Shown in pieces: positions 1 to 64,000 of a DNA stretch of 64,000 nt. Numbering within the stretch: position 1 is the first letter of the stretch; each line of letters begins with the position of its first letter. This stretch comes from an uncultured bacterium. Lineage in GTDB: Bacteria > Patescibacteriota > Minisyncoccia > Phycocordibacterales > GWA1-40-21. The notes beneath the pieces are model-generated. The model worked only from the letters and a program-made list of their open reading frames with translations. It did no database searches and was not told the origin of the DNA. The translations under genes and the position numbers were made by a program. The DNA is taken from the NCBI GenBank assembly GCA_903832855.1, contig CAILDB010000017.1:4992-68991 (forward strand). The letters run 5' to 3'.

Positions 1-317
1 CAGAAAGAACAAAAGAAATTGGTTTGCGAAAGGCTCTTGGTGCAACAGACAAAGATATTTTGACTCAATTCTTACTTGAAGCGACAATTCTTACGGCGAC
101 TGGTGGTGTCATTGGAATACTTTTGGGCTCATTACTATCTTTTTTGATATCATTAATTCTCAGAAATACTCTCGGACTGGACTGGCAATTTATTTTCCCT
201 TGGGGTGGGGCAGTACTTGGAATCGTTGTTTCCGGAATGATTGGATTAATTTTCGGAATTTATCCCGCTCGTCAGGCATCCAAAAAGAGTCCGATGGAGG
301 CGTTGCGTTATGAATAA
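1..317 (+). CDS. ABC transporter permease, FtsX-family (MacB/LolE-like), C-terminal fragment (5' end outside window)
   Basis: In-frame translation from nt 3 gives ...ERTKEIGLRKALGAT...; C-terminal TM helices with a PARQASKKSPMEAL tail typical of the FtsX domain. Confidence 0.6.
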   Translation, partial: ERTKEIGLRKALGATDKDILTQFLLEATILTATGGVIGILLGSLLSFLISLILRNTLGLDWQFIFPWGGAVLGIVVSGMIGLIFGIYPARQASKKSPMEALRYE

Positions 318-494
318 ATAAATTCCCCAAAAAACAAAAGAGTTTTTGTAAAAACCTCTCCACAAAAAACTTTTGAACTGCACGGATATTTTTTTGCTAA
401 AAAATTCCTCGTGCTCGCGCCAGTCGCGCTCCCAAGTCAGTTCAAAAGCATTTTGCTACGAGGTTATTTTTTTACAAAAACTCTTTTGTTTTTT

Positions 495-562
495 CTGTCA
501 TTCCCGTGAAGACAGGAATCCATCCCCTCTGTCTTTGCGAGGGTATTCCCGAAGCAATCCAG
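495..562. repeat. two hairpin repeat units
   Basis: ctgtcattcccgtgaagacaggaatccatc + ccctctgtctttgcgagggtattcccgaagcaatccag. Confidence 0.7.
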
Positions 563-625
563 AAATTTGATTACCTCACCTTTTTTTGCTAAACTATACT
601 TATTACTAAATTAAATAAAAAAACC

Positions 626-859
626 ATGGGCTTTTTCAAAAATCTTATATTAAAAACAACACTGAAGTCACAACTCAAAGGTCTTCCACCTGCACAACAA
701 GAAATGGTTCTAAAAGCTATCGAGGAAAATCCAGAATTTTTTGAAATGATTGCAAAAGAAATCGAGCAAAGACAAAAAGAAGGTAAAGACAAAATGTCCG
801 CAACTATGGAAGTAATGCGAAAACATCAAGGCGAACTTCAAAAGTTGATGATGAAATAA
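626..859 (+). CDS. hypothetical small protein
   Basis: 77-aa ORF, charged and helical, no recognisable family. Confidence 0.3.
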   Translation: MGFFKNLILKTTLKSQLKGLPPAQQEMVLKAIEENPEFFEMIAKEIEQRQKEGKDKMSATMEVMRKHQGELQKLMMK

Positions 860-871
860 TTCATTACAAAT

Positions 872-1183
872 ATGAATGAAAAGCTTTCAACAGAAACAAC
901 AAATGAAAGTGAGGATGAGCGCGAAGAGCGTCTAGTTCATACATTGCATTATCGAATGCGTTTTCAGCATTTGGTCTTTGAAATTCTCAATGTAAATAAA
1001 AATCTTGATGTAAATACGAGGATGGATGTAATAAAAAAATATAGCAAAATGATAAGTGATTATATTGATAATCCTATTAATAATCACATCCGAAAATTAA
1101 TATCAGATGAAAAATTTTCCGACGCTGCCGAAATTATGGTTGCTGAAATCCACCACCAGGAGTCCTGGCCAAAAGCCGCCTAA
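872..1183 (+). CDS. hypothetical protein
   Basis: 103-aa ORF directly after the previous ORF; no motif recognised. Confidence 0.3.
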   Translation: MNEKLSTETTNESEDEREERLVHTLHYRMRFQHLVFEILNVNKNLDVNTRMDVIKKYSKMISDYIDNPINNHIRKLISDEKFSDAAEIMVAEIHHQESWPKAA

Positions 1184-1216
1184 AATTTTACTTTTATCTA
1201 TTTTCGTATTAAAAAA

Positions 1217-1262
1217 GCGCGTGAGACCAGTGTTAGCTTTCGCTCTCACAGATACTCACGCG
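1217..1262. terminator. stem-loop between convergent genes (gcgcgtgag...ctcacgcgc)
   Basis: 9-bp GC-rich inverted repeat closing about 28 nt, lying between the 3' ends of the 872..1183 (+) and 1284..1892 (-) ORFs. Confidence 0.3.
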
Positions 1263-1283
1263 CCTCATACTCTCACTTTTTCT

Positions 1284-1892
1284 TCAGTGTGTCAGTCCAA
1301 CCATTGACGCCACAAAAGTCACGACCATTGCAATGATTGAGATGACCGCCCATGTTCCAAAAACGTCTTCATCGAGTTTCTCGTCCTTGATCATCGGAGG
1401 CATTCTCTCTTTGGTGACATTCCGATGCCACCAAGGTCCTTCTCGCTTGGTCATAATTACTCGACCCCAGCAAAGAATTTCGATTGTCCTTTTCAGTAAC
1501 CAACAAAAGACGAACAGAAGGATGAACCCGGCGGTTTTGTTGAATAGGCTAAGAGCGACTGTACCAATATCGCTGGCGAAAATTTTCCAACCGATGGAAA
1601 ACATCGCAAACTTGCCGACATCTGTCTTGGCAAATTCATTCACTCGGTCCGTTGTCACCTTGAGCCCACCGTCCATTGCCTGGACGAAGCCATTGAACGC
1701 TGTTCCCAGTTCCTTTCCGAAGCCAGCGAACTTGGAGATGAACTCTCCATCTTTCGCTTGCTGATCATTGAGCTTGGATTGCATCGCTGCAATCTGAGCT
1801 TTCAGTTCCGTGGGGCTTTGTGTCTGCTCCTGCGCAAACGCTGTCGCGCCGACGAAGATCGAAACCAATACTAACAGAATCATCTTTCTCAT
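1284..1892 (-). CDS. hypothetical secreted or membrane protein (N-terminal signal peptide)
   Basis: N-terminus MRKMILLVLVSIFVGATAFAQEQ is a classic signal peptide; C-terminal hydrophobic segment. Confidence 0.45.
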   Translation of the reverse strand: MRKMILLVLVSIFVGATAFAQEQTQSPTELKAQIAAMQSKLNDQQAKDGEFISKFAGFGKELGTAFNGFVQAMDGGLKVTTDRVNEFAKTDVGKFAMFSIGWKIFASDIGTVALSLFNKTAGFILLFVFCWLLKRTIEILCWGRVIMTKREGPWWHRNVTKERMPPMIKDEKLDEDVFGTWAVISIIAMVVTFVASMVGLTH

Positions 1893-2225
1893 TGCGTCGC
1901 TCCTTTTTTAGTTTAACCGTTTTTGGCCAACTTCAGTTTTGCTAGACTTCCGACCCACATATGGATCAGATCACAGCTTAGAAGAAACCTTGTAAAAAAT
2001 AGATTTACTCTAAGCTGTGAAGAAGCCTTGCAATAGTTCCATATAAAAGAACTCTATTTGGCTACTTTAAGTTTAGCACCTTTGATATTCTTTGTCAAGC
2101 ATTTTAGAAGCGAAACTGTAACTACCAAAAAACACTATAAAAAAGTGTTTTTTGAGGTTTCATAGTAAAAGTTATAAGTAATATTAGAATTATGAAAAAA
2201 AAGAAAAATCTGCTAGAATCACAGA

Positions 2226-3323
2226 ATGGAATTAAAAGTTGGAATTGTGGGGTTGCCAAACGTGGGGAAAAGCACGCTTTTTAATGCGCTTACAAAAAAA
2301 AGCGTGGCGTGTGAAAATTATCCTTTTTGTACTATTGATCCATCGGTAGGCGTAGTTGCTGTGCCTGATGAACGACTAGGGAAGCTTTCAACTTTTTCTA
2401 AATCAGCAAAAACAATTCCTGCAGCAGTGGAATTTGTGGACATTGCTGGACTTGTCAAAGGTGCTTCGGCAGGTGAGGGGCTTGGAAATAAATTTCTTAC
2501 AAATATTCGCGAGACAGACGCTATCGCTGAAATGGTGCGTATCTTTGAAGATGAAAATATTATTCATGTTGCAAATAAAATTGACCCGCTTTCTGATATT
2601 GAAGTCATAAATCTTGAGCTTATTCTCGCAGACATGCAGACAGTAACAAAAAGACTTGGAAGTATTTCAAGTGATATTAGAAGAGGTAGTAAGGACGCAG
2701 TGATAGAAAATGGTGCATTGGAAAAATTAAAAAAGATTCTTGAAGATGGAAAAATCGCAAAGGAAGCACATTTGGATGAAAAAGAAACTTTTCTCATAAA
2801 AAGCTTATGTCTTTTGACATTGAAACCTATTTTGTATGTTTTAAATAAAAAATCTGGCGGGAAAAATTTGGACGAAATGAATGATGAAAGATTTCAAAAA
2901 CTTTCTAAATTTTTCAAAGAAACAAATTCAAAATATGTGATAGTAGATGCAGGAATTGAAAATGAGCTCAAGGAACTTGATGGCGGAGACAAAAAAGAAA
3001 TGCGAGAAGGACTTGGTGTGAAAGATGACGGAATTGATAATCTCATCAAAGCTGGTTACGATTTACTTGGACTCATTACTTATTTTACAACTGGAGAAGA
3101 TGAAACCCGTGCTTGGACCATAAAAAGAGGCTGGACTGCTCCAGAGGCCGGTACCGCTATTCACAATGATTTTAAAGACAAATTCATCCGTGCTGAGGTA
3201 GTGTTTTGGAGTGATTTACTAGGTGCTGGCTCACACGGAAATGCTCGCGATAAAGGCCTTATTCGCACGGAAGGGAAGGAATATGTAGTGAAAGATGGAG
3301 ATGTAGTGGAGTTTAAAATATGA
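2226..3323 (+). CDS. ychF: ribosome-binding ATPase YchF (Obg-family GTPase)
   Basis: MELKVGIVGLPNVGKSTLFNALT P-loop, followed by a TGS-like C-terminus; 365 aa. Confidence 0.9.
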   Translation: MELKVGIVGLPNVGKSTLFNALTKKSVACENYPFCTIDPSVGVVAVPDERLGKLSTFSKSAKTIPAAVEFVDIAGLVKGASAGEGLGNKFLTNIRETDAIAEMVRIFEDENIIHVANKIDPLSDIEVINLELILADMQTVTKRLGSISSDIRRGSKDAVIENGALEKLKKILEDGKIAKEAHLDEKETFLIKSLCLLTLKPILYVLNKKSGGKNLDEMNDERFQKLSKFFKETNSKYVIVDAGIENELKELDGGDKKEMREGLGVKDDGIDNLIKAGYDLLGLITYFTTGEDETRAWTIKRGWTAPEAGTAIHNDFKDKFIRAEVVFWSDLLGAGSHGNARDKGLIRTEGKEYVVKDGDVVEFKI

Positions 3324-3367
3324 TATAATCAAGTTGTTGTCATTTATTAATAATTTAATCAAGAAAT

Positions 3368-3931
3368 ATGGAAAATACAATAAACGAACCGAAAAAATAT
3401 TCATCAGTAATAAAATGGTCATTAGTTGTCGGAATTGTTATCGTACTAAATTTATTTTTCAACTATTTAATTTCACTTGTTTATAAAGCTCCTGAATACA
3501 ATAATTTTTGCAAACAAGAACAGGTAATGCCAGTAGCAAATAATAGAGATGCTTGTCTTGCAAAAGGTGGACAATGGAGTGAATACAATCAATTTGATCA
3601 AAAGTCACCAACACCTACTCAAGTAATTGGAGTCACGGGATATTGTAACGCACAGTTCACATGCGGTAATAATTTTGATGTAGCGCGCAAAGCATATGAA
3701 AGGAATATTTTCGTGGCACTTGTGGTGATAGGTGTAATACTTTTGGCACTAAGTTTTGTCCTCGCATTCAATTGGATAATTTCAGTATCGTTTGCGATGG
3801 GTGGAATTTTATCTATCATTATTGCTTCAATCAGGTATTGGGAAAATGCAGATAATCTTATCCGAGTCCTTATCTTATTCTTTGCACTTGTTGCTCTTAT
3901 CTATTTTGCGATTAAGAAGTTTAAAAACTAA
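3368..3931 (+). CDS. hypothetical membrane protein
   Basis: 187 aa; N-terminal TM and two C-terminal TM helices with a Cys-containing extracytoplasmic segment. Confidence 0.5.
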   Translation: MENTINEPKKYSSVIKWSLVVGIVIVLNLFFNYLISLVYKAPEYNNFCKQEQVMPVANNRDACLAKGGQWSEYNQFDQKSPTPTQVIGVTGYCNAQFTCGNNFDVARKAYERNIFVALVVIGVILLALSFVLAFNWIISVSFAMGGILSIIIASIRYWENADNLIRVLILFFALVALIYFAIKKFKN

Positions 3932-3940
3932 ATAAAAATA

Positions 3941-3967
3941 AATCGCTACCTGGCATTGGTAGCGATT
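3941..3967. terminator. bidirectional rho-independent terminator hairpin (aatcgctacc/ggtagcgatt)
   Basis: 10-bp perfect stem followed by ttttg, between convergent genes. Confidence 0.5.
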
Positions 3968-3987
3968 TTGTGCGAACTGAGAGGCTT

Positions 3988-4221
3988 CTATGACATGATC
4001 TTGGTAACATCTTGTTCATCTCCAAATGATTCTTTGTCACCATCGTGGAGCCTGAGAGCGTTACTTATTACGAGTTTATCACCGCAAATGTTTATTCGTG
4101 TCTTCACATAGACAGCCTTAACGGTATCATAGTCACAAACCAAATCGTTTTTTGAGCTGTTCTCTCTGACACTCTGAGCTACGATGAACATGTCACCAAC
4201 TTTCAATTCGTTGAACTTCAT
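3988..4221 (-). CDS. hypothetical protein (77 aa)
   Basis: Start moved to MKFNELKVGDMF; GGGAGGA sits 3 nt upstream of this ATG on the minus strand; the longer 93-aa ORF lacks an RBS. Confidence 0.5.
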   Translation of the reverse strand: MKFNELKVGDMFIVAQSVRENSSKNDLVCDYDTVKAVYVKTRINICGDKLVISNALRLHDGDKESFGDEQDVTKIMS

Positions 4222-4290
4222 ATGTCCTCCCATGTGTTTGTAGTTTCGGCTCTGTTTGAAATAATACAAATTTAATGGTATAAAGTCAAT

Positions 4291-5373
4291 GTGTTAAATA
4301 AATTTGCTAATAAAAAAGTCTTTGTCGGAATGTCCGGCGGAGTAGATAGTTCGGTATCGGCGGCTCTTTTGAAAGAGGCGGGTTTTGATGTGACTGGGGT
4401 TTTTATTAAGGTCTGGCAACCGGATTTTGTGGAGTGCACTTGGCGAGAAGACAGGCTGGATGCGATGAGAGTTTGTGCAAAATTAAAAATTCCTTTTTTC
4501 ACTTTATATCTTGAAAAAGAATATAAGAGGGATGTCGCGGACTATATGATAAATGAGTACAAAGTAGGAAGAACTCCAAATCCAGATGTGATGTGCAATA
4601 AATATGTAAAGTTTGGCGCATTTTTTGACTTCGCAATAAAGCAGGGTGCGGATTTTGTAGCGACGGGGCATTATTCCAGAGTTCGCAAAACTGGCGAAAA
4701 ATCACCTGTTCTTTTGCTCACAGGAAACGATAGGAACAAAGACCAATCATATTTCCTTTGGACACTTACGCAAAGGGAACTTTCTAAAACTCTTTTTCCA
4801 ATTGGCAATATAGAAAAACCAGAGGTGAGAAGAATTGCAAAAAAGCTCGGACTTTCAACTGCAGAAAAAAAAGACAGTCAGGGCGTTTGTTTTCTTGGTA
4901 AGTTTGATATGAAAGATTTTCTTGCACATTACATCAAAGAAAAAGCTGGGAAAGTATTGAATGAAAAAGGTGAAGTCATTGGGACCCATAACGGTGCAAT
5001 TTTTCTTACGATAGGGCAGAGGCATGGTTTTGAGATTACAAAAAAGACGACAGATAGTAAACCACTTTTTGTTATCACTAAAGATTTAAAAAATAACACG
5101 ATTACTGTTTCGGAAAATTCTTTGCAAGACAAGGTGGAGTCCAAAGAAGTGGAAATCGGAAATGTAAACTGGACGGGAGGAGTGGAGCCAGACACGAAGA
5201 AAAAATATTCGGCTAGAATCAGATACCGACAACCACTTTTTTCCTGCAAAATAAAAAAGTTAGGCAAAGATTACTCAATTTTCTTTGACGGACCACAAAA
5301 AGCCATCTCATCTGGCCAATCTCTCGTCATCTACGACGGTGAAGTTTGTCTTGGTGGCGGAATTATAAAATAA
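4291..5373 (+). CDS. mnmA: tRNA-specific 2-thiouridylase MnmA
   Basis: VFVGMSGGVDSSVSAALL PP-loop, catalytic Cys motifs, 360 aa. Confidence 0.9.
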   Translation: MLNKFANKKVFVGMSGGVDSSVSAALLKEAGFDVTGVFIKVWQPDFVECTWREDRLDAMRVCAKLKIPFFTLYLEKEYKRDVADYMINEYKVGRTPNPDVMCNKYVKFGAFFDFAIKQGADFVATGHYSRVRKTGEKSPVLLLTGNDRNKDQSYFLWTLTQRELSKTLFPIGNIEKPEVRRIAKKLGLSTAEKKDSQGVCFLGKFDMKDFLAHYIKEKAGKVLNEKGEVIGTHNGAIFLTIGQRHGFEITKKTTDSKPLFVITKDLKNNTITVSENSLQDKVESKEVEIGNVNWTGGVEPDTKKKYSARIRYRQPLFSCKIKKLGKDYSIFFDGPQKAISSGQSLVIYDGEVCLGGGIIK

Positions 5374-5389
5374 TCTGTATAATGTATTT

Positions 5390-6265
5390 ATGCCCGATTT
5401 TTATGTAACAAAATATAATGGTGACAAGGAGCTTTTTGATCCGAGGAAACTTAAAACTAATCTTTTGAAAATTGGAACATCTCCAGATATAGCTGACCTC
5501 GTGATAGGAGAAGTCGCAAAAAGTGTGAAGGACGGCATAACCACGAGAGAAATTTACGGACTTGCATATTCACTTCTGAAAAAACACCAAAGACCTGTAG
5601 CTATCAGATATTCCCTGAAAAAAGCCATCGCTGATTTTGGTCCAACGGGATTTCCTTTTGAAAAATTCGTTGCAGAGATGTTTAAGGCACAAGGCTATAC
5701 TGTGGATACAGATAGAATTATAAAAGGAAAATGTGCCGAACATGAGGTGGATGTGATTGCATGGAACGACGAGAAATTAATTCTCGTAGAGGCAAAATTT
5801 CACACTGACTATGGTATGAAATCAGACCTGAAGGTTGCCCTTTATATAAAAGCACGATTTGATGATTTAGCAGATACAAAAATTATTATTGGCGGAAAGG
5901 AAAGAGTAATGACCGATGGCTGGCTGGTTACAAATACAAAATTTAGTCAGACAGCTATTCAATATGGAGAATGCCAGCGACTAAATATGGTTGGCTGGAA
6001 TTATCCTTATGGAAATAATTTACATAATATGATAGAAAAAGCAGAACTCATTCCTCTCACAGCACTTACTGTAATAAACTCTGCCGAAAAGAAAATGTTT
6101 TTGTCTAGAGGAATCGTATTATCAAAAAATCTTTTAGATGAAACATTATTAAGAAATCTCGGATTTGCTGATACTAAAATAAAAAATATCAAGAGAGAAG
6201 TTGATGACCTCTGCATGCATTGCCGTCGCTCAAGCGATTTACCAAGGTCCGACCTTGGTAAATAG
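5390..6265 (+). CDS. ATP-cone domain fused to an Mrr-like (PD-(D/E)xK) restriction-endonuclease domain
   Basis: N-terminus YVTKYNGDKELFDPRKLKTNLLKIG...GLAYSLLKK resembles an ATP-cone (NrdR-like); the middle FEKFVAEMFKAQGYTVDTD...HEVDVIAWNDEKLILVEAKFH resembles an Mrr_cat D..E.K core. Confidence 0.55.
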   Translation: MPDFYVTKYNGDKELFDPRKLKTNLLKIGTSPDIADLVIGEVAKSVKDGITTREIYGLAYSLLKKHQRPVAIRYSLKKAIADFGPTGFPFEKFVAEMFKAQGYTVDTDRIIKGKCAEHEVDVIAWNDEKLILVEAKFHTDYGMKSDLKVALYIKARFDDLADTKIIIGGKERVMTDGWLVTNTKFSQTAIQYGECQRLNMVGWNYPYGNNLHNMIEKAELIPLTALTVINSAEKKMFLSRGIVLSKNLLDETLLRNLGFADTKIKNIKREVDDLCMHCRRSSDLPRSDLGK

Positions 6266-6288
6266 GAGGGTGTGTTGTAATATATTTT

Positions 6289-6888
6289 ATGACTCAAAAC
6301 ATAAGAGGAAGTTTGATGCGAAAAATCAATGACGAAGTTTTGAATTTGAAAAATTCGCCTCTTTATAAATATCGTACAGAAAACAATTTTTTGCCTGTGA
6401 TAGGAGAGGGAAGTCAGACTGCAAAAATAATGTTTGTCGGCGAAGCACCCGGAAGAAACGAGGCAAAAACAGGCAGACCTTTTTGTGGAATGGCTGGGAA
6501 AATTCTTGATGAACTTTTGACCTCAATAAAACTTCCACGAGAAAATGTTTACATTACAAATATCGTAAAGGACCGTCCTCAAAATAATCGTGACCCTAAC
6601 CCAGAAGAGATAGAAATTTACGGTCCTTTTTTGGACAGACAAATAGAAATAATTAAACCTAAAATTATTGCGACTCTCGGCAGATATTCAATGGACTATA
6701 TTATGAAAAAATTTGATCTAAACTCGGAATTACAACCTATCGGTAGTGCCCACGGCAAAATGTTTGATGCAAAAGCTTCTTATGGCCCTATAAAAATAGC
6801 TGTTTTGTATCATCCATGCGTCGCCATCTATAACCGCTCAAAACTGCCCATTCTCAAAAAGGATTTAGAGATTTTGAAATATCATTAA
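6289..6888 (+). CDS. uracil-DNA glycosylase, family 4-like
   Basis: IMFVGEAPGRNEAKTGRPFCGMAGKILDELL is the GEAPG motif of family-4 UDG; HPCVAIYN near the C-terminus. Confidence 0.75.
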   Translation: MTQNIRGSLMRKINDEVLNLKNSPLYKYRTENNFLPVIGEGSQTAKIMFVGEAPGRNEAKTGRPFCGMAGKILDELLTSIKLPRENVYITNIVKDRPQNNRDPNPEEIEIYGPFLDRQIEIIKPKIIATLGRYSMDYIMKKFDLNSELQPIGSAHGKMFDAKASYGPIKIAVLYHPCVAIYNRSKLPILKKDLEILKYH

Positions 6889-6907
6889 AAAGTGTTATAT
6901 TTCTCTT

Positions 6908-8698
6908 ATGAAATCATCCGAGATTCGCGAGCGATATTTAAAATTTTTTGAGAAAAGGGGGCACAAAATTATTCCTTCGGCTTCTCTTGTGCCTGCTGAT
7001 TATATTATTCCAGACAAGGGCTCACTTTTTACAACCGCCGGAATGCAACCTCTTATTCCATATCTCCTCGGTACCAAACATCCCGCAGGAGCTAGAATAG
7101 TAGATGTGCAGAAATGTGTGCGAACCGGTGATATTGAAGATGTAGGTGACAATCGCCATCTGACTTTTTTTGAAATGATGGGTAACTGGTCTCTAGGAGA
7201 TTATTTTAAAAAGGAATCAATTGCGTGGAGTTTAGAATTTTTGACGAGCAAAGAAGAAGGCCTCGGACTTGATCCAAAGCGACTTTACATTACCGTTTTC
7301 AAAGGTGAAGATGGAATTCCACGAGATGAAGAATCCGTTGAAATTTGGAAAGAAAATTTTCTTAAACATGATATTACGACAGGAGTTACTGGAACAGATG
7401 AAATAATAAATGGCGATATTAGAATTGTTCCACTTGGCACGAAAGATAATTTTTGGATTGCAGGACAAGTAGGTCCTTGCGGAAGTGACACCGAAATGTT
7501 TTATGATGTCCGTCCGGAAAATGGCCCGATACTTGGAAAGTTTTCTGATTTGGTAGATGCCGGAAGAATTATTGAAATCTGGAACAATGTTTTTATGCAG
7601 TTCAATAAAACTGCGGATGGAAAGTATGAACCGCTTGCAAAACCAAATGTAGATACCGGAATGGGACTTGAAAGAACATCTGTCGTAATGCAAGGCAAAA
7701 ATAATGTTTTTGAAACGGATATTTTTGAGCCGATTATTTCATACATAAAATCAAATTCAAAAAAACCGGATGAAAAAGCGGTGAGGATTGTGGCGGACCA
7801 CATCCGCTCTGCTGTTTTTATAATTTCCGATGGAGTTGTTCCATCAAATACTGAAGGCGGGTATGTCTTGAGACGAATTTTACGAAGGACAATAAGATTT
7901 ATTGATATTTTGGAATTTCCAAAAGAGTCCATTTTTGAATTGGCAAAACTTGTGATAAATAATTTTTCTTATGCATATCCTGAATTAAAACAAAAAGAAA
8001 ATGAGATTTTAGAAGTTATAAAAAATGAGGATGAAAGATTTAGGCAAACTTTAGAAAAGGGTCTGAAGGAATTTGAGAAAGGAACGAGTGCATTTGACCT
8101 GTTCCAGTCATATGGTTTTCCGATAGAAATGACTATTGAGCTTGCAAAGGAAAAGGGTGTTGTTGTGAATATTGATGAGTTTAACGAAGCAATGAAAAAA
8201 CATCAGGAGATTTCCAAGGCCGGTTCAGAACAAAAATTTAAGGGCGGACTTGCCGGAACTGGAGAAATGGAAACTAAATATCACACTGCTACTCACTTAC
8301 TTTTGGCGTCACTTCGCAAAGTTCTTGGCGGAGAAATTGTGCAGAAGGGAAGCAACATTACTATCGAAAGAATGCGATTTGATTTTAATTGGCCAGAAAA
8401 AGTGACAGTAGAACAACTCAAAAAAATAGAAGATTTAGTAAATGAAAAAATCGCCGAGAAAATTCCCGTTGAACTTCTAGAAATTCCAAAAGAAGAAGCA
8501 AAAAAACTCATCACAACACTTTCTTTTGACCTATCTAAATACGGCGACATAGTAAAAGTTTACAAAATCGGCGACTTCAGTGTTGAATTCTGCGGCGGGC
8601 CACACGTTTCAAACACCTCCGAACTCGGTCATTTCAAAATCACAAAAGAAGAAGCATCTTCTGCTGGTGTTCGCAGAATTAAGGCGGTTTTGGAATAA
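6908..8698 (+). CDS. alaS: alanyl-tRNA synthetase, short form (596 aa)
   Basis: N-terminus SSEIRERYLKFFEKRGHKIIPSASLVP; class II motifs; editing-type HTATHLLLASL motif; lacks the long C-terminal extension. Confidence 0.85.
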   Translation: MKSSEIRERYLKFFEKRGHKIIPSASLVPADYIIPDKGSLFTTAGMQPLIPYLLGTKHPAGARIVDVQKCVRTGDIEDVGDNRHLTFFEMMGNWSLGDYFKKESIAWSLEFLTSKEEGLGLDPKRLYITVFKGEDGIPRDEESVEIWKENFLKHDITTGVTGTDEIINGDIRIVPLGTKDNFWIAGQVGPCGSDTEMFYDVRPENGPILGKFSDLVDAGRIIEIWNNVFMQFNKTADGKYEPLAKPNVDTGMGLERTSVVMQGKNNVFETDIFEPIISYIKSNSKKPDEKAVRIVADHIRSAVFIISDGVVPSNTEGGYVLRRILRRTIRFIDILEFPKESIFELAKLVINNFSYAYPELKQKENEILEVIKNEDERFRQTLEKGLKEFEKGTSAFDLFQSYGFPIEMTIELAKEKGVVVNIDEFNEAMKKHQEISKAGSEQKFKGGLAGTGEMETKYHTATHLLLASLRKVLGGEIVQKGSNITIERMRFDFNWPEKVTVEQLKKIEDLVNEKIAEKIPVELLEIPKEEAKKLITTLSFDLSKYGDIVKVYKIGDFSVEFCGGPHVSNTSELGHFKITKEEASSAGVRRIKAVLE

Positions 8699-8734
8699 AA
8701 TTCCACCAGAAACATTCCCGCAACAAAATGATTT

Positions 8735-8775
8735 AAAGTGTCCCTGACCGGACTTGGGACACTTTAGGTCGTTTT
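8735..8775 (+). terminator. rho-independent terminator after alaS (aaagtgtccc...gggacacttt)
   Basis: 9-bp stem, 11-nt loop, T-rich tail. Confidence 0.45.
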
Positions 8776-8784
8776 GTGTAGGGG

Positions 8785-10044
8785 ATGTTCGTCGTAAAAT
8801 TTGCGACTACGAATGATTTGTATTATAATTACCTCATGTCGTTCTTTTCTTTTTCAAAAAAAAATACGCAAAAGTTTTCATTGCTTTTTGATATAAGAGG
8901 GGACTCGGTGGTTTCGGCTATTGTTAAAACCTCTAGCACGGATAAGCCAGAAATAATCTACTCAAATAATATTCCGGTGGTGATGAGAGAGGAAGTGGAT
9001 CCAGAAAGATATACGGGGTTTATTTTGAAGGGACTCGGAGCGTGCGTAGATGACGCTTACAAAAATGGCGTAGTTAAAACGCTCAAGACTCTAGACAAAA
9101 GCGCCAAAATAGAAGACATCCACATCATTCTTTCTTCACCTTGGGTTTTGTCACAAAGCAAGGACATTACTATCAAAAAAGACAAGGATTTTAGAATTGA
9201 CCAAAATCTTTTGAAGAAAGTTCTACTTGACGAAGAGTCAGATATTTCATCATCCGATATTTTTTCTCAAAAAGAATCAGGCAAAAAGAATGGCACAGAA
9301 GTAATTGAGGAAAAAATAATTCAGTCGAAAATAAATGGTTATAAGATTGATTCTATTTTTCAGAAAAGTGCAAACGAATTAAATCTCAATCTTCTCATCT
9401 CTGCCTCAAACACATCTTTTATAAAAAGTGTAAAGACTGCTATTGGAAAAATGTTTGGTCAAAACAAAATCTCTTTCCATTCGTTTCTACTTTGTGGTTT
9501 CTCAGTTATCAGAGATATTTATCCTCACAAAAATGATTTCATATTTGTGGACATTAGTGCAGAGACTACAGATGTCTGTGTGGTGACAGATGATGTCATT
9601 CACAAAATTTACAGCTATTCTCTCGGCAAAAACGACATAATTAGAAAAATTTCAGAAAAAACGGGCAACCCATACGATATGGTCGTTTCACTTTTAAATT
9701 TGCAATGCAATGGTAACTGTGATGAAAAGTTAGTAGGAAGAAATGAAACAGCTCTAACCGAGGTCATTTTAGAGTGGACTGTAGAGCTATACAAAATATT
9801 TGATACAGTTATTTCCAGAAACAATATTCCGAAGGATATCTTTTTTTCCGTGGATGATGATATAATAAATATTATTGGTAAAAAAATGCAGGTATATAAG
9901 ACCGCTCACTCAATATTAAATAATGATTTTATTATCAATTTGATAAATGACGGAGCATTCAACAATTATATAAATAAGGGGAAAACTATAGTGAGGGATG
10001 CTCGTCTAAAAGAATGCGCTCTTTTTTTGAACAAATTAAAATAA
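8785..10044 (+). CDS. hypothetical actin-fold ATPase (PilM/FtsA-like)
   Basis: FSLLFDIRGDSVVSAIVK resembles phosphate-1 and FIFVDISAETTDVCVV resembles the phosphate-2 DxGxxTTD motif of PilM/FtsA; otherwise divergent; real start may be at MSFFSF. Confidence 0.35.
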   Translation: MFVVKFATTNDLYYNYLMSFFSFSKKNTQKFSLLFDIRGDSVVSAIVKTSSTDKPEIIYSNNIPVVMREEVDPERYTGFILKGLGACVDDAYKNGVVKTLKTLDKSAKIEDIHIILSSPWVLSQSKDITIKKDKDFRIDQNLLKKVLLDEESDISSSDIFSQKESGKKNGTEVIEEKIIQSKINGYKIDSIFQKSANELNLNLLISASNTSFIKSVKTAIGKMFGQNKISFHSFLLCGFSVIRDIYPHKNDFIFVDISAETTDVCVVTDDVIHKIYSYSLGKNDIIRKISEKTGNPYDMVVSLLNLQCNGNCDEKLVGRNETALTEVILEWTVELYKIFDTVISRNNIPKDIFFSVDDDIINIIGKKMQVYKTAHSILNNDFIINLINDGAFNNYINKGKTIVRDARLKECALFLNKLK

Positions 10045-10050
10045 TTAAAA

Positions 10051-11433
10051 ATGACAAAAAAATTAATACAAGATATTACAGTTAAAAAGAAAAGAATTGG
10101 AATCAAAAAGAGTTCACAGGTTGTTCCTATTCAAAATATTTATGTTTCAAAAGAAGAAAAAATTTCTGAAACAAGCACAAAAGACACAGTAGAAATAGAC
10201 AGAGATATAGAAGAAAAAGTTAGAATATTTACAAAAAGAGAAGAAAGATCAGACGAACCACAGAAAATTCACAAAAACGGACAAAGATTTATGTGGCTAC
10301 TGATGGTCGCTTCTCTCATTGCGGTTGTATTTATTGTAGGTTCATATTTTGCTTCCGCGACAGTTTTTATCACACCCAAAACGGTTGAAATAAACGCGAC
10401 CTCAACTCTAAGCATTTCTACGAGTTCTCCTCAGCTTGGATTGCAATATCAGCTTCTTATCTTGGATAGCGAAACGTCCCAATCAATAACTGCAGATAGT
10501 AATCAAAATGTTCAAAGAAAAGCAATGGGAAAAATTACCATTTACAATGCTTATGGAAAGACCACCCAAAGACTTACAAACAATACCAGATTTGAAGCAA
10601 CTGACGGGAAAATTTACAGAATTCGTGAATCAGTAGATGTTCCAGGATATACTATTGTAGGTGGACAAAAAGTTCCGGGAAGTATCGAGACAGATGTCAT
10701 CGCAGATGTGGCAGGTGTGGAATACAATATGAAAATTTCTGACCTGAAAGGTGATTTTAAAATTCCCGGTTTCAAAGGCTCACTCAAATACGACTCATTT
10801 TATGGAAGAATTTCCTCGGATATTACAGGTGGATTTGTTGGCTCAGAAAAAGTTGTCTCCGCCGATAAACTCACAAAAGCAAGACAGGACTTGGAAGATA
10901 AATTAAAGACAGAACTTTTAGTCAAAGCAACAGAATCAAAACCGTCCGGATATGACCTTCTCCCCGGATCATATTTCTATGAAATAATAAATGAAGACGA
11001 CAATAGTGCACAAGTAGAAAATTATTTAGTTAAAACAAAAGCGACACTGCGTGTCTTTCTGTTCAAAAATTCTGATTTAGCGACATACCTTGCAACAAAA
11101 AAAATAAAGGACTTTGTAAGTAGCACAAACAATGTTTTTGTAATATGGGAAAGTGACTATGGTGTGAAAATAAATGGCCAGACAGATAGACCATGGGAGG
11201 AAAAAGTCATAAAAATGGATACATTTGGAACTGCCAAAATTATTTGGGACATTGATGAAGATATTCTAAAATCAGCTATTTCAGGACTTAATAAAAAGGA
11301 TATTCTTGCTGTTATCAAAAACACATTCACCGATACGATTTCCAATGTTACCTTTGTCATACGACCACAATGGAATTCCACTTTTCCAAAAGATGTCAAT
11401 AAAATAAAAGTTGAAAATACAATAATAAAATAA
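10051..11433 (+). CDS. hypothetical bitopic membrane protein (partner of the upstream actin-like protein)
   Basis: Single TM (FMWLLMVASLIAVVFIVGSYF) after a charged N-terminus, followed by a ~350-aa beta-rich extracytoplasmic domain. Confidence 0.45.
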   Translation: MTKKLIQDITVKKKRIGIKKSSQVVPIQNIYVSKEEKISETSTKDTVEIDRDIEEKVRIFTKREERSDEPQKIHKNGQRFMWLLMVASLIAVVFIVGSYFASATVFITPKTVEINATSTLSISTSSPQLGLQYQLLILDSETSQSITADSNQNVQRKAMGKITIYNAYGKTTQRLTNNTRFEATDGKIYRIRESVDVPGYTIVGGQKVPGSIETDVIADVAGVEYNMKISDLKGDFKIPGFKGSLKYDSFYGRISSDITGGFVGSEKVVSADKLTKARQDLEDKLKTELLVKATESKPSGYDLLPGSYFYEIINEDDNSAQVENYLVKTKATLRVFLFKNSDLATYLATKKIKDFVSSTNNVFVIWESDYGVKINGQTDRPWEEKVIKMDTFGTAKIIWDIDEDILKSAISGLNKKDILAVIKNTFTDTISNVTFVIRPQWNSTFPKDVNKIKVENTIIK

Positions 11434-11447
11434 TGTGGAAATTTTGC

Positions 11448-11475
11448 TTGACTATTATTTAGTTTTTGTTATGAT
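11448..11475 (+). promoter_or_regulatory. sigma70-like promoter TTGACT-16-TATGAT upstream of infA
   Basis: Consensus-like -35 and -10 elements about 20 nt upstream of the infA ATG. Confidence 0.4.
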
Positions 11476-11493
11476 AGAATTTCTCGTTTAATA

Positions 11494-11715
11494 ATGAAGG
11501 AAAAAGATAAAAATAAAACATTCATCGTAGGCACAGTTACCGAGGCATTTCCCAATACTCTTTTTAAGGTTAAGCCTGACGGAGAGGGTGAAGAATTCCT
11601 CACTTTTTTGGCTGGTAAAATGCGACTACACAGAATAAGAATTCTCATCGGAGATAGAGTAGAAGTAGAGATAGACCCATACGGAGGTAAGGGCAAAATA
11701 ATAAAAAGATTATAA
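11494..11715 (+). CDS. infA: translation initiation factor IF-1
   Basis: [51 protein letters not shown] is the S1-like fold. Confidence 0.9.
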
Positions 11716-11719
11716 TTTT

Positions 11720-11836
11720 ATGCAAGTAAAAGCATCAGTAAAAAAGATTTGTGCCAAATGTATTTCCGTTCGCAGGAAAGGCCGTGTTCATATTGTCTGC
11801 AAAGCCAATCCAAAGCACAAACAAAGACAAGGGTAA
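11720..11836 (+). CDS. rpmJ: 50S ribosomal protein L36
   Basis: [38 protein letters not shown] (38 aa; below the ORF-track cutoff, found by eye). Confidence 0.85.
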
Positions 11837-11841
11837 GACAG

Positions 11842-11870
11842 TTGATTATTTTTTAAAAAGGTGCTATCAT
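11842..11870 (+). promoter_or_regulatory. possible internal promoter TTGATT-17-TATCAT upstream of rpsM
   Basis: Sequence match only. Confidence 0.3.
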
Positions 11871-11889
11871 AGCAACTCATAAATTTATT

Positions 11890-12270
11890 ATGCGTATAGT
11901 AGGAATAAACATACCGGAAAACAAAAAATTGAAAATCGGGCTTACGGTTCTTTATGGGATCGGTTCTTCGCTAGCTTTGATCATCTTAAAAGAGGCAAAA
12001 GTTGACGGTGAGAAAAAGCCAACTGAGATGACTGCCGATGAGGAAAACAGAATCAAAAAAATAATTGAAAAAAGAAAAATAGAGGGTGATCTCAAAAGAG
12101 AAGTTGGCGGAAATATCAAAAGACTTAAAGATATCAAATGTTACAGAGGTATAAGGCATATGAAGAAGCTCCCGGGAAGAGGTCAAAGAACAAAGACGAA
12201 TTCTAGGACACTCAGAGGTAACACCAGAAAGACAATGGGAACAGGCAGAAAGATAGCAGATAAAAAATAA
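11890..12270 (+). CDS. rpsM: 30S ribosomal protein S13
   Basis: MRIVGINIPENKKLKIGLTVLYGIG. Confidence 0.9.
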   Translation: MRIVGINIPENKKLKIGLTVLYGIGSSLALIILKEAKVDGEKKPTEMTADEENRIKKIIEKRKIEGDLKREVGGNIKRLKDIKCYRGIRHMKKLPGRGQRTKTNSRTLRGNTRKTMGTGRKIADKK

Positions 12271-12271
12271 A

Positions 12272-12700
12272 ATGGGTAAAAAACGAATTGTCACAACAGG
12301 TACAAAAGAGACAGAAGGAAAGGAATCTTCTGTCAAAACAGTCTCAAAGAAAAAACTTGAGGTTGGTATTTTGTTTGTCCAATCAACCTACAACAATACA
12401 AAAGTTATGCTTGCCGATACAAAAGGCAATGCAGTACTTTGGTCATCTAGCGGTTCACTAGGATTTAAAGGTGCAAAGAAAGGCACTCCTTTTGCAGCTG
12501 CAAAAGTTGGTGAGCTTCTCGCAGACAAAGCCGCACTTCTAGGAATGAAGGAAGTCGCTGTCATTATAAACGGCGTGGGCTCAGGTAGAGAGTCAGCAGT
12601 CCGAGGTTTTACATCAAAAGGTATAAATATCACAAGTATCAAGGATGTCACACCAGTTCCTCACAACGGACCAAAGCCACCTAAACCAAGAAGAGTATAA
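12272..12700 (+). CDS. rpsK: 30S ribosomal protein S11
   Basis: GILFVQSTYNNTKVMLADTKGNAVLWSSSGSLGFKGAKKGTPFAA. Confidence 0.9.
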   Translation: MGKKRIVTTGTKETEGKESSVKTVSKKKLEVGILFVQSTYNNTKVMLADTKGNAVLWSSSGSLGFKGAKKGTPFAAAKVGELLADKAALLGMKEVAVIINGVGSGRESAVRGFTSKGINITSIKDVTPVPHNGPKPPKPRRV

Positions 12701-12707
12701 AAAAAAT

Positions 12708-13328
12708 ATGAAATTCGGACCAAAATATAAAATAGCAAGAAGACTCGGACCAAATGTTTTTGACAAAACAGAAACACCTAAATTTGCTTTACGTGCAAAA
12801 GCAAAGGAAATGAAAAAGTCCCGTTCAAAGATGAAGCCAAAAGCTAAGTCCGACTTTGGATTACAACTTTTAGAAAAACAAAAAGCAAAAGTAACTTACG
12901 GAATAAGCGAGAAGAAATTTTATAATTATGTTCACGCAATTCTTTCACAAAGAGGTGCAAACAGCCAAGACGAATTAATTCAAGATCTAGAATTACGACT
13001 AGACAACGTCATCTACAGAATCGGTTTTACAAAATCACGACAAGCCTCAAGACAAATGGTAAATCACGGTCATATAGATGTAAACGGTATGAGAATAAAT
13101 ATTCCTTCCTATAAAGTCAAATTAGGTGATGTCATTTCAATAAGAGAAAGAAGCAAAGCAAAACCACTTTTCAAAGCGCTTGATGAGGGCTTGAAAGACA
13201 CCGTCTGCCCATCTTGGATTTCATTTGATAAATCCACAAAGATAGCAAAAATTCAAGGTATGCCAAAGCTCTCACCAGCAGAAGTCAAGTTTGATATTTC
13301 CGCAATTTTTCAATATTACAGTAGATAA
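12708..13328 (+). CDS. rpsD: 30S ribosomal protein S4
   Basis: MKFGPKYKIARRLG start and S4-domain NHGHIDVNGMRINIPSYKVKLGDVI; the longer track ORF from 12645 overlaps rpsK and is rejected. Confidence 0.9.
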   Translation: MKFGPKYKIARRLGPNVFDKTETPKFALRAKAKEMKKSRSKMKPKAKSDFGLQLLEKQKAKVTYGISEKKFYNYVHAILSQRGANSQDELIQDLELRLDNVIYRIGFTKSRQASRQMVNHGHIDVNGMRINIPSYKVKLGDVISIRERSKAKPLFKALDEGLKDTVCPSWISFDKSTKIAKIQGMPKLSPAEVKFDISAIFQYYSR

Positions 13329-13369
13329 AATTATTTTTATTAGCTTTATTAATTATTAATATATTTTTT

Positions 13370-14338
13370 ATGTCCGAAAAAAATAAAATATTAGTGCCTT
13401 CAAAGCCAAGAATTGTCAAAGAGGAAGACTTTTCTGGTGTCTATGAAATTGACGGTCTTTATCCTGGGTACGGTCACACTCTTGGAAACTCTCTCAGAAG
13501 AATTATTCTCTCTTCTATGCCTGGATGTGCTATCACCTCCGTCAAAATTGACGGCGTGGATCATGAATTTTCTACTTTAAGCGGAGTAAAGGAAGATGTT
13601 ATCAACATTATTCTCAATTTGAAAAAGGTCAGAGTCAAAATTCTTACCAATGAAGCACAAAAGATTGAACTCAAAATCAAAGGCATCAAGGAAGTCACCG
13701 CCGGAGATATCAAAGTTCCTGGACAAGTTGAAATATTAAATCCAGAGCAACATATCGCTACTATTACAGACAAAAACACTGAGCTTAATATTGAGATGAC
13801 TGTAGAAACAGGCCTCGGATATGTTCCAAAAGAAGCTCTCCAGCAAGACAGAGTTGAGATCGGTACTATTGCACTTGATGCCATTTTCACACCTATCAGA
13901 AGAGTAAACTACGAAGTAGAAAATATGCGTGTTGGAGACAGAACAGATTTTAATAAATTGAGAATTTCGATTACGACAGATGGTACTGTCACTCCACACG
14001 AGACACTTGAAAGATCAATTCATATAATGATTGAACAGCTCAAAGCCATTGTCGGTTTTGTAGAAAAAGAGGAAGTAAAGGAGGTCAAAAAAGAAAAGGA
14101 AACAAAAGTTGAAAAAGAAGGTAATGAAGTTGACCCAGAATTTTTGAAAACAAGAATAGAGACTCTTGAAATGTCTGTTAGAACTGTAAACGCTCTCACA
14201 AACGCAAACATCAGAACAATCGGTGGACTTGCAAGAAAGAAAGAAAGTGATTTACTTGACATTGAAGGTCTTGGCTCAAAAGGAATTCAAGAGATAAAGA
14301 AGTCACTGGGTGATTTTGGTATAACATTAAAAGATTAA
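13370..14338 (+). CDS. rpoA: DNA-directed RNA polymerase alpha subunit
   Basis: N-terminal dimerisation domain VKIDGVDHEFSTLSGVKEDV; C-terminal HhH EMSVRTVNAL. Confidence 0.9.
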   Translation: MSEKNKILVPSKPRIVKEEDFSGVYEIDGLYPGYGHTLGNSLRRIILSSMPGCAITSVKIDGVDHEFSTLSGVKEDVINIILNLKKVRVKILTNEAQKIELKIKGIKEVTAGDIKVPGQVEILNPEQHIATITDKNTELNIEMTVETGLGYVPKEALQQDRVEIGTIALDAIFTPIRRVNYEVENMRVGDRTDFNKLRISITTDGTVTPHETLERSIHIMIEQLKAIVGFVEKEEVKEVKKEKETKVEKEGNEVDPEFLKTRIETLEMSVRTVNALTNANIRTIGGLARKKESDLLDIEGLGSKGIQEIKKSLGDFGITLKD

Positions 14339-14342
14339 TAAG

Positions 14343-14690
14343 ATGAATCACGGAAATAAAAACAAAGAATTGGGAAGAGAGAGAAATCAAAGAAATGCTT
14401 TGATAAAATCTTTGATTACCTCACTTGTAAGAGATGGCAAAATTCAGACAACTGAAACAAGAGCAAAAGTTATCAAGCCAAGAATTGAAAAGATGATTAC
14501 AAAGGCAAAAGTTCCAACTATTTCAATAGAAAGAGCTTTGGCTTCATCAATCGGCGAGGTTAGTGCACACAAAATAATCAAAGAAATCGCACCAAAGTAT
14601 GTAAAGAGAACTGGTGGATATCTGAGAATTATTAAAATGAATCCAAGACTTAGCGACGGAGCAAGAATGGCTCAAATTGAATTTGTATAA
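14343..14690 (+). CDS. rplQ: 50S ribosomal protein L17
   Basis: NHGNKNKELGRERNQRNALIKSLITSLVRDGKIQTTETRAK. Confidence 0.9.
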   Translation: MNHGNKNKELGRERNQRNALIKSLITSLVRDGKIQTTETRAKVIKPRIEKMITKAKVPTISIERALASSIGEVSAHKIIKEIAPKYVKRTGGYLRIIKMNPRLSDGARMAQIEFV

Positions 14691-14694
14691 AATT

Positions 14695-15048
14695 ATGGAA
14701 AACAAAATTTACAAAATAGACGCAAGTGGTGAAAAGCTAGGAAGACTCGCAAGCAGAGTTGCTTCAATTCTCTTGGGTAAAAACCGAACCGATTTTGCCA
14801 AAAATACAATAGCTCCAGTAAAAGTTGAGGTCACAAATGCTTCAAAGTTGAATATTTCAGAAAAAAGATTGGATAAGAAAGTTTACACTTCATATTCCGG
14901 ATATCCAGGAGGCCTTATTGAAAAGAAAATGGACAAAGTTATTGCAGACAAAGGATATTCTGATGTTTTGAAAAGAGCAGTTTACAGAATGATTCCACCA
15001 AATAGACTTCGAGCAAAAATTATGCTTAATATTAAGATAACCGAATAA
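14695..15048 (+). CDS. rplM: 50S ribosomal protein L13
   Basis: MENKIYKIDASGEKLGRLASRVA; start taken at the ATG after the rplQ stop rather than the overlapping 14677 ATG. Confidence 0.85.
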   Translation: MENKIYKIDASGEKLGRLASRVASILLGKNRTDFAKNTIAPVKVEVTNASKLNISEKRLDKKVYTSYSGYPGGLIEKKMDKVIADKGYSDVLKRAVYRMIPPNRLRAKIMLNIKITE

Positions 15049-15052
15049 AAAT

Positions 15053-15457
15053 ATGACAGAAACCAAGAGATACATAGAGACAGTCGGAAGAAGAAAAACT
15101 TCCATCGCAAGAGTCAGAATCACACCTTCTGCAAAGAGTTCTTTTGCTATAAATGACGGAATGAGTGCAGTAGAATATTTCAAAACAGAAAAGCTCGCAA
15201 GAATCGCAACAGAAGCTTTGAAGAAATTTAGCGTTACTTCGGATTTTGTCGTCACAGTAAAAGTTTCCGGTGGGGGAGCCAATTCCCAAGCCGAAGCCGT
15301 AAGACACGGACTAGGCCGTGCACTCGTCGCATTTGATGCAACTCTCAGAAAAGATATCAAGAAAGCAGGTTTCCTAAAAAGAGATCCTCGCTCAAAGGAA
15401 AGAAGAAAATTCGGTCTCAAGAAAGCGAGGAAGGCGCCTCAATGGTCTAAAAGATAA
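15053..15457 (+). CDS. rpsI: 30S ribosomal protein S9
   Basis: C-terminal RRKFGLKKARKAPQWSKR. Confidence 0.9.
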   Translation: MTETKRYIETVGRRKTSIARVRITPSAKSSFAINDGMSAVEYFKTEKLARIATEALKKFSVTSDFVVTVKVSGGGANSQAEAVRHGLGRALVAFDATLRKDIKKAGFLKRDPRSKERRKFGLKKARKAPQWSKR

Positions 15458-15593
15458 CCTAATAATAATTTGCAAGGAATACTCGGGATTACTTCTCGAG
15501 TTTTTCTTTAGTCGCGCCTGACGATGTCCCGTAGCAAGCTTGCTTTGCTACTGGGACAAGAAAAGCTCCACAGTGGTCAAAGAGATAATTCAA

Positions 15594-15628
15594 AAGGCCC
15601 GCGATAAGAATCGCGGGCCTTTTATTTT
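15594..15628 (+). terminator. rho-independent terminator (ggcccgcgat aagaa tcgcgggcc + TTTTATTTT)
   Basis: 10-bp GC stem plus U-tract downstream of rpsI. Confidence 0.6.
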
Positions 15629-15656
15629 CCCTCAAATATGTTAAAATAGCCATCAA

Positions 15657-16262
15657 ATGGCTAAAGATAAAGACAAAAATGAAGACGAGATTGTCTATGA
15701 AGACAATACAAAAAAACCAGCCACAAAGCTGGATTCTGATGATGTTGTTGCAGACGAAGAAAACGAATCAGCAGAAAATTTGGCAAAAAAACTTCGTGAA
15801 AAATTAAAAATTTGCGAAAAAGAAAAGCAAGAATACATGAACGGCTGGCAGAGAGAACGCGCCGACTTCATCAACTTCAAAGCCCGCTCCGAGGAAGAAA
15901 AAAGAGAATACATTAAATTCGCAAATGAAAATTTGCTAGAAGAAATGCTCACCGTTCTCGAAAGTTTTGATATGGCATTTATGAACAAAGAGCAGTGGAA
16001 TTCCGTACCGGAAAATTGGCGTGTGGGTGTGGAATATATTCATTCACAGCTTGTAAAAATTCTTGACGACAACGGCCTGAAAGAATTTATTCCAAAAGTA
16101 GGCGACAAATTTGACCCGACACTTCATATTGCCGAAGAAATGATCCCCGTCAAAACGGAATCCGAAGATAATAAAATTATTGAAGTGAAAAAGAAGGGTT
16201 ACACAATGAACGGTAAAATAATAATTGCACCGAGGGTGATGGTGGGGGAGTTTAAAAAATAA
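15657..16262 (+). CDS. grpE: nucleotide exchange factor GrpE
   Basis: RERADFINFKARSEEEKRE coiled coil and C-terminal GYTMNGKIIIAPRVMVGEF. Confidence 0.85.
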   Translation: MAKDKDKNEDEIVYEDNTKKPATKLDSDDVVADEENESAENLAKKLREKLKICEKEKQEYMNGWQRERADFINFKARSEEEKREYIKFANENLLEEMLTVLESFDMAFMNKEQWNSVPENWRVGVEYIHSQLVKILDDNGLKEFIPKVGDKFDPTLHIAEEMIPVKTESEDNKIIEVKKKGYTMNGKIIIAPRVMVGEFKK

Positions 16263-16264
16263 AA

Positions 16265-16290
16265 AAGTGGCAAGGTCTGACCTTGCCACG
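16265..16290. terminator. bidirectional terminator hairpin gtggcaaggtc/gaccttgccac
   Basis: 11-bp perfect stem between grpE (+) and the 16305..16598 (-) gene. Confidence 0.55.
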
Positions 16291-16304
16291 CGAGTCGATT
16301 CATC

Positions 16305-16598
16305 CTATTCAGTGACTTTTTCATCAGACCATTTTTGAGAACTGAGGCCCAGATTATCTGAAAAAACACCAATTTTTTCACGCTCAGGGGGACTACATCC
16401 ACTAAGCTTACATCCATGTTTTGAAATATCTCCATTCTCCAAAACTGGATGATAAAGAGTGTGACATCCATCAAACAAGGCAACAAAGAAGATCCTGCCA
16501 CTACCGTCCTTTCTCCGAAAAACAATTCCGTCGCAGACGGCTACCGCTAGAACCGTTTCAAAAATATCTCCATCAAATACTTTCATTTGTTTGGCCAT
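16305..16598 (-). CDS. hypothetical Cys/His-containing small protein (97 aa)
   Basis: AAGGAGG RBS 6 nt before the MAKQMKVF start; CDG...GCHTLYH...HGCKLSGC may bind metal. Confidence 0.45.
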   Translation of the reverse strand: MAKQMKVFDGDIFETVLAVAVCDGIVFRRKDGSGRIFFVALFDGCHTLYHPVLENGDISKHGCKLSGCSPPEREKIGVFSDNLGLSSQKWSDEKVTE

Positions 16599-16665
16599 GT
16601 CTAGCCTCCTTTCTTTTGTACAATTCCTAAACACAATATCACTTTAGAAAAATATGTCAACTAAT

Positions 16666-16692
16666 TTGACTTTACCATAAATATGCTATAAT
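16666..16692 (+). promoter_or_regulatory. sigma70-like promoter TTGACT-15-(tgc)TATAAT
   Basis: Extended -10 about 7 nt upstream of the 16699 ATG (possibly leaderless or short leader). Confidence 0.4.
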
Positions 16693-16698
16693 ACCCCT

Positions 16699-16998
16699 AT
16701 GTTAGCCATTCAAAAACAACCAAAATACATTCAAAAGGTCTGCAAAATGCCAGATGGGCGATTTGCTGTGGTGTTTTTTGAGGTGTGCGAAATTGGCGGA
16801 CATTACAAGGCAAAAGCCGTATTCTGGAAAGCACTAGACGAACAAACTATACCAAAAACTGAAGTTGTAGCTTTGCCGGCATATTTTGAAAGACAAGCGA
16901 TTACACCGGTGCTCAGTCCGTTTTTTGCTGAAGCAGAAAAACTTTTAAAAGATTTAGCATTTATTGTGAGCCAGCCAACTAGAGCTCCGGCTTTTTAA
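16699..16998 (+). CDS. hypothetical protein
   Basis: 99-aa ORF between grpE and dnaK; no family recognised. Confidence 0.4.
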   Translation: MLAIQKQPKYIQKVCKMPDGRFAVVFFEVCEIGGHYKAKAVFWKALDEQTIPKTEVVALPAYFERQAITPVLSPFFAEAEKLLKDLAFIVSQPTRAPAF

Positions 16999-17006
16999 TA
17001 ATTTAC

Positions 17007-17159
17007 TCTGTCATTGCGAATGCGAAGCATGAAGCAATCCAGAGTTTTTTTAGTGTTTTAGATTGCTTCGGAATACCTCGCAAAGACATAAAAGATGGAT
17101 CCCGTTCTTCAACGGGATGACCCCAGTAGTAAAGAACTCAGAAGTTCTTACTACGGGGC
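17007..17159. repeat. array of hairpin repeat units upstream of dnaK
   Basis: Four units: ctctgtcattgcgaatgcgaagcatgaagcaatccag; gattgcttcggaatacctcgcaaagac; gatggatcccgttcttcaacgggatgac; ccccagtagtaaagaactcagaagttcttactacgggg. Confidence 0.7.
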
Positions 17160-17200
17160 AGACAGAAAAAAAATTATTAAATTTTAATTAAATAAAAAAT

Positions 17201-19099
17201 ATGAGTAAAGTAATAGGAATAGATCTTGGAACTACATTTTCTGCGGTTGCGGTGATGGAAGGTGATAGCCCAAAGATAATTGAAAATGCAGAGGGTGCGA
17301 GAACCACTCCATCCATTGTCGCTACCTCAAAAACAGGTGAACGACTTGTGGGACTTCTCGCCAGACGCCAAGCAGTTACAAATCCAAAAAATACTGTCTT
17401 TCAGGTCAAACGATTTATGGGTCACCTTTACGATGATGCTGGAGTTCAAAAAGACAAAGCATCCGTGTCATTTGATGTACTCAAATCAGCAAATGGAGGA
17501 GTTGAACTCGCAATGGGAGGCAAAAATTATAGACCAGAAGAAGTTTCTGCTATGATTCTTCAAAAATTGAAAAATGATGCAGAGGCACGACTCGGAGAAA
17601 AAATTACAGATGCAGTCATTACTGTGCCGGCATATTTTAACGATTCACAAAGACAAGCCACAAAAGATGCAGGACAAATTGCAGGATTAAATGTTTTGAG
17701 AATTATAAACGAGCCGACAGCAGCCGCTCTTGCATACGGTCTCAACAAAAATAAAAACGAAAAGATTGCTGTGTACGACTTTGGAGGTGGAACATTTGAT
17801 ATTTCCATTCTTGAAGTTGGGGATAGCGTCGTGGAAGTAAAATCAACAGACGGAGATAGTCACCTTGGCGGACGCGATATTGATAAAAGAATTGTGGATT
17901 GGCTTGCAGAACAATTCCAAAAAGAAAGTGGAATTGATGTCCGCAAAGATCCGCTTGCACTTCAGCGTCTAGATGAATCAGCAGAAAAAGCAAAAATAGA
18001 ACTTTCAACCGCGATGGAAACGGAAGTAAATATTCCGTTTATCACTTCCGGTGCCGATGGACCCAAACATCTTTTGATTAAATTCACCAGAGCAAATTTG
18101 GAAAATCTAGTAAAGGATTTGATTGACCGCTCAATGGAAATTACAAAAAGAGCGATGAACGCTTCACCATTTAAAGTAGGCGAACTAAACGAAATAATAA
18201 TGGTTGGAGGACAGACCAGAATGCCTGCGATTCTAAAAGCCGTGAAGGAATATTTCGGCAAAGAACCAAACCTTTCTGTAAATCCTGATGAAGTTGTGGC
18301 ACTCGGTGCCGCAGTGCAAGGAGGAATTCTCCGTGGAGATGTGAAGGATGTTCTTTTGCTAGATGTCATTCCACTATCACTTGGTATTGAGACTATGGGT
18401 GGCGTTGCGACGCATCTTATTGAAAAAAATACGACAATTCCAACATCCAAAAGTCAGGTTTTTTCCACCGCAGCCGACAATCAAACATCTGTGGAAATTC
18501 ATATCGTGCAAGGAGAAAGATCAATGGCAAGCGATAACAAAAGCTTGGGTAAATTTATCCTAGACGGTATTCCACCAGCGCCTCGAGGTATGCCACAAGT
18601 AGAAGTGGGCTTTGATGTGGATGCAAACGGAATATTGAATGTAAAAGCAAAAGATAAAGCCACGGGCAAAGAGCAATCAATCAGAATTGAGGCAAAGTCA
18701 GGACTTACAGATGAGGATATAAAGAAAATGCAAGCCGATGCTACCGCTCACGAAGCAGATGACAAAAAGAAAAAAGAAGAAGTTGAAATAAAAAATATTG
18801 CCGAGCAAATGGTTTACACCGCCGAAAAAGCTATCAAAGATAATGGCGCAAAAATCGCACCTGAAATTGTAAAAGGTGTGGAAGATAAAATTGCAGATGT
18901 TAAAAAAGCAAAAGAAGGAACCGACATTATTGCAATTAAAAATGCAACTGACGCTCTCTCAACCGAAATGCAAAAAATAGGTGAAGCGATGGCAAAAGCA
19001 CAAAAAGAAAATCCTGCAGGTCAAAGCGAACCAAAAAAAGAAGGCGAAGAAAATGTGAAGGATGCGGATTTCAAAGAGAAGGGAACTGACGGAAAATAA
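17201..19099 (+). CDS. dnaK: chaperone DnaK (Hsp70)
   Basis: [21 protein letters not shown], full 632-aa Hsp70. Confidence 0.95.
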
Positions 19100-19154
19100 G
19101 ACAAAAGAAAAGGCGCGTCCGAAACGGACGCGCCGACGACCGATCTGATAATGT

Positions 19155-19382
19155 CTACTTGGGAATCACAAGCAAGATGACATTATCATTGAACTGTGCA
19201 AGGTAGGAAAAATCCCTGTATTCCTCCGCGGTATAGTGCTCTGGAATCCTTCGAAACATTTGCCGACTGACACCGTGACGAAGGATTTGCTCAACCGACA
19301 GATTATCTGGTGTTACACCAATGACTGTATAACACATACGGTCTTTACCAGAAAAGACCCCCTTAATAACTGTTACTTTCAT
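19155..19382 (-). CDS. hypothetical small protein (75 aa)
   Basis: AAGGAG RBS 6 nt upstream of the ATG on the minus strand; no family recognised. Confidence 0.5.
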   Translation of the reverse strand: MKVTVIKGVFSGKDRMCYTVIGVTPDNLSVEQILRHGVSRQMFRRIPEHYTAEEYRDFSYLAQFNDNVILLVIPK

Positions 19383-19459
19383 TACTTGCTCCTTTCATCT
19401 TCATCATTATTGCCAAACAACTCCAAATGTCATATTATAACATTTAACAAAAAAGTCAA

Positions 19460-20557
19460 ATGAACAAAGATTACTACAAAACCCTTGGCGTCTCAAAATC
19501 CGCCTCAAAGGATGAAATAAAAAAGGCTTTCTACAAGCTTGCCCACGAATATCATCCAGACAAGGCGGGTGGAAATGAAGCCAAATTCAAAGAGGCGAGT
19601 GAGGCCTACAATACACTTTCCGATGACAAAAAACGTTCGCAATACGACAACTTCGGAAGCGGTTTTCAGGGAAATGCTGGCGGACAATATCAAGGTGGCT
19701 TTGGCGGATTTGACGCTTCGCAAGGTTTTGACTTTAGCGGTTTTCAAAACGGCCAAGGTTTTGAATTTGACCTTGGAGATATTTTCGGTGACTTTTTTGG
19801 CGGAGGCGGTGGTGGCAGAGGACGAGCGAAAGCAAAAAAAGGTAGAGACATTTCTGTGGACCTAAATCTCACATTTGCCGAATCAATCTTTGGCGTCAAA
19901 AAATCAATCTTCCTTACCAAGACCTCAAAATGTTCCGAATGCGGTGGAAGCGGTTCTAGAAAAGGTACAGAGCAAGTTACTTGCCCCACCTGCAACGGCC
20001 GTGGAAAAATAAAAGAAGTTAGAAAATCTTTCTTTGGAACATTCGCCACGGAAAGAGTTTGTGATGAATGTCTCGGCGCAGGAAATGTGCCAAAAGAAAA
20101 ATGTCCAAAATGTCACGGCGCAGGCATCCTGCAAAAAGAAGACGAAATAGAAGTAAATATTCCGGCTGATGTAAACACAGGAGAATCAATCCGACTTACC
20201 GGCGCAGGCGAATCCGTCAAAGGCGGTTCTTCCGGTGACCTTTACATCAAACTTCATATTGAAAAAAGCAATCTCTTTGTGAAAGAAGGCAAAAATCTCA
20301 TCACGGAATTGAATATAAAAATGACAGACGCAGTGCTCGGCGGAAATTATAAGATGGCGACACTTGATGGCGAAATTGAACTCAAAATCCCCGAAGGCAC
20401 AAGTCCCGAAGATGTCCTGCGAATTCGTGGCAAAGGCGTGCCATATGGCAACAGCCAGCGTGGCGATATTCTCGTAAAAATAAAAATCAAAACTCCATCT
20501 CGTCTTTCTGGCAAAGCCAAAAAGATTTTTGAGGATCTAAAAAAAGAAGGGCTCTAA
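19460..20557 (+). CDS. dnaJ: chaperone DnaJ
   Basis: J-domain YHPDK, G/F-rich linker, four CxxCxGxG zinc-finger repeats. Confidence 0.95.
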   Translation: MNKDYYKTLGVSKSASKDEIKKAFYKLAHEYHPDKAGGNEAKFKEASEAYNTLSDDKKRSQYDNFGSGFQGNAGGQYQGGFGGFDASQGFDFSGFQNGQGFEFDLGDIFGDFFGGGGGGRGRAKAKKGRDISVDLNLTFAESIFGVKKSIFLTKTSKCSECGGSGSRKGTEQVTCPTCNGRGKIKEVRKSFFGTFATERVCDECLGAGNVPKEKCPKCHGAGILQKEDEIEVNIPADVNTGESIRLTGAGESVKGGSSGDLYIKLHIEKSNLFVKEGKNLITELNIKMTDAVLGGNYKMATLDGEIELKIPEGTSPEDVLRIRGKGVPYGNSQRGDILVKIKIKTPSRLSGKAKKIFEDLKKEGL

Positions 20558-20569
20558 AGAAATACAAAA

Positions 20570-20611
20570 CAACCCGCCCCCGAAATCAGATTTCGGGGGC
20601 GGGTTGTTTTT
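20570..20611 (+). terminator. rho-independent terminator (cccgcccccgaaatc agatttcgggggcggg + T-tract)
   Basis: 15-bp perfect stem after dnaJ; the core is duplicated at 35393. Confidence 0.65.
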
Positions 20612-20646
20612 CTCTTTGTATTTGATACAATAAAATTGTAAAAAAA

Positions 20647-21576
20647 ATGCAAGAATCACCACAAAAACAAGTAGACTTGGAGGAACAAATTAGGCTAGCA
20701 ACGGAAAATGCGAAAAATGGCATTACAGCTGATTTAATTAGAAGTTTAGATTTGTCTACTGAAGATAGTGTAGAAATATTAAGACAAACGCTATCTCCAT
20801 TCTCAAAAGTAAAACATAAAATTTTAGACAAGAATGGAAATGATGTTTTCTCGTTTAAAACTTCATCTCAAGACCTTCCTGCAGAATATTTTTTGAACCA
20901 AATATTGTACCGCTTTTCTTTACTCTCTACATGTATTAGAGATAGTTCACATTTATTAAATGAATTTGATTTATTTGGACATGAGTTAATCAAAATAGGT
21001 TCTGAAGGGTTGTCCCGACTAAGACTTTCAGGTGATGAGTACCCCGTTTTTTCATTAAAAGCCGAATATTCAAATCAAGACAGATTTTTGTCAACTCTTG
21101 AGATAATTTCAGATTTTACTGCTACTAGTTTAAACGATGGGTTACCAGGTGCTTTTCTAGGAACATTATTTAACATAGCTAGAAAAAAAGAAATATCAGA
21201 AGAATTTATGAAAAATCATCCAAACTATTCTAAGATTGAAGAATTAAAAACAAAAGCATATAAATTGTTTGACACGCTCAGAGAAGTATTTACTAAATAT
21301 TTATCGAATATTATTTATAATCCAGATTATCTAATCCAAGTAGATAATCCTTCAATTGATATTTCTCAACTTGACGCAGATTATAAAATAATATTACCCA
21401 TGATGTTGAAAGATGAAGCTTCACATTTTCGTAATTTATCAAAAGAAGCAAAAGAACCTAAAATTCAGCCAGAAGTTGAAGCACAAACAAGGATGTTTAT
21501 TGAAAGAATAGATGAATATCAAAAGGCATTAGATTTTTATAATAGTCACTTAACTTACGCAAGACCACAAAGTTAA
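20647..21576 (+). CDS. hypothetical protein (309 aa, no TM)
   Basis: Long ORF with noticeably AT-rich codon usage; no motif recognised. Confidence 0.5.
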   Translation: MQESPQKQVDLEEQIRLATENAKNGITADLIRSLDLSTEDSVEILRQTLSPFSKVKHKILDKNGNDVFSFKTSSQDLPAEYFLNQILYRFSLLSTCIRDSSHLLNEFDLFGHELIKIGSEGLSRLRLSGDEYPVFSLKAEYSNQDRFLSTLEIISDFTATSLNDGLPGAFLGTLFNIARKKEISEEFMKNHPNYSKIEELKTKAYKLFDTLREVFTKYLSNIIYNPDYLIQVDNPSIDISQLDADYKIILPMMLKDEASHFRNLSKEAKEPKIQPEVEAQTRMFIERIDEYQKALDFYNSHLTYARPQS

Positions 21577-21628
21577 ATCACATCCTAGCTATTTCACTTT
21601 TTCCAAATTTCTGCTATTATTTAATCAA

Positions 21629-22612
21629 ATGAAAAAGATTTTATTATCAGGCGTCAAACCCACTGGCCGAGTGCATCTCGGGAATTATTTTGGGGCGATG
21701 AAGCAGTTTTTGGATTTGCAGGATAAGTTTGAGAGTTACATTTTTATTGCCGACTATCATGCAATGACGACTGTGCAAAATAGGGAAGAGCTTTCGCAGG
21801 GAATTATTGATGTCGCACTGGACTATCTCGCCATCGGTCTTGACCCGAAAAAAGTTTGTCTTTTTAAACAGTCCGACATTCCTGAAGTTCACGAGCTGAC
21901 TTGGATTTTTAATTGTATTACGACTGTGCCATACCTCATGCGCGCGCACGCATTCAAAGATGCCGAAGCAAAAAACAAAGAAATAAATGTTGGAATTTTT
22001 GATTACCCGATTTTGATGGCGTCGGATATTTTGATGCAAGATGCGGATGTGGTGCCTGTCGGTCAGGACCAGAAACAACATGTGGAATACGCTCGCGATA
22101 CAGCGCAAAAGTTTAATAGAATTTTCGGCAAAGGCGAGGATGTTTTTAAAATGCCTGAACCATTTATTTTAAAAGAAGTTGAGACAATTCCCGGAACTGA
22201 CGGCAAAAAAATGAGCAAAAGTAATGGAAATGTAATTCCTCTTTTTGCGACGAGCGAAGAAATCAAGAAAGCTGTGATGAGTATTCCTACAGATTCCAAA
22301 GGCGTTGACGAGCCAAAAAACCCCTCAGAATCGCTTATTTTTGCCATCCATAAACTGCTCCTAGAAGGCCCTAAATTGGCCGATTTGAGGACAAAATACG
22401 AGAAAGGCGGACTTGGCTACAAGCAGGCCAAAGAGCTACTTATAGCCGATTTGGAGGCATTTATAGCCCCTTTAAGAGCCAAAAGAGATGCCCTAGCTCG
22501 TGACCTATCTGCCGTAAAGGAAATACTAAAAAAAGGAGGTGAAAAAGCCCGCTCCCGCGCCTCTGCAAAAATGAATGTCGTGAGAGAAAAAGTCGGGGTG
22601 GAAGTGAAATAA
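21629..22612 (+). CDS. trpS: tryptophanyl-tRNA synthetase
   Basis: PTGRVHLGNYFG (HIGH motif) and KMSKS; 327 aa. Confidence 0.9.
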   Translation: MKKILLSGVKPTGRVHLGNYFGAMKQFLDLQDKFESYIFIADYHAMTTVQNREELSQGIIDVALDYLAIGLDPKKVCLFKQSDIPEVHELTWIFNCITTVPYLMRAHAFKDAEAKNKEINVGIFDYPILMASDILMQDADVVPVGQDQKQHVEYARDTAQKFNRIFGKGEDVFKMPEPFILKEVETIPGTDGKKMSKSNGNVIPLFATSEEIKKAVMSIPTDSKGVDEPKNPSESLIFAIHKLLLEGPKLADLRTKYEKGGLGYKQAKELLIADLEAFIAPLRAKRDALARDLSAVKEILKKGGEKARSRASAKMNVVREKVGVEVK

Positions 22613-22701
22613 GAAACTTCCACCGGCCGGAGGCTGACGAGCCGAGGCGGGCTCGGCGCAACTTTTCAGCAGAAAAGTATGTGTGAGTGGAAATTTAAAT
22701 A

Positions 22702-22730
22702 ATAAAAAGCCACCAGATTTCTCTGGTGGC
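22702..22730 (-). terminator. rho-independent terminator for the minus-strand Zn-ribbon gene (gccaccag agaaat ctggtggc + U-tract)
   Basis: 8-bp stem with a T-run on the minus strand immediately 3' of the 22745 stop. Confidence 0.45.
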
Positions 22731-22744
22731 ACCCTGACCGAAAA

Positions 22745-22936
22745 TTATGCCCTGGCATTTTTTGGGAGACAAAATCTGCACCTGCAGACCACCTTCCTTT
22801 TACGTTTATAATCCTTGTCCCGTAATTCCCAACCAACTTTGCAAAATAAGCAGTAGTGGGGAATCTTCATTGGACCAAAGTTTTCAATACGTTTTCCTTT
22901 ACCATGGCAGTATCTGCATACTTCTTTTTTAGCCAT
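22745..22936 (-). CDS. small Cys-rich zinc-ribbon protein (63 aa)
   Basis: CRYCHGKG...CLFCKVG...CRCRFC; AAAGGAG RBS 5 nt upstream on the minus strand. Confidence 0.55.
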   Translation of the reverse strand: MAKKEVCRYCHGKGKRIENFGPMKIPHYCLFCKVGWELRDKDYKRKRKVVCRCRFCLPKNARA

Positions 22937-23120
22937 TTGTGCTCCTTTTTATGACCCTGTGCGTTTGTACCTGTAGAGAAGAATAGGTTAAAATGCACTA
23001 GTTGTCAACACTTGCTTTGTCGCGTGATTATTATAGAATAGTGAGATAAGCAATGATACCGCAAACACGGTCTCGGCCTAAACCATTAAAATGGTCGGCC
23101 AAGCTTGGGGAAGAAATTTT

Positions 23121-23150
23121 CTGTCATTCCTGCGAAGGCAGGAATCCAGG
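23121..23150. repeat. hairpin repeat unit (ctgtcattcctgcgaaggcaggaatccag)
   Basis: Member of the window-wide family. Confidence 0.7.
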
Positions 23151-23246
23151 ATTTAGTAGAACCCCTTAAATGAGTAGCCCGTCAAAATTTTTTAAAGCAA
23201 AATTTTCTTCGGGCAAGCAAGTGAGGTGGCACCGCGAACTCGTTCA

Positions 23247-23296
23247 CCCTCGCAAAAAATTAAAACGGTTTCGTTTAATTTTTTGCGAGGGCGTTT
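23247..23296 (+). terminator. long perfect palindrome (20-bp arms) with a T-rich tail; terminator or regulatory hairpin
   Basis: ccctcgcaaaaaattaaaac ggttt cgtttaattttttgcgaggg then cgtttt; no plus-strand gene upstream. Confidence 0.35.
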
Positions 23297-23309
23297 TAAA
23301 TTTTAAAAA

Positions 23310-23576
23310 ATGCAAAAAGAAAATTCAATAATAATATACGAGGACAAGAAAACGGGAATTAAGCTTGAAACTCATTTAGAGAACGAGGATATTTGGCTTA
23401 CACAGGAACAAATCGGAAAAATTTTCGGTGTTAAAAAAGCCGCTGTTTCTAAACATCTAAAAAATATATTTGAGTCGGGAGAATTAGAGGAAAAACCAAC
23501 TGTTTCCAAAACAGAAACAGTTCAAAAAGTGAGAAAATTTAAATTCAACCTGTTCCATTATGGAACATGTTGCTGA
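23310..23576 (+). pseudogene. truncated RhuM-family gene (N-terminal ~75 aa only)
   Basis: EDIWLTQEQIGKIFGVKKAAVSKHLKNIFESGELEE is near-identical to the N-terminus of the full-length 339-aa RhuM-like gene at 55071..56090; ends in unrelated sequence. Confidence 0.55.
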
Positions 23577-23714
23577 AAATAATGAGCAATGTGCAATATT
23601 TGCACATACCATTTTAAAAAGTAGCGAGCATATGTTTATATTCTATATAATATCTCAGTTATTAAGGAATTCCTAATAACTAGTTTTTGTGCTATATTTT
23701 AAATGTATAATAAC

Positions 23715-23867
23715 ATGGCGATTAAACCAAAATGTAACAAATGTAAAAAAGAACTTAAAGAGTTTGGTGGAATATTACTTAGCCCGCCAAACAAAAATGA
23801 TGAAGTCAAAAAATATCATCTGTGCAAAAAGTGTTTTGAGGAAATAAAATCAAGTTTAAAAAATTAA
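23715..23867 (+). CDS. putative small zinc-ribbon protein (50 aa)
   Basis: MAIKPKCNKCKKELKEF...HLCKKCFEEIK; two CxxC pairs; not in the ORF track (<60 aa). Confidence 0.35.
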   Translation: MAIKPKCNKCKKELKEFGGILLSPPNKNDEVKKYHLCKKCFEEIKSSLKN

Positions 23868-23878
23868 TAATAAAAAAT

Positions 23879-25276
23879 ATGCAAAGAACATATATAAAAG
23901 AATTGGCGGGGAAGGTGGGGGAGGAGGTGCTTGTGAAGGGCTGGGTAGATGTGAGACGCGACCACGGTAAACTTATTTTTATTGACCTTCGCGATATGTC
24001 GGGAAAGGTGCAGATGGTAGCTTTGCCAAATCACGCGGAGGCGCATGAGATTGCAAATACTGTTAGACCGGAATGGGTGGTGGAAGTGACGGGGAAGGTG
24101 AATGCTCGGCCGGAGAAAATGGTGAACAAAAACGAGGAGAATGGCGCTGTTGAAATTGAAATGCTTTCAATGAGTGTTTTAAACCAAGCGGAAACCCCTG
24201 CAATAGATGTGCGAGGTGACGGTATGGATGTTGGCGAGGAAGCTAGACTTAAATACAGATATTTGGATTTACGAAGGCCAAGAATGCAAAAAAATATCAG
24301 AAACAGAAATAAAGTGATGCTTCTTGTCAGAAATATTTTGGAAAAAGAAGGATTTTGCGAAGTTGAAACGCCAAGTTTGACTGTGGCGACAGCCGAAGGG
24401 TCCAGAGATTTTATTGTGCCATCCAGAATTGAACCAGGGAGTTTTTATGCACTTCCGCAGTCACCTCAACAATACAAACAGCTTTTGATGTCCGCGGGTT
24501 TTGAAAAATATTTCCAATTTGCTAGATGTTATAGAGACGAAGATTCTCGTGGTGACAGACAGCCGGAATTTACGCAAATGGACTTGGAAATGAGTTTTGC
24601 AACCGAAGAAGACGTGCAAGCTGTAAACGAAAAAGCAATTATTGAAGTTGTGCAGAAACTTTATCCTCACAAAAAAATTCAAGAAATTCCTTTCCCAAAA
24701 ATTTCCTACAAAGATGCGATGGAAAAATATGGTACCAACAAGCCGGACCTTCGTACAGACAAAAATAATCCTGACCTACTCGCATTTGCTTGGATTGTGG
24801 ATTTTCCAATGTTTGAAAAAGGCGATGACGGAAAATGGACTTTCACACACAATCCTTTTTCAGGAACAAAGCCAGAATGTCTAGAAGATTTGATGAACAA
24901 GAAAAATATTGAAAAAATCGTCGCTTCACAATATGATATTGCACTCAACGGCTACGAAATGGGCGGTGGAAGTATTCGAAATCACAATCCCGAGGCACTC
25001 CGAAAAGTTCTTGAAATAATGGAATACAGCGAAGAAAAAATTGAGAGAGAATATGGCCATATGCTCCGCGCACTTGGCTCTGGTACCCCTCCACACGGTG
25101 GAATTGCTTGGGGGCTTGATAGAATGATAATGCTTCTTGAAAACGAACCAAACATTCGCGAGGTGATTGCTTTCTCAAAAAATGGTGAAGGCAAGGACCT
25201 GATGATGGGCGCTCCAGGGAAAGTTTCTCCAGAACAACTTCGTGATTTGAGAATCGAGGTCAAAGTTAAAAAATAA
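23879..25276 (+). CDS. aspS: aspartyl-tRNA synthetase (compact; possibly non-discriminating Asp/Asn type)
   Basis: N-terminal OB fold; ALPQSPQQYKQLLMSAGFEKYFQFARCYRDEDSRGDRQPEFTQMDLEMSF; class II motif 3 GGIAWGLDRMIMLL. Confidence 0.85.
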   Translation: MQRTYIKELAGKVGEEVLVKGWVDVRRDHGKLIFIDLRDMSGKVQMVALPNHAEAHEIANTVRPEWVVEVTGKVNARPEKMVNKNEENGAVEIEMLSMSVLNQAETPAIDVRGDGMDVGEEARLKYRYLDLRRPRMQKNIRNRNKVMLLVRNILEKEGFCEVETPSLTVATAEGSRDFIVPSRIEPGSFYALPQSPQQYKQLLMSAGFEKYFQFARCYRDEDSRGDRQPEFTQMDLEMSFATEEDVQAVNEKAIIEVVQKLYPHKKIQEIPFPKISYKDAMEKYGTNKPDLRTDKNNPDLLAFAWIVDFPMFEKGDDGKWTFTHNPFSGTKPECLEDLMNKKNIEKIVASQYDIALNGYEMGGGSIRNHNPEALRKVLEIMEYSEEKIEREYGHMLRALGSGTPPHGGIAWGLDRMIMLLENEPNIREVIAFSKNGEGKDLMMGAPGKVSPEQLRDLRIEVKVKK

Positions 25277-25281
25277 CCACT

Positions 25282-25349
25282 TGTCTTTGCGAGCGGAGCG
25301 AAGCAATCCAGTATAATAGATTGCTTCGGGATTACCCTCGCAAAGACAG
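25282..25349. repeat. composite palindromic hairpin-repeat element filling the aspS-HIT intergenic
   Basis: gtctttgcgagcggagcgaagcaatccag tataatag attgcttcgggattaccctcgcaaagacag. Confidence 0.7.
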
Positions 25350-25358
25350 AAAAATATT

Positions 25359-25745
25359 ATGGAAAATTGTATTTTTTGCAAAATAATAAGAGGTGAAATT
25401 CCTTGTGAAAAAATTTGGGAGGATGAGAAATATCTGGCATTTTTGGATATGGCACAAATAAACCCCGGTCACACCTTAGTAATTCCAAAGAAACATACGG
25501 ACTATCTTTTTGATATGGAGGATGGTGAATATTGTGAACTAATGTTAAAAGGAAAAGAAATTTCAAAAATTCTAAAACTGAAATTAAAACCCAAAAGAGT
25601 AGGCCTAGCCGTGGAGGGCTTTGGCGTTCCGCATGTTCACTTGCATTTAGTACCAATTAATAATGTGAATGAATTAAATCCGGAGAGAGCCACACATCCT
25701 AAAATAGAGGAGCTTCAAAAAATTGCTAAAATATTAAATGGGTGA
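25359..25745 (+). CDS. HIT-family (histidine triad) hydrolase
   Basis: CIFCKII...HVHLHLVP histidine triad. Confidence 0.85.
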   Translation: MENCIFCKIIRGEIPCEKIWEDEKYLAFLDMAQINPGHTLVIPKKHTDYLFDMEDGEYCELMLKGKEISKILKLKLKPKRVGLAVEGFGVPHVHLHLVPINNVNELNPERATHPKIEELQKIAKILNG

Positions 25746-26469
25746 AAATAATTTCAAAATCAAAACAGAAATTTTTGAGGGTCCGCTAGACCTACTTCTT
25801 TCTCTTATTGAGAAGAGGAAACTTCTGATAAATGATATTGCACTCTCCAAGGTTGCGGATGATTACATTATGTATTTGCAAAATCAGGAGAATTTTCCGA
25901 TGAAAGACACGGCGGATTTCCTAGTGATTGCTTCCACACTACTCTTGATAAAATCCCGTTCACTTTTGCCTTCAATGTTTATTACTGAAGAAGAGCAATA
26001 CGATATAAACGAGCTTGAGGCGCGATTGAAAATTTACAAAAGAATTAAGGAATTGAGCGCAAATATCAAAAATCTTTTTGGAAAACAAATTATTTTTATG
26101 CCGGAGCAGAGAAAGTTTGAGCCGGTCTTTTCACCTGACGAAAAAATGACAAAAGAAAATCTTTTTTCGGCGATGAAGGAAGTTATCAGAAATTTGCCGA
26201 AAGTGAATTTCATGCCGAAATTGAAAGTTACAAAAGTTGTGAGTTTGGAAGAAGTTGTAGAAAATCTTACTAAAAGAGTTCAAAATTGTCTAAAAATGAG
26301 CTTCAAAGATTTTTCAGGAATGGGAAAATCGGAAAGAATAAATGTGATTGTGAGCTTTCTTGCTATGTTAGAACTCGTAAAAAGAGGTATAATACACGCT
26401 AGCCAAGAAAAAGAATTTTCCGATATTCAAATGGAAAATAAAAGTTTAAATACACCAATTTATGGATAA
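25738..26469 (+). CDS. scpA: segregation and condensation protein A
   Basis: FEGPLDLLLSLIEKRKLLINDIALSKVADDY. Confidence 0.8.
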   Translation: MGENNFKIKTEIFEGPLDLLLSLIEKRKLLINDIALSKVADDYIMYLQNQENFPMKDTADFLVIASTLLLIKSRSLLPSMFITEEEQYDINELEARLKIYKRIKELSANIKNLFGKQIIFMPEQRKFEPVFSPDEKMTKENLFSAMKEVIRNLPKVNFMPKLKVTKVVSLEEVVENLTKRVQNCLKMSFKDFSGMGKSERINVIVSFLAMLELVKRGIIHASQEKEFSDIQMENKSLNTPIYG

Positions 26470-26516
26470 TGATTTAAATAATAAAGCTTGCCCCGTTAAG
26501 TGTTCAAATAAAAAAT

Positions 26517-27158
26517 ATGGAAGTAGATAATAAAAAACAAATAACAAAAGAAGAAAAACTTTCGAACGGGGTAGAGGCGGTGCTTTTTTGGAAAGGCGAG
26601 CCGATGAAAATTAAGAAGCTCGCGCAAATTTTTGCAAAAACAGAAGAAGAAATTTCTGCTGGGCTGAAAGAACTCGAAACGAAACTTGAGGGTAGGGGAG
26701 TGACTTTGATTTTTAAAGATGATGAAGTCGCACTTGGAACATCAAAGGATAATTCAGAAATTATTGAGCGACTTACAAAAGAAGAACTTGTCAGAGATCT
26801 TGGAAAAGCTGGGCTTGAGACACTTTCAATTGTAGTTTACATGGGACCAATTTCCAGAGCCGAAATAGACCTTATTCGTGGTGTGCAATCCACTTTTATT
26901 TTGAGAAACTTGAGTATCCGCGGACTTGTGGAAAGAATTCCAAATCCGAAAGATCAGAGAAGTTTCCTATACAAGCCGACTTTTGATCTCGTATCGTTTC
27001 TTGGAATTTCAAAGATAGAAGACATGCCAGAATATTTACAGGCGAAAATTGAGATTGAGAAATTCAAAAATGTAGAAAAAGAAAACACTGAAATTAAGAC
27101 CGGAGAAAGCCAAAATGAGGTTAATAAGGATGTTTTAAATGAACCAGAAGAAGTTTAA
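26517..27158 (+). CDS. scpB: segregation and condensation protein B
   Basis: VEAVLFWKGEPMKIKKLAQIF and two winged-helix repeats; follows scpA. Confidence 0.8.
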   Translation: MEVDNKKQITKEEKLSNGVEAVLFWKGEPMKIKKLAQIFAKTEEEISAGLKELETKLEGRGVTLIFKDDEVALGTSKDNSEIIERLTKEELVRDLGKAGLETLSIVVYMGPISRAEIDLIRGVQSTFILRNLSIRGLVERIPNPKDQRSFLYKPTFDLVSFLGISKIEDMPEYLQAKIEIEKFKNVEKENTEIKTGESQNEVNKDVLNEPEEV

Positions 27159-28083
27159 TATAACAGTTTTAATATTACTTATCATTTGCGCTGTGCTAGG
27201 CGCGATTTTTATTTTTGTAAAACCGGAATCATCAAAAAATTTCCCGATAATAAAATTTGGCGAACCTGTAAAAACTTTTTCACCACAGCTCAGTGAAAAT
27301 GTGCAGGATTTAGTTTTGACAACGGATTCTTTCATTTCTGTTTTTGTGGGTAAGGACAATAAGCAGAAAATTCTCATTCAACAAAATAAAGATAAACCGC
27401 TACGAATTGCAAGTATTACAAAACTTACTTCTGCTCTTGTGATAAAAGATAATGTTAAGGATGGTGATGTCATCACAATAAACAAAAGTAATATTTCAGA
27501 AGCAGAAGGAAACTCCGGAAATTTTCAAGAAAATGAAAACTTTTTTGCGATGGATTTGATGAGAGCAATGCTCATACCTTCCGACAATATTGCAGCAAAA
27601 GCATTTGCAGAAAGTATTGGCACAGAAAAATTTGTTTTGCTTATGAATGAAGAAGCAAAAAAAGTAGGCATGAAAAACTCCGCGTTTTTTAATCCATCCG
27701 GCCTCGATTATCTCCCTTACGATTCGGGCTTCAACTACAGCACCCCCGAAGACATTGCCATTGAAATGCTTTACATAAAAAATAAATATCCGGATATTTT
27801 TGCTTTGACTACATTAAAAAACACAGAAGTTTGCAATTACCGCGGACTCGCATGTCGCACTCTGATCTCAACCGACCAACTTCTAAATTCCGCCGACTTT
27901 CCATTCAAAATTCTCGGTGCAAAAACCGGCTCCACTCCACTCGCCGGCAAAAATCTCGCAATGATTATTGAGGCCCCCGAAGGGCAGGGAATTATTGTAA
28001 ATGTTGTCTTAAACTCTCTTGACCACTTCGCCGATATGAAGAAGTTAACAAATTGGGTGGCGGATTCCTATAGTTGGAAATAA
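27139..28083 (+). CDS. D-alanyl-D-alanine carboxypeptidase (serine-type, S11/PBP5-like), membrane-anchored
   Basis: SITK (SxxK), SDN and KTG motifs in the correct order; N-terminal TM. Confidence 0.8.
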   Translation: MNQKKFNITVLILLIICAVLGAIFIFVKPESSKNFPIIKFGEPVKTFSPQLSENVQDLVLTTDSFISVFVGKDNKQKILIQQNKDKPLRIASITKLTSALVIKDNVKDGDVITINKSNISEAEGNSGNFQENENFFAMDLMRAMLIPSDNIAAKAFAESIGTEKFVLLMNEEAKKVGMKNSAFFNPSGLDYLPYDSGFNYSTPEDIAIEMLYIKNKYPDIFALTTLKNTEVCNYRGLACRTLISTDQLLNSADFPFKILGAKTGSTPLAGKNLAMIIEAPEGQGIIVNVVLNSLDHFADMKKLTNWVADSYSWK

Positions 28084-28150
28084 AATCTCGCAATAAAAAA
28101 GCACGCATTCTTTCGTTTGCGTGCTGTCCTGATTATCGACTTCGTGTCGG

Positions 28151-28477
28151 TTAGCAGGAATGTGCCGGCTTCTCCACCTTCAGTCCTGCCTTGAGGCAAA
28201 TAGACTTGGCAATCCAGACGGCGCTCTTGGTTGCGAAGTAGAACAGGGCCATCGCCACAGCCCCCACAAAGGCGGCTATGATTGCCATAAAGATGGTGCT
28301 TATTGCCCACGCAAAATATAGCTCGATGGAGTTCATGTTTACAAACGTCGTTGTATAGTCGCTGGCATACAACATATGTCCAGATTTAACTGACATGGAC
28401 TGGAGAGCGAGAAGAGCCCCCACAGCAACGGCGATACCTTGCTTGAAACAGATTTTCAAAAGACTATTCATTCTCAA
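28151..28477 (-). CDS. hypothetical membrane protein
   Basis: 108 aa, three hydrophobic helices. Confidence 0.45.
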   Translation of the reverse strand: MRMNSLLKICFKQGIAVAVGALLALQSMSVKSGHMLYASDYTTTFVNMNSIELYFAWAISTIFMAIIAAFVGAVAMALFYFATKSAVWIAKSICLKAGLKVEKPAHSC

Positions 28478-28626
28478 TTCCTTTCAGTTTGAATTTTACA
28501 CTCTCAATACTTGGCGCAATGCCAAATTATGAGTCTTTTACTATGATAGCATATCTAGGTTTAAAAGTCAAGCATTTTTAGCAAAAACTGAAAATAGCTT
28601 GGAAAATATAGCTCTTTTACCTTGCT

Positions 28627-28695
28627 TCTGTCATTCCTGCGAAGGCAAGAATCCAGAGAATCGGGGATGGATCCCGGCCTGCGCCGGGATGACAG
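28627..28695. repeat. two tandem hairpin repeat units
   Basis: tctgtcattcctgcgaaggcaagaatccagag + gatggatcccggcctgcgccgggatgacag. Confidence 0.7.
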
Positions 28696-28707
28696 AGAGG
28701 AGTAAGC

Positions 28708-28955
28708 GGAAAATAAAAAGCTAAAATTTTGTTAAATAAAACAAAACGAGCCAGTATTGTCATATTTTTGCGTCCGCAGGCGAGCTTGCAAGGCGCGATG
28801 TGGTGTAATTTTGTCGAAAGTATTCTTGAGACAAAACTATACCACAGCGCAAGCCGCCGAGGATTAAGAAATTTTCCGGCTGGGGAAAATTTCTGCACAA
28901 AAATATGACAATACTGGCTCGTTTTTATTTAACAAAATTTTAGCTTTTTATTTTC
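28708..28955. repeat. ~250-bp element with ~60-bp near-perfect terminal inverted repeats (MITE-like, or a long-hairpin RNA)
   Basis: Left arm gaaaataaaaagctaaaattttgttaaataaaacaaaacgagccagtattgtcatattttt; right arm is its reverse complement with one 4-nt indel; the core holds a second imperfect 28-bp hairpin. Confidence 0.5.
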
Positions 28956-28981
28956 ACAAAATTTTGCTATAATCACAAGAA

Positions 28982-29010
28982 CTGGATTCCCGTATTCACG
29001 GGAATGACAG
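28982..29010. repeat. hairpin repeat unit in the mraY 5' leader (ctggattcccgtattcacgggaatgacag)
   Basis: 11 nt upstream of the mraY ATG. Confidence 0.7.
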
Positions 29011-29020
29011 AGCGAATATT

Positions 29021-30088
29021 ATGACCACACTTAGTTTATTAAAAATATTTCTTCCGGCACTTATTTCTTTTTTGATTGGTATTTTTTCTGCGCCAGTACT
29101 CGCCGATTTTCTTTACAAAAATAAAATGTGGAAGAAAAAAGCAAAGACGGTTGCACTAGATGGCTCCGGCACACCAATTTTCAATTCACTTCACGCAATC
29201 CGCGAAACAAACACGCCGAGAATGGGCGGGGTTTTGATTTGGAGTTCGGCGGTCATCACAGTTATCATTTTCTGGCTTTTGGCGCACTTCATTCCGGAAA
29301 TTGCAAAAATAGATTTCCTAAGCAGAAGCCAAACATGGATTCCAATTTCAACTTTGCTTCTCGGCGCAATTATCGGACTTGTGGACGACTATCTAGAAAT
29401 TAACGGAGGTGGTGGCGCACTTGCCGGCGGGCTTTCTCTCAGGAAACGCCTCCTTCTCGTCGGAATAATTTCTTTTTTTGTAGCGCTATGGTTTTATTTC
29501 AAACTCGATGTTACAGGAATTGGAATGCCATTTGGTTTTCCAATCTTTGAACTCGGCTGGTTCTTTGTTCCTTTCTTTGTGCTAGTCGCACTCGCAATTT
29601 ATTCTGGAGGTGTAATAGATGGCATTGATGGACTTGCCGGAGGAATTTTTGCTTCAATTTTTTCCGGTTACGCAATCATCGCATTCATTCAAAATCAAAT
29701 AGATATTTCTGCTTTTTGTGCGGTGCTCGTCGGAGGAATTCTTGCATTTCTTTGGTACAATATCCCGCCAGCGAGATTTTATATGTCAGAGACAGGAAGT
29801 ATGGCACTTACCATCACCCTTGTCGTTATCGCCTTTATGACCGATGTGCGAGGTGAAGGTCACGGAGTAATTACACTTCTTATCATCGGTTTTCCACTTA
29901 TCGCCACAAGTTTGTCTGTTATTATTCAACTTCTTTCCAAAAAAATTCGTGGAAAAAAGATTTTTCTTGTCGCACCACTCCATCATCATTTTGAAGCAAT
30001 CGGCTGGCCTGCAAGCAAAGTTACAATGAGATACTGGGTGGTTGGTATTATTCTCACACTTGTCGGAGTAATTTTCGCTTTTTTGTAA
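29021..30088 (+). CDS. mraY: phospho-N-acetylmuramoyl-pentapeptide transferase
   Basis: VDDYLEING and APLHHHFE motifs; 10 TM. Confidence 0.9.
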   Translation: MTTLSLLKIFLPALISFLIGIFSAPVLADFLYKNKMWKKKAKTVALDGSGTPIFNSLHAIRETNTPRMGGVLIWSSAVITVIIFWLLAHFIPEIAKIDFLSRSQTWIPISTLLLGAIIGLVDDYLEINGGGGALAGGLSLRKRLLLVGIISFFVALWFYFKLDVTGIGMPFGFPIFELGWFFVPFFVLVALAIYSGGVIDGIDGLAGGIFASIFSGYAIIAFIQNQIDISAFCAVLVGGILAFLWYNIPPARFYMSETGSMALTITLVVIAFMTDVRGEGHGVITLLIIGFPLIATSLSVIIQLLSKKIRGKKIFLVAPLHHHFEAIGWPASKVTMRYWVVGIILTLVGVIFAFL

Positions 30089-30089
30089 A

Positions 30090-31208
30090 ATGTCAAAAGG
30101 GAATATAGATAAGTTTTTTCTTTTTACTTTTATCGGGCTTTTGGCTTTGGGCCTTTTGGCTTTTTTCTCTGCATCAATGGGTATTTATTCAAGTGATCCT
30201 ACACAATTTTGGAGAATAACTCTCAGCCATATTTCATTTGGTCTTATTGCTGGTATCATTGCTTGTTTTATTGCTTCAAAAATTAATTACAAATACTGGA
30301 GAAAATCTTCTCTCTATATTTTCATAATCTCAATCATTTTTGCCTGTCTCGTATTTGTACCACATATTGGTGTCTCAATAAACGGTGCAAAAAGATGGAT
30401 TGATGTTTTTGGTTTTTCAATACAGCCAATGGAATTTTTTAAAATTGGAATTTTAATTTTTTGGGCAACATGGCTATCGTTTGTAAAGGATAAAGTTTCC
30501 GAAATAAAATATGGTGTGCTTCCTTTTATTATTTTATCTGGAATTGTAGGAGCTATTGCACTTCTTCAGCCGGACACCGATTCCTTCGTTTTAATTATCG
30601 GCACAGCTTTTGCAATGTTTATGATTGCTGGAATTAAATGGAAGGATTTTATTATTTTGGCAATACTTGGCTCTGTTTTTATTTTAGGATTTATGTACAC
30701 AAAGCCGTATTTGCGAGACAGGGTTATGACCTTTTTCAACCCGACAGAAAACAGCCAGACGACAGGGTATCAGGTGCAACAGTCACTTATTGCCATCGGT
30801 TCAGGACAAATCACAGGCAGGGGATTCGGACAGAGTATTCAGAAGTATAAATATTTGCCTGAGTCTGTGAGCGATTCTATTTTTGCAGTTTATGGTGAGG
30901 AATTCGGTTTTGTTGGAACGACTTTTCTCGTTTTACTTTTAAGTTTGTTCGCATTTTTGGGTCTTAAAATAGCCATCAATTCAAAAGACAATTTCGGTGG
31001 ACTTTTAGCATTCGGAATTGTTATACTTATAGTATCGCAATCTTTTGTAAATATTGCGTCAATGGTAGGTGTCATACCGCTTTCAGGACTTCCACTTGTT
31101 TTCTTTAGTCACGGAAGTTCGGCAATGCTTTCCGCAATGATTATGGTTGGAATAGTCTTAAATATTTCAAAATTTAAAAAGCCATTAAACACAGAAAATA
31201 AAAAATGA
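30090..31208 (+). CDS. ftsW: FtsW/RodA (SEDS) family peptidoglycan glycosyltransferase
   Basis: Polytopic membrane protein; position between mraY and murG. Confidence 0.85.
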   Translation: MSKGNIDKFFLFTFIGLLALGLLAFFSASMGIYSSDPTQFWRITLSHISFGLIAGIIACFIASKINYKYWRKSSLYIFIISIIFACLVFVPHIGVSINGAKRWIDVFGFSIQPMEFFKIGILIFWATWLSFVKDKVSEIKYGVLPFIILSGIVGAIALLQPDTDSFVLIIGTAFAMFMIAGIKWKDFIILAILGSVFILGFMYTKPYLRDRVMTFFNPTENSQTTGYQVQQSLIAIGSGQITGRGFGQSIQKYKYLPESVSDSIFAVYGEEFGFVGTTFLVLLLSLFAFLGLKIAINSKDNFGGLLAFGIVILIVSQSFVNIASMVGVIPLSGLPLVFFSHGSSAMLSAMIMVGIVLNISKFKKPLNTENKK

Positions 31209-32329
31209 AAATATTATTAACAGGAGGGGGTTCGGGAGGGCATTTTTATCCGCTTATTGCTGTGGCTGAAGAGATAAATGAATTGGTTAAAGAAAAAAAC
31301 TTGCTTGAAGCGGAGATTTTCTTTATGTCCGATTCTCCATATGACGGCGAGGCGTTAGCACAAAATAATATTACTTTTATCAAAAGTCCTGCGGGGAAAC
31401 TAAGAAGATATTTTTCTATATTAAACTTTTTCGATTTCTTTAAGACAGCTTGGGGCGTAGTGTCTTGTCTTGTCAAAGTTTTTAATCTTTACCCCGATGT
31501 TATTTTCAGTAAAGGCGGATATGCAAGTTTTCCAGTTCTTTTTGCCGGAAGACTTTTGAAAATCCCAGTAGTAATACACGAGTCGGATAGTGTCCCAGGG
31601 AAGACAAATCTTTGGGCAGGGAAGTTTGCAAAGAAAATAGCAGTTTCTTATCCCGAGGCCGTGGAATTTTTTGATAAAAAGAAGGTTGCTTACACGGGAA
31701 ATCCTATAAGAAAAAGTGTAGAAAATTTGTCAGTTTCTGCCAAAGAAGTGATAGGTCTTACAGAAAATATTCCAACAATTCTTATTCTTGGCGGTTCACT
31801 TGGAGCTCAGCTTATAAATGAGGAAATAATCCAGATTCTCGCAAAACTTGTAGAAAAATACTATGTCATTCATCAGACAGGAAAAGCGAATATTGAAGAA
31901 GCGGTCAAAATGTCAGCTGTAGTTCTTTATGATTCTAAGTTCAAAGAAAGATACCGACCATATGATTATCTAAATGATTTGAATTTGAGTGTTGCTGCGG
32001 GTGCATCAAATTTGATAATTTCAAGAGCCGGTTCAACTATTTTTGAAATTGCAAATTGGGGAATTCCAAGTATTATCATTCCTATCACAGAATCAAACGG
32101 TGATCATCAGAGAAGAAATGCTTTCAATTATGCAAGAAGCGGTGGAGCAATAGTTATTGAAGAAGAAAATCTGGAGCCAAATATTTTGCTTTCGGAAATT
32201 GAGCGACTTATCACAAATCCAGAGCTTTTGAAAAAGATGTCGGAAGGTGCAAAATCATTCGCCAAAAAAGACGCCGCAAAAGTAATTGCTGAAGAAATAA
32301 TAAACATCGGGCTAACACATGAAAAATAA
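31205..32329 (+). CDS. murG: UDP-GlcNAc:lipid I N-acetylglucosaminyltransferase MurG
   Basis: MKILLTGGGSGGHFYPLIAVAEE. Confidence 0.9.
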   Translation: MKILLTGGGSGGHFYPLIAVAEEINELVKEKNLLEAEIFFMSDSPYDGEALAQNNITFIKSPAGKLRRYFSILNFFDFFKTAWGVVSCLVKVFNLYPDVIFSKGGYASFPVLFAGRLLKIPVVIHESDSVPGKTNLWAGKFAKKIAVSYPEAVEFFDKKKVAYTGNPIRKSVENLSVSAKEVIGLTENIPTILILGGSLGAQLINEEIIQILAKLVEKYYVIHQTGKANIEEAVKMSAVVLYDSKFKERYRPYDYLNDLNLSVAAGASNLIISRAGSTIFEIANWGIPSIIIPITESNGDHQRRNAFNYARSGGAIVIEEENLEPNILLSEIERLITNPELLKKMSEGAKSFAKKDAAKVIAEEIINIGLTHEK

Positions 32330-33668
32330 TATAGATGAAAATTCAGTATTGAGATTTCCTCCGAGCCCGACGGGCAATTTTCATATTGGAAATGCAAAAA
32401 CGGCGCTTTTCAATTATTTTTTGGCTAAAAAGTATGGTGCAAAACTAAAATTTAGACTAGAAGATACTGACAAGGAAAGATCAAAGAAAGAATATGAGGA
32501 CGACATAATTGCCGGCATTAAATGGCTTGGAATGGACATTGATTTATCAAGTCCTTATAGACAAACAGAACATTCCGGAACTTATCAAAAATATTTGGAA
32601 AAAATAATTTCAGAAGGGAAGGCATATGTCTCAAAAGAAGAGGTTGTGGAAGAAGGTCAAAGAGCCGAAGTGATTCGTCTGAAAAATCCCGGCAAGGAAG
32701 TGGTTTTTAATGATTTGATAAAAGGAGAAATTAAAATAGATACCAAAGAGCTTGGAGACTTTGTAATTGCAAAAAGTATTTCTGAACCGATTTATCATTT
32801 TGCTGTGGTTGTGGATGATTTTGAAATGGGAGTTACACATATTGTTCGAGGAGAAGACGGGCTTTACAATACACCTCGCCAAATACTGATTCAGGAAGCT
32901 ATTGGTGCTACAAGACCTGTTTACGCGCACGTTCCTTTCTTATTAAATGAAGATAGGTCAAAGATGTCCAAAAGACAGCTCGGTGAGATGGTTTCTGTAA
33001 GTTATTACAAAAAAATGGGTTATCTTCCGGAAGCCCTCGTGAACTTTCTTGCTCTTACCGGCTGGCATCCTGATGGAGAAAAGGAAATAATGTCTCTGGA
33101 TGAAATAATTGCGTCTTTTGATATTAGCAAAGTGCAAAAAGGAGGAGCAATTTTTAATAAAGAAAAGCTCTTGTGGATAAATAAAGAATATTTAAAAAAA
33201 CTTCCGAGAGAAAGATTGCTTTCTGAAATAAGATCTCGATTGCCGGAAAAATATTCCGATTTAGAAAAAGTAGAAAAACTTTTACCAACTATTTTAGACA
33301 GAATAAGTATCTTCTCTGATGTTGATAAAATGGTAGAAGCGGGGGAGTTGAAATATTTTTTTGAGAAACCAGAATATGAAAAAGCAGGGCTTATTTGGAA
33401 AACCTCAAGTGAGGACGAAACAAAAGAAAATCTAAAAAAGGTCTTGGAAGTAATTGGACTAGTGGATGATTTTGAATTTACAGGAGATAAGGTCAAGGAA
33501 GTGCTCTGGCCTATTGCTGAAAAAGTGGGAAAAGGCCAAATCTTGTGGCCGACGAGATTTGCACTCTCAGGAAAAGACAAATCACCGGATCCTTTTACTC
33601 TTATTGATATTCTCGGCAAAAAAGAAACTACAGAAAGACTCGTTCTTGCGATTAATAAGCTAACTTAA
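32319..33668 (+). CDS. gltX: glutamyl-tRNA synthetase
   Basis: RFPPSPTGNFHIGNAKTALFNYF (HIGH) and KMSKR. Confidence 0.9.
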   Translation: MKNNIDENSVLRFPPSPTGNFHIGNAKTALFNYFLAKKYGAKLKFRLEDTDKERSKKEYEDDIIAGIKWLGMDIDLSSPYRQTEHSGTYQKYLEKIISEGKAYVSKEEVVEEGQRAEVIRLKNPGKEVVFNDLIKGEIKIDTKELGDFVIAKSISEPIYHFAVVVDDFEMGVTHIVRGEDGLYNTPRQILIQEAIGATRPVYAHVPFLLNEDRSKMSKRQLGEMVSVSYYKKMGYLPEALVNFLALTGWHPDGEKEIMSLDEIIASFDISKVQKGGAIFNKEKLLWINKEYLKKLPRERLLSEIRSRLPEKYSDLEKVEKLLPTILDRISIFSDVDKMVEAGELKYFFEKPEYEKAGLIWKTSSEDETKENLKKVLEVIGLVDDFEFTGDKVKEVLWPIAEKVGKGQILWPTRFALSGKDKSPDPFTLIDILGKKETTERLVLAINKLT

Positions 33669-34946
33669 ATGCTCAGTCGTTTTGAGAAAAAACTTGTATT
33701 GGTTCTCATACCATTTTTTGTTTTTATGATATTTGCTACCAATACTTTCTCCGCAACAGTAGATGAATTAAAACAAAAAATTGATGAGACGACTGCAAGT
33801 AAGAAGGCTTTGGAAGATGAAATTGCCCAGTATCAGGCCCAAATCAAAGATATTGCGAATCAGGCAAATACTTTGGCAAATGCATTGAAAACCTTGACTA
33901 CTAATGAGAAAAAGATAAACACCCAAATAAGTTTAACTAAAAAAAATATTAATTCAAAAACTTTAGAAATAAAAAATTTGGGTGTTGACATAGGACAAAA
34001 AGAATTAAATATTGAAAATAATATTTTGACGATAGGGGAGTCGCTTCGGGGAATAAATGATGCGGACTCGGAATCCTTGATAGAGAACCTCCTGAAATAC
34101 AACGATCTTTCTGAATTTTGGACAAAGATAGAATATGCTTCACAATTTCAAGAGAGTTTGAGAAAAAATATTATTGAAACTCGAAATATTAAAATTAGTT
34201 TGGAAAAAGATAAAAAGGCGAGTGAAGCCAGCAAAAAATCTCTCCTAGCATATCAAAGCGACCTAAATGACCAGAAGAAACTTCTTCAAATAAACAAGAC
34301 TGATACAAACACTCTTTTGGCTGATACAAAAAACAAGGAATCAAATTATAAAAAAATAATTGCAGAAAAACAGGCCTTGAGTGCTGCGTTTGACAAAGAA
34401 CTCACTCAGTTTGAAGCGGATTTGAAATTAGCGATTGACCCAAATAGTTTTCCTTCATCGGGAAAGGGGATCTTGTCTTGGCCTGTTGATGATGTTTATA
34501 TTACTCAAAAGTTTGGAGATACTGAATTTGCAAAGACTGGTGCCTACAATGGAGGAGGGCATAACGGAGTTGATTTTCGGGCTCCTGTTGGTACAAAAAT
34601 AAAAGCAGCTCTTGGTGGAACAGTAGAAGCAACTGGAAATACAGATACTGTTTGCCCTGGGGCGTCTTATGGTAAATGGGTATTTATAAGACACAGTAAT
34701 GGTCTTGCTACAATTTACGGACATCTTTCACTTATCAAGGTATCGGCAGGTCAAGAAGTCTTTACTGGCGATACAATCGGATATTCCGGAATGACTGGAT
34801 TTAGTACCGGGCCGCATCTTCACTTTGGAGTTTATGCAAGTCAGGGTGTAAAAGTTATGGCGAGAAAAAGTTCTGTATGTAAAGGAACTTATACAATTCC
34901 AGTTGCAGATTTAAAAGCATATCTTGATCCTCTTGTGTATTTATAA
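33669..34946 (+). CDS. M23-family peptidase with N-terminal coiled coil (EnvC-like)
   Basis: Signal/TM, long coiled coil, then GGGHNGVDFRAPVGTKIKAALGGTV ... GPHLHFGVY of the M23 domain. Confidence 0.8.
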   Translation: MLSRFEKKLVLVLIPFFVFMIFATNTFSATVDELKQKIDETTASKKALEDEIAQYQAQIKDIANQANTLANALKTLTTNEKKINTQISLTKKNINSKTLEIKNLGVDIGQKELNIENNILTIGESLRGINDADSESLIENLLKYNDLSEFWTKIEYASQFQESLRKNIIETRNIKISLEKDKKASEASKKSLLAYQSDLNDQKKLLQINKTDTNTLLADTKNKESNYKKIIAEKQALSAAFDKELTQFEADLKLAIDPNSFPSSGKGILSWPVDDVYITQKFGDTEFAKTGAYNGGGHNGVDFRAPVGTKIKAALGGTVEATGNTDTVCPGASYGKWVFIRHSNGLATIYGHLSLIKVSAGQEVFTGDTIGYSGMTGFSTGPHLHFGVYASQGVKVMARKSSVCKGTYTIPVADLKAYLDPLVYL

Positions 34947-34993
34947 AATTTTTTTTGTTATAATAGGGGAGTTAAAAGTAATTTAATAACTAT

Positions 34994-35251
34994 ATGAAAA
35001 ATATCAAACAAAGAGGTTTAATCAAGATGATCATCCTCATAGTCATCGCACTTATCGTTCTAGGAGCCCTAGGGTTCAATTTGAAGGACATAGTTAGCTC
35101 TGAAAAGGTACAGGCGAACCTAAACTATGTATGGGGTTTGGTGGTGCTTGTCTGGAATAATTATTTAGCCTTCCCATTTATTTGGATATGGAATAATATT
35201 GTTGTAGGAATAATTTGGCATCTTATTTTAATTGCTGTGGGTAAAGTATAA
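34994..35251 (+). CDS. hypothetical small membrane protein
   Basis: 85 aa, two hydrophobic helices. Confidence 0.4.
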   Translation: MKNIKQRGLIKMIILIVIALIVLGALGFNLKDIVSSEKVQANLNYVWGLVVLVWNNYLAFPFIWIWNNIVVGIIWHLILIAVGKV

Positions 35252-35392
35252 TATACGCAAAATAAATATAAAAATTAAAACAGGCGGGGGAGACCTCGTC
35301 TTTTTGATTGTTTGAATTCCTATAGGCATAGTGGACGCAAGATATATTGTGGGACACGGTATACAAGGGCGAAACCCCTTCTCCCCCATTCA

Positions 35393-35427
35393 AAAGGCCC
35401 CCGAAATCAGATTTCGGGGGCCTTTTG
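35393..35427. terminator. bidirectional terminator aaaaggcccccgaaatc agatttcgggggcctttt
   Basis: 13-bp perfect stem with A-tract and T-tract on either side; same core as the dnaJ terminator. Confidence 0.6.
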
Positions 35428-35450
35428 CTTCTTCTATAATCTCCTCTATC

Positions 35451-35849
35451 TTACTTATTCACCGCGAGTAGCCTATCCTGACTAATCCTATAAGCAATTG
35501 TCTTTTTCCAACAGCTTGATGAAGAAATCCACGGTTGCCCGCCTTCCTTCTCATAAAGCCATTTGGCATATTGCATATTTCCTTCAGGTGTTTCAAGATC
35601 AAATCCAAGTTCCACGGCCTTGTCGCCATGATACTTCTCATTGATTTGCATTAGTCCCACGTCAGCAGGATTTACTGCACCTCGAAGCACTGTACCATCT
35701 GTATCATAATGCCTGAAGCTTGATTCACATTGCGCGATAGCTAGTAAGACAGGGTCATTCTTAAATATCACAAAAGAAGTATAACAGTTGTTGTAAGTTC
35801 TATCATATAATAAAATCAGGTTTCCCTGATTTCCTATATATACTAGCAC
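35451..35849 (-). CDS. lytic transglycosylase (SLT/lysozyme-like domain) protein
   Basis: AIAQCESSFRHYD...GAVNPADVGLMQIN is the SLT catalytic E-S and GLMQ signature; N-terminus may extend with a non-ATG start. Confidence 0.55.
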   Translation of the reverse strand: MLVYIGNQGNLILLYDRTYNNCYTSFVIFKNDPVLLAIAQCESSFRHYDTDGTVLRGAVNPADVGLMQINEKYHGDKAVELGFDLETPEGNMQYAKWLYEKEGGQPWISSSSCWKKTIAYRISQDRLLAVNK

Positions 35850-35980
35850 CTTTCATCTTTTCTGTCAAGCTAAAACACATGATTTTAACCCCGTCAAACA
35901 CGCCAAAATGGCTCAGTTGAGCCACATTTTACTTGATATTATCCCCTATTTGTGGTCTAAAATTTGACCTGTTTTCTTGT

Positions 35981-36179
35981 CTGTCATTCCGTTGGAGAAC
36001 GGAATCCATCCCCTCCGTCATTGCGAGTGAAATGTGAGGAAGCAAAAGTATTTGCTTCTGCAAGACTCATTGAGGGCTTTTGTGAGCAAAGCGAAACAAA
36101 AGACCCAATGAGTGGACAGTTTCTGTAAGAAAGCAATCCAGAGAATCAAAGATGGATCCCGGCCTCCGCCGGGATGACA
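35981..36179. repeat. cluster of hairpin units including one split by a ~100-bp nested insertion
   Basis: ctgtcattccgttggagaacggaatccatcc; ccgtcattgcgag[~100 bp]gaaagcaatccagag; gatggatcccggcctccgccgggatgacac. Confidence 0.65.
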
Positions 36180-36188
36180 CGAGGCGCG

Positions 36189-36668
36189 TCATTTCAATCC
36201 TGCACAACCAGAAGCCGGGGTCAAACCTTTGGCTCTAGCTTCTTCTACAGTATTTAAATAAACTTTGTTCTCTTCTTTTATACGAGCGACACCAGAACAC
36301 CAAGTGTAATAATATTTTGTACCAGATTTTGAAGCAACGATACTTCCCTTCTCTGTCACAGTAGTTTGGGATGCTTGAGTCGAAGCAGACTGGATTCCCG
36401 TATTCACGGGAATGACAGATGTGGAGGAAGTTGGATCAATGCCGTTCCACTTATAATATTCCTCCGTCTTTGTCACCGTGATTGGCTCTTTTTGCTTTTC
36501 ATAAGTTGAAAGTCTGCCTAGTGCAAAGGCCAAAGTAGCGGTAAGTAAAAAAACTGCCAAAATAAAAACAACTTCAGGCATTTTGTTCATATCAAAATAG
36601 CTTTTTGCCCTATCAACAAAGTATTTCTTTTGCCACTTGATTTTTTCTTTTAAATCGTTTATACTCAT
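36189..36668 (-). CDS. membrane-anchored protein with a C-terminal domain weakly resembling the Ada N-terminal Zn-binding fold; carries an in-frame hairpin-repeat insertion
   Basis: TM near the N-terminus; C-terminal YYYTWCSGVARIKEENKVYLNTVEEARAKGLTPASGC vs Ada CRPSCRARHALRENVSFYANASEALAAGFRPCKRC; repeat-encoded SVIPVNTGIQ. Confidence 0.45.
   Translation of the reverse strand: MSINDLKEKIKWQKKYFVDRAKSYFDMNKMPEVVFILAVFLLTATLAFALGRLSTYEKQKEPITVTKTEEYYKWNGIDPTSSTSVIPVNTGIQSASTQASQTTVTEKGSIVASKSGTKYYYTWCSGVARIKEENKVYLNTVEEARAKGLTPASGCAGLK
36389..36417. repeat. hairpin repeat unit inside the 36189..36668 CDS
   Basis: ctggattcccgtattcacgggaatgacag; translated in frame as SVIPVNTGIQ on the minus strand. 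Confidence 0.7.
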
Positions 36669-36722
36669 AACTCATTAATCATTGTAGCAAATCCGCCCGA
36701 AAAGCGGAATAATTAAAATAAT

Positions 36723-37001
36723 ATGGCACATAAAAAAGCGGCAGGTTCCACACAAAACGGTAGAGATTCAAATCCACGATATCTTGGAGTCAAGGTAAGC
36801 AACGGACAGTCAATCAAAACTGGACAAATAATTTTGAGACAAATCGGCAGAGATACTCTCGCTGGTAAGAATGTTTCTGTAGGCAAAGACCACACACTTT
36901 TTGCTTCCAAGGACGGTGTTGTTGAATTTAAAACAGCCAGAAAAACTAATTTTGATAGAAGTATTACGAGGAGAGGAATTGTGAACGTGAAGTTGGCCTA
37001 A
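36723..37001 (+). CDS. rpmA: 50S ribosomal protein L27
   Basis: [24 protein letters not shown]. Confidence 0.9.
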
Positions 37002-37017
37002 AATAAATTAAATTTAA

Positions 37018-37050
37018 AAACCGCCCCGACATCTGATGTCGTGGCGGTTT
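37018..37050. terminator. bidirectional terminator between rpmA and rplI (ccgccccgacatc tgatgtcgtggcgg)
   Basis: 13-bp stem with one mismatch, T-tract. Confidence 0.55.
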
Positions 37051-37055
37051 TGTTT

Positions 37056-37502
37056 TTATTTAGTTCCTTTTATTTCAACAACAAGTTCAAGGTTTTTGTC
37101 TCCTACTGAAATTTTAAGTTTATGCTCCCCTATTTCTTTGATTGGTTTTTCTAGGTCCATCGATTCTTCGGAAATTTCTAAACCAGAAACTTTTTTGAAT
37201 TCTGCAATCACCTGCTCTTTGTGAACTCCAGCAAAAAGGTGACCTTTTTCATTTGTCTTCCCTTCTATTACAAGTCTTCCATCCTTAAGTCCTGCCAAAG
37301 CTTTTGCTGTCGCCTCTTGAATCATTTTTGTATCAGTCAAACTATTTTTATTTTTTTCCTCAACCATTTTAATATTTCCCGCAGTCGCCTGAAGCGCAAG
37401 TCCCATAGGAATAAGTCTATTGAGTGCAAGTCCATCCGCCACATCTTTGACATCCATCTTTCTGCCAATCTTTTTTACATCTTTTAATAAAATAACTTTC
37501 AT
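37056..37502 (-). CDS. rplI: 50S ribosomal protein L9
   Basis: MKVILLKDVKKIGRKMDVKDVADGLALNRLIP. Confidence 0.9.
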   Translation of the reverse strand: MKVILLKDVKKIGRKMDVKDVADGLALNRLIPMGLALQATAGNIKMVEEKNKNSLTDTKMIQEATAKALAGLKDGRLVIEGKTNEKGHLFAGVHKEQVIAEFKKVSGLEISEESMDLEKPIKEIGEHKLKISVGDKNLELVVEIKGTK

Positions 37503-37592
37503 TCATAAATAATAGCTTTAAATAGGCCTGAAATATAGCTTGACAAAAAATATATCATTTGTTATGATAGTAAATAGAAGAGGAGGTGGAAA

Positions 37593-37778
37593 ATGAAAGA
37601 ACCATTCTTTAGTATGTCGTTGCTGTTAGCCGTGTTGGCTGGGATTACATGGGATGCCCATTTAATGAAAACTAGCCTTTCAGGTATTGCAATCACATCT
37701 GGGTTGGTTGCGATAATAACAGCCATCGTTTCTGCAACACTCAAAATTTGCGAAGCGATCAGAGAATCCAAAAAGTAG
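37593..37778 (+). CDS. hypothetical small membrane protein (61 aa)
   Basis: AGGAGGTGG RBS 5 nt upstream; hydrophobic; strong terminator immediately after. Confidence 0.5.
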   Translation: MKEPFFSMSLLLAVLAGITWDAHLMKTSLSGIAITSGLVAIITAIVSATLKICEAIRESKK

Positions 37779-37787
37779 TTCAGAGCC

Positions 37788-37822
37788 CAGCCCCGCGTGT
37801 CCGCACGCGGGGCTATTTCTTT
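37788..37822 (+). terminator. rho-independent terminator (gccccgcgtg tccg cacgcggggc + tatttctttg)
   Basis: 10-bp GC stem with a U-rich tail. Confidence 0.6.
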
Positions 37823-37828
37823 GTCCTC

Positions 37829-37896
37829 TCTGTCATTCCGTTGAAGAACGGAATCCAAAGAATCAGGGATGGATCCCGGCCTACGCCGGGATGACA
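37829..37896. repeat. two tandem hairpin units
   Basis: tctgtcattccgttgaagaacggaatccaaag + gatggatcccggcctacgccgggatgacat. Confidence 0.7.
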
Positions 37897-37906
37897 TTCA
37901 GAAATG

Positions 37907-39190
37907 TCACTTCAATATCTCAATTGCCTTCAACTCCTGCAAATCCAAATTTTTAGGATTATTTACTGCATTGTCCACTTTGTAATCCGGAGTAAGTCCC
38001 CCATCAGAGATTGAAATGCCATTTGGCGTGAGCCATTTTGCGACAGTAACTTTGAGCGATGTGTTGCTCGTGACTGGCAAAAGTTCCTGAACCGAGCCCT
38101 TACCAAATGATTGAGTACCGACAAGTTTAACCCCATTATTTTCCTGAAGTGCACCAGCGAGAATTTCTGATGCAGATGCGGAACCCTTGTCTATCAAAAT
38201 CGCCATTTTCAAATTTTCTGTAAACACAGCATAACCTTTGCTTCTGTAAATAATATTATCTACCTTTCCGCCAAAATCCTCTGTGACGATAGTTTTACCA
38301 AGTGGCAAGAAATAGCTCGCCATATCTACGGCAGCGTCCAAGTATCCACCAGGATTTCCTCTAAGATCAATAATTAGCTTTGCCTTTCCAGACGAAACAA
38401 AATCTCGGAGTGCATTTCTAAATAAGTCTGGTGAATTTGCGTAAAAATTATACAAACGAAGAATAAATACGTCACCCTTTATTTCAGTTTCAACTGTCGG
38501 AATATTAATGATCTGTCTTGTAACTTTTATTTCTTTATAATCTTTAAGACCATCTCTGAAAATTTTAAAAGTAACTTCTGTTCCGGCTTTTCCTCGGATA
38601 ATGCCTACGGCTTTGTCTACGCTCATTCCTTCTGTTGATGTGCCGTTGATTGAAATAATTACATCTCCTGCTTTTATACCAGCATTGTATGCGGGAGTAC
38701 CTTTAAGTGGAGCCACGACTGTAAGTGAGCTATCCTTGATAGCAATTTCCATTCCTACACCTTCAAAATTGCCACTAATGTCGCTATTGAACATCTTACT
38801 TTCCGCCGGTGGCATAAATACAGTATAAGGATCACCAAAGGCATTTGTCAGGCCCTGTATTGCACCGTAAATTTTTTCATCCGTAGTTATTTTCTTATCC
38901 GTTTTACTTACAAATCTTGCATCAAGTGTCTTCCAAACCTGCCAGAAAGCATCCAAATTTACATTTTCAACTGTGCTAGTTGGGCTCGTAGAATCAATCA
39001 AACTAACTGTATTTTGACTATTTGCCCTTGAACCAAAACCAGTAAAAAAACCGAAGAGAAAAAATGCAACAGAAAAAACAATAACAATCCCTGTAAATTT
39101 ATATTTAGAAAAATTCTCTTTGCTCATATTGTTACTATTGTCGCAAAAAAAAGGTATTTCGTCAAACCCTGTAGTGAATTTTGATGACAA
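37907..39190 (-). CDS. ctpA: C-terminal processing (tail-specific) peptidase, S41 family
   Basis: PDZ domain plus LIIDLRGNPGGYLDAAVDMASYF catalytic region. Confidence 0.85.
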   Translation of the reverse strand: MSSKFTTGFDEIPFFCDNSNNMSKENFSKYKFTGIVIVFSVAFFLFGFFTGFGSRANSQNTVSLIDSTSPTSTVENVNLDAFWQVWKTLDARFVSKTDKKITTDEKIYGAIQGLTNAFGDPYTVFMPPAESKMFNSDISGNFEGVGMEIAIKDSSLTVVAPLKGTPAYNAGIKAGDVIISINGTSTEGMSVDKAVGIIRGKAGTEVTFKIFRDGLKDYKEIKVTRQIINIPTVETEIKGDVFILRLYNFYANSPDLFRNALRDFVSSGKAKLIIDLRGNPGGYLDAAVDMASYFLPLGKTIVTEDFGGKVDNIIYRSKGYAVFTENLKMAILIDKGSASASEILAGALQENNGVKLVGTQSFGKGSVQELLPVTSNTSLKVTVAKWLTPNGISISDGGLTPDYKVDNAVNNPKNLDLQELKAIEILK

Positions 39191-39209
39191 AATCTACTAC
39201 GGGGTCAAA

Positions 39210-39566
39210 CTAAAGTGCGAGTTTTTTCAAAAGAAGATTGAAAAGTGCATAGAAGGCCTGCTGGGTCTCTGTCTGACTTTTGGCATTAGTAAAGTTTGTC
39301 CAAGAGGTGAAAATATCTTTGTCATTTAAGGCCCGGACAGAATTTTCCAATTGCAATCTATCATCAAAAGAAACCACAGATGACCCCTGAAGGACCTTCG
39401 TCATAAAAAGCTCCGTGAAAGATAAAACATTTTTATTTATTTGCTGTTTTTGAGTTGCGTCTGCTAAAGCTCGTGTATTTTTCAAATACATATAAGCAAA
39501 AAACGCATTGCTAATGACAAGCGCGACGAGCAACACGGCTACCAAAATTTTAGATTTATTTTGCAT
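39210..39566 (-). CDS. hypothetical membrane-anchored protein
   Basis: Start taken at MQNKSKILVAVLLVALV; the upstream extension MRGSSIKK is encoded by a hairpin repeat unit. Confidence 0.4.
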   Translation of the reverse strand: MQNKSKILVAVLLVALVISNAFFAYMYLKNTRALADATQKQQINKNVLSFTELFMTKVLQGSSVVSFDDRLQLENSVRALNDKDIFTSWTNFTNAKSQTETQQAFYALFNLLLKKLAL

Positions 39567-39576
39567 TTTTTTAATA

Positions 39577-39606
39577 CTGGATCCCCGCATTCGCGAGGAT
39601 GACAGA
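39577..39606. repeat. hairpin repeat unit (ctggatccccgcattcgcgaggatgacag)
   Basis: Sits between the stop of the giant gene and the start of the 39210 gene. Confidence 0.7.
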
Positions 39607-39610
39607 GTAA

Positions 39611-42600
39611 TTATACCAATAATTTATCTTTTTTACCACGACGAATAGTAAAAATAAATATAAGATAAATGAGTGCAAGAAAGATTCCGCCGAGCAAAAT
39701 CGTCTGAAAATTAAGCAACCCTAGCAAGCTTGTCTTCGCTTTGAGTTCAATATTGATAAACACACCTTTACCTTCATCCACTTTAAATGGAGCGCCCACA
39801 TAATCAGAGTATGAGTTTGAAATAACTTTGAGCTTGTATGTGCCGACTGGAACAAGGAAAGCATATCTTCCCGTCACATCTGTCGTCTGTGGATTTTGTT
39901 GTCTAAAGTCACTTGACGGCCAGAGTTCATAAGCATTTGTCGCAGGATTTAACCAATCAATAGAAACCAAAGCATTGCTAATGCGTGTCTCCTCTCCATT
40001 ATTTATTTTGTAAACATACCCCTCCGGATCCACAACCACCACCATACTGATTGTTTTTGGTGCAATGTTTGCTTTGTAATTTATAATAGTCCTAAGTTCA
40101 TATGTTCCCAGAGCAAGAGGTGATGCAACTTCCGCAGTCCAAACACCATTTCCGGAATCAATATAATTAAATTTATTTAAAACGAGATCGGTTTGGCTGG
40201 TTGGATAACTACCAACTGTTGTGCCAGAAATTGTCGGGTTATTTTCCATTGCAAAGGCAACGGAAGCGGTCTGAGAAAGACTGGATTGCTTCGCCTTGCT
40301 CGCAATGACAGAAGAAGAAACAGAAGAGACAGAACTGGATTTAAATATCATATAACCCTGCACCGTGCTTGCCTTCCCTTCTGGCTTCACAACAAATTTA
40401 AGTGGCTGACCCTGAATAGTATTGAGAGTTTGTAGAGCAAGCCCAGCGTCTGTAACTGGTAATCCAACAGTATTCACACTCTTTAAATTAATTCCTGCAT
40501 TTGCAATTGATAATTTGACACCCAAATCAATACTTCCATCTGCTGTCTGTGCAAAAATCACATCCGTCGGTATTTGATTAATTTGTTTTTGTGAAAAGTT
40601 TGTCACTGCCACACTTTGTCCTTTTTGCAAACCGGCTATTTCAGAAAGTCCCGGCAATGAAATATTTCCTACGCCACTAAGTTGCGAAACATCACTCATT
40701 TTAGTAATGCCAATTTTTTGTAAAGTTGTAGCAACCACTGGAAATTTATTTACAATGTTTTGAAAATCACTTGGCAGACCTTCAAAAACAAAATTATTTA
40801 TATTATTTGCTATAACTGTCGGCCATTTATTCTGAAATGCAACAGGAGTAACTTGTGGGACAGATTGTGTGATAGGAGGATATGTTACATTCTCATCTTG
40901 ACCTTGTGGTATGACATTTGTAATAATTTTGGTTATTGTGTCTGTTATTGTATTTGTCACTTGTCCTGTCACAGCTTTCGTATTATCTATAACTTCAGTA
41001 ATAAGTGGCACAGCATTTAAAGTAATATTTTGTGAATAAGCAGGAGTCGCTACACCAGAAGGTGAAAGAAATTTTGTGTAAATTGTGTAATTTGCATCAG
41101 GGCAAACAGATTGTCCTTGGCAAAGATTATATTGATAAGTAGAGGTGACATATGGGATGGTCGTAATGTTTGAAAAGTCAGGATTTGTGGACACCACAAC
41201 TGCAGAAGCAGTCCCATATGGGTTTGCAGAGAATTGCAAATTAACCACTCTTTGATCTGTTGAGCCAGCTCCGTTATTTATTGAAAAGGAATATGTTGAA
41301 GTAGCGACTGGTGTAGATGAACCACCTCCCTTACTAACACTGCCATGATGAACGGCTGGAATAGTATATGTCAAATGTGTCGCAGTTCCTGAAGTATCTT
41401 TATTTCCATAAGCATCTTCACAGGCCAAATAAATATTCTTTGTTCCGGCACCTCCAAGGTCAGGTGATGTGCAAGAAATCAAAATGCTATCAGTTACAGA
41501 ACAGCTCGTGTCCCCTGACATCCCGTCATATGATTTTGCTGTAGCACTAGGCGAATATGCCAAACGACAATCCCCTGCTTCACTTAGTGTAAATGTAACA
41601 ACTTGATTATTTGAAATTCTTGAACCATCTACTGGAAGAATATTTGAAATAGTTGGCGCAACAGTTGACCATGTTAGATTGAAAGTGCTTGAAGCAGAGT
41701 TGCTAGCGAGATCAGTAGTAGTGAGAGCAATAACATATGCTCCGTCATCAGTGCCGGCTGATATTGTGGTACTTACGGCAGTGGCTGAACCAAAATTAAT
41801 TGTTCCTGGGCCAGAAACTTTTGACCACAAGTAACTTGCAATACCACTTCCACCATCAGTCGCAGAACCTGTTTGTGTAAATGTCGCTTTCTTGGACTGG
41901 TCTGCACCGGCACTTACAGAAGGCGCCGTCGTATCCCAAGTCAAATTAAATGTGCTTGAAGCGGAATTGCCGGCGAGATCTGTAGCTGTAAGAGAGATGA
42001 GATATGCTCCATCTTGATTTGCTGAAATATTTACGGTCGGCAAAGTTGTGGAACTAAAACTAACTGCTCCCGGTCCAGAAAGTTTGGACCACAAATAGCT
42101 TGCTACTTCGGAAGTAATGTCCGTAGCGGAACCTGTCTGAGAAAATAGTGCATTTTTGACCTTGTCTGCTCCTGCACTGACACTTGGCACGGTATTATCT
42201 ACAGTCACTGTAATAATAGACGAGGTCGCCTGATTTCCTGTACCATCTCGTGCGACAGCAGTGATCTCGTGATTTCCATCGTCAAGAGATGTGGTATCTA
42301 AAGTCGTAGTGTAAGGCGCAATTAGATCTTCTCCACCGATATTTGTACTCCCATCCAGTTTAAATTGAACTCCAGAAACAGATACATCATCAACGGCATT
42401 TGCCGAAACAGTCACAGAATTTCCTCTGACTTTTGCATTATTAGCCGGAGCTGTTACGGAAACCGTTGGAGCTGTAATATCTGCTTGCACAGTGAAAGAT
42501 ATTGTAAATTCGTCACTATTGACATTGCCCACTGCATCACTGCACTTGACATAATATAGATAGGAACCGCCGTTTGAAAGTTCGGAAATAATTGAAGAGT

Positions 42601-45600
42601 GCGTCGTTGTGGCTGTTGTGGTACTAAATAATGTCATACTTGCATATGAAATATTTGTAGCAGAATATTTACAAGTTGCTGGTTCATTTGTAGTCAAAGA
42701 TATCGTGGTTGAAGAAGTATTTAATGCAAGTGTTCCACCTGGTGCTCCACCCGAGCGAACCGGCGGGGAAATATCAATGAGCATAGAAGCAGAGCAAGAA
42801 GAAGTGGCTTGATTGGTTGCCGTATCAATACTTACAATTTTGTATGAATATGTGAGAGCGTCATTTCCGGTAAAATCTCTCGTCTGCAAAGAGTTTGACG
42901 CGAGGTCAATCATACTACCAGATATAGTGTCGCAAGTAGCACCCGTGTAAAATAGAATTTTTTGGTCGGCTAAGTCACCCGAATTGGACTTCGTCCACGA
43001 AGCAGTAACCGCAGTAGTACTAGCTGGAGATGTTTGGGACCAAACAAGAGATGTCGCAGTATTTGGAGCAGTCGTATCCAAAATAAAGTTACCCATACTT
43101 GTCCAAGATGAAGTGGCGACGCCATCATTGTTTTGAGCACACCAATAATATGTGGCATCACTTCCGATAGATGAGCTAGGTGTCCAAGTAGTAGTGGCGT
43201 TGTTAGAAGCAGTTTCTGCAGATGTACCACTATCTACAACCGTGCCACCTGTACAATTTACTGCACTTGATGCAATTCTATAATTAGTAGTACCTACATC
43301 AGCAGTATCTGGGTCAGAATAAATGGCTGATAAAGTGGGCGTGGTGTCTGTGGTATATGAAGCGGTCGTAGGCGAAACCAAAGTCGGAGCATTTGGTGCA
43401 GTGTTAAAATTCCAGTTTGTGTTATTGCCTCCGTTTGTGGAATTGGTTTGGGAAATTAAAGTTCCGCCCGAGGCGTTGGAATAAGCGGCGTTAACATAGC
43501 TGGCCGAGGCAGTGCCGGCGACATTTAGATACCAAGCACTTGCCGGATTCAAAGTCAGTAAAGCTCCGCTGTGTCCCGATGCCGAGAAATTTCCGCCGAC
43601 GGTGATGGTGCTGCCGATGAAGCCGGAGGCGGTCACATTGGCGACGGTGGCGGTGCCAGTATAGTTTGTGTCTGGTGCATAAGAACCCGAAATTGTAGCC
43701 GGAAAACCTCCTGACTTCCACCAGTCGTTACCCGTTGCCACTCCCGGAACCGGAGTAATAATAAATGATAAAGTATCATTTGATACATACCAGTTATCAC
43801 TTCCCCGACGATACTCTGGAATACCATTTCTTAACCCCACATAAGTATACGTCCCTATCGCGTTAGGGTTTAGCGTTCCGCTCACCGTCACTTGGTTATA
43901 ATAAGTGCCGGAAGTATTAGCCAGTCCCGAAGCGGTAATTAAAGCGCCGTCAGAGATGGTGAGATTTCTGGCGCCTGTGGTAGTGATGTTTTTCCCGCCG
44001 GCAGAAAGTGTCCCTGCTGTTACTGCAACGCTCCCCGATGCCACCAAATTATCCTGCAAAGTCCACGCTCCACCCGTCCCATTAAATGTCAGATTATTAA
44101 ATTTAGAATTCGTCGCCCCGCTCGTAATTGTTTTTCCTGTTGCAGTTGAATTAAAAATCACCGTAGAATTATCCGCCACAAACTGCGAAGGTGCGGTGCC
44201 TGTGCCGTAGTTTAGCCAGTTACCGCCGACGGTAACAGTGGAAGTTCTTCCACCTGCCCCCGTGGCGTCCAATTTCTTGAGGGCGGTGTCAGCCCCAACG
44301 CCAATGGTAATGTTACCGCCGATGGTGAGATTATAGCCGTCGGTTTTATAACCAAGTGCTCTTCCTGCTCCACCAGAAATAAAATACATGGATTTTGTTG
44401 TATTAAGGGTAACATTACCAGTTTGAGTTAATATCCCTCCGGGGACATCCACATAGATATCACTACTATAACCATTTACGAGTGCTGGAATTGATTGTGA
44501 TGCAGTTTGTCCATAAAAATAAAGCGACGGTACAGATAGTGTAGAAGCCGCATCAAAACTTAACGGAGTTGCTCCTTTCAAATACATATTACCCGATCCA
44601 GTCAGGATACCAGAACCAATCGTTACATTTGATATTATGCAAATATGTGAAGCCAAAGTTACTGTGTTACCACTTTGTCCAACTGTAAGATTATTAAATC
44701 CGTTATCCCAATAAGTTGGATTATTCCCATACGTCAGCGTATTCGTCCCATTCAGTACTAAGCTCGCCGAGTTGTATTGCGTGGAATCCAGTGTCCCATT
44801 CGCCGTAAATGTCCCATTGCCATTGACGGTGATGGTAGCGGTGCTGGCATTGAAGCGTGAAGTGATAGATGACTGGTCAAAGTTGCCCGATGATAATGTA
44901 ACTTTTGATGCACCTGTTGCCGTTACCACTCCGCCTGCCCCGACTGTCAGTCCTGCGGTAGTCCATCCAGTGTTCCCTGAAATGCCGATAGTGGTAGTGG
45001 CTCCGGTGACAGTAGAAGAACCAGTAACTGTGAGGTCGTTTGTTCCTATTGCAAATGTTCCACCTGAGACCGAGAGATTTCCTCCGACAGATATTGCAGT
45101 CGAGTTTGTAAACGAACCGCCATCTTGAGTGTAATTACCGGAAAGTGTAAATGTTCCGCCAGAAATTGTGCTGTGATTGATAACACTGCCAGTAAATGTT
45201 CCGCCAGAAATAGTGCCGTTATTTGTAACAGTCCCCGCAGAGCAAGTGCCAGATGACGGATAAGTGGCTAAACTGGCCGGGATTTCCGCTGTATAACTGG
45301 CGCTTCCGCAAGGATAACTGCCTGTCCAGTTGGCTCTGTTGGTCAAAACGCCATCTGCTGAACCGTTCCATGTACCATTGCCATCACCAAGTGTCTGCCC
45401 TTCCGAGCCAGCGCCGTTGTTGTAAAGAGTTAAAACATCATCAGCACTTAGGGCGGTGTTGTATATACGGACATCGTCAATGGAGCCAGTGAACCGATAC
45501 AAATTTTTACCTCCAACATATAAATTAGAATTTGAAATCATTTGGCTACTTGGCTGTGCAGCAGTAGCCGTTCCAGAAGGAGTGCCATCAATATAGAACC

Positions 45601-48600
45601 TCATCATATCCGCGTTTGTAGTCCCATTCCACGCAACTGTTATTAGATGCCATCCAGTAGATGTGATTGAATCGCTTGAGAAGTTGTCAATGCTACCGAA
45701 CACACCAGCATTAAATCCAAAGTATATTTTATTATTAGACCATAATCCAAAATCAAAATCGGATTCACCATTATACGTGGCCTCAGCTTTTGATAAGACA
45801 GCACCTAAATGACCCAAGCTTGCAGGATTAACCCAAACTGATAAAGTTAATGCCTTTCCAATCATATTGAGGGAATCCGAGTTTGCCACCACAACCTTAT
45901 CCCCCGTCCCATTAAAACTCATCGCCTTGCCTATTTTCGCAGTAGCCAAAAGGTCTGTGTTTCGTTGAGCTGTTCCTGTGTGTCCGCCAATGCTGTCTGC
46001 CACAGTCGTATTTGTTGAATCATCATTCATCTTGTAATGAGCCACAAGACCAGTTCCCAAAGCCCCTGCTTCACTTTCTGTCCCTGCTCCACTGGCGTAA
46101 AGTGCGTCAATAGCTGTTTGGTCTAAGGCGGTGTTGTAGATACGGACATCATCGATGGAGCCGGGGAAATAATCACCACCAGGGTTTGTTGCACGACCAA
46201 TGGTAAAATTCGCGGCATTAACAATATTCCCGGCAGTATCTACGACTGTGCCACTGCTTATCCCATTAATATAAAACTTGTATAATCCTCCAGTTCTAAC
46301 AAGCGTCACATAATTCCAAGCATTTTTAGTGACCACACTCGTACTATAGCCATAAGGGTTGAAAGTTCCATCATAAGTTTCTACATACAATTGGTTTCCT
46401 CCTCCTGCATTTATATAAGCGAATATGTATCCTGTACCGCCTGATGTAGAAATAATTGCTCTTTTGTATACATCTGCATCAACACTAGGTTTAATCCAAG
46501 CCGATAAAGAAAAATCCCCTGTCCCAAATTGCAAAGAAGAAGGATTCCCAGCATCCACATAATCACTCGTCCCATTAAAACTCAAAGCACTGCCGATTTT
46601 TGAGGTAGTCATAATAGAAGTGTTTGTCGCCGATGTTCCTGTATTTGAACCAACGCTATCTGCAACAACAAGCGAAGCTGCGTCATCATTCATTGTGTAA
46701 TGAGCCACAAGACCGCTCCCCAAATTCGCCGGAGTTAAATAGCGGACAATCACGATACCGGAACCGCCGTTTCCGCCAGGAAAACCATTCCACATTCCGC
46801 CGCCGCCGCCGCCCGTGTTGGGAGTGCCAGCCGTCCCGCCATAATCTCCTCCTGCTCCGCCCCCGCCGAGTCCTCCGCTACCGGGAGTCGTTTGCCCTGC
46901 ACCGCCGCCACCGCCTCCGTATACGGCAGATATGCCGGACAATTGATTGGACATCCCTGCTCCGCCGTTGCCACCGACTTGGGACGTGCTTGCAGTATCT
47001 CCGTTGGTAGATGCCCCACCACCGCCGCCGCCTTTCTGTGCATAATTGTTGTTTCCGCCAGCAAAACCCTGCCCATTTGTTGCACTGCCACCAACCGTGT
47101 TGCCGCCCCACGACCCACCAGCTCCACCACCCGAACCTCCTGGAAATCCGTTACCATTCTTTCCACCCGCACCACCCCCAAAGGCAGTAAGACCCGCAAA
47201 AACAGAGTTGGAACCGTCGCTCGCGTCTACGGGACTACTTAGCCAGCCCCTTCCCCCTGCGCCGACAATAACTGGATATTCTCCCGTCACCGCCAAACTG
47301 CCTGTCAGTACCCCGCCTCCACCACCGCCTCCTACACTACCTCCACCGCCACCCGCCACCACCAACACATCAGCAGAAGTAACTCCTGTTGGCAGAGTTA
47401 ATGTTGTAGTTCCAACAGTTGTATATGTACAAACAGTGTAAAGCGGGTCGTCGGGCGCGGTAGCGCAAACCGGGTCAACAATATAGTCAATGTCTACGTT
47501 GCCTGAGATTTTTAAATCAAAAACATCTGTGGGAGTTTGTAAATTTTGTAAAAGTATTCGGTATTTGCCGTCTTCAGAAATATTTTCAAAAGTTGGATTT
47601 GTGCCGTCGGAAACTGTTTCCAGCATTTGACCTTGGGTTTGATTTCCATCTTCATCGGTATAAACAGGATAAACCTCAACACTTGCTGATTGACCATTAT
47701 TTGTTGATTTTGCGTAAACCGTAATATCTTTTGTCTCATCCAAAATCTTTTGGAAAGTAACACGAACATAGTTTCCATTTGGTACAGTGGCATAATCTTT
47801 GTCTTGTGTTGCAACTATGTCATAAATATCATTAATAATTTCTTTGTTTTGGTCTAACTCAAAGGCTTTTGAAATAAAGATAATTTCAAAAGTTTGTGTT
47901 GAGAGGTGCGGGACAGTCCATTCTACATAGTCCAGTTTGCCATTGCTGTTGAGGTCATAGGCGTGGAATGTAACATTCTGGTCGCCATTATTTGTCCATT
48001 TAATTTTGATTTTTGATTCTTGACCTACTTTGTAAATTTCGGGGATGTTGGTAAAGGCGAGGACATTGGTGAGGTGCTCGGGTCCCGAGGTTGCCGAGGG
48101 ACCAGCTATTTCTGGTGCAGAAACCTGAACTATTTTTCCTGTGTCTGTGTTTGCTTCTGCAATAGTTGGAGCTGGGGTTTCGTATGATACAAGGACGGTG
48201 GAAGATGAAACGGATTCGGAAGGAGTTGAAGAGGACTGGATTGCTTCGCTTGTGCTCGCAATGACAGAAGAAGAAACAGAGGAAGTCGAAGAGGGATGGA
48301 TCCCGACCTCCGTCGGGATGACAGAATCAGAAGAGGAAGCAGAGGAAGTCCCCGCTCCCGTATTGTCATTCCGTTGAAGAACGGAATCCATCCCCGATTC
48401 CTGTGATGATGTTGCAGATGAAGTAGAAACAAATGAAGAGATATCGAGATTTAGAATTGGGAGTGATGTGGCCTGCCCCGTTAGAAGTAGGCTACTTGTA
48501 GCCGTTAGTTCTAATGGGGTGGAGGAAAATTGATCTGTAGAAGAAGATGGGGAGGACTGGATTCCTGCCTCCGCAGGAATGACAGAGGAGTCCTTGTCCT

Positions 48601-49270
48601 TCTTTTCTGTCTTGTCTGCTTTTTCTACTTTATCTTTTTTGTTTGAATCCTTTGATAAAGTGTCGGAGGACTGGATTGCTTCGTCTTCACTCGCAATGAC
48701 GGAAGAGTCGGGTATCTGCGTACTGAGGTCTATGATGACAGTATCGGGAGCTTGGTCACCTGAAAGTGCTTCGTCAACAGTTGCAAACATTTTTCCCATT
48801 TTTGAAAAGATATTTTGAAAGAAAGCAAAAAAACCTTTTGCATTTTTTTGCTTGATTGATTTTGCAAGTGCAAGAGATGCTGATGAGCTGGCTCTCTGAC
48901 TCGCGAGTTCTGATAATTTTATTCTGTCTGCGTTTGTGAGATTCCCCGACTTGGACATGGCATGTCCAAGTGCAGTGGTTGTGGAAATTTTTACATTATC
49001 TGCAACTTTCGGAATTACTAAAAGATGCTGATTTGAATTTATGCTAACTGTCTTTACCCATTTTATTGGCTCTCCGGGGACTGACGGAAGCTGACTTGTA
49101 ATAGTGCCTTTGACGAGAGCAACATTATTATCTTGAGAATTATTTGAAAGGCTTGAAAAATCAGATATCTTGTAGACAGCAAAAATCAAAGCCACCAATA
49201 CCACAGCGACACCCAAAACCACTAGAGTTTTTTTGAGACCAGATTTTTTATAAATTTCCTCTTGCTCCAT
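39611..49270 (-). CDS. giant (3219 aa) cell-surface protein
   Basis: Single 9.66-kb ORF with TM anchors at both ends. In N-to-C order: Ser-rich linker carrying hairpin-repeat insertions; Gly-rich domain; two laminin-G/ConA-like domains (DDVRIYNTAL x2); beta-helix-like T/S/G/N-rich region; Ig-like domains; two tandem PKD domains (SAGADQ...SYLWSK.SGPG); CarboxypepD_reg-like domain. Confidence 0.85.
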   Translation of the reverse strand: MEQEEIYKKSGLKKTLVVLGVAVVLVALIFAVYKISDFSSLSNNSQDNNVALVKGTITSQLPSVPGEPIKWVKTVSINSNQHLLVIPKVADNVKISTTTALGHAMSKSGNLTNADRIKLSELASQRASSSASLALAKSIKQKNAKGFFAFFQNIFSKMGKMFATVDEALSGDQAPDTVIIDLSTQIPDSSVIASEDEAIQSSDTLSKDSNKKDKVEKADKTEKKDKDSSVIPAEAGIQSSPSSSTDQFSSTPLELTATSSLLLTGQATSLPILNLDISSFVSTSSATSSQESGMDSVLQRNDNTGAGTSSASSSDSVIPTEVGIHPSSTSSVSSSVIASTSEAIQSSSTPSESVSSSTVLVSYETPAPTIAEANTDTGKIVQVSAPEIAGPSATSGPEHLTNVLAFTNIPEIYKVGQESKIKIKWTNNGDQNVTFHAYDLNSNGKLDYVEWTVPHLSTQTFEIIFISKAFELDQNKEIINDIYDIVATQDKDYATVPNGNYVRVTFQKILDETKDITVYAKSTNNGQSASVEVYPVYTDEDGNQTQGQMLETVSDGTNPTFENISEDGKYRILLQNLQTPTDVFDLKISGNVDIDYIVDPVCATAPDDPLYTVCTYTTVGTTTLTLPTGVTSADVLVVAGGGGGSVGGGGGGGVLTGSLAVTGEYPVIVGAGGRGWLSSPVDASDGSNSVFAGLTAFGGGAGGKNGNGFPGGSGGGAGGSWGGNTVGGSATNGQGFAGGNNNYAQKGGGGGGASTNGDTASTSQVGGNGGAGMSNQLSGISAVYGGGGGGAGQTTPGSGGLGGGGAGGDYGGTAGTPNTGGGGGGMWNGFPGGNGGSGIVIVRYLTPANLGSGLVAHYTMNDDAASLVVADSVGSNTGTSATNTSIMTTSKIGSALSFNGTSDYVDAGNPSSLQFGTGDFSLSAWIKPSVDADVYKRAIISTSGGTGYIFAYINAGGGNQLYVETYDGTFNPYGYSTSVVTKNAWNYVTLVRTGGLYKFYINGISSGTVVDTAGNIVNAANFTIGRATNPGGDYFPGSIDDVRIYNTALDQTAIDALYASGAGTESEAGALGTGLVAHYKMNDDSTNTTVADSIGGHTGTAQRNTDLLATAKIGKAMSFNGTGDKVVVANSDSLNMIGKALTLSVWVNPASLGHLGAVLSKAEATYNGESDFDFGLWSNNKIYFGFNAGVFGSIDNFSSDSITSTGWHLITVAWNGTTNADMMRFYIDGTPSGTATAAQPSSQMISNSNLYVGGKNLYRFTGSIDDVRIYNTALSADDVLTLYNNGAGSEGQTLGDGNGTWNGSADGVLTNRANWTGSYPCGSASYTAEIPASLATYPSSGTCSAGTVTNNGTISGGTFTGSVINHSTISGGTFTLSGNYTQDGGSFTNSTAISVGGNLSVSGGTFAIGTNDLTVTGSSTVTGATTTIGISGNTGWTTAGLTVGAGGVVTATGASKVTLSSGNFDQSSITSRFNASTATITVNGNGTFTANGTLDSTQYNSASLVLNGTNTLTYGNNPTYWDNGFNNLTVGQSGNTVTLASHICIISNVTIGSGILTGSGNMYLKGATPLSFDAASTLSVPSLYFYGQTASQSIPALVNGYSSDIYVDVPGGILTQTGNVTLNTTKSMYFISGGAGRALGYKTDGYNLTIGGNITIGVGADTALKKLDATGAGGRTSTVTVGGNWLNYGTGTAPSQFVADNSTVIFNSTATGKTITSGATNSKFNNLTFNGTGGAWTLQDNLVASGSVAVTAGTLSAGGKNITTTGARNLTISDGALITASGLANTSGTYYNQVTVSGTLNPNAIGTYTYVGLRNGIPEYRRGSDNWYVSNDTLSFIITPVPGVATGNDWWKSGGFPATISGSYAPDTNYTGTATVANVTASGFIGSTITVGGNFSASGHSGALLTLNPASAWYLNVAGTASASYVNAAYSNASGGTLISQTNSTNGGNNTNWNFNTAPNAPTLVSPTTASYTTDTTPTLSAIYSDPDTADVGTTNYRIASSAVNCTGGTVVDSGTSAETASNNATTTWTPSSSIGSDATYYWCAQNNDGVATSSWTSMGNFILDTTAPNTATSLVWSQTSPASTTAVTASWTKSNSGDLADQKILFYTGATCDTISGSMIDLASNSLQTRDFTGNDALTYSYKIVSIDTATNQATSSCSASMLIDISPPVRSGGAPGGTLALNTSSTTISLTTNEPATCKYSATNISYASMTLFSTTTATTTHSSIISELSNGGSYLYYVKCSDAVGNVNSDEFTISFTVQADITAPTVSVTAPANNAKVRGNSVTVSANAVDDVSVSGVQFKLDGSTNIGGEDLIAPYTTTLDTTSLDDGNHEITAVARDGTGNQATSSIITVTVDNTVPSVSAGADKVKNALFSQTGSATDITSEVASYLWSKLSGPGAVSFSSTTLPTVNISANQDGAYLISLTATDLAGNSASSTFNLTWDTTAPSVSAGADQSKKATFTQTGSATDGGSGIASYLWSKVSGPGTINFGSATAVSTTISAGTDDGAYVIALTTTDLASNSASSTFNLTWSTVAPTISNILPVDGSRISNNQVVTFTLSEAGDCRLAYSPSATAKSYDGMSGDTSCSVTDSILISCTSPDLGGAGTKNIYLACEDAYGNKDTSGTATHLTYTIPAVHHGSVSKGGGSSTPVATSTYSFSINNGAGSTDQRVVNLQFSANPYGTASAVVVSTNPDFSNITTIPYVTSTYQYNLCQGQSVCPDANYTIYTKFLSPSGVATPAYSQNITLNAVPLITEVIDNTKAVTGQVTNTITDTITKIITNVIPQGQDENVTYPPITQSVPQVTPVAFQNKWPTVIANNINNFVFEGLPSDFQNIVNKFPVVATTLQKIGITKMSDVSQLSGVGNISLPGLSEIAGLQKGQSVAVTNFSQKQINQIPTDVIFAQTADGSIDLGVKLSIANAGINLKSVNTVGLPVTDAGLALQTLNTIQGQPLKFVVKPEGKASTVQGYMIFKSSSVSSVSSSVIASKAKQSSLSQTASVAFAMENNPTISGTTVGSYPTSQTDLVLNKFNYIDSGNGVWTAEVASPLALGTYELRTIINYKANIAPKTISMVVVVDPEGYVYKINNGEETRISNALVSIDWLNPATNAYELWPSSDFRQQNPQTTDVTGRYAFLVPVGTYKLKVISNSYSDYVGAPFKVDEGKGVFINIELKAKTSLLGLLNFQTILLGGIFLALIYLIFIFTIRRGKKDKLLV
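40281..40312. repeat. hairpin repeat unit inside the giant gene (C-terminal region)
   Basis: ctggattgcttcgccttgctcgcaatgacag, giving SVIASKAKQS in frame. Confidence 0.7.
48236..48395. repeat. array of four hairpin units inside the giant gene N-terminal linker
   Basis: Encodes SVIASTSEAIQ, SVIPTEVGIH and, in inverse orientation, MDSVLQRND, all in frame. Confidence 0.7.
48557..48585. repeat. hairpin unit inside the giant gene
   Basis: ctggattcctgcctccgcaggaatgacag, giving SVIPAEAGIQ. Confidence 0.7.
48671..48700. repeat. hairpin unit inside the giant gene
   Basis: ctggattgcttcgtcttcactcgcaatgac, giving SVIASEDEAIQ. Confidence 0.7.
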
Positions 49271-49415
49271 TTTTGTATGCTTCTATTTTATAAAGAAATA
49301 AACAGCAAGTCAACCATTTTTTACCAAATTTACCCCTAAGTAATTATCCACAGTTTTTTCGCTTGACAATGTTCCGAGGTTTGCTATACTTGCACTATCA
49401 CGACGAAAGAGGTTC

Positions 49416-49943
49416 TCAAAGGGTTCCATCCCGACGAGAGCCTTTTTCATTTATATATTCTATTTTATTCTTCTGTTCAGAAACAAAGGTAAGTATATTA
49501 TTGTCAACACTACCTAACTTTTTGAATAAAGCTGAATAATTTTTATTTGGGACAAGTAATTGTTCTAATTTATTATTTTTTATCAAATATTCAACTAAGC
49601 AGTAAAAATCTCCATCTCCAGAGACAATAACCGCTTTATCAAAATTATTAAACTCAATCATTGTGTGCAAAACTAACTCGGCATCAACATTACCTTTAAC
49701 CTTCCCATTTAATAATTCTAAAGTCGGTTTAAAAACACAGATGTAACCAGCATCTTGGAGAAATGAATATAAAGATTCGTTACCTAGTTTGTATCCAATA
49801 AATAAATACGCTTTTGAAACAGAATATTTATCTTTCATGAAGATCCTTAGTTTTCTCCAATCAATTTTCCAACCCAAAGATTTAATTCCTAGGTTAAGAT
49901 TTTGACTATCTATAAAAGCATAATTATTTTCTTTCGATTTCAT
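49416..49943 (-). CDS. NYN-domain (LabA-like, PIN-like) putative ribonuclease
   Basis: AFIDSQNL ... KAYLFIG ... IVSGDGDFYCLVEYL conserved acidic motifs of the NYN fold. Confidence 0.65.
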   Translation of the reverse strand: MKSKENNYAFIDSQNLNLGIKSLGWKIDWRKLRIFMKDKYSVSKAYLFIGYKLGNESLYSFLQDAGYICVFKPTLELLNGKVKGNVDAELVLHTMIEFNNFDKAVIVSGDGDFYCLVEYLIKNNKLEQLLVPNKNYSALFKKLGSVDNNILTFVSEQKNKIEYINEKGSRRDGTL

Positions 49944-50032
49944 AATTGTATTCTACCAAAGTGTTATCAAAAAACCAAACTTGGACTTGTGGAAATTATA
50001 TTAAATAGATATAATTAGAGCAATAGAAAAAT

Positions 50033-50947
50033 ATGCAAAGTAAATATAGCTACAAAAATATCACATGGACGGATTCTTTGTGTCCAACGACGCAGGAAGT
50101 GGAATTATTGATGACAGAATACAAGCTCCATCCGAAAGTCGCAAGAGATCTGGCTTTGCCGACATATAAGGATCGGGTTACTTTATATGACAATTATATT
50201 TATTTAATTTTGCACTTCCCTGCCATCAGACATTCTCACGGCGATGATATTTCTCAAGAAATTGATTTTATTATTGGCAAAAATTTTATAATTACAAATA
50301 GATACGAGATGATAGATGTGCTGGAACAATTTGCAAAAGAATTTGAAGTGAATAGTATTTTGGAAAAAAGATTGATGAAGGACCACGCTGGATATGTTTT
50401 TTATTATATTATGAAGGATTTGTATATGTCTTTGTCTGATGAGCTTGAGTCACTCGGTGATCAAATAAAAGAGGTGGAAGGAAATATTTTTAATGGAAAA
50501 GAAAAAGAAATGGTTGGCGATATTTCAAAAATAAGTAGAGACCTGATGAATTTTGAACACACTATTAAAACACACAAAAATGTTTTAGAAACATTTGAAG
50601 GTTATAGTAAGAAATTTTTCAAAGATGATTTCGCTGAAAATGTAAGAAAACTTATAGACGAATATGAAAAAATTAATACCATTCTCGGTGATGAAATTGA
50701 TTCAATGAAAGAAATGCGAGATACAAATGACTCACTTCTTTCATCCAAACAAAACGAAATAATGAAAATTCTCACAATTTTTACCGTTTTTGCACTTCCC
50801 TTTTCTATCATCACTGGTTTTTTCCAAATGAATACTAGGCTGACTCCAATTGTAAATAATCCATATGCATGGCCTCTTATTGTGGGTGTTGAAATCATTA
50901 TTACTGTCTCGCTGTTTCTCCTCGCTAAAAATAAAAAATGGTTTTAA
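50033..50947 (+). CDS. corA: CorA-family divalent-cation transporter
   Basis: Cytoplasmic helical domain plus two C-terminal TM helices linked by GFFQMN (a variant of the GMN motif). Confidence 0.7.
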   Translation: MQSKYSYKNITWTDSLCPTTQEVELLMTEYKLHPKVARDLALPTYKDRVTLYDNYIYLILHFPAIRHSHGDDISQEIDFIIGKNFIITNRYEMIDVLEQFAKEFEVNSILEKRLMKDHAGYVFYYIMKDLYMSLSDELESLGDQIKEVEGNIFNGKEKEMVGDISKISRDLMNFEHTIKTHKNVLETFEGYSKKFFKDDFAENVRKLIDEYEKINTILGDEIDSMKEMRDTNDSLLSSKQNEIMKILTIFTVFALPFSIITGFFQMNTRLTPIVNNPYAWPLIVGVEIIITVSLFLLAKNKKWF

Positions 50948-50978
50948 ATTAACCCTTTAAAGTTTTTACTGATACATT

Positions 50979-51233
50979 ATGCAATATGTCTATGTGTTAC
51001 AAAGTAAAATGGATGGTGGTTTATACACTGGTTGCACGAATAACTTGAAAAGTAGGTTCATATTGCATAATGCGAAAAAAGTTGATTCTACTGCAAAACG
51101 AACTCCATTTGTGCTAATATACTATGAAGCATACATAAATAGTCACGATGCATATAACCGCGAGAAGTATATGAAGACACAATATGGCAAGAATTATTTG
51201 AAAAAGGTTTTGTCCAACTTTTTTAATCAGTAA
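50979..51233 (+). CDS. GIY-YIG nuclease-family small protein
   Basis: YVYVLQSKMDGGLYTGCTNNLKSRFILHN is the GIY-YIG core; 84 aa. Confidence 0.7.
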   Translation: MQYVYVLQSKMDGGLYTGCTNNLKSRFILHNAKKVDSTAKRTPFVLIYYEAYINSHDAYNREKYMKTQYGKNYLKKVLSNFFNQ

Positions 51234-51249
51234 AAATTTTTTAGGGTAA

Positions 51250-52770
51250 ATGTTTAACTTTCTCAAATCTAAAAAAGTTGTCTTTCTCTATAATACTCTT
51301 TCCAGAAAAAAAGAGGTTTTTAGACCTATTAAAAAAGGTCAGGTGAAATTTTATCAATGTGGACCGACAGTTTATTGGACTCAACATATTGGCAACATGC
51401 GTGCATTTGTTTTGTCTGATTTTATGCGTCGTTCTCTTTCATATCTTGGATACAAAGTAACTTTTATAAGAAATTATACTGATGTCGGACATCTGACTTC
51501 CGATAGTGATGTGGGCGAAGACAAAATGGAAAAAGCCGTAAAAAGAGAAGGTGGAAGTCCAAAGGAAATTGCCGATAAATACACAAAGATTTTTGAAAGT
51601 GATACAAATGATTTGAATATTTTAGAGCCGGATTTCAAACCTCGTGCTACAGAATTTGTTGCAGATATTATTGATTCAGTTGGAATTTTAATTAAAAAAG
51701 GATTCGCCTACCCTACCGATCTTGCAATTTATTTTGATATTTCAAAAGCAAAAGATTACACCAAACTTTCCGGACAAAATCTGGAAGAAAATAAAAGTGG
51801 CGCAGGAAATGCTGAAGTTGAAGATAAACAGAAAAGAAATCCTGCCGATTTTGCTCTGTGGTTTTTCAAAGCAGGAAAGCACGCAAATGCTTTGCAATTT
51901 TGGCCATCACCTTTTACTTCTTCACTTGTTAAAAACGGCGAAGGTTTCCCTGGCTGGCACATAGAATGTTCTGTAATGGTCAAAAAACTTCTTGGAAATA
52001 CGATAGATATTCATATGGGCGGAGTAGAACACATTCCTGTTCATCACACAAATGAAATAGCTCAAAGCGAAGCACTCAATGGTGTTACTTTTGTAAATTA
52101 TTGGCTACATAATGAATGGCTTATGGCAGATGGCGGAAAAATATCTAAATCAGTTGGCACAGCATTTAGTTTATCCGATTTGAAGGAAAAAAGTTTTAAT
52201 CCTCTGGTCTTGCGATATTTCTTTATGCAGGCACATTATCGTTCCAAACAAAACTTTACTTGGGAGGCACTTGAAGGTGCGAGGAACGGTTACGAACATT
52301 TGATAAATCAAATCTCTGTCATTGCGAGCAAAGCGAAGCAATCCAGTCTTCTTCTGTCATCCCGGCGCAGGCCGGGATCCATCTCCTCCTCTGTCATTGC
52401 GAGTGAAACGAAGCAATCCATCGGCCATACTGACCCCACTTTCAAAACCAAATTTTCTAAAATAATCGGTGATGACTTTGGTATTTCCCAAGCACTCGCA
52501 CTTCTTCAGGAAGTCTTGAAATCAGACATTCCAAAAGAAAATAAACTTGCGACTATTTACGATTTTGATAAAGTTCTTGGACTGGATTTACAAAAGGCCG
52601 CCGAACTTTCTGAAAATATTCCCGACGAAATCATAAAACTTGCAGAAGAAAGAAAACTCGCCCGCTCCGACAAAAACTGGTCAAAATCCGACGAACTCCG
52701 CGACAAAATAGCATCTCTTGGTTATGAAATCAAAGATTCTTCTGCTGGATACGAAATTTCTAAAAAGTAG
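51250..52770 (+). CDS. cysS: cysteinyl-tRNA synthetase (with a 39-aa repeat-derived in-frame insertion)
   Basis: YQCGPTVYWTQHIGNMR (HIGH) and KISKSVG (KMSKS); 506 aa including the SVIASKAKQSSLLLSSRRRPGSISSSVIASETKQSI insert. Confidence 0.9.
   Translation: MFNFLKSKKVVFLYNTLSRKKEVFRPIKKGQVKFYQCGPTVYWTQHIGNMRAFVLSDFMRRSLSYLGYKVTFIRNYTDVGHLTSDSDVGEDKMEKAVKREGGSPKEIADKYTKIFESDTNDLNILEPDFKPRATEFVADIIDSVGILIKKGFAYPTDLAIYFDISKAKDYTKLSGQNLEENKSGAGNAEVEDKQKRNPADFALWFFKAGKHANALQFWPSPFTSSLVKNGEGFPGWHIECSVMVKKLLGNTIDIHMGGVEHIPVHHTNEIAQSEALNGVTFVNYWLHNEWLMADGGKISKSVGTAFSLSDLKEKSFNPLVLRYFFMQAHYRSKQNFTWEALEGARNGYEHLINQISVIASKAKQSSLLLSSRRRPGSISSSVIASETKQSIGHTDPTFKTKFSKIIGDDFGISQALALLQEVLKSDIPKENKLATIYDFDKVLGLDLQKAAELSENIPDEIIKLAEERKLARSDKNWSKSDELRDKIASLGYEIKDSSAGYEISKK
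52314..52430. repeat. three tandem hairpin units inside cysS
   Basis: ctctgtcattgcgagcaaagcgaagcaatccag + tcttcttctgtcatcccggcgcaggccgggatccatc + tcctcctctgtcattgcgagtgaaacgaagcaatccatc. Confidence 0.75.
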
Positions 52771-52996
52771 GAAAATCATGAGGAAAAGAGGAAACACTTT
52801 TCGAACGCTCTGGCGGAGCAGTCAGAAAATCAACGAAATTTTTAGAAAAACGAGACTGTTTGACGAGTCTGCGAGGAGTTTCGAGTTTTTCGCCCGCGAA
52901 GACACGCTTTCCTAAGCGTGCGAGCGGGAAAAGAAAATTGAGTATGATTTTCTAGATTGCGGAGCCTTTAGTGAGAAAAGTGTCTCCTCTTTTCCC

Positions 52997-53611
52997 CTAT
53001 TTCCTATTTCCTATCGCGCTTTTGATAGTGTCAGAGTCGGAGTATTCGAGCTCGGTGCCGGTGGAGAGGCCGCGGCCGAGCGTGGTTATTTTGAGGGCAA
53101 ATTTTGTAGCGAGGGGCGTAAGAGTTCGTTTGATGTATTCTTCGGTGTATTCGCCTTCGGTATTTGCATCCAAACCAAGAATTATTTCTTTCAGACCGTT
53201 TTGAGACATTTTTTCCGCGTGAGCGAGAAGTTCTTTTATTCTAATCCTATGTTCCGGTTCCTTATCCAGAATCGGAATTGTTCCACCGACTACAAAATAC
53301 CTCCCTTTGTATCCTCCACTCCTTTCTACATTTTCAAAGTCAACATCACGAGAAACCACAAGAAGTTCAGAAATATCTCTGTTTTTATTTCCACAAATTT
53401 TGCAGATTTTTTCATCTGTCTCCGAATTAAAATATCTAAAACATTCGCTGCAAATTTTTGTCTGTCTCTTCAAATCAGCAAAAAGCTTTGAAATTTCCTC
53501 AACATAACCTCTAGGCCGAGTAAGTAAAAAATAAACGAACCTTTTTGCCTGTTTCGGTCCTATCCCCGGAAATTCAGAAAATATTTTAATAAGTTTTTGT
53601 GATGGGTCCAT
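52997..53611 (-). CDS. recR: recombination protein RecR
   Basis: HhH FPGIGPKQAKRF, C4 zinc finger CSECFRYFNSETDEKICKIC, Toprim domain; start taken at MDPSQKL (the track ORF is extended into dnaB). Confidence 0.85.
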   Translation of the reverse strand: MDPSQKLIKIFSEFPGIGPKQAKRFVYFLLTRPRGYVEEISKLFADLKRQTKICSECFRYFNSETDEKICKICGNKNRDISELLVVSRDVDFENVERSGGYKGRYFVVGGTIPILDKEPEHRIRIKELLAHAEKMSQNGLKEIILGLDANTEGEYTEEYIKRTLTPLATKFALKITTLGRGLSTGTELEYSDSDTIKSAIGNRK

Positions 53612-53618
53612 ATCAATA

Positions 53619-54998
53619 TTATTCAATCTTGCCGAAATCACCAAAGTCGCCTGCATTTTTATCCATACTCAAAAAGCTTGATTTATTTTGGTCAAAGAAT
53701 AGCTCAATAGAACCAGTCGGACCATTTCTGTGTTTTTCTATCATAATTTCAGCAACACCTGGCTTATCAGAATTATCATTATATTTATCATCTCGGTGAA
53801 TAAACATCACCACATCTGCATCCTGCTCAATAGAACCAGAATCTCGAAGGTCCGAAAGTCTTGGTTTGCCACCTCTTTGTTCCACGGCTCTTGAAAGCTG
53901 GGAAAGCGCAATCACAGGAACCTCAAATTCTCTGGCAAGCTGTTTTAGAGACCTAGAAATTTCAGTAACTTGTTGAACAACATTATCCGAATTTCTACTA
54001 TTTGTTGGAACCATAAGTTGTAAGTAATCAATAATTACAAGTCCAAGTTTCTTGTCATTTTTTAATTTACGCACAACTGAACGCATTTTCATAATATTAT
54101 TTGCAGGCTGATCGTCCACAAAAATAGGCGCTTTTGAAAGTGGCTCAAGAGAATTCCTAATTTTTTCAAATTCGCTATCAAGAGTAAGAGCCCCAGTTCT
54201 AAGTTTCCATGCATCCACTCGTGACTCGGCAGCGAGCATTCTGTCTACGAGTTGCTGAGTGTTCATTTCAAGAGAAAATATTGCAACCGGAACATTGTGG
54301 CGGATGGCTGCGTTTCTCGCGATATCCAGTGCAAGAGATGTCTTTCCCATGGAAGGTCGAGCAGCAAGAATAATAAGGTCTGATTTTTGAAATCCTGAAA
54401 GTTTAGTATCCAAATCTTTAAATCCAGATGAAACACCTCGAAGCCCGCCTTTTGTCTTGTGAAGAAGTTCAAGTCTGTCCCACGCTTCACCGAGGGCATC
54501 CTTCATTTCAATATATTTATTTGAAGTGGAAGTATTTGTAACTTCGTAAATTTTCTTTTCTGCCTTATCCAAAATTTCTTCGATGTCATGCTCTTCTTGA
54601 TAACCAAGCGAGACAATATGTTCTGCCGCTTCTATCAGTCGACGCATTGTGTATTTTTTCTGAACAATTTCTGCATAGTGTTCGGCATTTGCGGAAGATG
54701 GAACGGCGTTTACAATTTCAGTCAGGTAACTCATCCCGCCGATTTGGTCCAAACGACTATTTTCTTTTAGTTTTGATGAAATGGTAAGCAAGTCAATCGG
54801 ATCACTTTTTGAAAACAAATCCGACATTGTAGAAAAAATAGTTTTGTGTCGGTCCATATAAAAAGCTTCCGGCTTTATGATATCCATAATTTCGGAGAGT
54901 GCTTCCGGACGAAGCATAATAGAACCGAGCAATGCTTTTTCCGACTCAGTATTCTGAGGTGGAATTCTCTGCGTGTATTTTTTAATTTCTCCTGCCAT
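53619..54998 (-). CDS. dnaB: replicative DNA helicase DnaB
   Basis: PPQNTESEKALLGSIML N-terminus; Walker A ARPSMGKTSLAL; 459 aa. Confidence 0.9.
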   Translation of the reverse strand: MAGEIKKYTQRIPPQNTESEKALLGSIMLRPEALSEIMDIIKPEAFYMDRHKTIFSTMSDLFSKSDPIDLLTISSKLKENSRLDQIGGMSYLTEIVNAVPSSANAEHYAEIVQKKYTMRRLIEAAEHIVSLGYQEEHDIEEILDKAEKKIYEVTNTSTSNKYIEMKDALGEAWDRLELLHKTKGGLRGVSSGFKDLDTKLSGFQKSDLIILAARPSMGKTSLALDIARNAAIRHNVPVAIFSLEMNTQQLVDRMLAAESRVDAWKLRTGALTLDSEFEKIRNSLEPLSKAPIFVDDQPANNIMKMRSVVRKLKNDKKLGLVIIDYLQLMVPTNSRNSDNVVQQVTEISRSLKQLAREFEVPVIALSQLSRAVEQRGGKPRLSDLRDSGSIEQDADVVMFIHRDDKYNDNSDKPGVAEIMIEKHRNGPTGSIELFFDQNKSSFLSMDKNAGDFGDFGKIE

Positions 54999-55070
54999 CT
55001 CTTGATTTTAACATGCAAAAGAAAAAAGAAGCAATGCCAAAAGCTTTATAAGCTGTGAGTAAGATGTTGA

Positions 55071-56090
55071 TTAATTCTTTAAAAGCTTTTTTACTTCCCT
55101 GTCAAAATCAGAAATATAATTTTTGTCCTGTAGAACGCGGTATTTTTCATATTCGTTCTCCGCTAATGCAATCGCTATATCATGAGAAATTTTTCCATTA
55201 TCTTCTAAAATCTCTCTTTCATTGAACTTCAAAAAGACATCTAATTTTTTCACCCAATCCTTCATCTTCATCGCTATTCCTTTTTGTGCCTGCATCTCCG
55301 CGTAATCAAGATACATCGTCACAATTCTATTGAGTCCATCCAATTCTTTTTCATCCAAATAATTCTTGGCAATCGTCACATCGGTAATTCTGATTGCACC
55401 TTTGGGAGAATTCTTCCAGTTTGTCAATCCCAGATTCGGCTTCGCACTGCCGACCCTTTTATAAATAATTTCCGCAGCGGTTTGACCGGATATGGCAAAG
55501 TGTAATTTATTCTGCACTGTGGCAAAAAATTGTTTAGTGATTTCCTCGTTTGGATCATAATCAGTACTACATTGCATATAAATATCTGTAACTTTTTGAT
55601 AAAATCTCCTCTCACTGGAACGAATATTCCTGATTCTTGCCAGTTGTTCCTCAAAATAATCTTTACCAAAAATATTATAAGGGTCTTTCAATTTCTCGTC
55701 ATTCATTGCAAAACCTTTGATGATATATTCTTTCAATCTTTCAGTCGCCCAAATGCGAAATTGTGTAGCTTGAGTGCTATTCACTCTGTATCCGACTGAA
55801 ATAATCGCATCGAGGTTATAATATCGTGTTTTATAAATCTTTCCATCACTGGCAGTTGTTTCCATAATGGAAATAACTGAATCTTCTTGTAATTCTCCGC
55901 TCTCAAAGATATTCTTAAGGTGTTTATTCACAGCTGGTATACCAACACCGAAAAGTTCCGAGATTTTAGCCTGAGTCAGCCAAATATTTTCATTATGAAG
56001 AAATATCTCAACTTTTACTTTTCCATTTGGCGTCGTATATAGCAAAAATTCCGTAAAACTATTTTGTTTGATAATTTTATTATTTTTCAT
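55071..56090 (-). CDS. RhuM-family (virulence-protein RhuM-like) protein
   Basis: NIWLTQAKISELFGVGIPAVNKHLKNIFESGEL and full 339-aa length. Confidence 0.7.
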   Translation of the reverse strand: MKNNKIIKQNSFTEFLLYTTPNGKVKVEIFLHNENIWLTQAKISELFGVGIPAVNKHLKNIFESGELQEDSVISIMETTASDGKIYKTRYYNLDAIISVGYRVNSTQATQFRIWATERLKEYIIKGFAMNDEKLKDPYNIFGKDYFEEQLARIRNIRSSERRFYQKVTDIYMQCSTDYDPNEEITKQFFATVQNKLHFAISGQTAAEIIYKRVGSAKPNLGLTNWKNSPKGAIRITDVTIAKNYLDEKELDGLNRIVTMYLDYAEMQAQKGIAMKMKDWVKKLDVFLKFNEREILEDNGKISHDIAIALAENEYEKYRVLQDKNYISDFDREVKKLLKN

Positions 56091-56097
56091 AATGGGT

Positions 56098-56697
56098 TTA
56101 TTTTATCATATTAAACTTTTTGAGGATTTTCTTGCGGAAAATGATAATAAGAACTAAAACTACGACAACAAAAATCAAAAGTAACAAGTTTTTCGGGCTC
56201 ATGAATAGATAATTAAAATAACTGTCTAAATTGTAACCGAGAAAAAATATAAATGGGACATAGATAAAGACTGCGAGAGTATTTAGCAGAAAAAACTTTT
56301 TCCAGTGGACATTCAAAGTCCCGGCAATGGAAGGCCCTGCCATTCGCAAAAAAGGAATAAATCTAGAAAAGAAAATTATTCTGCCAATATGATGAGAGAC
56401 AAAATCCTGATCCTTCATAAAACCCCTCAGGAAAAACTTATTTACAAAACGAATTACGAATTTGCTACCGATTTTTGCGAGGTGAAACAGAAGATTATCG
56501 CCAAGAATTATGGCCAAAATAGATACAATAATAGCCGGAATAACCTTTATGAGTCCGGCGCTTGCCATGTATCCTGCAATAAAAATTATTACTTCCTCTG
56601 GCATAGGAAACAGGTATCCGGCACAAAGTAATATTAAAAAAATCGCTCCATAAGCGAACTGATCTACAAGTGATACAAATAAAAATGTGTAATCCAT
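56098..56697 (-). CDS. DedA-family (VTT domain) membrane protein
   Basis: YGAIFLILLCAGYLFPMPEEVII ... ILGDNLLFHLAKIG ... FFSRFIPFLRMAGPSIAG match the DedA signature. Confidence 0.6.
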   Translation of the reverse strand: MDYTFLFVSLVDQFAYGAIFLILLCAGYLFPMPEEVIIFIAGYMASAGLIKVIPAIIVSILAIILGDNLLFHLAKIGSKFVIRFVNKFFLRGFMKDQDFVSHHIGRIIFFSRFIPFLRMAGPSIAGTLNVHWKKFFLLNTLAVFIYVPFIFFLGYNLDSYFNYLFMSPKNLLLLIFVVVVLVLIIIFRKKILKKFNMIK

Positions 56698-56780
56698 CTG
56701 AACTAGTATTATAACATCCAGTCAAAAAATATGGAAATTAAAATTGGCCCCGCGGAGTACGCGGGGCCAAAAAAACGCTA

Positions 56781-57452
56781 CTATTTCAACAAAAAGTACT
56801 GCGACAGGCGACAACCTATCGTTGGGTCATAATGGAAGGGGTTCACTAAACGCATATTGAGCTCACCACCTTTGCCCCCTATCCAGTTTCCGCAAAGGAT
56901 TTCCTTGCCAACCATTGAGCCAGGCAGATATGTGCTACAAAATCTGTCCGGATGATTGGCCCTGCCAATCCTGTGGAAGACAAAATAGTCATACAACGTC
57001 AGTCTTTCGTTATTCGGGATTGCGGGCCACGCCGAGCGCCCGATAGTTTTATTCAGGAGTGGCACATTACGCATATCCGGTTCGCTGTGAAGAAGGACAA
57101 TGTGCGATTGAACATCTGTCATGGTTTCCCAGATTTGCTCTGGCTCAAAACCATGATAAGTGAGCTTATAGTCTTGCAACATCGTTTCGATATTGTTCCT
57201 CCATAAATGGATTGGCAAACCAAGAATAAAAAGATCGAAACCTTTTGCAAAAACAGCCTCGAGGATTTCTTTCTGGTTCGCTGTCCATATACGACGAAAA
57301 ACCTGTGAAAAATTTGGTAAAAGGTTGATTCCAGCCGCCGTGTAAATTGATCCGAAAAAGCCAATGAGCACATCGATGTCAAACACGACAGTCTCTTTTC
57401 CTGACCCATCAATTTTCACAATTCGACCATCTTTTAATTCATAGCGGTCCAT
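56781..57452 (-). CDS. hypothetical protein (223 aa)
   Basis: Soluble, His/Asp-rich (HIVLLHSEPD, FHRIGRANHPDRF); no family recognised. Confidence 0.45.
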   Translation of the reverse strand: MDRYELKDGRIVKIDGSGKETVVFDIDVLIGFFGSIYTAAGINLLPNFSQVFRRIWTANQKEILEAVFAKGFDLFILGLPIHLWRNNIETMLQDYKLTYHGFEPEQIWETMTDVQSHIVLLHSEPDMRNVPLLNKTIGRSAWPAIPNNERLTLYDYFVFHRIGRANHPDRFCSTYLPGSMVGKEILCGNWIGGKGGELNMRLVNPFHYDPTIGCRLSQYFLLK

Positions 57453-57619
57453 CTCTTGCCTCTTTCCTTTGTTGTTTATTCGAGTCTTCTAGAACCCAAA
57501 TGTGTACATATACTCTGAAAATTATATTAGACGTTAAAGCTTGTTTTGTCAAGGCAGTTTGCATTTAATCTATAAGAATGTAAACTGGTGTGATGGACAA
57601 TAAAAAGGCGGAATTTCCG

Positions 57620-58303
57620 ATGAGAATAAACAAATATCTTGCAGGAAAAGGTATTTCTACGAGAAAAGGTGTGGATAAGCTTGTCGAACAAGGCAAGGTT
57701 TTTATCAATGGCAGAAAAGCTGTTTTGGGAGATAAAGTTCTTGAGACTGACAAGGTGGAAGTGACTCAAAAGGTGAATAAAGGTCAGTATCATTATTTTG
57801 CATACTATAAACCAAGGCAAATCATCACTCACAGTGCGCAAAGGGGAGAAAAAGAAATTAAAAATATTTCCGGAATTTCAGGACTCTTCCCTATCGGCAG
57901 ACTTGATAAAGATTCCGAAGGTTTAATTATTTTAACAAATGACGGTAGAATTACCGAGCGACTTCTTTCACCAGACAAAGAGCACGAAAAAGAATATCAA
58001 ATAAAAACTGCTAATAATATAAAACCACTTTTTATTTCAAAAGCAAAAACTGGAATTGATATTGGTGATTTTATTACAAAGCCAGCCGAGGTCTTTCAAA
58101 AAGATATAAAGAATTTTAATATTATTTTAAAAGAAGGTAAAAAACATCAGATTCGCAGAATGACTGATGCTTATGGTATTGCTATTGAATCATTGAAAAG
58201 AATTCGTATTATGAATATCGTAATTGGAAATCTAAAACCAAATGAACACCGAGAAATTGTCGGCGAAGAACTTGAAACTTTTTTGAAGAGTCTAGGTTTG
58301 TAA
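57620..58303 (+). CDS. RsuA/RluB-family pseudouridine synthase
   Basis: S4 domain MRINKYLAGKGISTRKG and catalytic GRLDKDSEGLIILTNDG; start taken at MRINKYL (track ORF starts 30 nt earlier). Confidence 0.8.
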   Translation: MRINKYLAGKGISTRKGVDKLVEQGKVFINGRKAVLGDKVLETDKVEVTQKVNKGQYHYFAYYKPRQIITHSAQRGEKEIKNISGISGLFPIGRLDKDSEGLIILTNDGRITERLLSPDKEHEKEYQIKTANNIKPLFISKAKTGIDIGDFITKPAEVFQKDIKNFNIILKEGKKHQIRRMTDAYGIAIESLKRIRIMNIVIGNLKPNEHREIVGEELETFLKSLGL

Positions 58304-58305
58304 AA

Positions 58306-58800
58306 CTACAAAAATCTTTGCAAGAGATAGGCACCTAAGAAAATTAGAACAACGAAAACTTGAGTAAGGATACCGTAAATAAAACTGGAAGGTTTTGGAG
58401 CGTGAATTTTTTCGTGAAATTTCTGCACACTTATCATCGGTCCTTTTTTATATAAATGATAAATCAATTGTAAAAAGTCGGGTAAAATTCCTCCGGCAAT
58501 ACCGACAAGTGTAATAAAAATTGTTGCAGGATTAGTAAAAAATATTATTGAGCATAAAATAACGGAAAGGATTATGTCCAAAGACATCGCAAAAATTTGC
58601 GAAAAAAGTCTGTAGTTATGAAAAATATAATGTGTCGGCTCTGAATTTCTATCTAAAAAATAATAATGTCCATAGTCTCTATGTGGTATTGCATCTATTA
58701 AATAATGGCTAGCAAAAGAAGCTCCGAATGCCAATGCCGGATTGAATGACAATAAATTTGCAACCGAAGCGCCGACAAGTGCGTGTGTTAATAAAATCAT
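58306..58800 (-). CDS. putative membrane-bound metal-dependent hydrolase (YdjM/DUF457-like)
   Basis: MILLTHALVGASV...SHYLIDAIPHRDYGH pattern plus TM helices. Confidence 0.4.
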   Translation of the reverse strand: MILLTHALVGASVANLLSFNPALAFGASFASHYLIDAIPHRDYGHYYFLDRNSEPTHYIFHNYRLFSQIFAMSLDIILSVILCSIIFFTNPATIFITLVGIAGGILPDFLQLIYHLYKKGPMISVQKFHEKIHAPKPSSFIYGILTQVFVVLIFLGAYLLQRFL

Positions 58801-59963
58801 TTTATTGAACCTATACAGGTATTATAACTTCTAACTTGTGCATTATAATTATCTGTGAGTGTTTTAATATCTGCATAAAGTGCATCAACCTGTTTGACGA
58901 GAGAATTATACTCCGAAACTTTTAAATTGTAACTAGAAGAATCAATACTGAGCTCGGCTTCCATTGCATTCATTTCTGCCAACTTATTTTTTGCTGTCAC
59001 AATAAGTGTATTTACTTGAGCTGTTTTGGCCTCAAGTTTTGTCTTTGTTGTCGTGTCCGGATATGGGCAAGAAGATGTGGGCCTACCGAAAATTTGCACA
59101 CCGATAATCATATTTGAACCATTATAATTTCCACTCTGTGCATACACACCGATTTCTGTAAATGATGAATTTAAAATATTTGCTCTGTGTCCCTCACTAT
59201 TCATCCACGCAGTTACCAGATTCGCGCCTGATGAGAATTTTCCAAGAGCAATATTTTCTCCTATTAAAAGATATCCGTAGCCGACAGTCTTCGCAATATC
59301 TGAAGCAGAAATGCCCTGTGGAGAAGTATGTTCAAAATATCCTTTTTCAAACATATCTTCAAGTCTTTCCTTGGCAATTTCATCTAGTAATGCATTTTCT
59401 TTCAAATTTTTGTCACCTACTTTTTGTCGCTCAATATTTGTCAGACTGATAATATCTGAAGCATAAAGTCCTCCACTTACCACAGGTACAGTTGGGATAA
59501 CTATAATTGAGCTTGAAGATGTAGCCGCTACAATGGGATTATTAGAAATTATTTTAGGATAAATCTTATTGATAATTTCAACACTAAGTGAATTGAGAAA
59601 ATTATTTTTTGCTTTTGTGGATGATGCAGTGGATAAGCTTGAAGTTGATATTGAATTTGAAAGTGGTGTTTCCAATTTTCCGGAATTTTGAATTTTTGCG
59701 TTTTTAACATCTCCGCATGCCTTTATCGCAACATTTGTTCTGTAGCTATTATCCGGCCATTTTGTCTTATCATTTGCCGATGAAATGTAATTTCCACAGA
59801 CTCCTTCTTTTAAATTCAAAACGACTGTATCATTTATATATTCAAAAAAAGACAGAACTCCTGTTTTTACAGTATTTGCAAAAGCCGATGAAAAAAGAAA
59901 GAAAAGTAAAATAATTAGGAATATGACTGGAAATATGAATAATAATAACTTCTTCTTGTCCAT
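58797..59963 (-). CDS. secreted CAP/SCP (YkwD-like) domain protein with a C-terminal coiled coil
   Basis: N-terminal TM/signal; GYFEHTSPQG...GENIALG...GHRANILNSSFTEIGVY are CAP-domain motifs; 4-nt overlap with the downstream gene. Confidence 0.6.
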   Translation of the reverse strand: MDKKKLLLFIFPVIFLIILLFFLFSSAFANTVKTGVLSFFEYINDTVVLNLKEGVCGNYISSANDKTKWPDNSYRTNVAIKACGDVKNAKIQNSGKLETPLSNSISTSSLSTASSTKAKNNFLNSLSVEIINKIYPKIISNNPIVAATSSSSIIVIPTVPVVSGGLYASDIISLTNIERQKVGDKNLKENALLDEIAKERLEDMFEKGYFEHTSPQGISASDIAKTVGYGYLLIGENIALGKFSSGANLVTAWMNSEGHRANILNSSFTEIGVYAQSGNYNGSNMIIGVQIFGRPTSSCPYPDTTTKTKLEAKTAQVNTLIVTAKNKLAEMNAMEAELSIDSSSYNLKVSEYNSLVKQVDALYADIKTLTDNYNAQVRSYNTCIGSIK

Positions 59964-60018
59964 GCCACTATTTTACCATAAAACTAAAAGTCCTGTAACA
60001 AAATGCTTTTGAAATACA

Positions 60019-60564
60019 TTGCACAGGCCGACTGGGCCGAGCATAGCAAAAAGCCAGCAGGCTTTTATGCGCGTATTTCAAAAGTTTTTTGTGGAAGGAC
60101 ATTTAGCTATGGGTGTATTTCAAAAGCATTTTGCTACGGTACTTTTTATTCTGTGGTATAATTACCTTATGAAATTTTTGAGAGTATTGTTCGGCTACAT
60201 AAAATGGCATTATGGTAGAGCGATTATTTCTTTGACTATTGTTTGGAAAAATCTTGCTGTATTTTTATTTAATTATTTTTCAATCAAATCGCTTACTTTA
60301 AACTTTTTTTCTCAGTGGAAAAGAAAGGGCGAAACACATTTGAAAAAATCCGGAATGGCGGACTGGTTTGAAACTATTATTATAAATACGCTAATGAGAA
60401 TTGTTGGAATAATAATCAGAACTATTGTCATCTTGATCGGTCTTATTGTTTGGATTATTTTTATCATACTCTTCCCTATCGCCCTCGCATTTTGGCTTTT
60501 CATTTTTCCAGCAGTTTTGTATGTTTTACTCTATGGAATAATAATTTTCTTTACAATAAAATGA
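60019..60564 (+). CDS. hypothetical polytopic membrane protein (true start may be the 60169 ATG)
   Basis: Hydrophobic C-terminal half; extended -10 tgGTATAAT at 60154..60162 lies 6 nt before the 60169 ATG (MKFLRVLF), suggesting a leaderless transcript. Confidence 0.4.
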   Translation: MHRPTGPSIAKSQQAFMRVFQKFFVEGHLAMGVFQKHFATVLFILWYNYLMKFLRVLFGYIKWHYGRAIISLTIVWKNLAVFLFNYFSIKSLTLNFFSQWKRKGETHLKKSGMADWFETIIINTLMRIVGIIIRTIVILIGLIVWIIFIILFPIALAFWLFIFPAVLYVLLYGIIIFFTIK

Positions 60565-63026
60565 ACAAAATAAAAACATTTTTAAAACAAAGTCCTCTCT
60601 ATAATGTTCTTTCTACTGAGTCATACATATCAGAAGAACATCGAGAAATTGTAAAAAGAATAACCCGTTGGATAATTATTATTTTACTTTTAGTTCTTAT
60701 CTATCCTCTTTTTTCAAAGTCAGGAACAATTGCAAAATTTGCCACAGCTATGGAGCCGAGATTTGTAGGAATTATCCTGATAAGTATCTCCATTTATGTA
60801 TTTATGGAATTACTTAAATTATATTATTCTTCCACATTTTATTTCGAGAGGGTTGCTCAAAACAAATACAAAAAACACGAAAATTACACATTTTCTGCAG
60901 GCAGAATTCTTTATGCCGGTAGAAATCTAGATGTCGTACACGGTTTCTTTTATTCAAAATTAGGCGGGGAAATTTTGACAAGATTGGGAATAGACAAAAA
61001 TGATGCTTACAATTTCATAAAATCGCAAGAAATAATTCAAAATGAAGATGTCCCGGCATTTCGAGATGGCCTTCTGAAAGTCGCGGATATTATAAATTAT
61101 TTAATGTTAAGTAATACCAATTTTGTTAATTTTTTAAAATCAAAAGCTATAAATTCAGCAGATATAAAAGGAGCTTCGGAATGGGTAATTTATCAAATTG
61201 AATCCGAAGCATACAATATGCAATGGTGGAGACCCGAAACGCTCGCAAGAATGGGAAATATCGGCAAGGGCTGGTCCTTCGGCGAGACATATATTTTGGA
61301 CAAATACAGTCACGATATTTTGAACGACGAGCAGATATCCTCTGAAGCGATGGACTTTTCTTATAGGCAGAAAGAAACATTCCAATTAGAAAATGCTCTT
61401 CTGAAATCAAGTGGCTCAAACGCAATTATTGTAGGAGAGCCGGGTGAGCAAAAAATGCATATTGTCTGGTGTCTCGCGAGAGATATTCGAGACCAAAATA
61501 CCTCTCTTGTGATTACACAAAAAAGACCAATTTTATTTTCTGTAAATTCTATTTTGAGTGTTTGCAAAGATAAAAATTCTCTAGAAAATGAATTGATAAG
61601 ATGCCTAAATGAAGCACACGGTTCAGGAAATATTATTTTGGTAATAGACAATTTGCCTGAGCTCATTTCAATGGCTCTACAGTACGGCTGTGATATTTAC
61701 AATTTATTTGATACATATTTGAAGAGTCCTGAAATACACATTATCGGTCTTGCCAATACAAACGAATTTCATGAAAAAATTGAACCGAACAAAGGATTTG
61801 CAACTAATTTTGAAATAATAAATGCCGAGCCACTTTCTGCAGAGGAAACAGCAAAAATAATTTCAAGCGCTTGCTTGGAAATGGAAAAAATATTTAAGGT
61901 CACTTTTACCTATCAAGCAATTAGAGAAGTTGCAGAAAGTGCTGAATACTACTTCCCTAGCGGTGTTTCCTATGATAGAGCAGAAAATATTTTAAAGGAA
62001 ATTCTTCCTTGGGCAAAAGTAAATGGATACAAAGTAATTGGCAAGGATGAAGTACTTGAATACATTGAGCAGAAAACAAATATTCCAACAAGTGGAAAAA
62101 TAAATGAGTTAGAAAAGGAAAAGCTAATGGGTCTAGAAATTTTGATTGGGCAAAGAGTTATCGGTCAAAAAGATGCAATTGCTGGAATAAGTAATGCTGT
62201 GAGAAGAGCAAGATCAGGAATTAGAAATACAAAAAAACCGATCGGCTCATTCCTATTTTTAGGGCCTACTGGTGTAGGAAAAACAGAGACAGCCAAGGCC
62301 CTAGCACAGGTTTTCTTTAATAGTGAAGAAAATATGATGCGTCTAGATATGTCTGAATATCAAGACGACAATTCTGTTGAAAAACTTATTGGTTCATTTA
62401 AAACAGATAAACCAGGAATTTTCTCAAGTATGCTTCGCGACAAACCATTTGGAGTGGTATTGCTAGATGAATTTGAAAAAACAAATAAAGATGTTTTGAA
62501 TTTATTTTTACAGATTTTAGATGAAGGAGTATTTTCGGATGCGAAAGGAGAAAAAGTAAGCACAAGAAATATTATTTTTATTGCTACATCAAACGCTGGT
62601 GCAGACAAAATCTACGATATGGTAGAAAAGGGTGGAAACCCAAAAGATGCTCAAGAAGAAATACTCGCAGATATTATTTCTCGCGGACTTTTCAAACCAG
62701 AGCTCATAAATAGATTTGATGGAACAATTATTTTTAGTCCTCTCACAAAAGATGATTTGCAAAAAATTGCCGAGATAATGCTCAAAAAAGTTGCATCACG
62801 ACTCGTAGAAAAAGGCATTACTATGAAAATAACTCCAGAAATTATTGATTTTGTCTCTACAAACGGCGCAAACAGGGCCTTTGGTGCAAGACCAATGAAT
62901 CGCTTTATTCAGGATACCGTGGAAAAAGAAATTGCCGAACTCATCATCAAAAATGAAATTTCCGCCGGCACTGTACTATCTTTTGAAATTAGTGGTAAAG
63001 AAATTAAACCAATAATTCTAAAATAG
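60561..63026 (+). CDS. membrane-anchored Clp/Hsp100-family AAA+ ATPase with a degenerate first nucleotide-binding domain
   Basis: N-terminal TM helices; D1 has GEPGEQKM in place of GEPGVGKT and ILVIDNL in place of the Walker B; D2 is intact (GPTGVGKTE, VVLLDEFEK, ATSNAG); start taken at MNKIKTF with an ATGA overlap to the upstream gene. Confidence 0.7.
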   Translation: MNKIKTFLKQSPLYNVLSTESYISEEHREIVKRITRWIIIILLLVLIYPLFSKSGTIAKFATAMEPRFVGIILISISIYVFMELLKLYYSSTFYFERVAQNKYKKHENYTFSAGRILYAGRNLDVVHGFFYSKLGGEILTRLGIDKNDAYNFIKSQEIIQNEDVPAFRDGLLKVADIINYLMLSNTNFVNFLKSKAINSADIKGASEWVIYQIESEAYNMQWWRPETLARMGNIGKGWSFGETYILDKYSHDILNDEQISSEAMDFSYRQKETFQLENALLKSSGSNAIIVGEPGEQKMHIVWCLARDIRDQNTSLVITQKRPILFSVNSILSVCKDKNSLENELIRCLNEAHGSGNIILVIDNLPELISMALQYGCDIYNLFDTYLKSPEIHIIGLANTNEFHEKIEPNKGFATNFEIINAEPLSAEETAKIISSACLEMEKIFKVTFTYQAIREVAESAEYYFPSGVSYDRAENILKEILPWAKVNGYKVIGKDEVLEYIEQKTNIPTSGKINELEKEKLMGLEILIGQRVIGQKDAIAGISNAVRRARSGIRNTKKPIGSFLFLGPTGVGKTETAKALAQVFFNSEENMMRLDMSEYQDDNSVEKLIGSFKTDKPGIFSSMLRDKPFGVVLLDEFEKTNKDVLNLFLQILDEGVFSDAKGEKVSTRNIIFIATSNAGADKIYDMVEKGGNPKDAQEEILADIISRGLFKPELINRFDGTIIFSPLTKDDLQKIAEIMLKKVASRLVEKGITMKITPEIIDFVSTNGANRAFGARPMNRFIQDTVEKEIAELIIKNEISAGTVLSFEISGKEIKPIILK

Positions 63027-63087
63027 AATATGCATAAATGATTCTATAGGAGTCCCTTTACAAAAAAGGACCCCAAAGAGTTATCTA

Positions 63088-63306
63088 CTACATTGTCATA
63101 GAAGACTTGTCCCCTTTTGCAAGTAAATAAATTACCCACAAAGCACTGAGCCCTACTAGAGCATAAACTACTCTAGATGCTCCACTCATATCTCCAAGAA
63201 TTGCTCCAACCAGATTCCAGTTGAAAAATCCAACAAGGCCCCAGTTCAAAGCTCCAACAACGGTAAGGACCATTGTGATCCATCCCATTACTCCGAGTTT
63301 TGCCAT
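63088..63306 (-). CDS. DUF378-family small membrane protein
   Basis: ALNWGLVGFFNWNLVGAILG ... VYALVGLSALW. Confidence 0.6.
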   Translation of the reverse strand: MAKLGVMGWITMVLTVVGALNWGLVGFFNWNLVGAILGDMSGASRVVYALVGLSALWVIYLLAKGDKSSMTM

Positions 63307-63429
63307 AAATTAAAATCAATTTTTAATAATAATAAATAACGACCTACTTATATTATATCACTTGGCCATATTTTTAAAAGCAAGTCATTTTCCAAACAGC
63401 CTCTAAAAGAGTATAATTAAACTTTAAAT

Positions 63430-64000
63430 ATGAGTTTAGATTTAGCCATACAATACATTGATACCTACAAATACTTAGCGCTTTTTGCACTAGCATTTTT
63501 TGAAGGACCTTTGATTTGTTTATTTGCGGGATTTCTCGTCTATTCTGGAACCTTGAGCCTTGTTCCCACTTATATCACCCTTGTACTCGGAGATTTTATC
63601 CCTGATGTCATTTATTACTACGTCGGAATTTTGGGAGACAAAACTAGATTTATAAAAAAGTTCAGACTAAAATTTAATTTTATTAATAATAAAATTGAGC
63701 TTTTATCAAAACTTTGGCACGAGCATGGCAGAAAGACGATGTTTTTCAGCAAACTCGCATATGGCCTCTCTACCCCATTTCTTATCAGTGCCGGCCTTGT
63801 AAAAATGAAAATTGAAAGATTCGTGAGTTTATGTCTTCCAATTACTTTAATTCAACATGCCATAATTTTAACAATCGGGTTTTATTTGGGACATTCATAT
63901 GTCGTTGCAGAAAAATATTTTAAATTTGGATACATTGGAGTTGCTGTCGTGCTTTTGATAGTGATTGCTTTGTATGTCATTTTTGCTAAGTATGCCCAAA
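63430..64000 (+). CDS. DedA-family membrane protein (3' end outside window)
   Basis: YKYLALFALAFFEGPLICLFAGFLV ... LVLGDFIPDVIYYYVG; second DedA paralogue in the window. Confidence 0.55.
   Translation, partial: MSLDLAIQYIDTYKYLALFALAFFEGPLICLFAGFLVYSGTLSLVPTYITLVLGDFIPDVIYYYVGILGDKTRFIKKFRLKFNFINNKIELLSKLWHEHGRKTMFFSKLAYGLSTPFLISAGLVKMKIERFVSLCLPITLIQHAIILTIGFYLGHSYVVAEKYFKFGYIGVAVVLLIVIALYVIFAKYAQ

What the first reader, a model, noticed from the sequence alone, without database searches (positions are those of the whole stretch)
48236..48700. Giant protein N-terminal linker is built from repeat units in both orientations
The giant CDS contains, in frame, SVIASEDEAIQ, SVIPAEAGIQ, MDSVLQRND (opposite orientation), SVIPTEVGIH and SVIASTSEAIQ, separated by Ser/Thr-rich filler. 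A sixth unit (SVIASKAKQS) lies near the C-terminus at 40281. Copy-number change in these arrays would lengthen or shorten the surface stalk without frameshifting, a possible length or antigenic variation mechanism.
Basis: partly seen in the sequence, partly recalled or inferred. Interest (0 to 1): 0.6.

Follow-up and report, generated by a model that had tools for sequence, protein, structure and literature searches.

The report
DNA hairpin repeats translated inside genes
The "protein repeat units" in the stalk of this giant surface protein are copies of a small DNA hairpin repeat (the NTS/SRM type known from Neisseria) scattered across the genome. They are translated where they sit in DNA coding for floppy linkers, and nothing found here shows them acting as a length-switching array.

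Summary
All six units sit in frame in the 3219-aa ORF (39611-49270, minus strand) at the stated coordinates, and one is inverted.

They are not protein-level repeats and not an array. They belong to about 27 copies per 64 kb of a 26-29 nt DNA hairpin, TCT-GTCAT-stem-loop-stem-ATCCAG. Seventeen copies are intergenic. Three lie in frame in cysteinyl-tRNA synthetase and one in a small membrane protein.

Stems differ between copies but stay complementary: 98% of positions are paired and 4 of 8 pairs show compensatory changes. A model built only from these units finds 16 NTS repeats around gonococcal ssnA. The units therefore belong to the NTS / Ssn-related-motif class (Chenal et al. 2025), the hairpins recognised by Ssn GIY-YIG ssDNA nucleases.

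The five N-terminal units fall in a predicted disordered linker. Homologous surface proteins carry 0-8 such units in linkers of 75-231 aa.

No tandem array exists, and the linker is identical in every recovered copy of the protein (40 or more contigs).

The window's own 84-aa GIY-YIG gene is a different, non-canonical subfamily. Canonical SRM-flanked ssnA is seen only in relatives.

Verdict: a new, unusually gene-invading instance of a known repeat class, of moderate interest.

The parts
39611..49270 (-). Giant surface-protein ORF (3219 aa). Layout: TM anchor, small N-terminal domain, disordered linker (about aa 185-355), beta-sandwich, Gly-rich, 2x LamG, Ig-like/PKD domains, C-terminal TM.
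48672..48700 (-). Type-2 hairpin unit, sense orientation, read as (S)VIASEDEAIQ (aa 191-200)
   Evidence: (17 bits)
48558..48583 (-). Type-1 hairpin unit (stem ATTCCTGC/GCAGGAAT), sense orientation, read as (S)VIPAEAGIQ
   Evidence: (50.8 bits)
48365..48390 (+). Type-1 hairpin unit (stem ATTCCGTT/AACGGAAT), antisense to the gene, read as MDSVLQRND. It is followed by the conserved spacer TCCCCGATTC seen in the intergenic composite pairs.
   Evidence: 48.7 bits
48297..48322 (-). Type-1 hairpin unit (stem ATCCCGAC/GTCGGGAT), sense orientation, read as (S)VIPTEVGIH
   Evidence: (51.1 bits)
48237..48265 (-). Type-2 hairpin unit, sense orientation, read as (S)VIASTSEAIQ. It shares a 15-nt upstream flank, TCTGTTTCTTCTTCT, with the copy at 40282.
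   Evidence: (20.6 bits)
40282..40309 (-). Type-2 hairpin unit in a Ser-rich inter-domain linker near the C-terminus, read as (S)VIASKAKQS (aa 2988-)
39578..39603 (-). Type-1 unit 8 nt downstream of the giant gene's stop codon. Contains a T.G wobble that is also found in relatives.
52318..52345 (+). Type-2 unit in frame in CysRS (VIASKAKQS)
52356..52381 (+). Type-1 unit in CysRS, read in a different frame (SSRRRPGSI)
52393..52420 (+). Type-2 unit in frame in CysRS (VIASETKQS)
36391..36416 (-). Type-1 unit in frame (SVIPVNTGIQ) in the variable linker of a 159-aa membrane-anchored protein (36189-36668)
497..560 (+). Intergenic cluster: type-1 unit (497-522) followed by a type-2-like unit (531-560)
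17010..17121 (.). Intergenic cluster upstream of dnaK: type-2 unit (17010-17041, +), type-2-like unit (17060-17087, -), type-1 unit (17096-17121, -)
23123..23148 (+). Intergenic type-1 unit
25283..25347 (.). Intergenic pair of type-2-like units (25283-25309 +, 25318-25347 -)
28630..28693 (.). Composite element: two type-1 units tail-to-tail (28630-28655 +, 28668-28693 -) with the 12-nt spacer GAGAATCGGGGA
28983..29008 (-). Intergenic type-1 unit just upstream of mraY
35983..36051 (+). Intergenic type-1 unit (35983-36008) followed by a degenerate type-2 unit (36017-36051)
36153..36178 (-). Intergenic type-1 unit
37832..37895 (.). Composite element: two type-1 units tail-to-tail (37832-37857 +, 37870-37895 -) with the spacer AAGAATCAGGGA, upstream of the S41 peptidase gene
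50979..51233 (+). 84-aa single-domain GIY-YIG nuclease ORF with its own roughly 24-nt terminal inverted repeats (about 50951-51246). It is only a distant paralogue of SsnA and is not SRM-flanked, so its link to the hairpins is uncertain.

Best explanation
The units are copies of a dispersed family of small DNA hairpin repeats of the NTS / Ssn-related-motif (SRM) class.

Anatomy:
- A pyrimidine-rich lead-in ending in TCT.
- An invariant GTCAT.
- Either an 8-bp stem with a 4-nt loop (type 1) or a two-tier stem ATTGC-GA-[2-4 bp]-loop-GAA-GCAAT (type 2).
- A closing ATCCA(G).

In Neisseria this class is bound on single-stranded DNA, in one orientation only, by the 94-aa GIY-YIG nuclease SsnA, which cuts a few nucleotides upstream.

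In this small Patescibacteria (CPR) genome the family has expanded to about 27 copies per 64 kb. With only about 13% non-coding DNA, copies persist in spacers and in coding DNA where extra residues do no harm: disordered Ser/Thr-rich linkers and a variable surface loop of CysRS.

Most reading frames of the unit are open. Only the antisense frame containing TGA, from the invariant ATGAC, is always closed. The ribosome therefore reads straight through and produces SVIPxxxGIQ, SVIASxxKQS or (L/M)DSxLxxND.

The giant protein's linker is a permissive dumping ground that has grown partly by such insertions. It is not an engineered repeat array.

Shown: the identity, structure, dispersal and in-frame placement of the units; their insertion relative to orthologues; and the stability of the linker across assemblies.

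Inferred: that an Ssn-type nuclease of this organism recognises them, and how they spread.
For: - Census: 16 type-1 copies against 0 expected, plus about 11 type-2 copies, on both strands across the window.
- Hairpin covariation: type 1 is 98.4% paired, 4 of 8 pairs carry compensatory changes, and 0 of 500 shuffles reach this. Pairing collapses to 17-56% when the partner is slid. In type 2 the inner helix covaries. Type-1 units fold as DNA at -6.8 to -9.1 kcal/mol.
- Class identity: the consensus equals the published NTS, CGTCATTCCCGCGMAVGCGGGAATCYRG, apart from compensatory stem changes. The published SRM string hits 6 copies against 0.09 expected. Covariance model R1, built only from window units, hits 16 NTS copies in 3.3 kb around gonococcal ssnA at up to 41.5 bits.
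- Nuclease link in relatives: related CPR genomes carry a 94-95-aa GIY-YIG gene that is 58% identical to gonococcal SsnA (E 3e-39). It is flanked on both sides by these hairpins.
- Insertions: the three-unit block in CysRS replaces a 6-residue loop and is absent from 79 of 80 orthologues. The unit in the 159-aa protein sits in a hypervariable linker.
- Tolerance: all five N-terminal units lie in residues 185-355, which have pLDDT mostly below 50 and no secondary structure, between folded domains.
- Distribution: 10 of 27 copies are in coding sequence although 87% of the DNA is coding.
- Generality: homologous surface proteins elsewhere carry the same peptides and hairpins in their linkers.
- Frames.
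Against: - None of the six units in the giant gene matches the published SRM search string exactly. Their stem compositions differ, and type 2 is a different hairpin design.
- The only GIY-YIG gene in the window is not a canonical Ssn. It is 31% identical to SsnA over 64 residues, lacks the C-terminal helix, has no flanking hairpins, and its homologues elsewhere are not SRM-flanked. A cognate nuclease in this genome is therefore not demonstrated.
- 9 of 10 coding copies are in the sense orientation, and 8 of 9 of those use the GTC=Val frame. The MDSxLQxNDNTG unit recurs with its flanks in several homologues. Selection on the peptide, or a target preference for TCY serine codons, is acting as well. 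Those codons make up 66% of linker Ser codons against 36% elsewhere.
- No insertion mechanism is known for this repeat class.
Confidence: 0.8

Rival explanations
1. Protein-level repeat array for stalk-length or antigenic variation. The units are functional peptide modules whose number changes by slippage or recombination without frameshift.
For: The units are in frame. The same-type direct copies share a frame, so recombination between them would stay in frame: 48672 and 48237 are 435 nt apart, 48558 and 48297 are 261 nt apart. Unit number differs among homologous proteins.
Against: - There is no tandem array.
- The same DNA unit is abundant in non-coding DNA, occurs in another frame in CysRS, and sits in unrelated proteins.
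- Conservation is at the level of base pairing, not of the peptide.
- The linker is identical in all cluster members and on 40 or more contigs from several assemblies.
Confidence: 0.05
2. REP/MITE-type elements mobilised by a transposase, such as a RAYT / IS200-IS605 Y1 transposase or another enzyme, with no connection to Ssn nucleases.
For: They are short dispersed hairpins, clustered in mosaic groups like BIMEs/NIMEs. There is insertion polymorphism relative to orthologues. No canonical ssnA lies in the window.
Against: - No transposase or Y1 domain was found in the ORFs of the window that were scanned.
- The units lack the GTAG head of REPs and carry the GTC...C signature of NTS instead.
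- They are found flanking SsnA-like genes in relatives, and they match gonococcal NTS.
Confidence: 0.08
3. RNA-level elements. The hairpins act in the mRNA, for example as stability elements, RNase sites or translational pause sites, and that is why most coding copies are in the sense orientation.
For: 9 of 10 coding copies place the GTCAT strand in the mRNA. A T.G (U.G) wobble is tolerated on that strand in several genomes. Stable 8-bp stems form.
Against: - Intergenic copies show no orientation bias (6 against 6 for type 1).
- There is no Rfam match.
- SsnA acts on ssDNA and not on RNA.
- The sense bias is largely explained by the closed antisense frame and by peptide tolerance.
Confidence: 0.07

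Closest known systems
NTS / dRS3 repeats of Neisseria and 'Ssn-related motifs' (SRM), the recognition hairpins of SsnA GIY-YIG ssDNA endonucleases (Chenal et al., Nat Commun 2025, PMC11893778)
   Same: - Almost the same consensus: GTCATTCC-stem-loop-stem-GGAATCCAG.
- An oriented hairpin with a conserved 5' GTC and a 3' C.
- Hundreds of copies per Mb.
- Clustering in mosaics and near surface-protein genes.
- In related CPR genomes the hairpins flank an SsnA-like gene on both sides.
- A model built from the window units detects gonococcal NTS.
   Different: - About 37% of copies lie inside genes, in frame and translated. The paper reports 2% for N. meningitidis.
- Stems are more varied, and a second two-tier hairpin design (type 2) is not covered by the published search string.
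- The host is a Patescibacteria genome, a group the paper does not mention.
- No canonical ssnA lies in this window.
Rickettsia palindromic elements (RPEs): selfish palindromic repeats inserted in frame in protein-coding genes (Ogata et al. 2000; reviewed in PMC10969869)
   Same: A dispersed palindromic repeat is inserted in frame into unrelated genes, including housekeeping enzymes. It is tolerated at surface loops and linkers and adds a passenger peptide.
   Different: RPEs are about 100-150 bp, are unrelated in sequence, and encode about 30-50 residues. The units here are 26-29 nt (9-11 residues) and belong to the NTS/SRM class, which has a known protein partner.
REP/BIME elements with RAYT transposases
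   Same: Short extragenic hairpins with a conserved 5' head, clustered in alternating orientations. The partner enzyme gene is flanked by the repeats.
   Different: REPs have a GTAG head and a Y1 transposase partner and are essentially extragenic. Here the head is GTCAT, the partner in relatives is a GIY-YIG nuclease, and many copies are intragenic.
Tandem-repeat contingency loci in surface proteins
   Same: Repeated in-frame units in a surface-protein stalk.
   Different: There is no head-to-tail array, the units are non-identical and in mixed orientation, and no length polymorphism is seen.

Membership tests
NTS / Ssn-related motif (SRM) hairpin repeats | An oriented hairpin: conserved 5' (H)GTC head, a semi-palindromic stem, and a conserved C just after the palindrome | tested here: met
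   GTCAT and ATCCA are invariant in 16 of 16 type-1 copies. The 8-bp stem is 98.4% paired, with 4 pairs showing compensatory changes.
NTS / Ssn-related motif (SRM) hairpin repeats | Match to the published degenerate SRM search string HGTCWYN(0-2)YYVSBRHN(0-5)WNVSBRGN(0-2)RNCYNB | tested here: inconclusive
   6 of about 27 window copies match, against 0.09 expected. None of the six units in the giant gene does: their stems (TCCTGC, CCCGAC, TCCGTT) and the type-2 design fall outside the string.
NTS / Ssn-related motif (SRM) hairpin repeats | Sequence and structure similarity to bona fide Neisseria NTS copies | tested here: met
   Covariance model R1, built from window units only, hits 16 copies in 3.3 kb around gonococcal ssnA at 25.7-41.5 bits.
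NTS / Ssn-related motif (SRM) hairpin repeats | Many copies per genome, far above shuffled expectation | tested here: met
   16 type-1 matches against 0.00 expected. About 344 copies per Mb here against about 18 per Mb in 1.29 Mb of related loci.
NTS / Ssn-related motif (SRM) hairpin repeats | Association with an Ssn (cd10448-type) GIY-YIG gene flanked by the repeats | tested here: inconclusive
   Met in the relatives L003 and L006: a 94-95-aa gene, 58% identical to gonococcal SsnA, with hairpins within about 20 nt on both sides. Not met within this 64-kb window. The rest of the genome was not available.
NTS / Ssn-related motif (SRM) hairpin repeats | Binding and cleavage by the cognate Ssn on the GTCAT strand of ssDNA only | not testable with these tools
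   This is a biochemical assay.
Ssn nuclease family (for the window's GIY-YIG ORF 50979-51233) | Single-domain GIY-YIG protein under 150 aa with the catalytic Tyr/Tyr/Arg/Glu residues | tested here: met
   84 aa. PF01541 covers residues 2-72, E 5e-14. Y5, Y16, R25 and E62 are present.
Ssn nuclease family (for the window's GIY-YIG ORF 50979-51233) | BLASTP E below 1e-10 with at least 75% coverage to Neisseria SsnA (the paper's operational criterion) | tested here: not met
   31% identity over 64 residues (68% of SsnA). E is 6e-10 even for a single pairwise comparison. There is no tblastn hit in the collection that holds the gonococcal chromosomes.
Ssn nuclease family (for the window's GIY-YIG ORF 50979-51233) | SRM within 500 bp on both sides of the gene | tested here: not met
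   The nearest units are 1085 bp downstream and 2279 bp upstream. Homologues in L090-L094 have none either.
Rickettsia palindromic elements | A palindromic repeat inserted in frame into unrelated protein-coding genes | tested here: met
   Giant protein x6, CysRS x3, 159-aa protein x1.
Rickettsia palindromic elements | An element of about 100-150 bp belonging to the RPE sequence families | tested here: not met
   The units are 26-29 nt. This is a functional analogy only.
REP elements with RAYT | A GTAG-headed hairpin, with a Y1 transposase (RAYT) gene flanked by the repeats | tested here: not met
   The head is GTCAT. No Y1 or other transposase domain was found in the ORFs of the window that were scanned. 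Only 64 kb was examined.
Tandem-repeat length-variable surface protein locus | A head-to-tail array of near-identical units, with length polymorphism between strains | tested here: not met
   TRF finds no such array. Residues 1-1153 are identical in all cluster members except M161L. Read-level data were not available.

The most novel reading that the evidence does not exclude
In compact CPR genomes, NTS/SRM hairpins and their pyrimidine-rich (TCY = Ser) flanks would be a main raw material from which the disordered Ser-rich stalks of surface proteins are built and lengthened.

Their position inside and just after the giant adhesin gene (N-terminal linker, C-terminal linker, 8 nt past the stop codon) would recreate the Neisseria 'NTS-gene-NTS' logic within an ORF. 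Incoming homologous single-stranded DNA of this gene would be cut by an Ssn nuclease during natural transformation. The translated hairpins would then double as in-gene marks that control allelic exchange of surface-protein modules.
Probability: 0.12. Interest if true: 0.65.

Novelty: new member of a known kind. Interest (0 to 1): 0.4.

Why it matters
- It identifies the SVIPxxAGIQ, VIASxxKQS and LDSxLRxND peptides seen here, in the giant protein, CysRS, a small membrane protein and homologous CPR surface proteins, as translated NTS/SRM DNA hairpins rather than protein motifs. This matters for annotation, for homology searches and for domain-boundary calls.
- It extends the recently described Ssn/NTS system to Patescibacteria. 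There, more than a third of copies sit inside genes, even an essential tRNA synthetase. That gives a second clear case, after Rickettsia RPEs, of selfish palindromes contributing residues to proteins.
- It gives concrete substrates (type-1 and type-2 units) and candidate enzymes (canonical SsnA-like, and the 84-89-aa GIY-YIG family) for testing Ssn specificity.

Tried and rejected
- Tandem repeats: Tandem Repeats Finder over the whole giant gene found no unit-length array.
- Strain variants: the metagenome scan with the N-terminal 620 aa found only distant homologues, at most 64% identity on fragments. The exact-sequence and cluster look-ups found only identical or contig-truncated copies. A 461-aa CysRS cluster member turned out to be a C-terminal truncation that still carries the insert.
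- Orthologous giant gene: it is absent from all 80 related loci. The 10.7-kb block holding it is inserted between the S41 peptidase and CorA genes, so no orthologue comparison of this exact linker was possible.
- Window GIY-YIG as the cognate Ssn: rejected as unproven. It is a distinct subfamily and is not SRM-flanked here or in five other loci.
- Rfam: no family at gathering threshold anywhere in the window.
- tRNAs: none in the window.
- Transposases: none found in the ORFs of the window that were scanned.
- Extending the contig: one look-up returned no DNA and one protein was not on record. L089 added only 6 kb, without another GIY-YIG gene.
- Supplements of the Ssn paper: not held. The Neisseria SsnA sequence was recovered instead from a gonococcal chromosome mislabelled as a plasmid.
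Full report
**1. What is there**

The finding lies in a 3219-aa ORF on the minus strand (39611-49270). The protein carries a Gly-rich domain, two LamG domains and Ig/PKD-like domains.

- 48672-48700: SVIASEDEAIQ
- 48558-48583: SVIPAEAGIQ
- 48365-48390: MDSVLQRND. The DNA unit is on the opposite strand.
- 48297-48322: SVIPTEVGIH
- 48237-48265: SVIASTSEAIQ
- 40282-40309: SVIASKAKQS

**2. The repeated thing is a DNA hairpin, and it is spread across the window**

At nucleotide level every unit has the form (TCT)GTCAT-[stem]-[loop]-[stem']-ATCCA(G). A pattern search finds the same form all over the window on both strands. There are two designs.
- Type 1: 16 copies of GTCATYCY-N10-RGRATCCA, against 0.00 expected in 100 shuffles.
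- Type 2: about 11 copies of GTC(A/T)TTGCGA-[2-4 bp inner stem + loop]-GAAGCAATCC.

That makes about 27 copies in 64 kb.

The type-1 stems differ between copies: TCCTGC/GCAGGA, CCCGGC/GCCGGG, TCCGTT/AACGGA, CCCGAC/GTCGGG, TCCCGT/ACGGGA. They nevertheless stay complementary.
- 98.4% of cells are paired.
- 4 of 8 pairs show changes on both sides (25 cells).
- 0 of 500 shuffles reach this.
- Pairing falls to 17-56% when the partner is slid by 1-3 columns.

The type-2 inner helix also covaries (GC/GC, GT/AC, GG/CC, ATGC/GCAT), while its outer helix is invariant. Type-1 units fold as single-stranded DNA at -6.8 to -9.1 kcal/mol. Type 2 folds more weakly.

Upstream of GTCAT, TCT is nearly fixed and the preceding 10 nt or so are pyrimidine-rich.

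Units often come in mosaics:
- A type-1 unit followed 8 nt later by a type-2 unit (497/531, 35983/36017, 17096/17060).
- Two type-1 units tail-to-tail around a conserved 12-nt spacer, TCCCYGATTCTY (28630/28668, 37832/37870).

The inverted unit in the giant gene carries that same spacer.

**3. Where the copies sit**

About 87% of the window is coding. Only 10 of 27 copies are in coding sequence, so the family is strongly depleted there (binomial p about 1e-8). The start of the 126-aa ORF overlapping the copy at 39578 is probably over-called, so that copy is counted as intergenic.

The ten coding copies are:
- Six in the giant protein.
- Three in cysteinyl-tRNA synthetase at 52318-52420...NQI-SVIASKAKQSS-LLL-SSRRRPGSI-SSS-VIASETKQS-IGH....
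- One in the linker of a 159-aa membrane-anchored protein: SVIPVNTGIQ.

The middle CysRS unit is read in a different frame (SSRRRPGSI). This shows that the peptide is incidental.

Translating the units in all six frames gives the following:
- The two antisense frames without TGA are always open.
- At least two of the three sense frames are always open. The third is closed in some type-1 stem/loop variants.
- One antisense frame is always closed by TGA, which comes from the invariant ATGAC.

Nine of the ten coding copies are in the sense orientation. Eight of those nine use the GTC=Val frame.

**4. The coding copies are insertions at tolerant sites**

The window comes from a Patescibacteria (CPR, Paceibacteria-like) genome. 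The best CysRS matches among 185,579 species representatives are at most 65% identical and are all CPR MAGs.

- CysRS. In an alignment of 80 CysRS orthologues, the window's 35-residue three-unit block replaces a 6-residue loop (consensus ...IS-SLGDKI-GK...) between the catalytic and anticodon-binding parts. It is absent from 79 orthologues. One distant orthologue (L043) has its own single type-2 unit at the same loop. Other lineages have unrelated insertions there.
- 159-aa protein. Its unit lies in a linker that is hypervariable among 12 orthologues.
- Giant gene. It has no orthologue at this position. In relatives the S41 peptidase gene abuts CorA-CysRS, whereas the window has a 10.7-kb block (39210-49943) inserted there.

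The giant protein's N-terminal module (TM helix, small domain, linker, beta-sandwich) is shared with at least 78 CPR surface proteins that have varied C-termini.

An AlphaFold2 model built on 47 sequences gives confident folds for residues 13-156 and 357-600. Residues about 185-355 have pLDDT mostly below 50 with no secondary structure. All five N-terminal units (aa 191-345) lie in that segment.

In 21 homologues with both anchor blocks, the linker is 75-231 aa and carries 0 to about 8 hairpin-derived peptides, such as SVIPVKTGIQ, SVIPDLIGNP, MDSRLRENDN and WIPASAGMT. The covariance model finds the hairpins in the DNA of two such genes, one inside a loop of the folded domain.

The linker's serine codons are 66% TCT/TCC, against 36% in the rest of the protein. 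This fits pyrimidine-rich unit flanks or a preference for such targets.

**5. What they are**

A full-text search for the unit sequence led to Chenal et al. 2025 (PMC11893778). That paper defines the Neisseria Transformation Sequence, CGTCATTCCCGCGMAVGCGGGAATCYRG, which contains the classical dRS3 repeat, and the broader 'Ssn-related motifs' (SRM). It shows the following:
- The 94-aa single-domain GIY-YIG protein SsnA binds the hairpin on single-stranded DNA.
- Binding is in one orientation only, and there is no binding to RNA or dsDNA.
- SsnA cuts a few nucleotides upstream.
- ssnA genes are typically flanked by the repeats.

The window's type-1 consensus is that sequence, apart from compensatory stem changes.

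Tests run here:
- The published SRM string hits 6 window copies against 0.09 expected, though none in the giant gene.
- A covariance model built only from the 16 window units finds 16 NTS copies, at up to 41.5 bits, in a 3.3-kb gonococcal locus.
- That locus surrounds a 94-aa ORF with Y6, Y17 and E64, exactly as in the paper.
- Two related CPR genomes (L003, L006) have a 94-95-aa GIY-YIG gene between dnaB and recR. It is 58% identical to the gonococcal protein (E 3e-39) and has these hairpins directly on both sides.

The units therefore belong to the NTS/SRM class, and the canonical repeat-nuclease pair exists in this lineage.

Density here is about 344 per Mb, against about 18 per Mb in 1.29 Mb of related loci. 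This is a local expansion.

The paper reports only 2% of NTS inside genes in N. meningitidis. It does not mention Patescibacteria or in-frame copies. No paper in the library links the two.

**6. What is not shown**

The window does contain a GIY-YIG gene (50979-51233, 84 aa, PF01541 E 5e-14). It is a different subfamily.
- It is 31% identical to gonococcal SsnA over 64 residues (E 6e-10 pairwise).
- It is 40-48% identical to the CPR SsnA-like genes.
- It lacks the C-terminal KKWNRxWK...NPxW segment.
- It is not flanked by hairpins here or in five other loci.

The cognate nuclease of this genome was therefore not seen. Only about 70 kb of the genome could be read. How such hairpins spread is unknown in the literature too.

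**7. The variation hypothesis**

- There is no tandem array.
- The exact 3219-aa protein is on record on 40 contigs, and the index lists it in 54 blocks of the collection.
- The three other members of its 90% cluster are identical through residue 1153 apart from M161L. Their other differences are contig-end truncations.
- The CysRS insert is likewise invariant.
- No closer strain variants were found.

Read-level data were not available.

**8. Comparison and verdict**

- The closest known system is NTS/SRM-Ssn: same element class, in a new host group, with a much higher intragenic fraction and an extra hairpin design.
- The closest known behaviour is that of Rickettsia palindromic elements, which insert in frame into unrelated genes (PMC10969869). 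Those are 100-150 bp and unrelated in sequence.
- REP/RAYT elements and contingency-locus repeats fail their defining features.

The finding is a real and instructive case of selfish DNA hairpins being translated in permissive linkers. It is not a new kind of system and not a demonstrated variation device.

Noticed in passing
window 50951-51246 (ORF 50979-51233); also L090, L092, L093, L094, L095 at 4975-5285: The 84-aa GIY-YIG ORF is enclosed by imperfect terminal inverted repeats of about 24 nt: ACCCKTTAAAGTTTTTRCTRAYRCATT-ATG ... TTAWYAGYAAAAATTTTYTMGGGTAA. The right end abuts the ATG of the next gene in all six loci: cysS, dnaJ, a T2SS ATPase gene, a pilin gene, an RNase H-like gene and one other. 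Two identical copies lie on one 733-kb contig. The CorA-CysRS gap is 23-82 bp in relatives against 303 bp here. There are 226 homologues at 60-89% identity. It looks like a compact mobile GIY-YIG cassette that targets gene starts.
   Followed up: partly
window 28735-28950; second copy at L089:3115-3252: A core of about 140 nt (TTTTGCGTCCGCAGGCGAGCTTGCA...CCGGCTGGGGAAAATTTCTGCACAAAA) lies between two hairpin units. It recurs at 93% identity elsewhere in the same genome. Each copy is enclosed by a 25-30-nt inverted repeat whose sequence is entirely different in the two copies. This suggests a structured RNA or a small MITE. There is no Rfam match.
   Followed up: partly
window 39210-49943 and 52997-54998: Relative to at least 10 related genomes, the block holding the 126-aa ORF, the giant gene and the NYN-domain gene is inserted between the S41 peptidase and CorA genes, and the dnaB-recR pair is inverted. 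In L003 and L006 the SsnA-like gene with its flanking hairpins sits between dnaB and recR.
   Followed up: partly
L018 (CysRS orthologue, same loop as window 52318-52420): Another lineage carries a different insertion at the same CysRS loop (FNLPALPTGQAGRAGNSD). It looks like the translation of a different GC-rich palindromic repeat, so this loop may be a recurrent landing site.
   Followed up: no
window 23310-23576 versus 55071-56090: The 88-aa ORF resembles the N-terminal part of a RhuM-family protein. A full-length RhuM gene (339 aa) lies at 55071-56090. The short ORF is possibly a truncated duplicate.
   Followed up: no
plasmids collection, NZ_CP119140.1 and NZ_CP119142.1: Two 2.17-Mb Neisseria gonorrhoeae records in the plasmid collection are evidently whole chromosomes labelled as plasmids. 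This was useful here as a source of ssnA and NTS.
   Followed up: no

What the first reader, a model, noticed from the sequence alone, without database searches (positions are those of the whole stretch)
52314..52430. Cysteinyl-tRNA synthetase carries a 39-aa in-frame insertion made of three tandem hairpin units
Within cysS (HIGH and KISKS motifs intact) the stretch SVIASKAKQSSLLLSSRRRPGSISSSVIASETKQSI is encoded exactly by three repeat units. It lies between the catalytic core and the C-terminal helical/anticodon-binding region and lengthens the protein to 506 aa. An essential enzyme that tolerates a selfish-element insertion is notable, and dates the spread of the element.
Basis: seen in the sequence. 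Interest (0 to 1): 0.7.

Follow-up and report, generated by a model that had tools for sequence, protein, structure and literature searches.

The report
REP hairpin repeats inside cysS
A cysteinyl-tRNA synthetase gene of a small-genome (Patescibacteria-like) bacterium carries, in frame, three copies of a short palindromic repeat that is scattered through the same genome; this is real, but it is a further example of a phenomenon already described for this repeat class in other bacteria.

Summary
cysS (51250-52770, 506 aa) contains three head-to-tail repeat units at 52317-52420. They are translated as 36 residues (356-391), not 39. They replace 7 codons of the nearest relatives, so the net gain is 29 aa. 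The window holds 23 such units. Their anatomy (unpaired TGTC/CGTC tag, stem opening A-T/T-A, 4-nt loop, CCA tail, covarying stems) matches the CGTC-tagged REP superfamily of Di Nocera et al. 2013 (PMC3733652). That paper already lists intragenic copies, including in glycyl- and isoleucyl-tRNA synthetase genes, and equates two Rickettsia RPE families with CGTC repeats. The insert sits in the turn between the helix that follows the catalytic-domain match and the next helix: an ordered 9-residue turn in the insert-free relative, a longer helix plus low-confidence coil here. Thirteen of 120 related CysRS proteins have insertions in this loop, and three of those checked at DNA level are other palindromes. 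The identical 506-aa protein is recorded on 56 contigs, so it is not an artefact. Two other genes in the window also carry in-frame units. Verdict: new member of a known kind, probably a tolerated passenger. How the repeats spread is unknown.

The parts
51250..52770 (+). cysS, cysteinyl-tRNA synthetase, 506 aa, host gene of the array
   Evidence: Pfam tRNA-synt_1e 24-345, E 3e-88. PDB CysRS chains, E 6e-86. AF2 model pLDDT 86, Foldseek 1u0b_B TM 0.83. The identical protein is recorded on 56 contigs.
52315..52422 (+). Repeat-derived coding segment: 36 codons, residues 356-391. It replaces 7 ancestral codons, net +29 aa.
   Evidence: Codon-level comparison with L001/L002 cysS. Protein alignments A1/A2.
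52317..52345 (+). REP unit 1, type A (bulged variant): TGTC tag, ATTGC/GCAAT outer stem, 2-bp inner stem, CCA tail. Read as VIASKAKQS.
   Evidence: Differs by 1 nt from the copy at 40283(-).
52355..52381 (+). REP unit 2, type B (canonical CGTC-1-like): TGTC tag, 8-bp stem ATCCCGGC/GCCGGGAT, loop GCAG, CCA tail. Read in another frame as SSRRRPGSI.
   Evidence: dG -9.7, z -4.0; 52.4 bits, second best of 16. Identical to the copy at 28669(-).
52392..52420 (+). REP unit 3, type A. Differs from unit 1 at 3 positions, including a compensatory C-G to T-A change in the inner stem. Read as VIASETKQS.
   Evidence: (91% identity to unit 1).
36392..36416 (-). Type B unit in frame in the 159-aa membrane protein gene 36189..36668(-). 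The ortholog in the relative lacks 10 aa here.
48238..48700 (-). Cluster of five units (48238, 48298, 48365, 48559, 48673) in the N-terminal Ser-rich region of the 3219-aa surface-protein ORF 39611..49270(-).
40283..40309 (-). Type A unit in frame near the C-terminus of the 3219-aa ORF, read as VIASKAKQS as in cysS.
28630..28693 (.). Example of an intergenic inverted pair of type B units with tails facing and a 14-nt spacer.
37832..37895 (.). Intergenic inverted pair of type B units, 11 nt downstream of the S41 peptidase stop. This spacer is 404 nt here and 8 nt in the relative.

Best explanation
The segment is a head-to-tail cluster of three REP-type palindromic repeat units of the CGTC/TGTC-tagged superfamily: one canonical CGTC-1-like hairpin flanked by two bulged variants. 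It became embedded in cysS in this lineage. It is translated as a 36-residue Ser/Lys/Arg-rich stretch that replaces the short turn between the helix following the catalytic-domain match and the next helix. That turn is the most indel-tolerant site of Patescibacteria CysRS, and the array is stop-free with a net length that is a multiple of three, so the enzyme most likely keeps working and the array persists as a tolerated passenger.

Shown: membership of the dispersed family, hairpin covariation, absence from the nearest relative, location in the interhelical turn, recurrence of insertions at this loop, and the same allele in many assemblies.

Inferred: that the units arrived by element mobility (probably hairpin- and single-strand-dependent, by an enzyme acting in trans, since none is known for CGTC repeats), that selection filtered for loop position, frame and orientation, and that the enzyme is active.
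For: Family. The window holds 16 type B and 7 type A units, against 0 expected by chance. Type B is 99.2% paired, with 4 of 8 stem pairs changed on both sides; no shuffle out of 500 reached the observed covariation score. The type A inner helix covaries. Tag, A-T/T-A stem start, 4-nt loop and CCA tail match the published definition of CGTC repeats. The same unit pattern occurs in more than 120 loci from many phyla.

Known behaviour. Intragenic CGTC-1 units are already listed in glyS and ileS, read as V[IV]PAxAG as here.

Insert. 54 of 64 aligned sequences have 21 aa between the anchors where the window has 50. The relative's loci have no units. The AF2 model of the relative shows helix 338-357, an ordered 9-aa turn and helix 367-378. 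The window protein shows helix 338-371, then coil 372-395 (372-390 at mean pLDDT 49-61), then helix 396-407.

Permissive loop. 13 of 120 related CysRS have insertions of at least 8 aa here, against 6 at all other sites combined. Three of them, checked at DNA level, contain other GC-rich palindromes.

Other genes. A 159-aa membrane protein (+10 aa against its ortholog) and the 3219-aa ORF also carry in-frame units. 9 of 10 intragenic units are sense, and 8 of those 9 are read in one frame.

Reality. The identical protein is recorded on 56 contigs and listed in 77 blocks of the collection. All invariant catalytic residues are retained.
Against: No empty-site allele from a close relative exists. 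The event, its boundaries (7 ancestral codons are missing) and its timing therefore cannot be reconstructed.

No transposase was found in the 36 window ORFs scanned, and none is known for this repeat class, so mobility is unproven.

Enzyme activity, single-copy status of cysS and distance of the insert from bound tRNA were not tested.

The two type A units are only weak hairpins energetically.

Head-to-tail clusters are described as rare or negligible for CGTC repeats.
Confidence: 0.82

Rival explanations
1. Exapted insert. The REP-derived segment has been recruited for a function: a flexible linker or protein-interaction loop of CysRS, or RNA hairpins inside the mRNA that pause translation between domains or stabilise the message.
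For: The cysS units are as intact as the intergenic ones: unit 2 scores second best of 16 and is identical to another copy. Units 1 and 3 differ by a compensatory stem change. Intragenic units show strong sense-orientation and reading-frame bias. Five intergenic units sit 6-12 nt after stop codons in sense orientation, as expected for RNA-level elements.
Against: Intactness is equally explained by recency. The frame bias can be simple purifying selection against Leu/Phe/Cys-rich translations. 54 of 64 aligned sequences do without any insert. The insert is predicted mostly disordered. There are no variant alleles from which to measure constraint.
Confidence: 0.1
2. Local origin. The array was not delivered as three units. 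One unit (or an A-B pair) was inserted and then amplified by slippage or unequal recombination, or the array was copied by recombination from a Ser-rich repeat array such as those in the 3219-aa ORF.
For: Units 1 and 3 are 91% identical and 75 nt apart. The same 'SSVIASKAKQSS' module occurs in the giant ORF. The B-then-A order is also found at 48298/48238.
Against: Units 1 and 3 differ at 3 of 32 positions, and each resembles a different subtype found elsewhere (GAGC..GCG and GAGT..ACG both occur in the giant ORF). The spacers differ from those of the giant-ORF array. This rival concerns the route only and does not change what the segment is.
Confidence: 0.25
3. Artefact or pseudogene. The array is an assembly chimera through short repeats, or this cysS is a decaying copy.
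For: The data are metagenome-derived. The repeats are dispersed. One scaffold (L005) diverges from the window at its very end.
Against: The exact 506-aa protein is recorded on 56 contigs, up to 90 kb long, from many samples with the same neighbours. The units (about 29 nt) are far shorter than assembly k-mers. The reading frame is open on both sides of the array, and every invariant CysRS residue is kept. Synteny CorA-cysS-RecR-DnaB is as in the relatives.
Confidence: 0.02

Closest known systems
CGTC-tagged REPs, family CGTC-1 (Di Nocera, De Gregorio & Rocco 2013, BMC Genomics 14:522, PMC3733652). The paper equates these with Neisseria dRS3 and Rickettsia RPE-6.
   Same: Unpaired CGTC/TGTC tag, 8-bp stem opening with A-T and T-A, 4-nt loop, CCA tail. 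Many stem subtypes. Mostly intergenic and close to gene 3' ends. Inverted dimers. Some units inside ORFs and translated (V[IV]PAxAG...), including in aminoacyl-tRNA synthetase genes. No associated transposase.
   Different: The host is a Patescibacteria-like genome; the paper reports CGTC repeats in five phyla, mostly alpha-Proteobacteria, without naming this group in the sections read. The cysS array is a head-to-tail trimer, an arrangement the paper calls negligible or rare. Two of its units are a bulged variant (5-bp + 2-bp stems) outside the four defined CGTC families. cysS is not among the synthetase genes listed.
Rickettsia palindromic elements (RPE; Ogata et al. 2000 and 2002, as summarised in PMC10969869 and PMC3733652)
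   Same: Palindromic repeats inserted in frame into unrelated, often essential, genes. The added peptide is reported as compatible with protein fold and function. It is a small-genome organism.
   Different: The classical RPEs described there are about 150 bp with a conserved encoded peptide. The units here are about 29 nt and modular. Sequence similarity to RPEs was not tested.
GTAG-tagged REPs mobilised by RAYT tyrosine transposases (E. coli and Pseudomonas REP/BIME)
   Same: Short extragenic palindromes with an unpaired tag, dimers and clusters, preference for gene 3' ends, occasional intragenic copies.
   Different: The tag is TGTC/CGTC, not GTAG. No RAYT-like gene was found in the window.
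Lineage-specific insertions of aminoacyl-tRNA synthetases
   Same: Extra residues in a surface loop between conserved domains, with an intact catalytic core.
   Different: Here the origin of the insert is identifiable as copies of a dispersed DNA repeat. It is confined to one lineage.

Membership tests
CGTC-tagged REP superfamily (CGTC-1) | Unpaired 5' tag CGTC (variants TGTC, CCTC) | tested here: met
   TGTC in 14 of 15 type B units (one GGTC). TGTC in 6 of 7 type A units and CGTC in one. Definition.
CGTC-tagged REP superfamily (CGTC-1) | 8-bp stem with complementary A-T and T-A at positions 1 and 2, and a 4-nt loop | tested here: met
   Type B: 15 of 15 units, 99.2% of cells paired, A-T/T-A invariant, 4-nt loop GNAG or GAAT. 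The middle cysS unit meets this. The two outer cysS units (type A) keep the A-T/T-A start but have a 5-bp + 2-bp bulged stem, so they do not meet it strictly.
CGTC-tagged REP superfamily (CGTC-1) | 3-nt unpaired tail, consensus CCA | tested here: met
   CCA in all 15 type B and all 7 type A units.
CGTC-tagged REP superfamily (CGTC-1) | Multi-copy, mainly intergenic, near gene 3' ends, with inverted dimers predominant | tested here: inconclusive
   23 units in 64 kb, 13 of them intergenic. Five lie 6-12 nt after a stop codon, and there are two clear inverted pairs. However, 10 units are intragenic and mostly head-to-tail. The paper's head/tail naming could not be matched because its figures are not held.
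CGTC-tagged REP superfamily (CGTC-1) | No dedicated transposase gene flanked by the repeats | tested here: inconclusive
   No transposase domain in the 36 window ORFs scanned with Pfam. Only 64 kb of the genome is available.
GTAG REP / RAYT system | GTAG tag and an associated RAYT gene | tested here: not met
   The tag is TGTC/CGTC. No Y1 transposase was found in the window.
Rickettsia palindromic elements (classical RPEs of about 150 bp) | About 150-bp palindromic element encoding a conserved peptide, inserted in frame | tested here: not met
   In-frame insertion holds, but the units are about 29 nt and the array is 104 nt built from two unit types. RPE size. RPE-6 and RPE-4 are equated with CGTC-1 and CGTC-4 by PMC3733652; direct sequence comparison was not done.
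MITE | Terminal inverted repeats flanking an internal sequence, with target-site duplication | tested here: not met
   Each unit is a single short hairpin. No direct duplication flanks the cysS array, and 7 ancestral codons are missing instead.
Cysteinyl-tRNA synthetase (class I) | Catalytic-domain match, HIGH-type and KMSKS-type motifs, zinc ligands, CysRS fold | tested here: met
   Pfam PF01406 at E 3e-88. HIGN 46-49 and KISKS 297-301 present. C37, C240, H265, E269 invariant; their assignment as zinc ligands is from memory of E. coli CysRS. Foldseek hit to 1u0b_B, TM 0.83.

The most novel reading that the evidence does not exclude
CGTC-type REPs may be currently active in this Patescibacteria lineage and adapted to being translated. 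When they land in genes they survive almost only in sense orientation and in one frame, giving a benign Ser-flanked 'S-V-I-(A/P)-x-x-x-(G/Q)-(I/S)-(Q/S)' module. On this reading they act as a recurrent source of linker or loop sequence in proteins of a minimal genome. The CysRS interhelical turn would then be a repeatedly hit site across Patescibacteria, where unrelated palindromes occupy the same loop in at least three other lineages. That recurrence could reflect targeting and not only tolerance.
Probability: 0.25. Interest if true: 0.5.

Novelty: new member of a known kind. Interest (0 to 1): 0.33.

Why it matters
It extends a documented phenomenon, translated REP/RPE-type palindromes inside essential genes, to a Patescibacteria-like organism with a very compact genome. 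It pinpoints one interhelical turn of CysRS as the main place where such insertions survive, which is useful for annotation: odd low-complexity stretches in these aaRS genes are repeat-derived, not errors. It is also useful for choosing engineerable loops. The family here (23 units in 64 kb, none in the loci examined from the nearest relative) is a compact case for asking how CGTC repeats, which have no known transposase, spread. It does not change the understanding of CysRS or of REPs.

Tried and rejected
1. A protein-database search with the insert peptide failed: too short, then no candidate shared enough words.

2. Two JGI metagenome scans, one for an empty-site allele (flanks 15-45 nt apart) and one for the left flank alone, both returned 0 hits. 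The organism is absent from that collection, so the negative result says nothing.

3. Rfam over the whole window found no family.

4. A literature search for the unit sequence strings returned only unrelated primer hits. A search for REP together with Patescibacteria found nothing relevant.

5. I considered that the 84-aa GIY-YIG ORF next to cysS might be linked to the repeats. It is single-copy in the window with no unit beside it, so the idea was dropped.

6. I considered that the three units fold together into one unusually stable structure. The fold is no better than shuffles (z -0.49).

7. Assembly artefact was rejected on the evidence of 56 contigs with the identical protein.

8. I considered that the insert aligns to a conserved CysRS segment. 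HMMER stretches it over a longer region of the Elizabethkingia enzyme with almost no identities. The family alignment shows a clean length difference.

Full report
**1. What is in the sequence**

The ORF 51250..52770 (+) encodes a 506-aa protein. It is a genuine class I cysteinyl-tRNA synthetase.
- Pfam tRNA-synt_1e covers residues 24-345 at E 3e-88, with a weak CysS_C match at 457-497.
- Solved CysRS chains match at E 6e-86 to 5e-74.
- An AlphaFold model (mean pLDDT 86) superposes on E. coli CysRS bound to tRNA, 1u0b_B, with TM 0.83.
- The signature motifs are HIGN (46-49) and KISKS (297-301).
- Every column that is invariant across 64 aligned sequences is kept, including C37, C240, H265 and E269. 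I take these four to be the zinc ligands from memory of the E. coli enzyme.

**2. The three units**

The DNA under the peptide consists of three direct units whose GTCAT cores start at 52318, 52356 and 52393. The spacings are 38 and 37 nt.
- Units 1 and 3 ('type A', GTCATTGCGAG...GAAGCAATCC) are 91% identical.
- Unit 2 ('type B', TGTCATCCCGGCGCAGGCCGGGATCC) is a perfect 8-bp hairpin with DNA dG -9.7 kcal/mol and z = -4.0 against shuffles.
- The type A units are only weak, bulged hairpins (dG -2 to -4 kcal/mol).
- The three together fold no better than shuffles.
- GC reaches 0.50-0.55 over the array, in a window of 0.38.

**3. Size and nature of the change**

The nearest relative, P0002, is 74% identical and 477 aa long. 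A codon-level comparison shows that 36 codons (52315-52422) stand where it has 7 codons (AGA GAA TTG GGA GAA AAA TCT, RELGEKS). The net gain is therefore 29 aa, not 39, and the event was not a clean insertion.

Between the conserved anchors L351 and F402, 54 of 64 aligned sequences have exactly 21 residues. The window protein has 50. The insert is lineage-specific.

**4. Not an artefact**

The exact 506-aa sequence is recorded on 56 contigs up to 90 kb long and is listed in 77 blocks of the collection, always with the same neighbours. The cluster at 90% identity holds no variant allele.

**5. The repeat family**

A hairpin scan and a covariance model find 16 type B and 7 type A units in the 64 kb. 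The exact-pattern searches expect 0 by chance.

All units share three features: an unpaired (C)TCTGTC tag, a stem opening with A-T and T-A, and a CCA tail.
- Type B stems come in several subtypes (CCGGC/GCCGG, CCCGT/ACGGG, CCTGC/GCAGG, CCGTT/AACGG and others). 99.2% of cells are paired, and 4 of 8 pairs change on both sides. No shuffle out of 500 reaches the observed covariation score, and registers slid by 1-3 columns drop to 17-58% paired.
- Type A has an invariant 5-bp outer helix and a 2-bp inner helix that covaries (C-G to T-A in 3 of 7 units).
- The type B model also detects the type A units, at E 0.004-0.09.

The relative's loci contain no convincing unit. L001 and L002 were searched with the model and gave only one marginal hit each (E 0.05); L001-L004 gave none in the hairpin scan. 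This holds even though gene order is conserved. One example: the spacer between the L9 and S41-peptidase genes is 8 nt in the relative and 404 nt here, where it holds a REP dimer.

**6. What the family is**

The anatomy matches the published definition of CGTC-tagged REPs (Di Nocera, De Gregorio & Rocco 2013, PMC3733652). That paper states:
[quoted passage not shown] - All CGTC elements end with tails that mostly fit CCA.

The paper equates CGTC-1 with Neisseria dRS3 and Rickettsia RPE-6. It reports that the repeats lie mostly just downstream of genes. It finds no dedicated transposase.

It also catalogues intragenic, translated units. These include CGTC-1 dimers in the glycyl-tRNA synthetase beta subunit and isoleucyl-tRNA synthetase of Erythrobacter litoralis, read as VVPAKAGTS... 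and VTPAEAGVS....

By my own estimate only a few matches would be expected by chance. Hosts include Bradyrhizobium, Chthoniobacterales/Udaeobacter, Thermomicrobiaceae, Legionella, Coxiellaceae, Clostridia, Bacteroidales, Dehalococcoidia, Saccharibacteria, Gracilibacteria and Peribacteria.

The middle cysS unit is therefore a canonical CGTC-1-type REP. The outer two are a bulged variant with the same tag, stem start and tail. I found no paper linking REPs with Patescibacteria in the held library.

**7. Distribution in the window**

Thirteen units are intergenic.
- Five of them sit 6-12 nt downstream of a stop codon, in sense orientation (17010, 25283, 36154, 37871, 39579).
- Two clear inverted pairs exist, at 28630/28669 and 37832/37871.

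Ten units lie inside three genes.
- cysS carries 3.
- The 3219-aa surface-protein ORF 39611..49270(-) carries 6: five in its N-terminal Ser-rich region and one near the C-terminus.
- A 159-aa membrane protein (36189..36668, -) carries 1. Its ortholog in the relative lacks exactly 10 residues at that point.

Nine of the ten intragenic units are in sense orientation. Eight of those nine are read with GTC in phase 0, giving S-V-I-(A/P)... flanked by Ser codons supplied by the tag and tail. Only the middle cysS unit uses another frame (SSRRRPGSI). That happens because the 38 + 37 nt spacings add to 75 nt and so restore the frame.

All three sense frames and two of the three antisense frames are open. 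Stop codons therefore do not force the frame bias. My own binomial estimate for 8 or more of 9 in one given frame is about 0.001. Selection against the Leu/Phe/Cys-rich alternative translations is the simplest reading, and this is inference.

No transposase domain was found in the 36 ORFs scanned with Pfam.

**8. Where the insert sits in the enzyme**

In the model of the insert-free relative, helix 338-357 is followed by an ordered 9-residue turn (358-366, pLDDT above 90) and then helix 367-378.

In the window protein the first helix is predicted to run on to residue 371. Coil follows at 372-395, with mean pLDDT of 61 for residues 371-380 and 49 for 381-390. The next helix is 396-407.

By HMMER alignment, residue 353 corresponds to E. 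coli residue 321 and residue 397 to E. coli 337. From my memory of the E. coli structure papers, this is the junction of the stem-contact fold and the helical-bundle domain. The domain names are confirmed by PMC4519929, but the residue boundaries are not. Distance from bound tRNA was not measured.

**9. The loop is a recurrent indel site**

In 120 Patescibacteria-type CysRS sequences, insertions of at least 8 aa fall in this loop in 13 sequences. All other sites combined have 6: four near residue 453, one near 98 and one near 223.

DNA was fetched for three of the loop insertions. Each contains a different GC-rich palindrome.
- P0111: CCTGCCCTGCCTACC / GGCAGGCAGGGCAGG.
- P0086: two hairpins.
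- P0097: CCCTCC...GGAGGG.

Palindromic inserts at this turn have therefore arisen independently more than once.

**10. Mechanism**

Shown: a cluster of dispersed REP units is embedded in frame in an interhelical turn that tolerates length change. The rest of the enzyme is fully conserved.

Inferred:
- The units arrived by whatever process spreads CGTC repeats. That process is unknown. Published ideas are mobilisation in trans by tyrosine transposases acting on single-stranded hairpins, or extinct dedicated enzymes.
- Only events that were stop-free, frame-preserving, loop-located and benignly translated survived.
- The insert is a neutral or nearly neutral passenger.

The cysS units are as close to consensus as the intergenic ones. 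Unit 2 scores second best of 16 and is identical to the copy at 28669. This fits either recency or maintenance of the hairpins; I cannot separate the two.

How the A-B-A array formed is open. It could be three events, one composite event, or local amplification.

**11. Verdict**

The interpretation as a repeat-element insertion is right. The phenomenon is already documented for this very repeat superfamily, including in aminoacyl-tRNA synthetase genes, and classically for Rickettsia RPEs.

It is a new member of a known kind. What is new is the host lineage, the target gene, the head-to-tail trimer with bulged variants, the frame and orientation bias, and the recurrence of palindromic inserts at one CysRS turn. 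Interest is modest.

Noticed in passing
window 39611-49270 (-), units at 40283, 48238, 48298, 48365, 48559, 48673: A 3219-aa surface-type protein (Big, Laminin_G_3 and PKD-like domains) carries six REP units in frame. Five are read as S-V-I-(A/P)... inside Ser-rich linker sequence, so REP units contribute to its low-complexity regions.
   Followed up: partly
window 36189-36668 (-), unit 36392-36416: A 159-aa membrane-anchored protein has one type B unit in frame ('SSTSVIPVNTGIQS'). Its ortholog in the relative (L001 6318-6773) lacks exactly 10 residues there. This is a cleaner filled-versus-empty comparison than cysS.
   Followed up: yes
window 17010, 25283, 36154, 37871, 39579: Five intergenic units lie 6-12 nt downstream of a stop codon, in the same orientation as the upstream gene. 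This is the pattern expected if they act on, or are selected through, the mRNA 3' end.
   Followed up: partly
window 50979-51233 (+): An 84-aa stand-alone GIY-YIG nuclease ORF (Pfam E 5e-14) sits between corA and cysS. The relatives have no called gene in the roughly 150-nt gap there. It is single-copy in the window and has no REP beside it.
   Followed up: partly
L127 11066-11100; L128 and L129 cysS loop regions: Other Patescibacteria CysRS genes (P0111, P0086, P0097) carry unrelated GC-rich palindromes in the same interhelical loop. 13 of 120 related CysRS proteins have insertions of at least 8 aa there.
   Followed up: partly
protein P0093 (CysRS relative), after the position equivalent to window residue ~98: A 47-aa insertion with two CxxC pairs (ILSFICKECG...FNCKFCNS), which looks like a zinc ribbon, in the N-terminal half of the catalytic domain of one relative.
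   Followed up: no
window 37503-37906: The spacer between the L9 and S41-peptidase genes is 404 nt here and 8 nt in the relative. It holds a possible 61-codon hydrophobic ORF (37594-37779), a GC-rich terminator-like hairpin (37789-37815) and a REP inverted pair.
   Followed up: no
genome-scan loci, e.g. L061, L117, L123: In some unrelated genomes (a goat-gut Clostridia MAG among others) units of the same tag and tail type form regular tandem arrays with periods of about 42, 61 or 209 nt. This is unlike the scattered copies in the window.
   Followed up: no
L005 11377-11430: One public scaffold is identical to the window over 11,376 nt and then diverges for its last ~54 nt inside cysS. This is probably a scaffold-end artefact. 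It produced the truncated 461-aa database entry P0001.
   Followed up: partly
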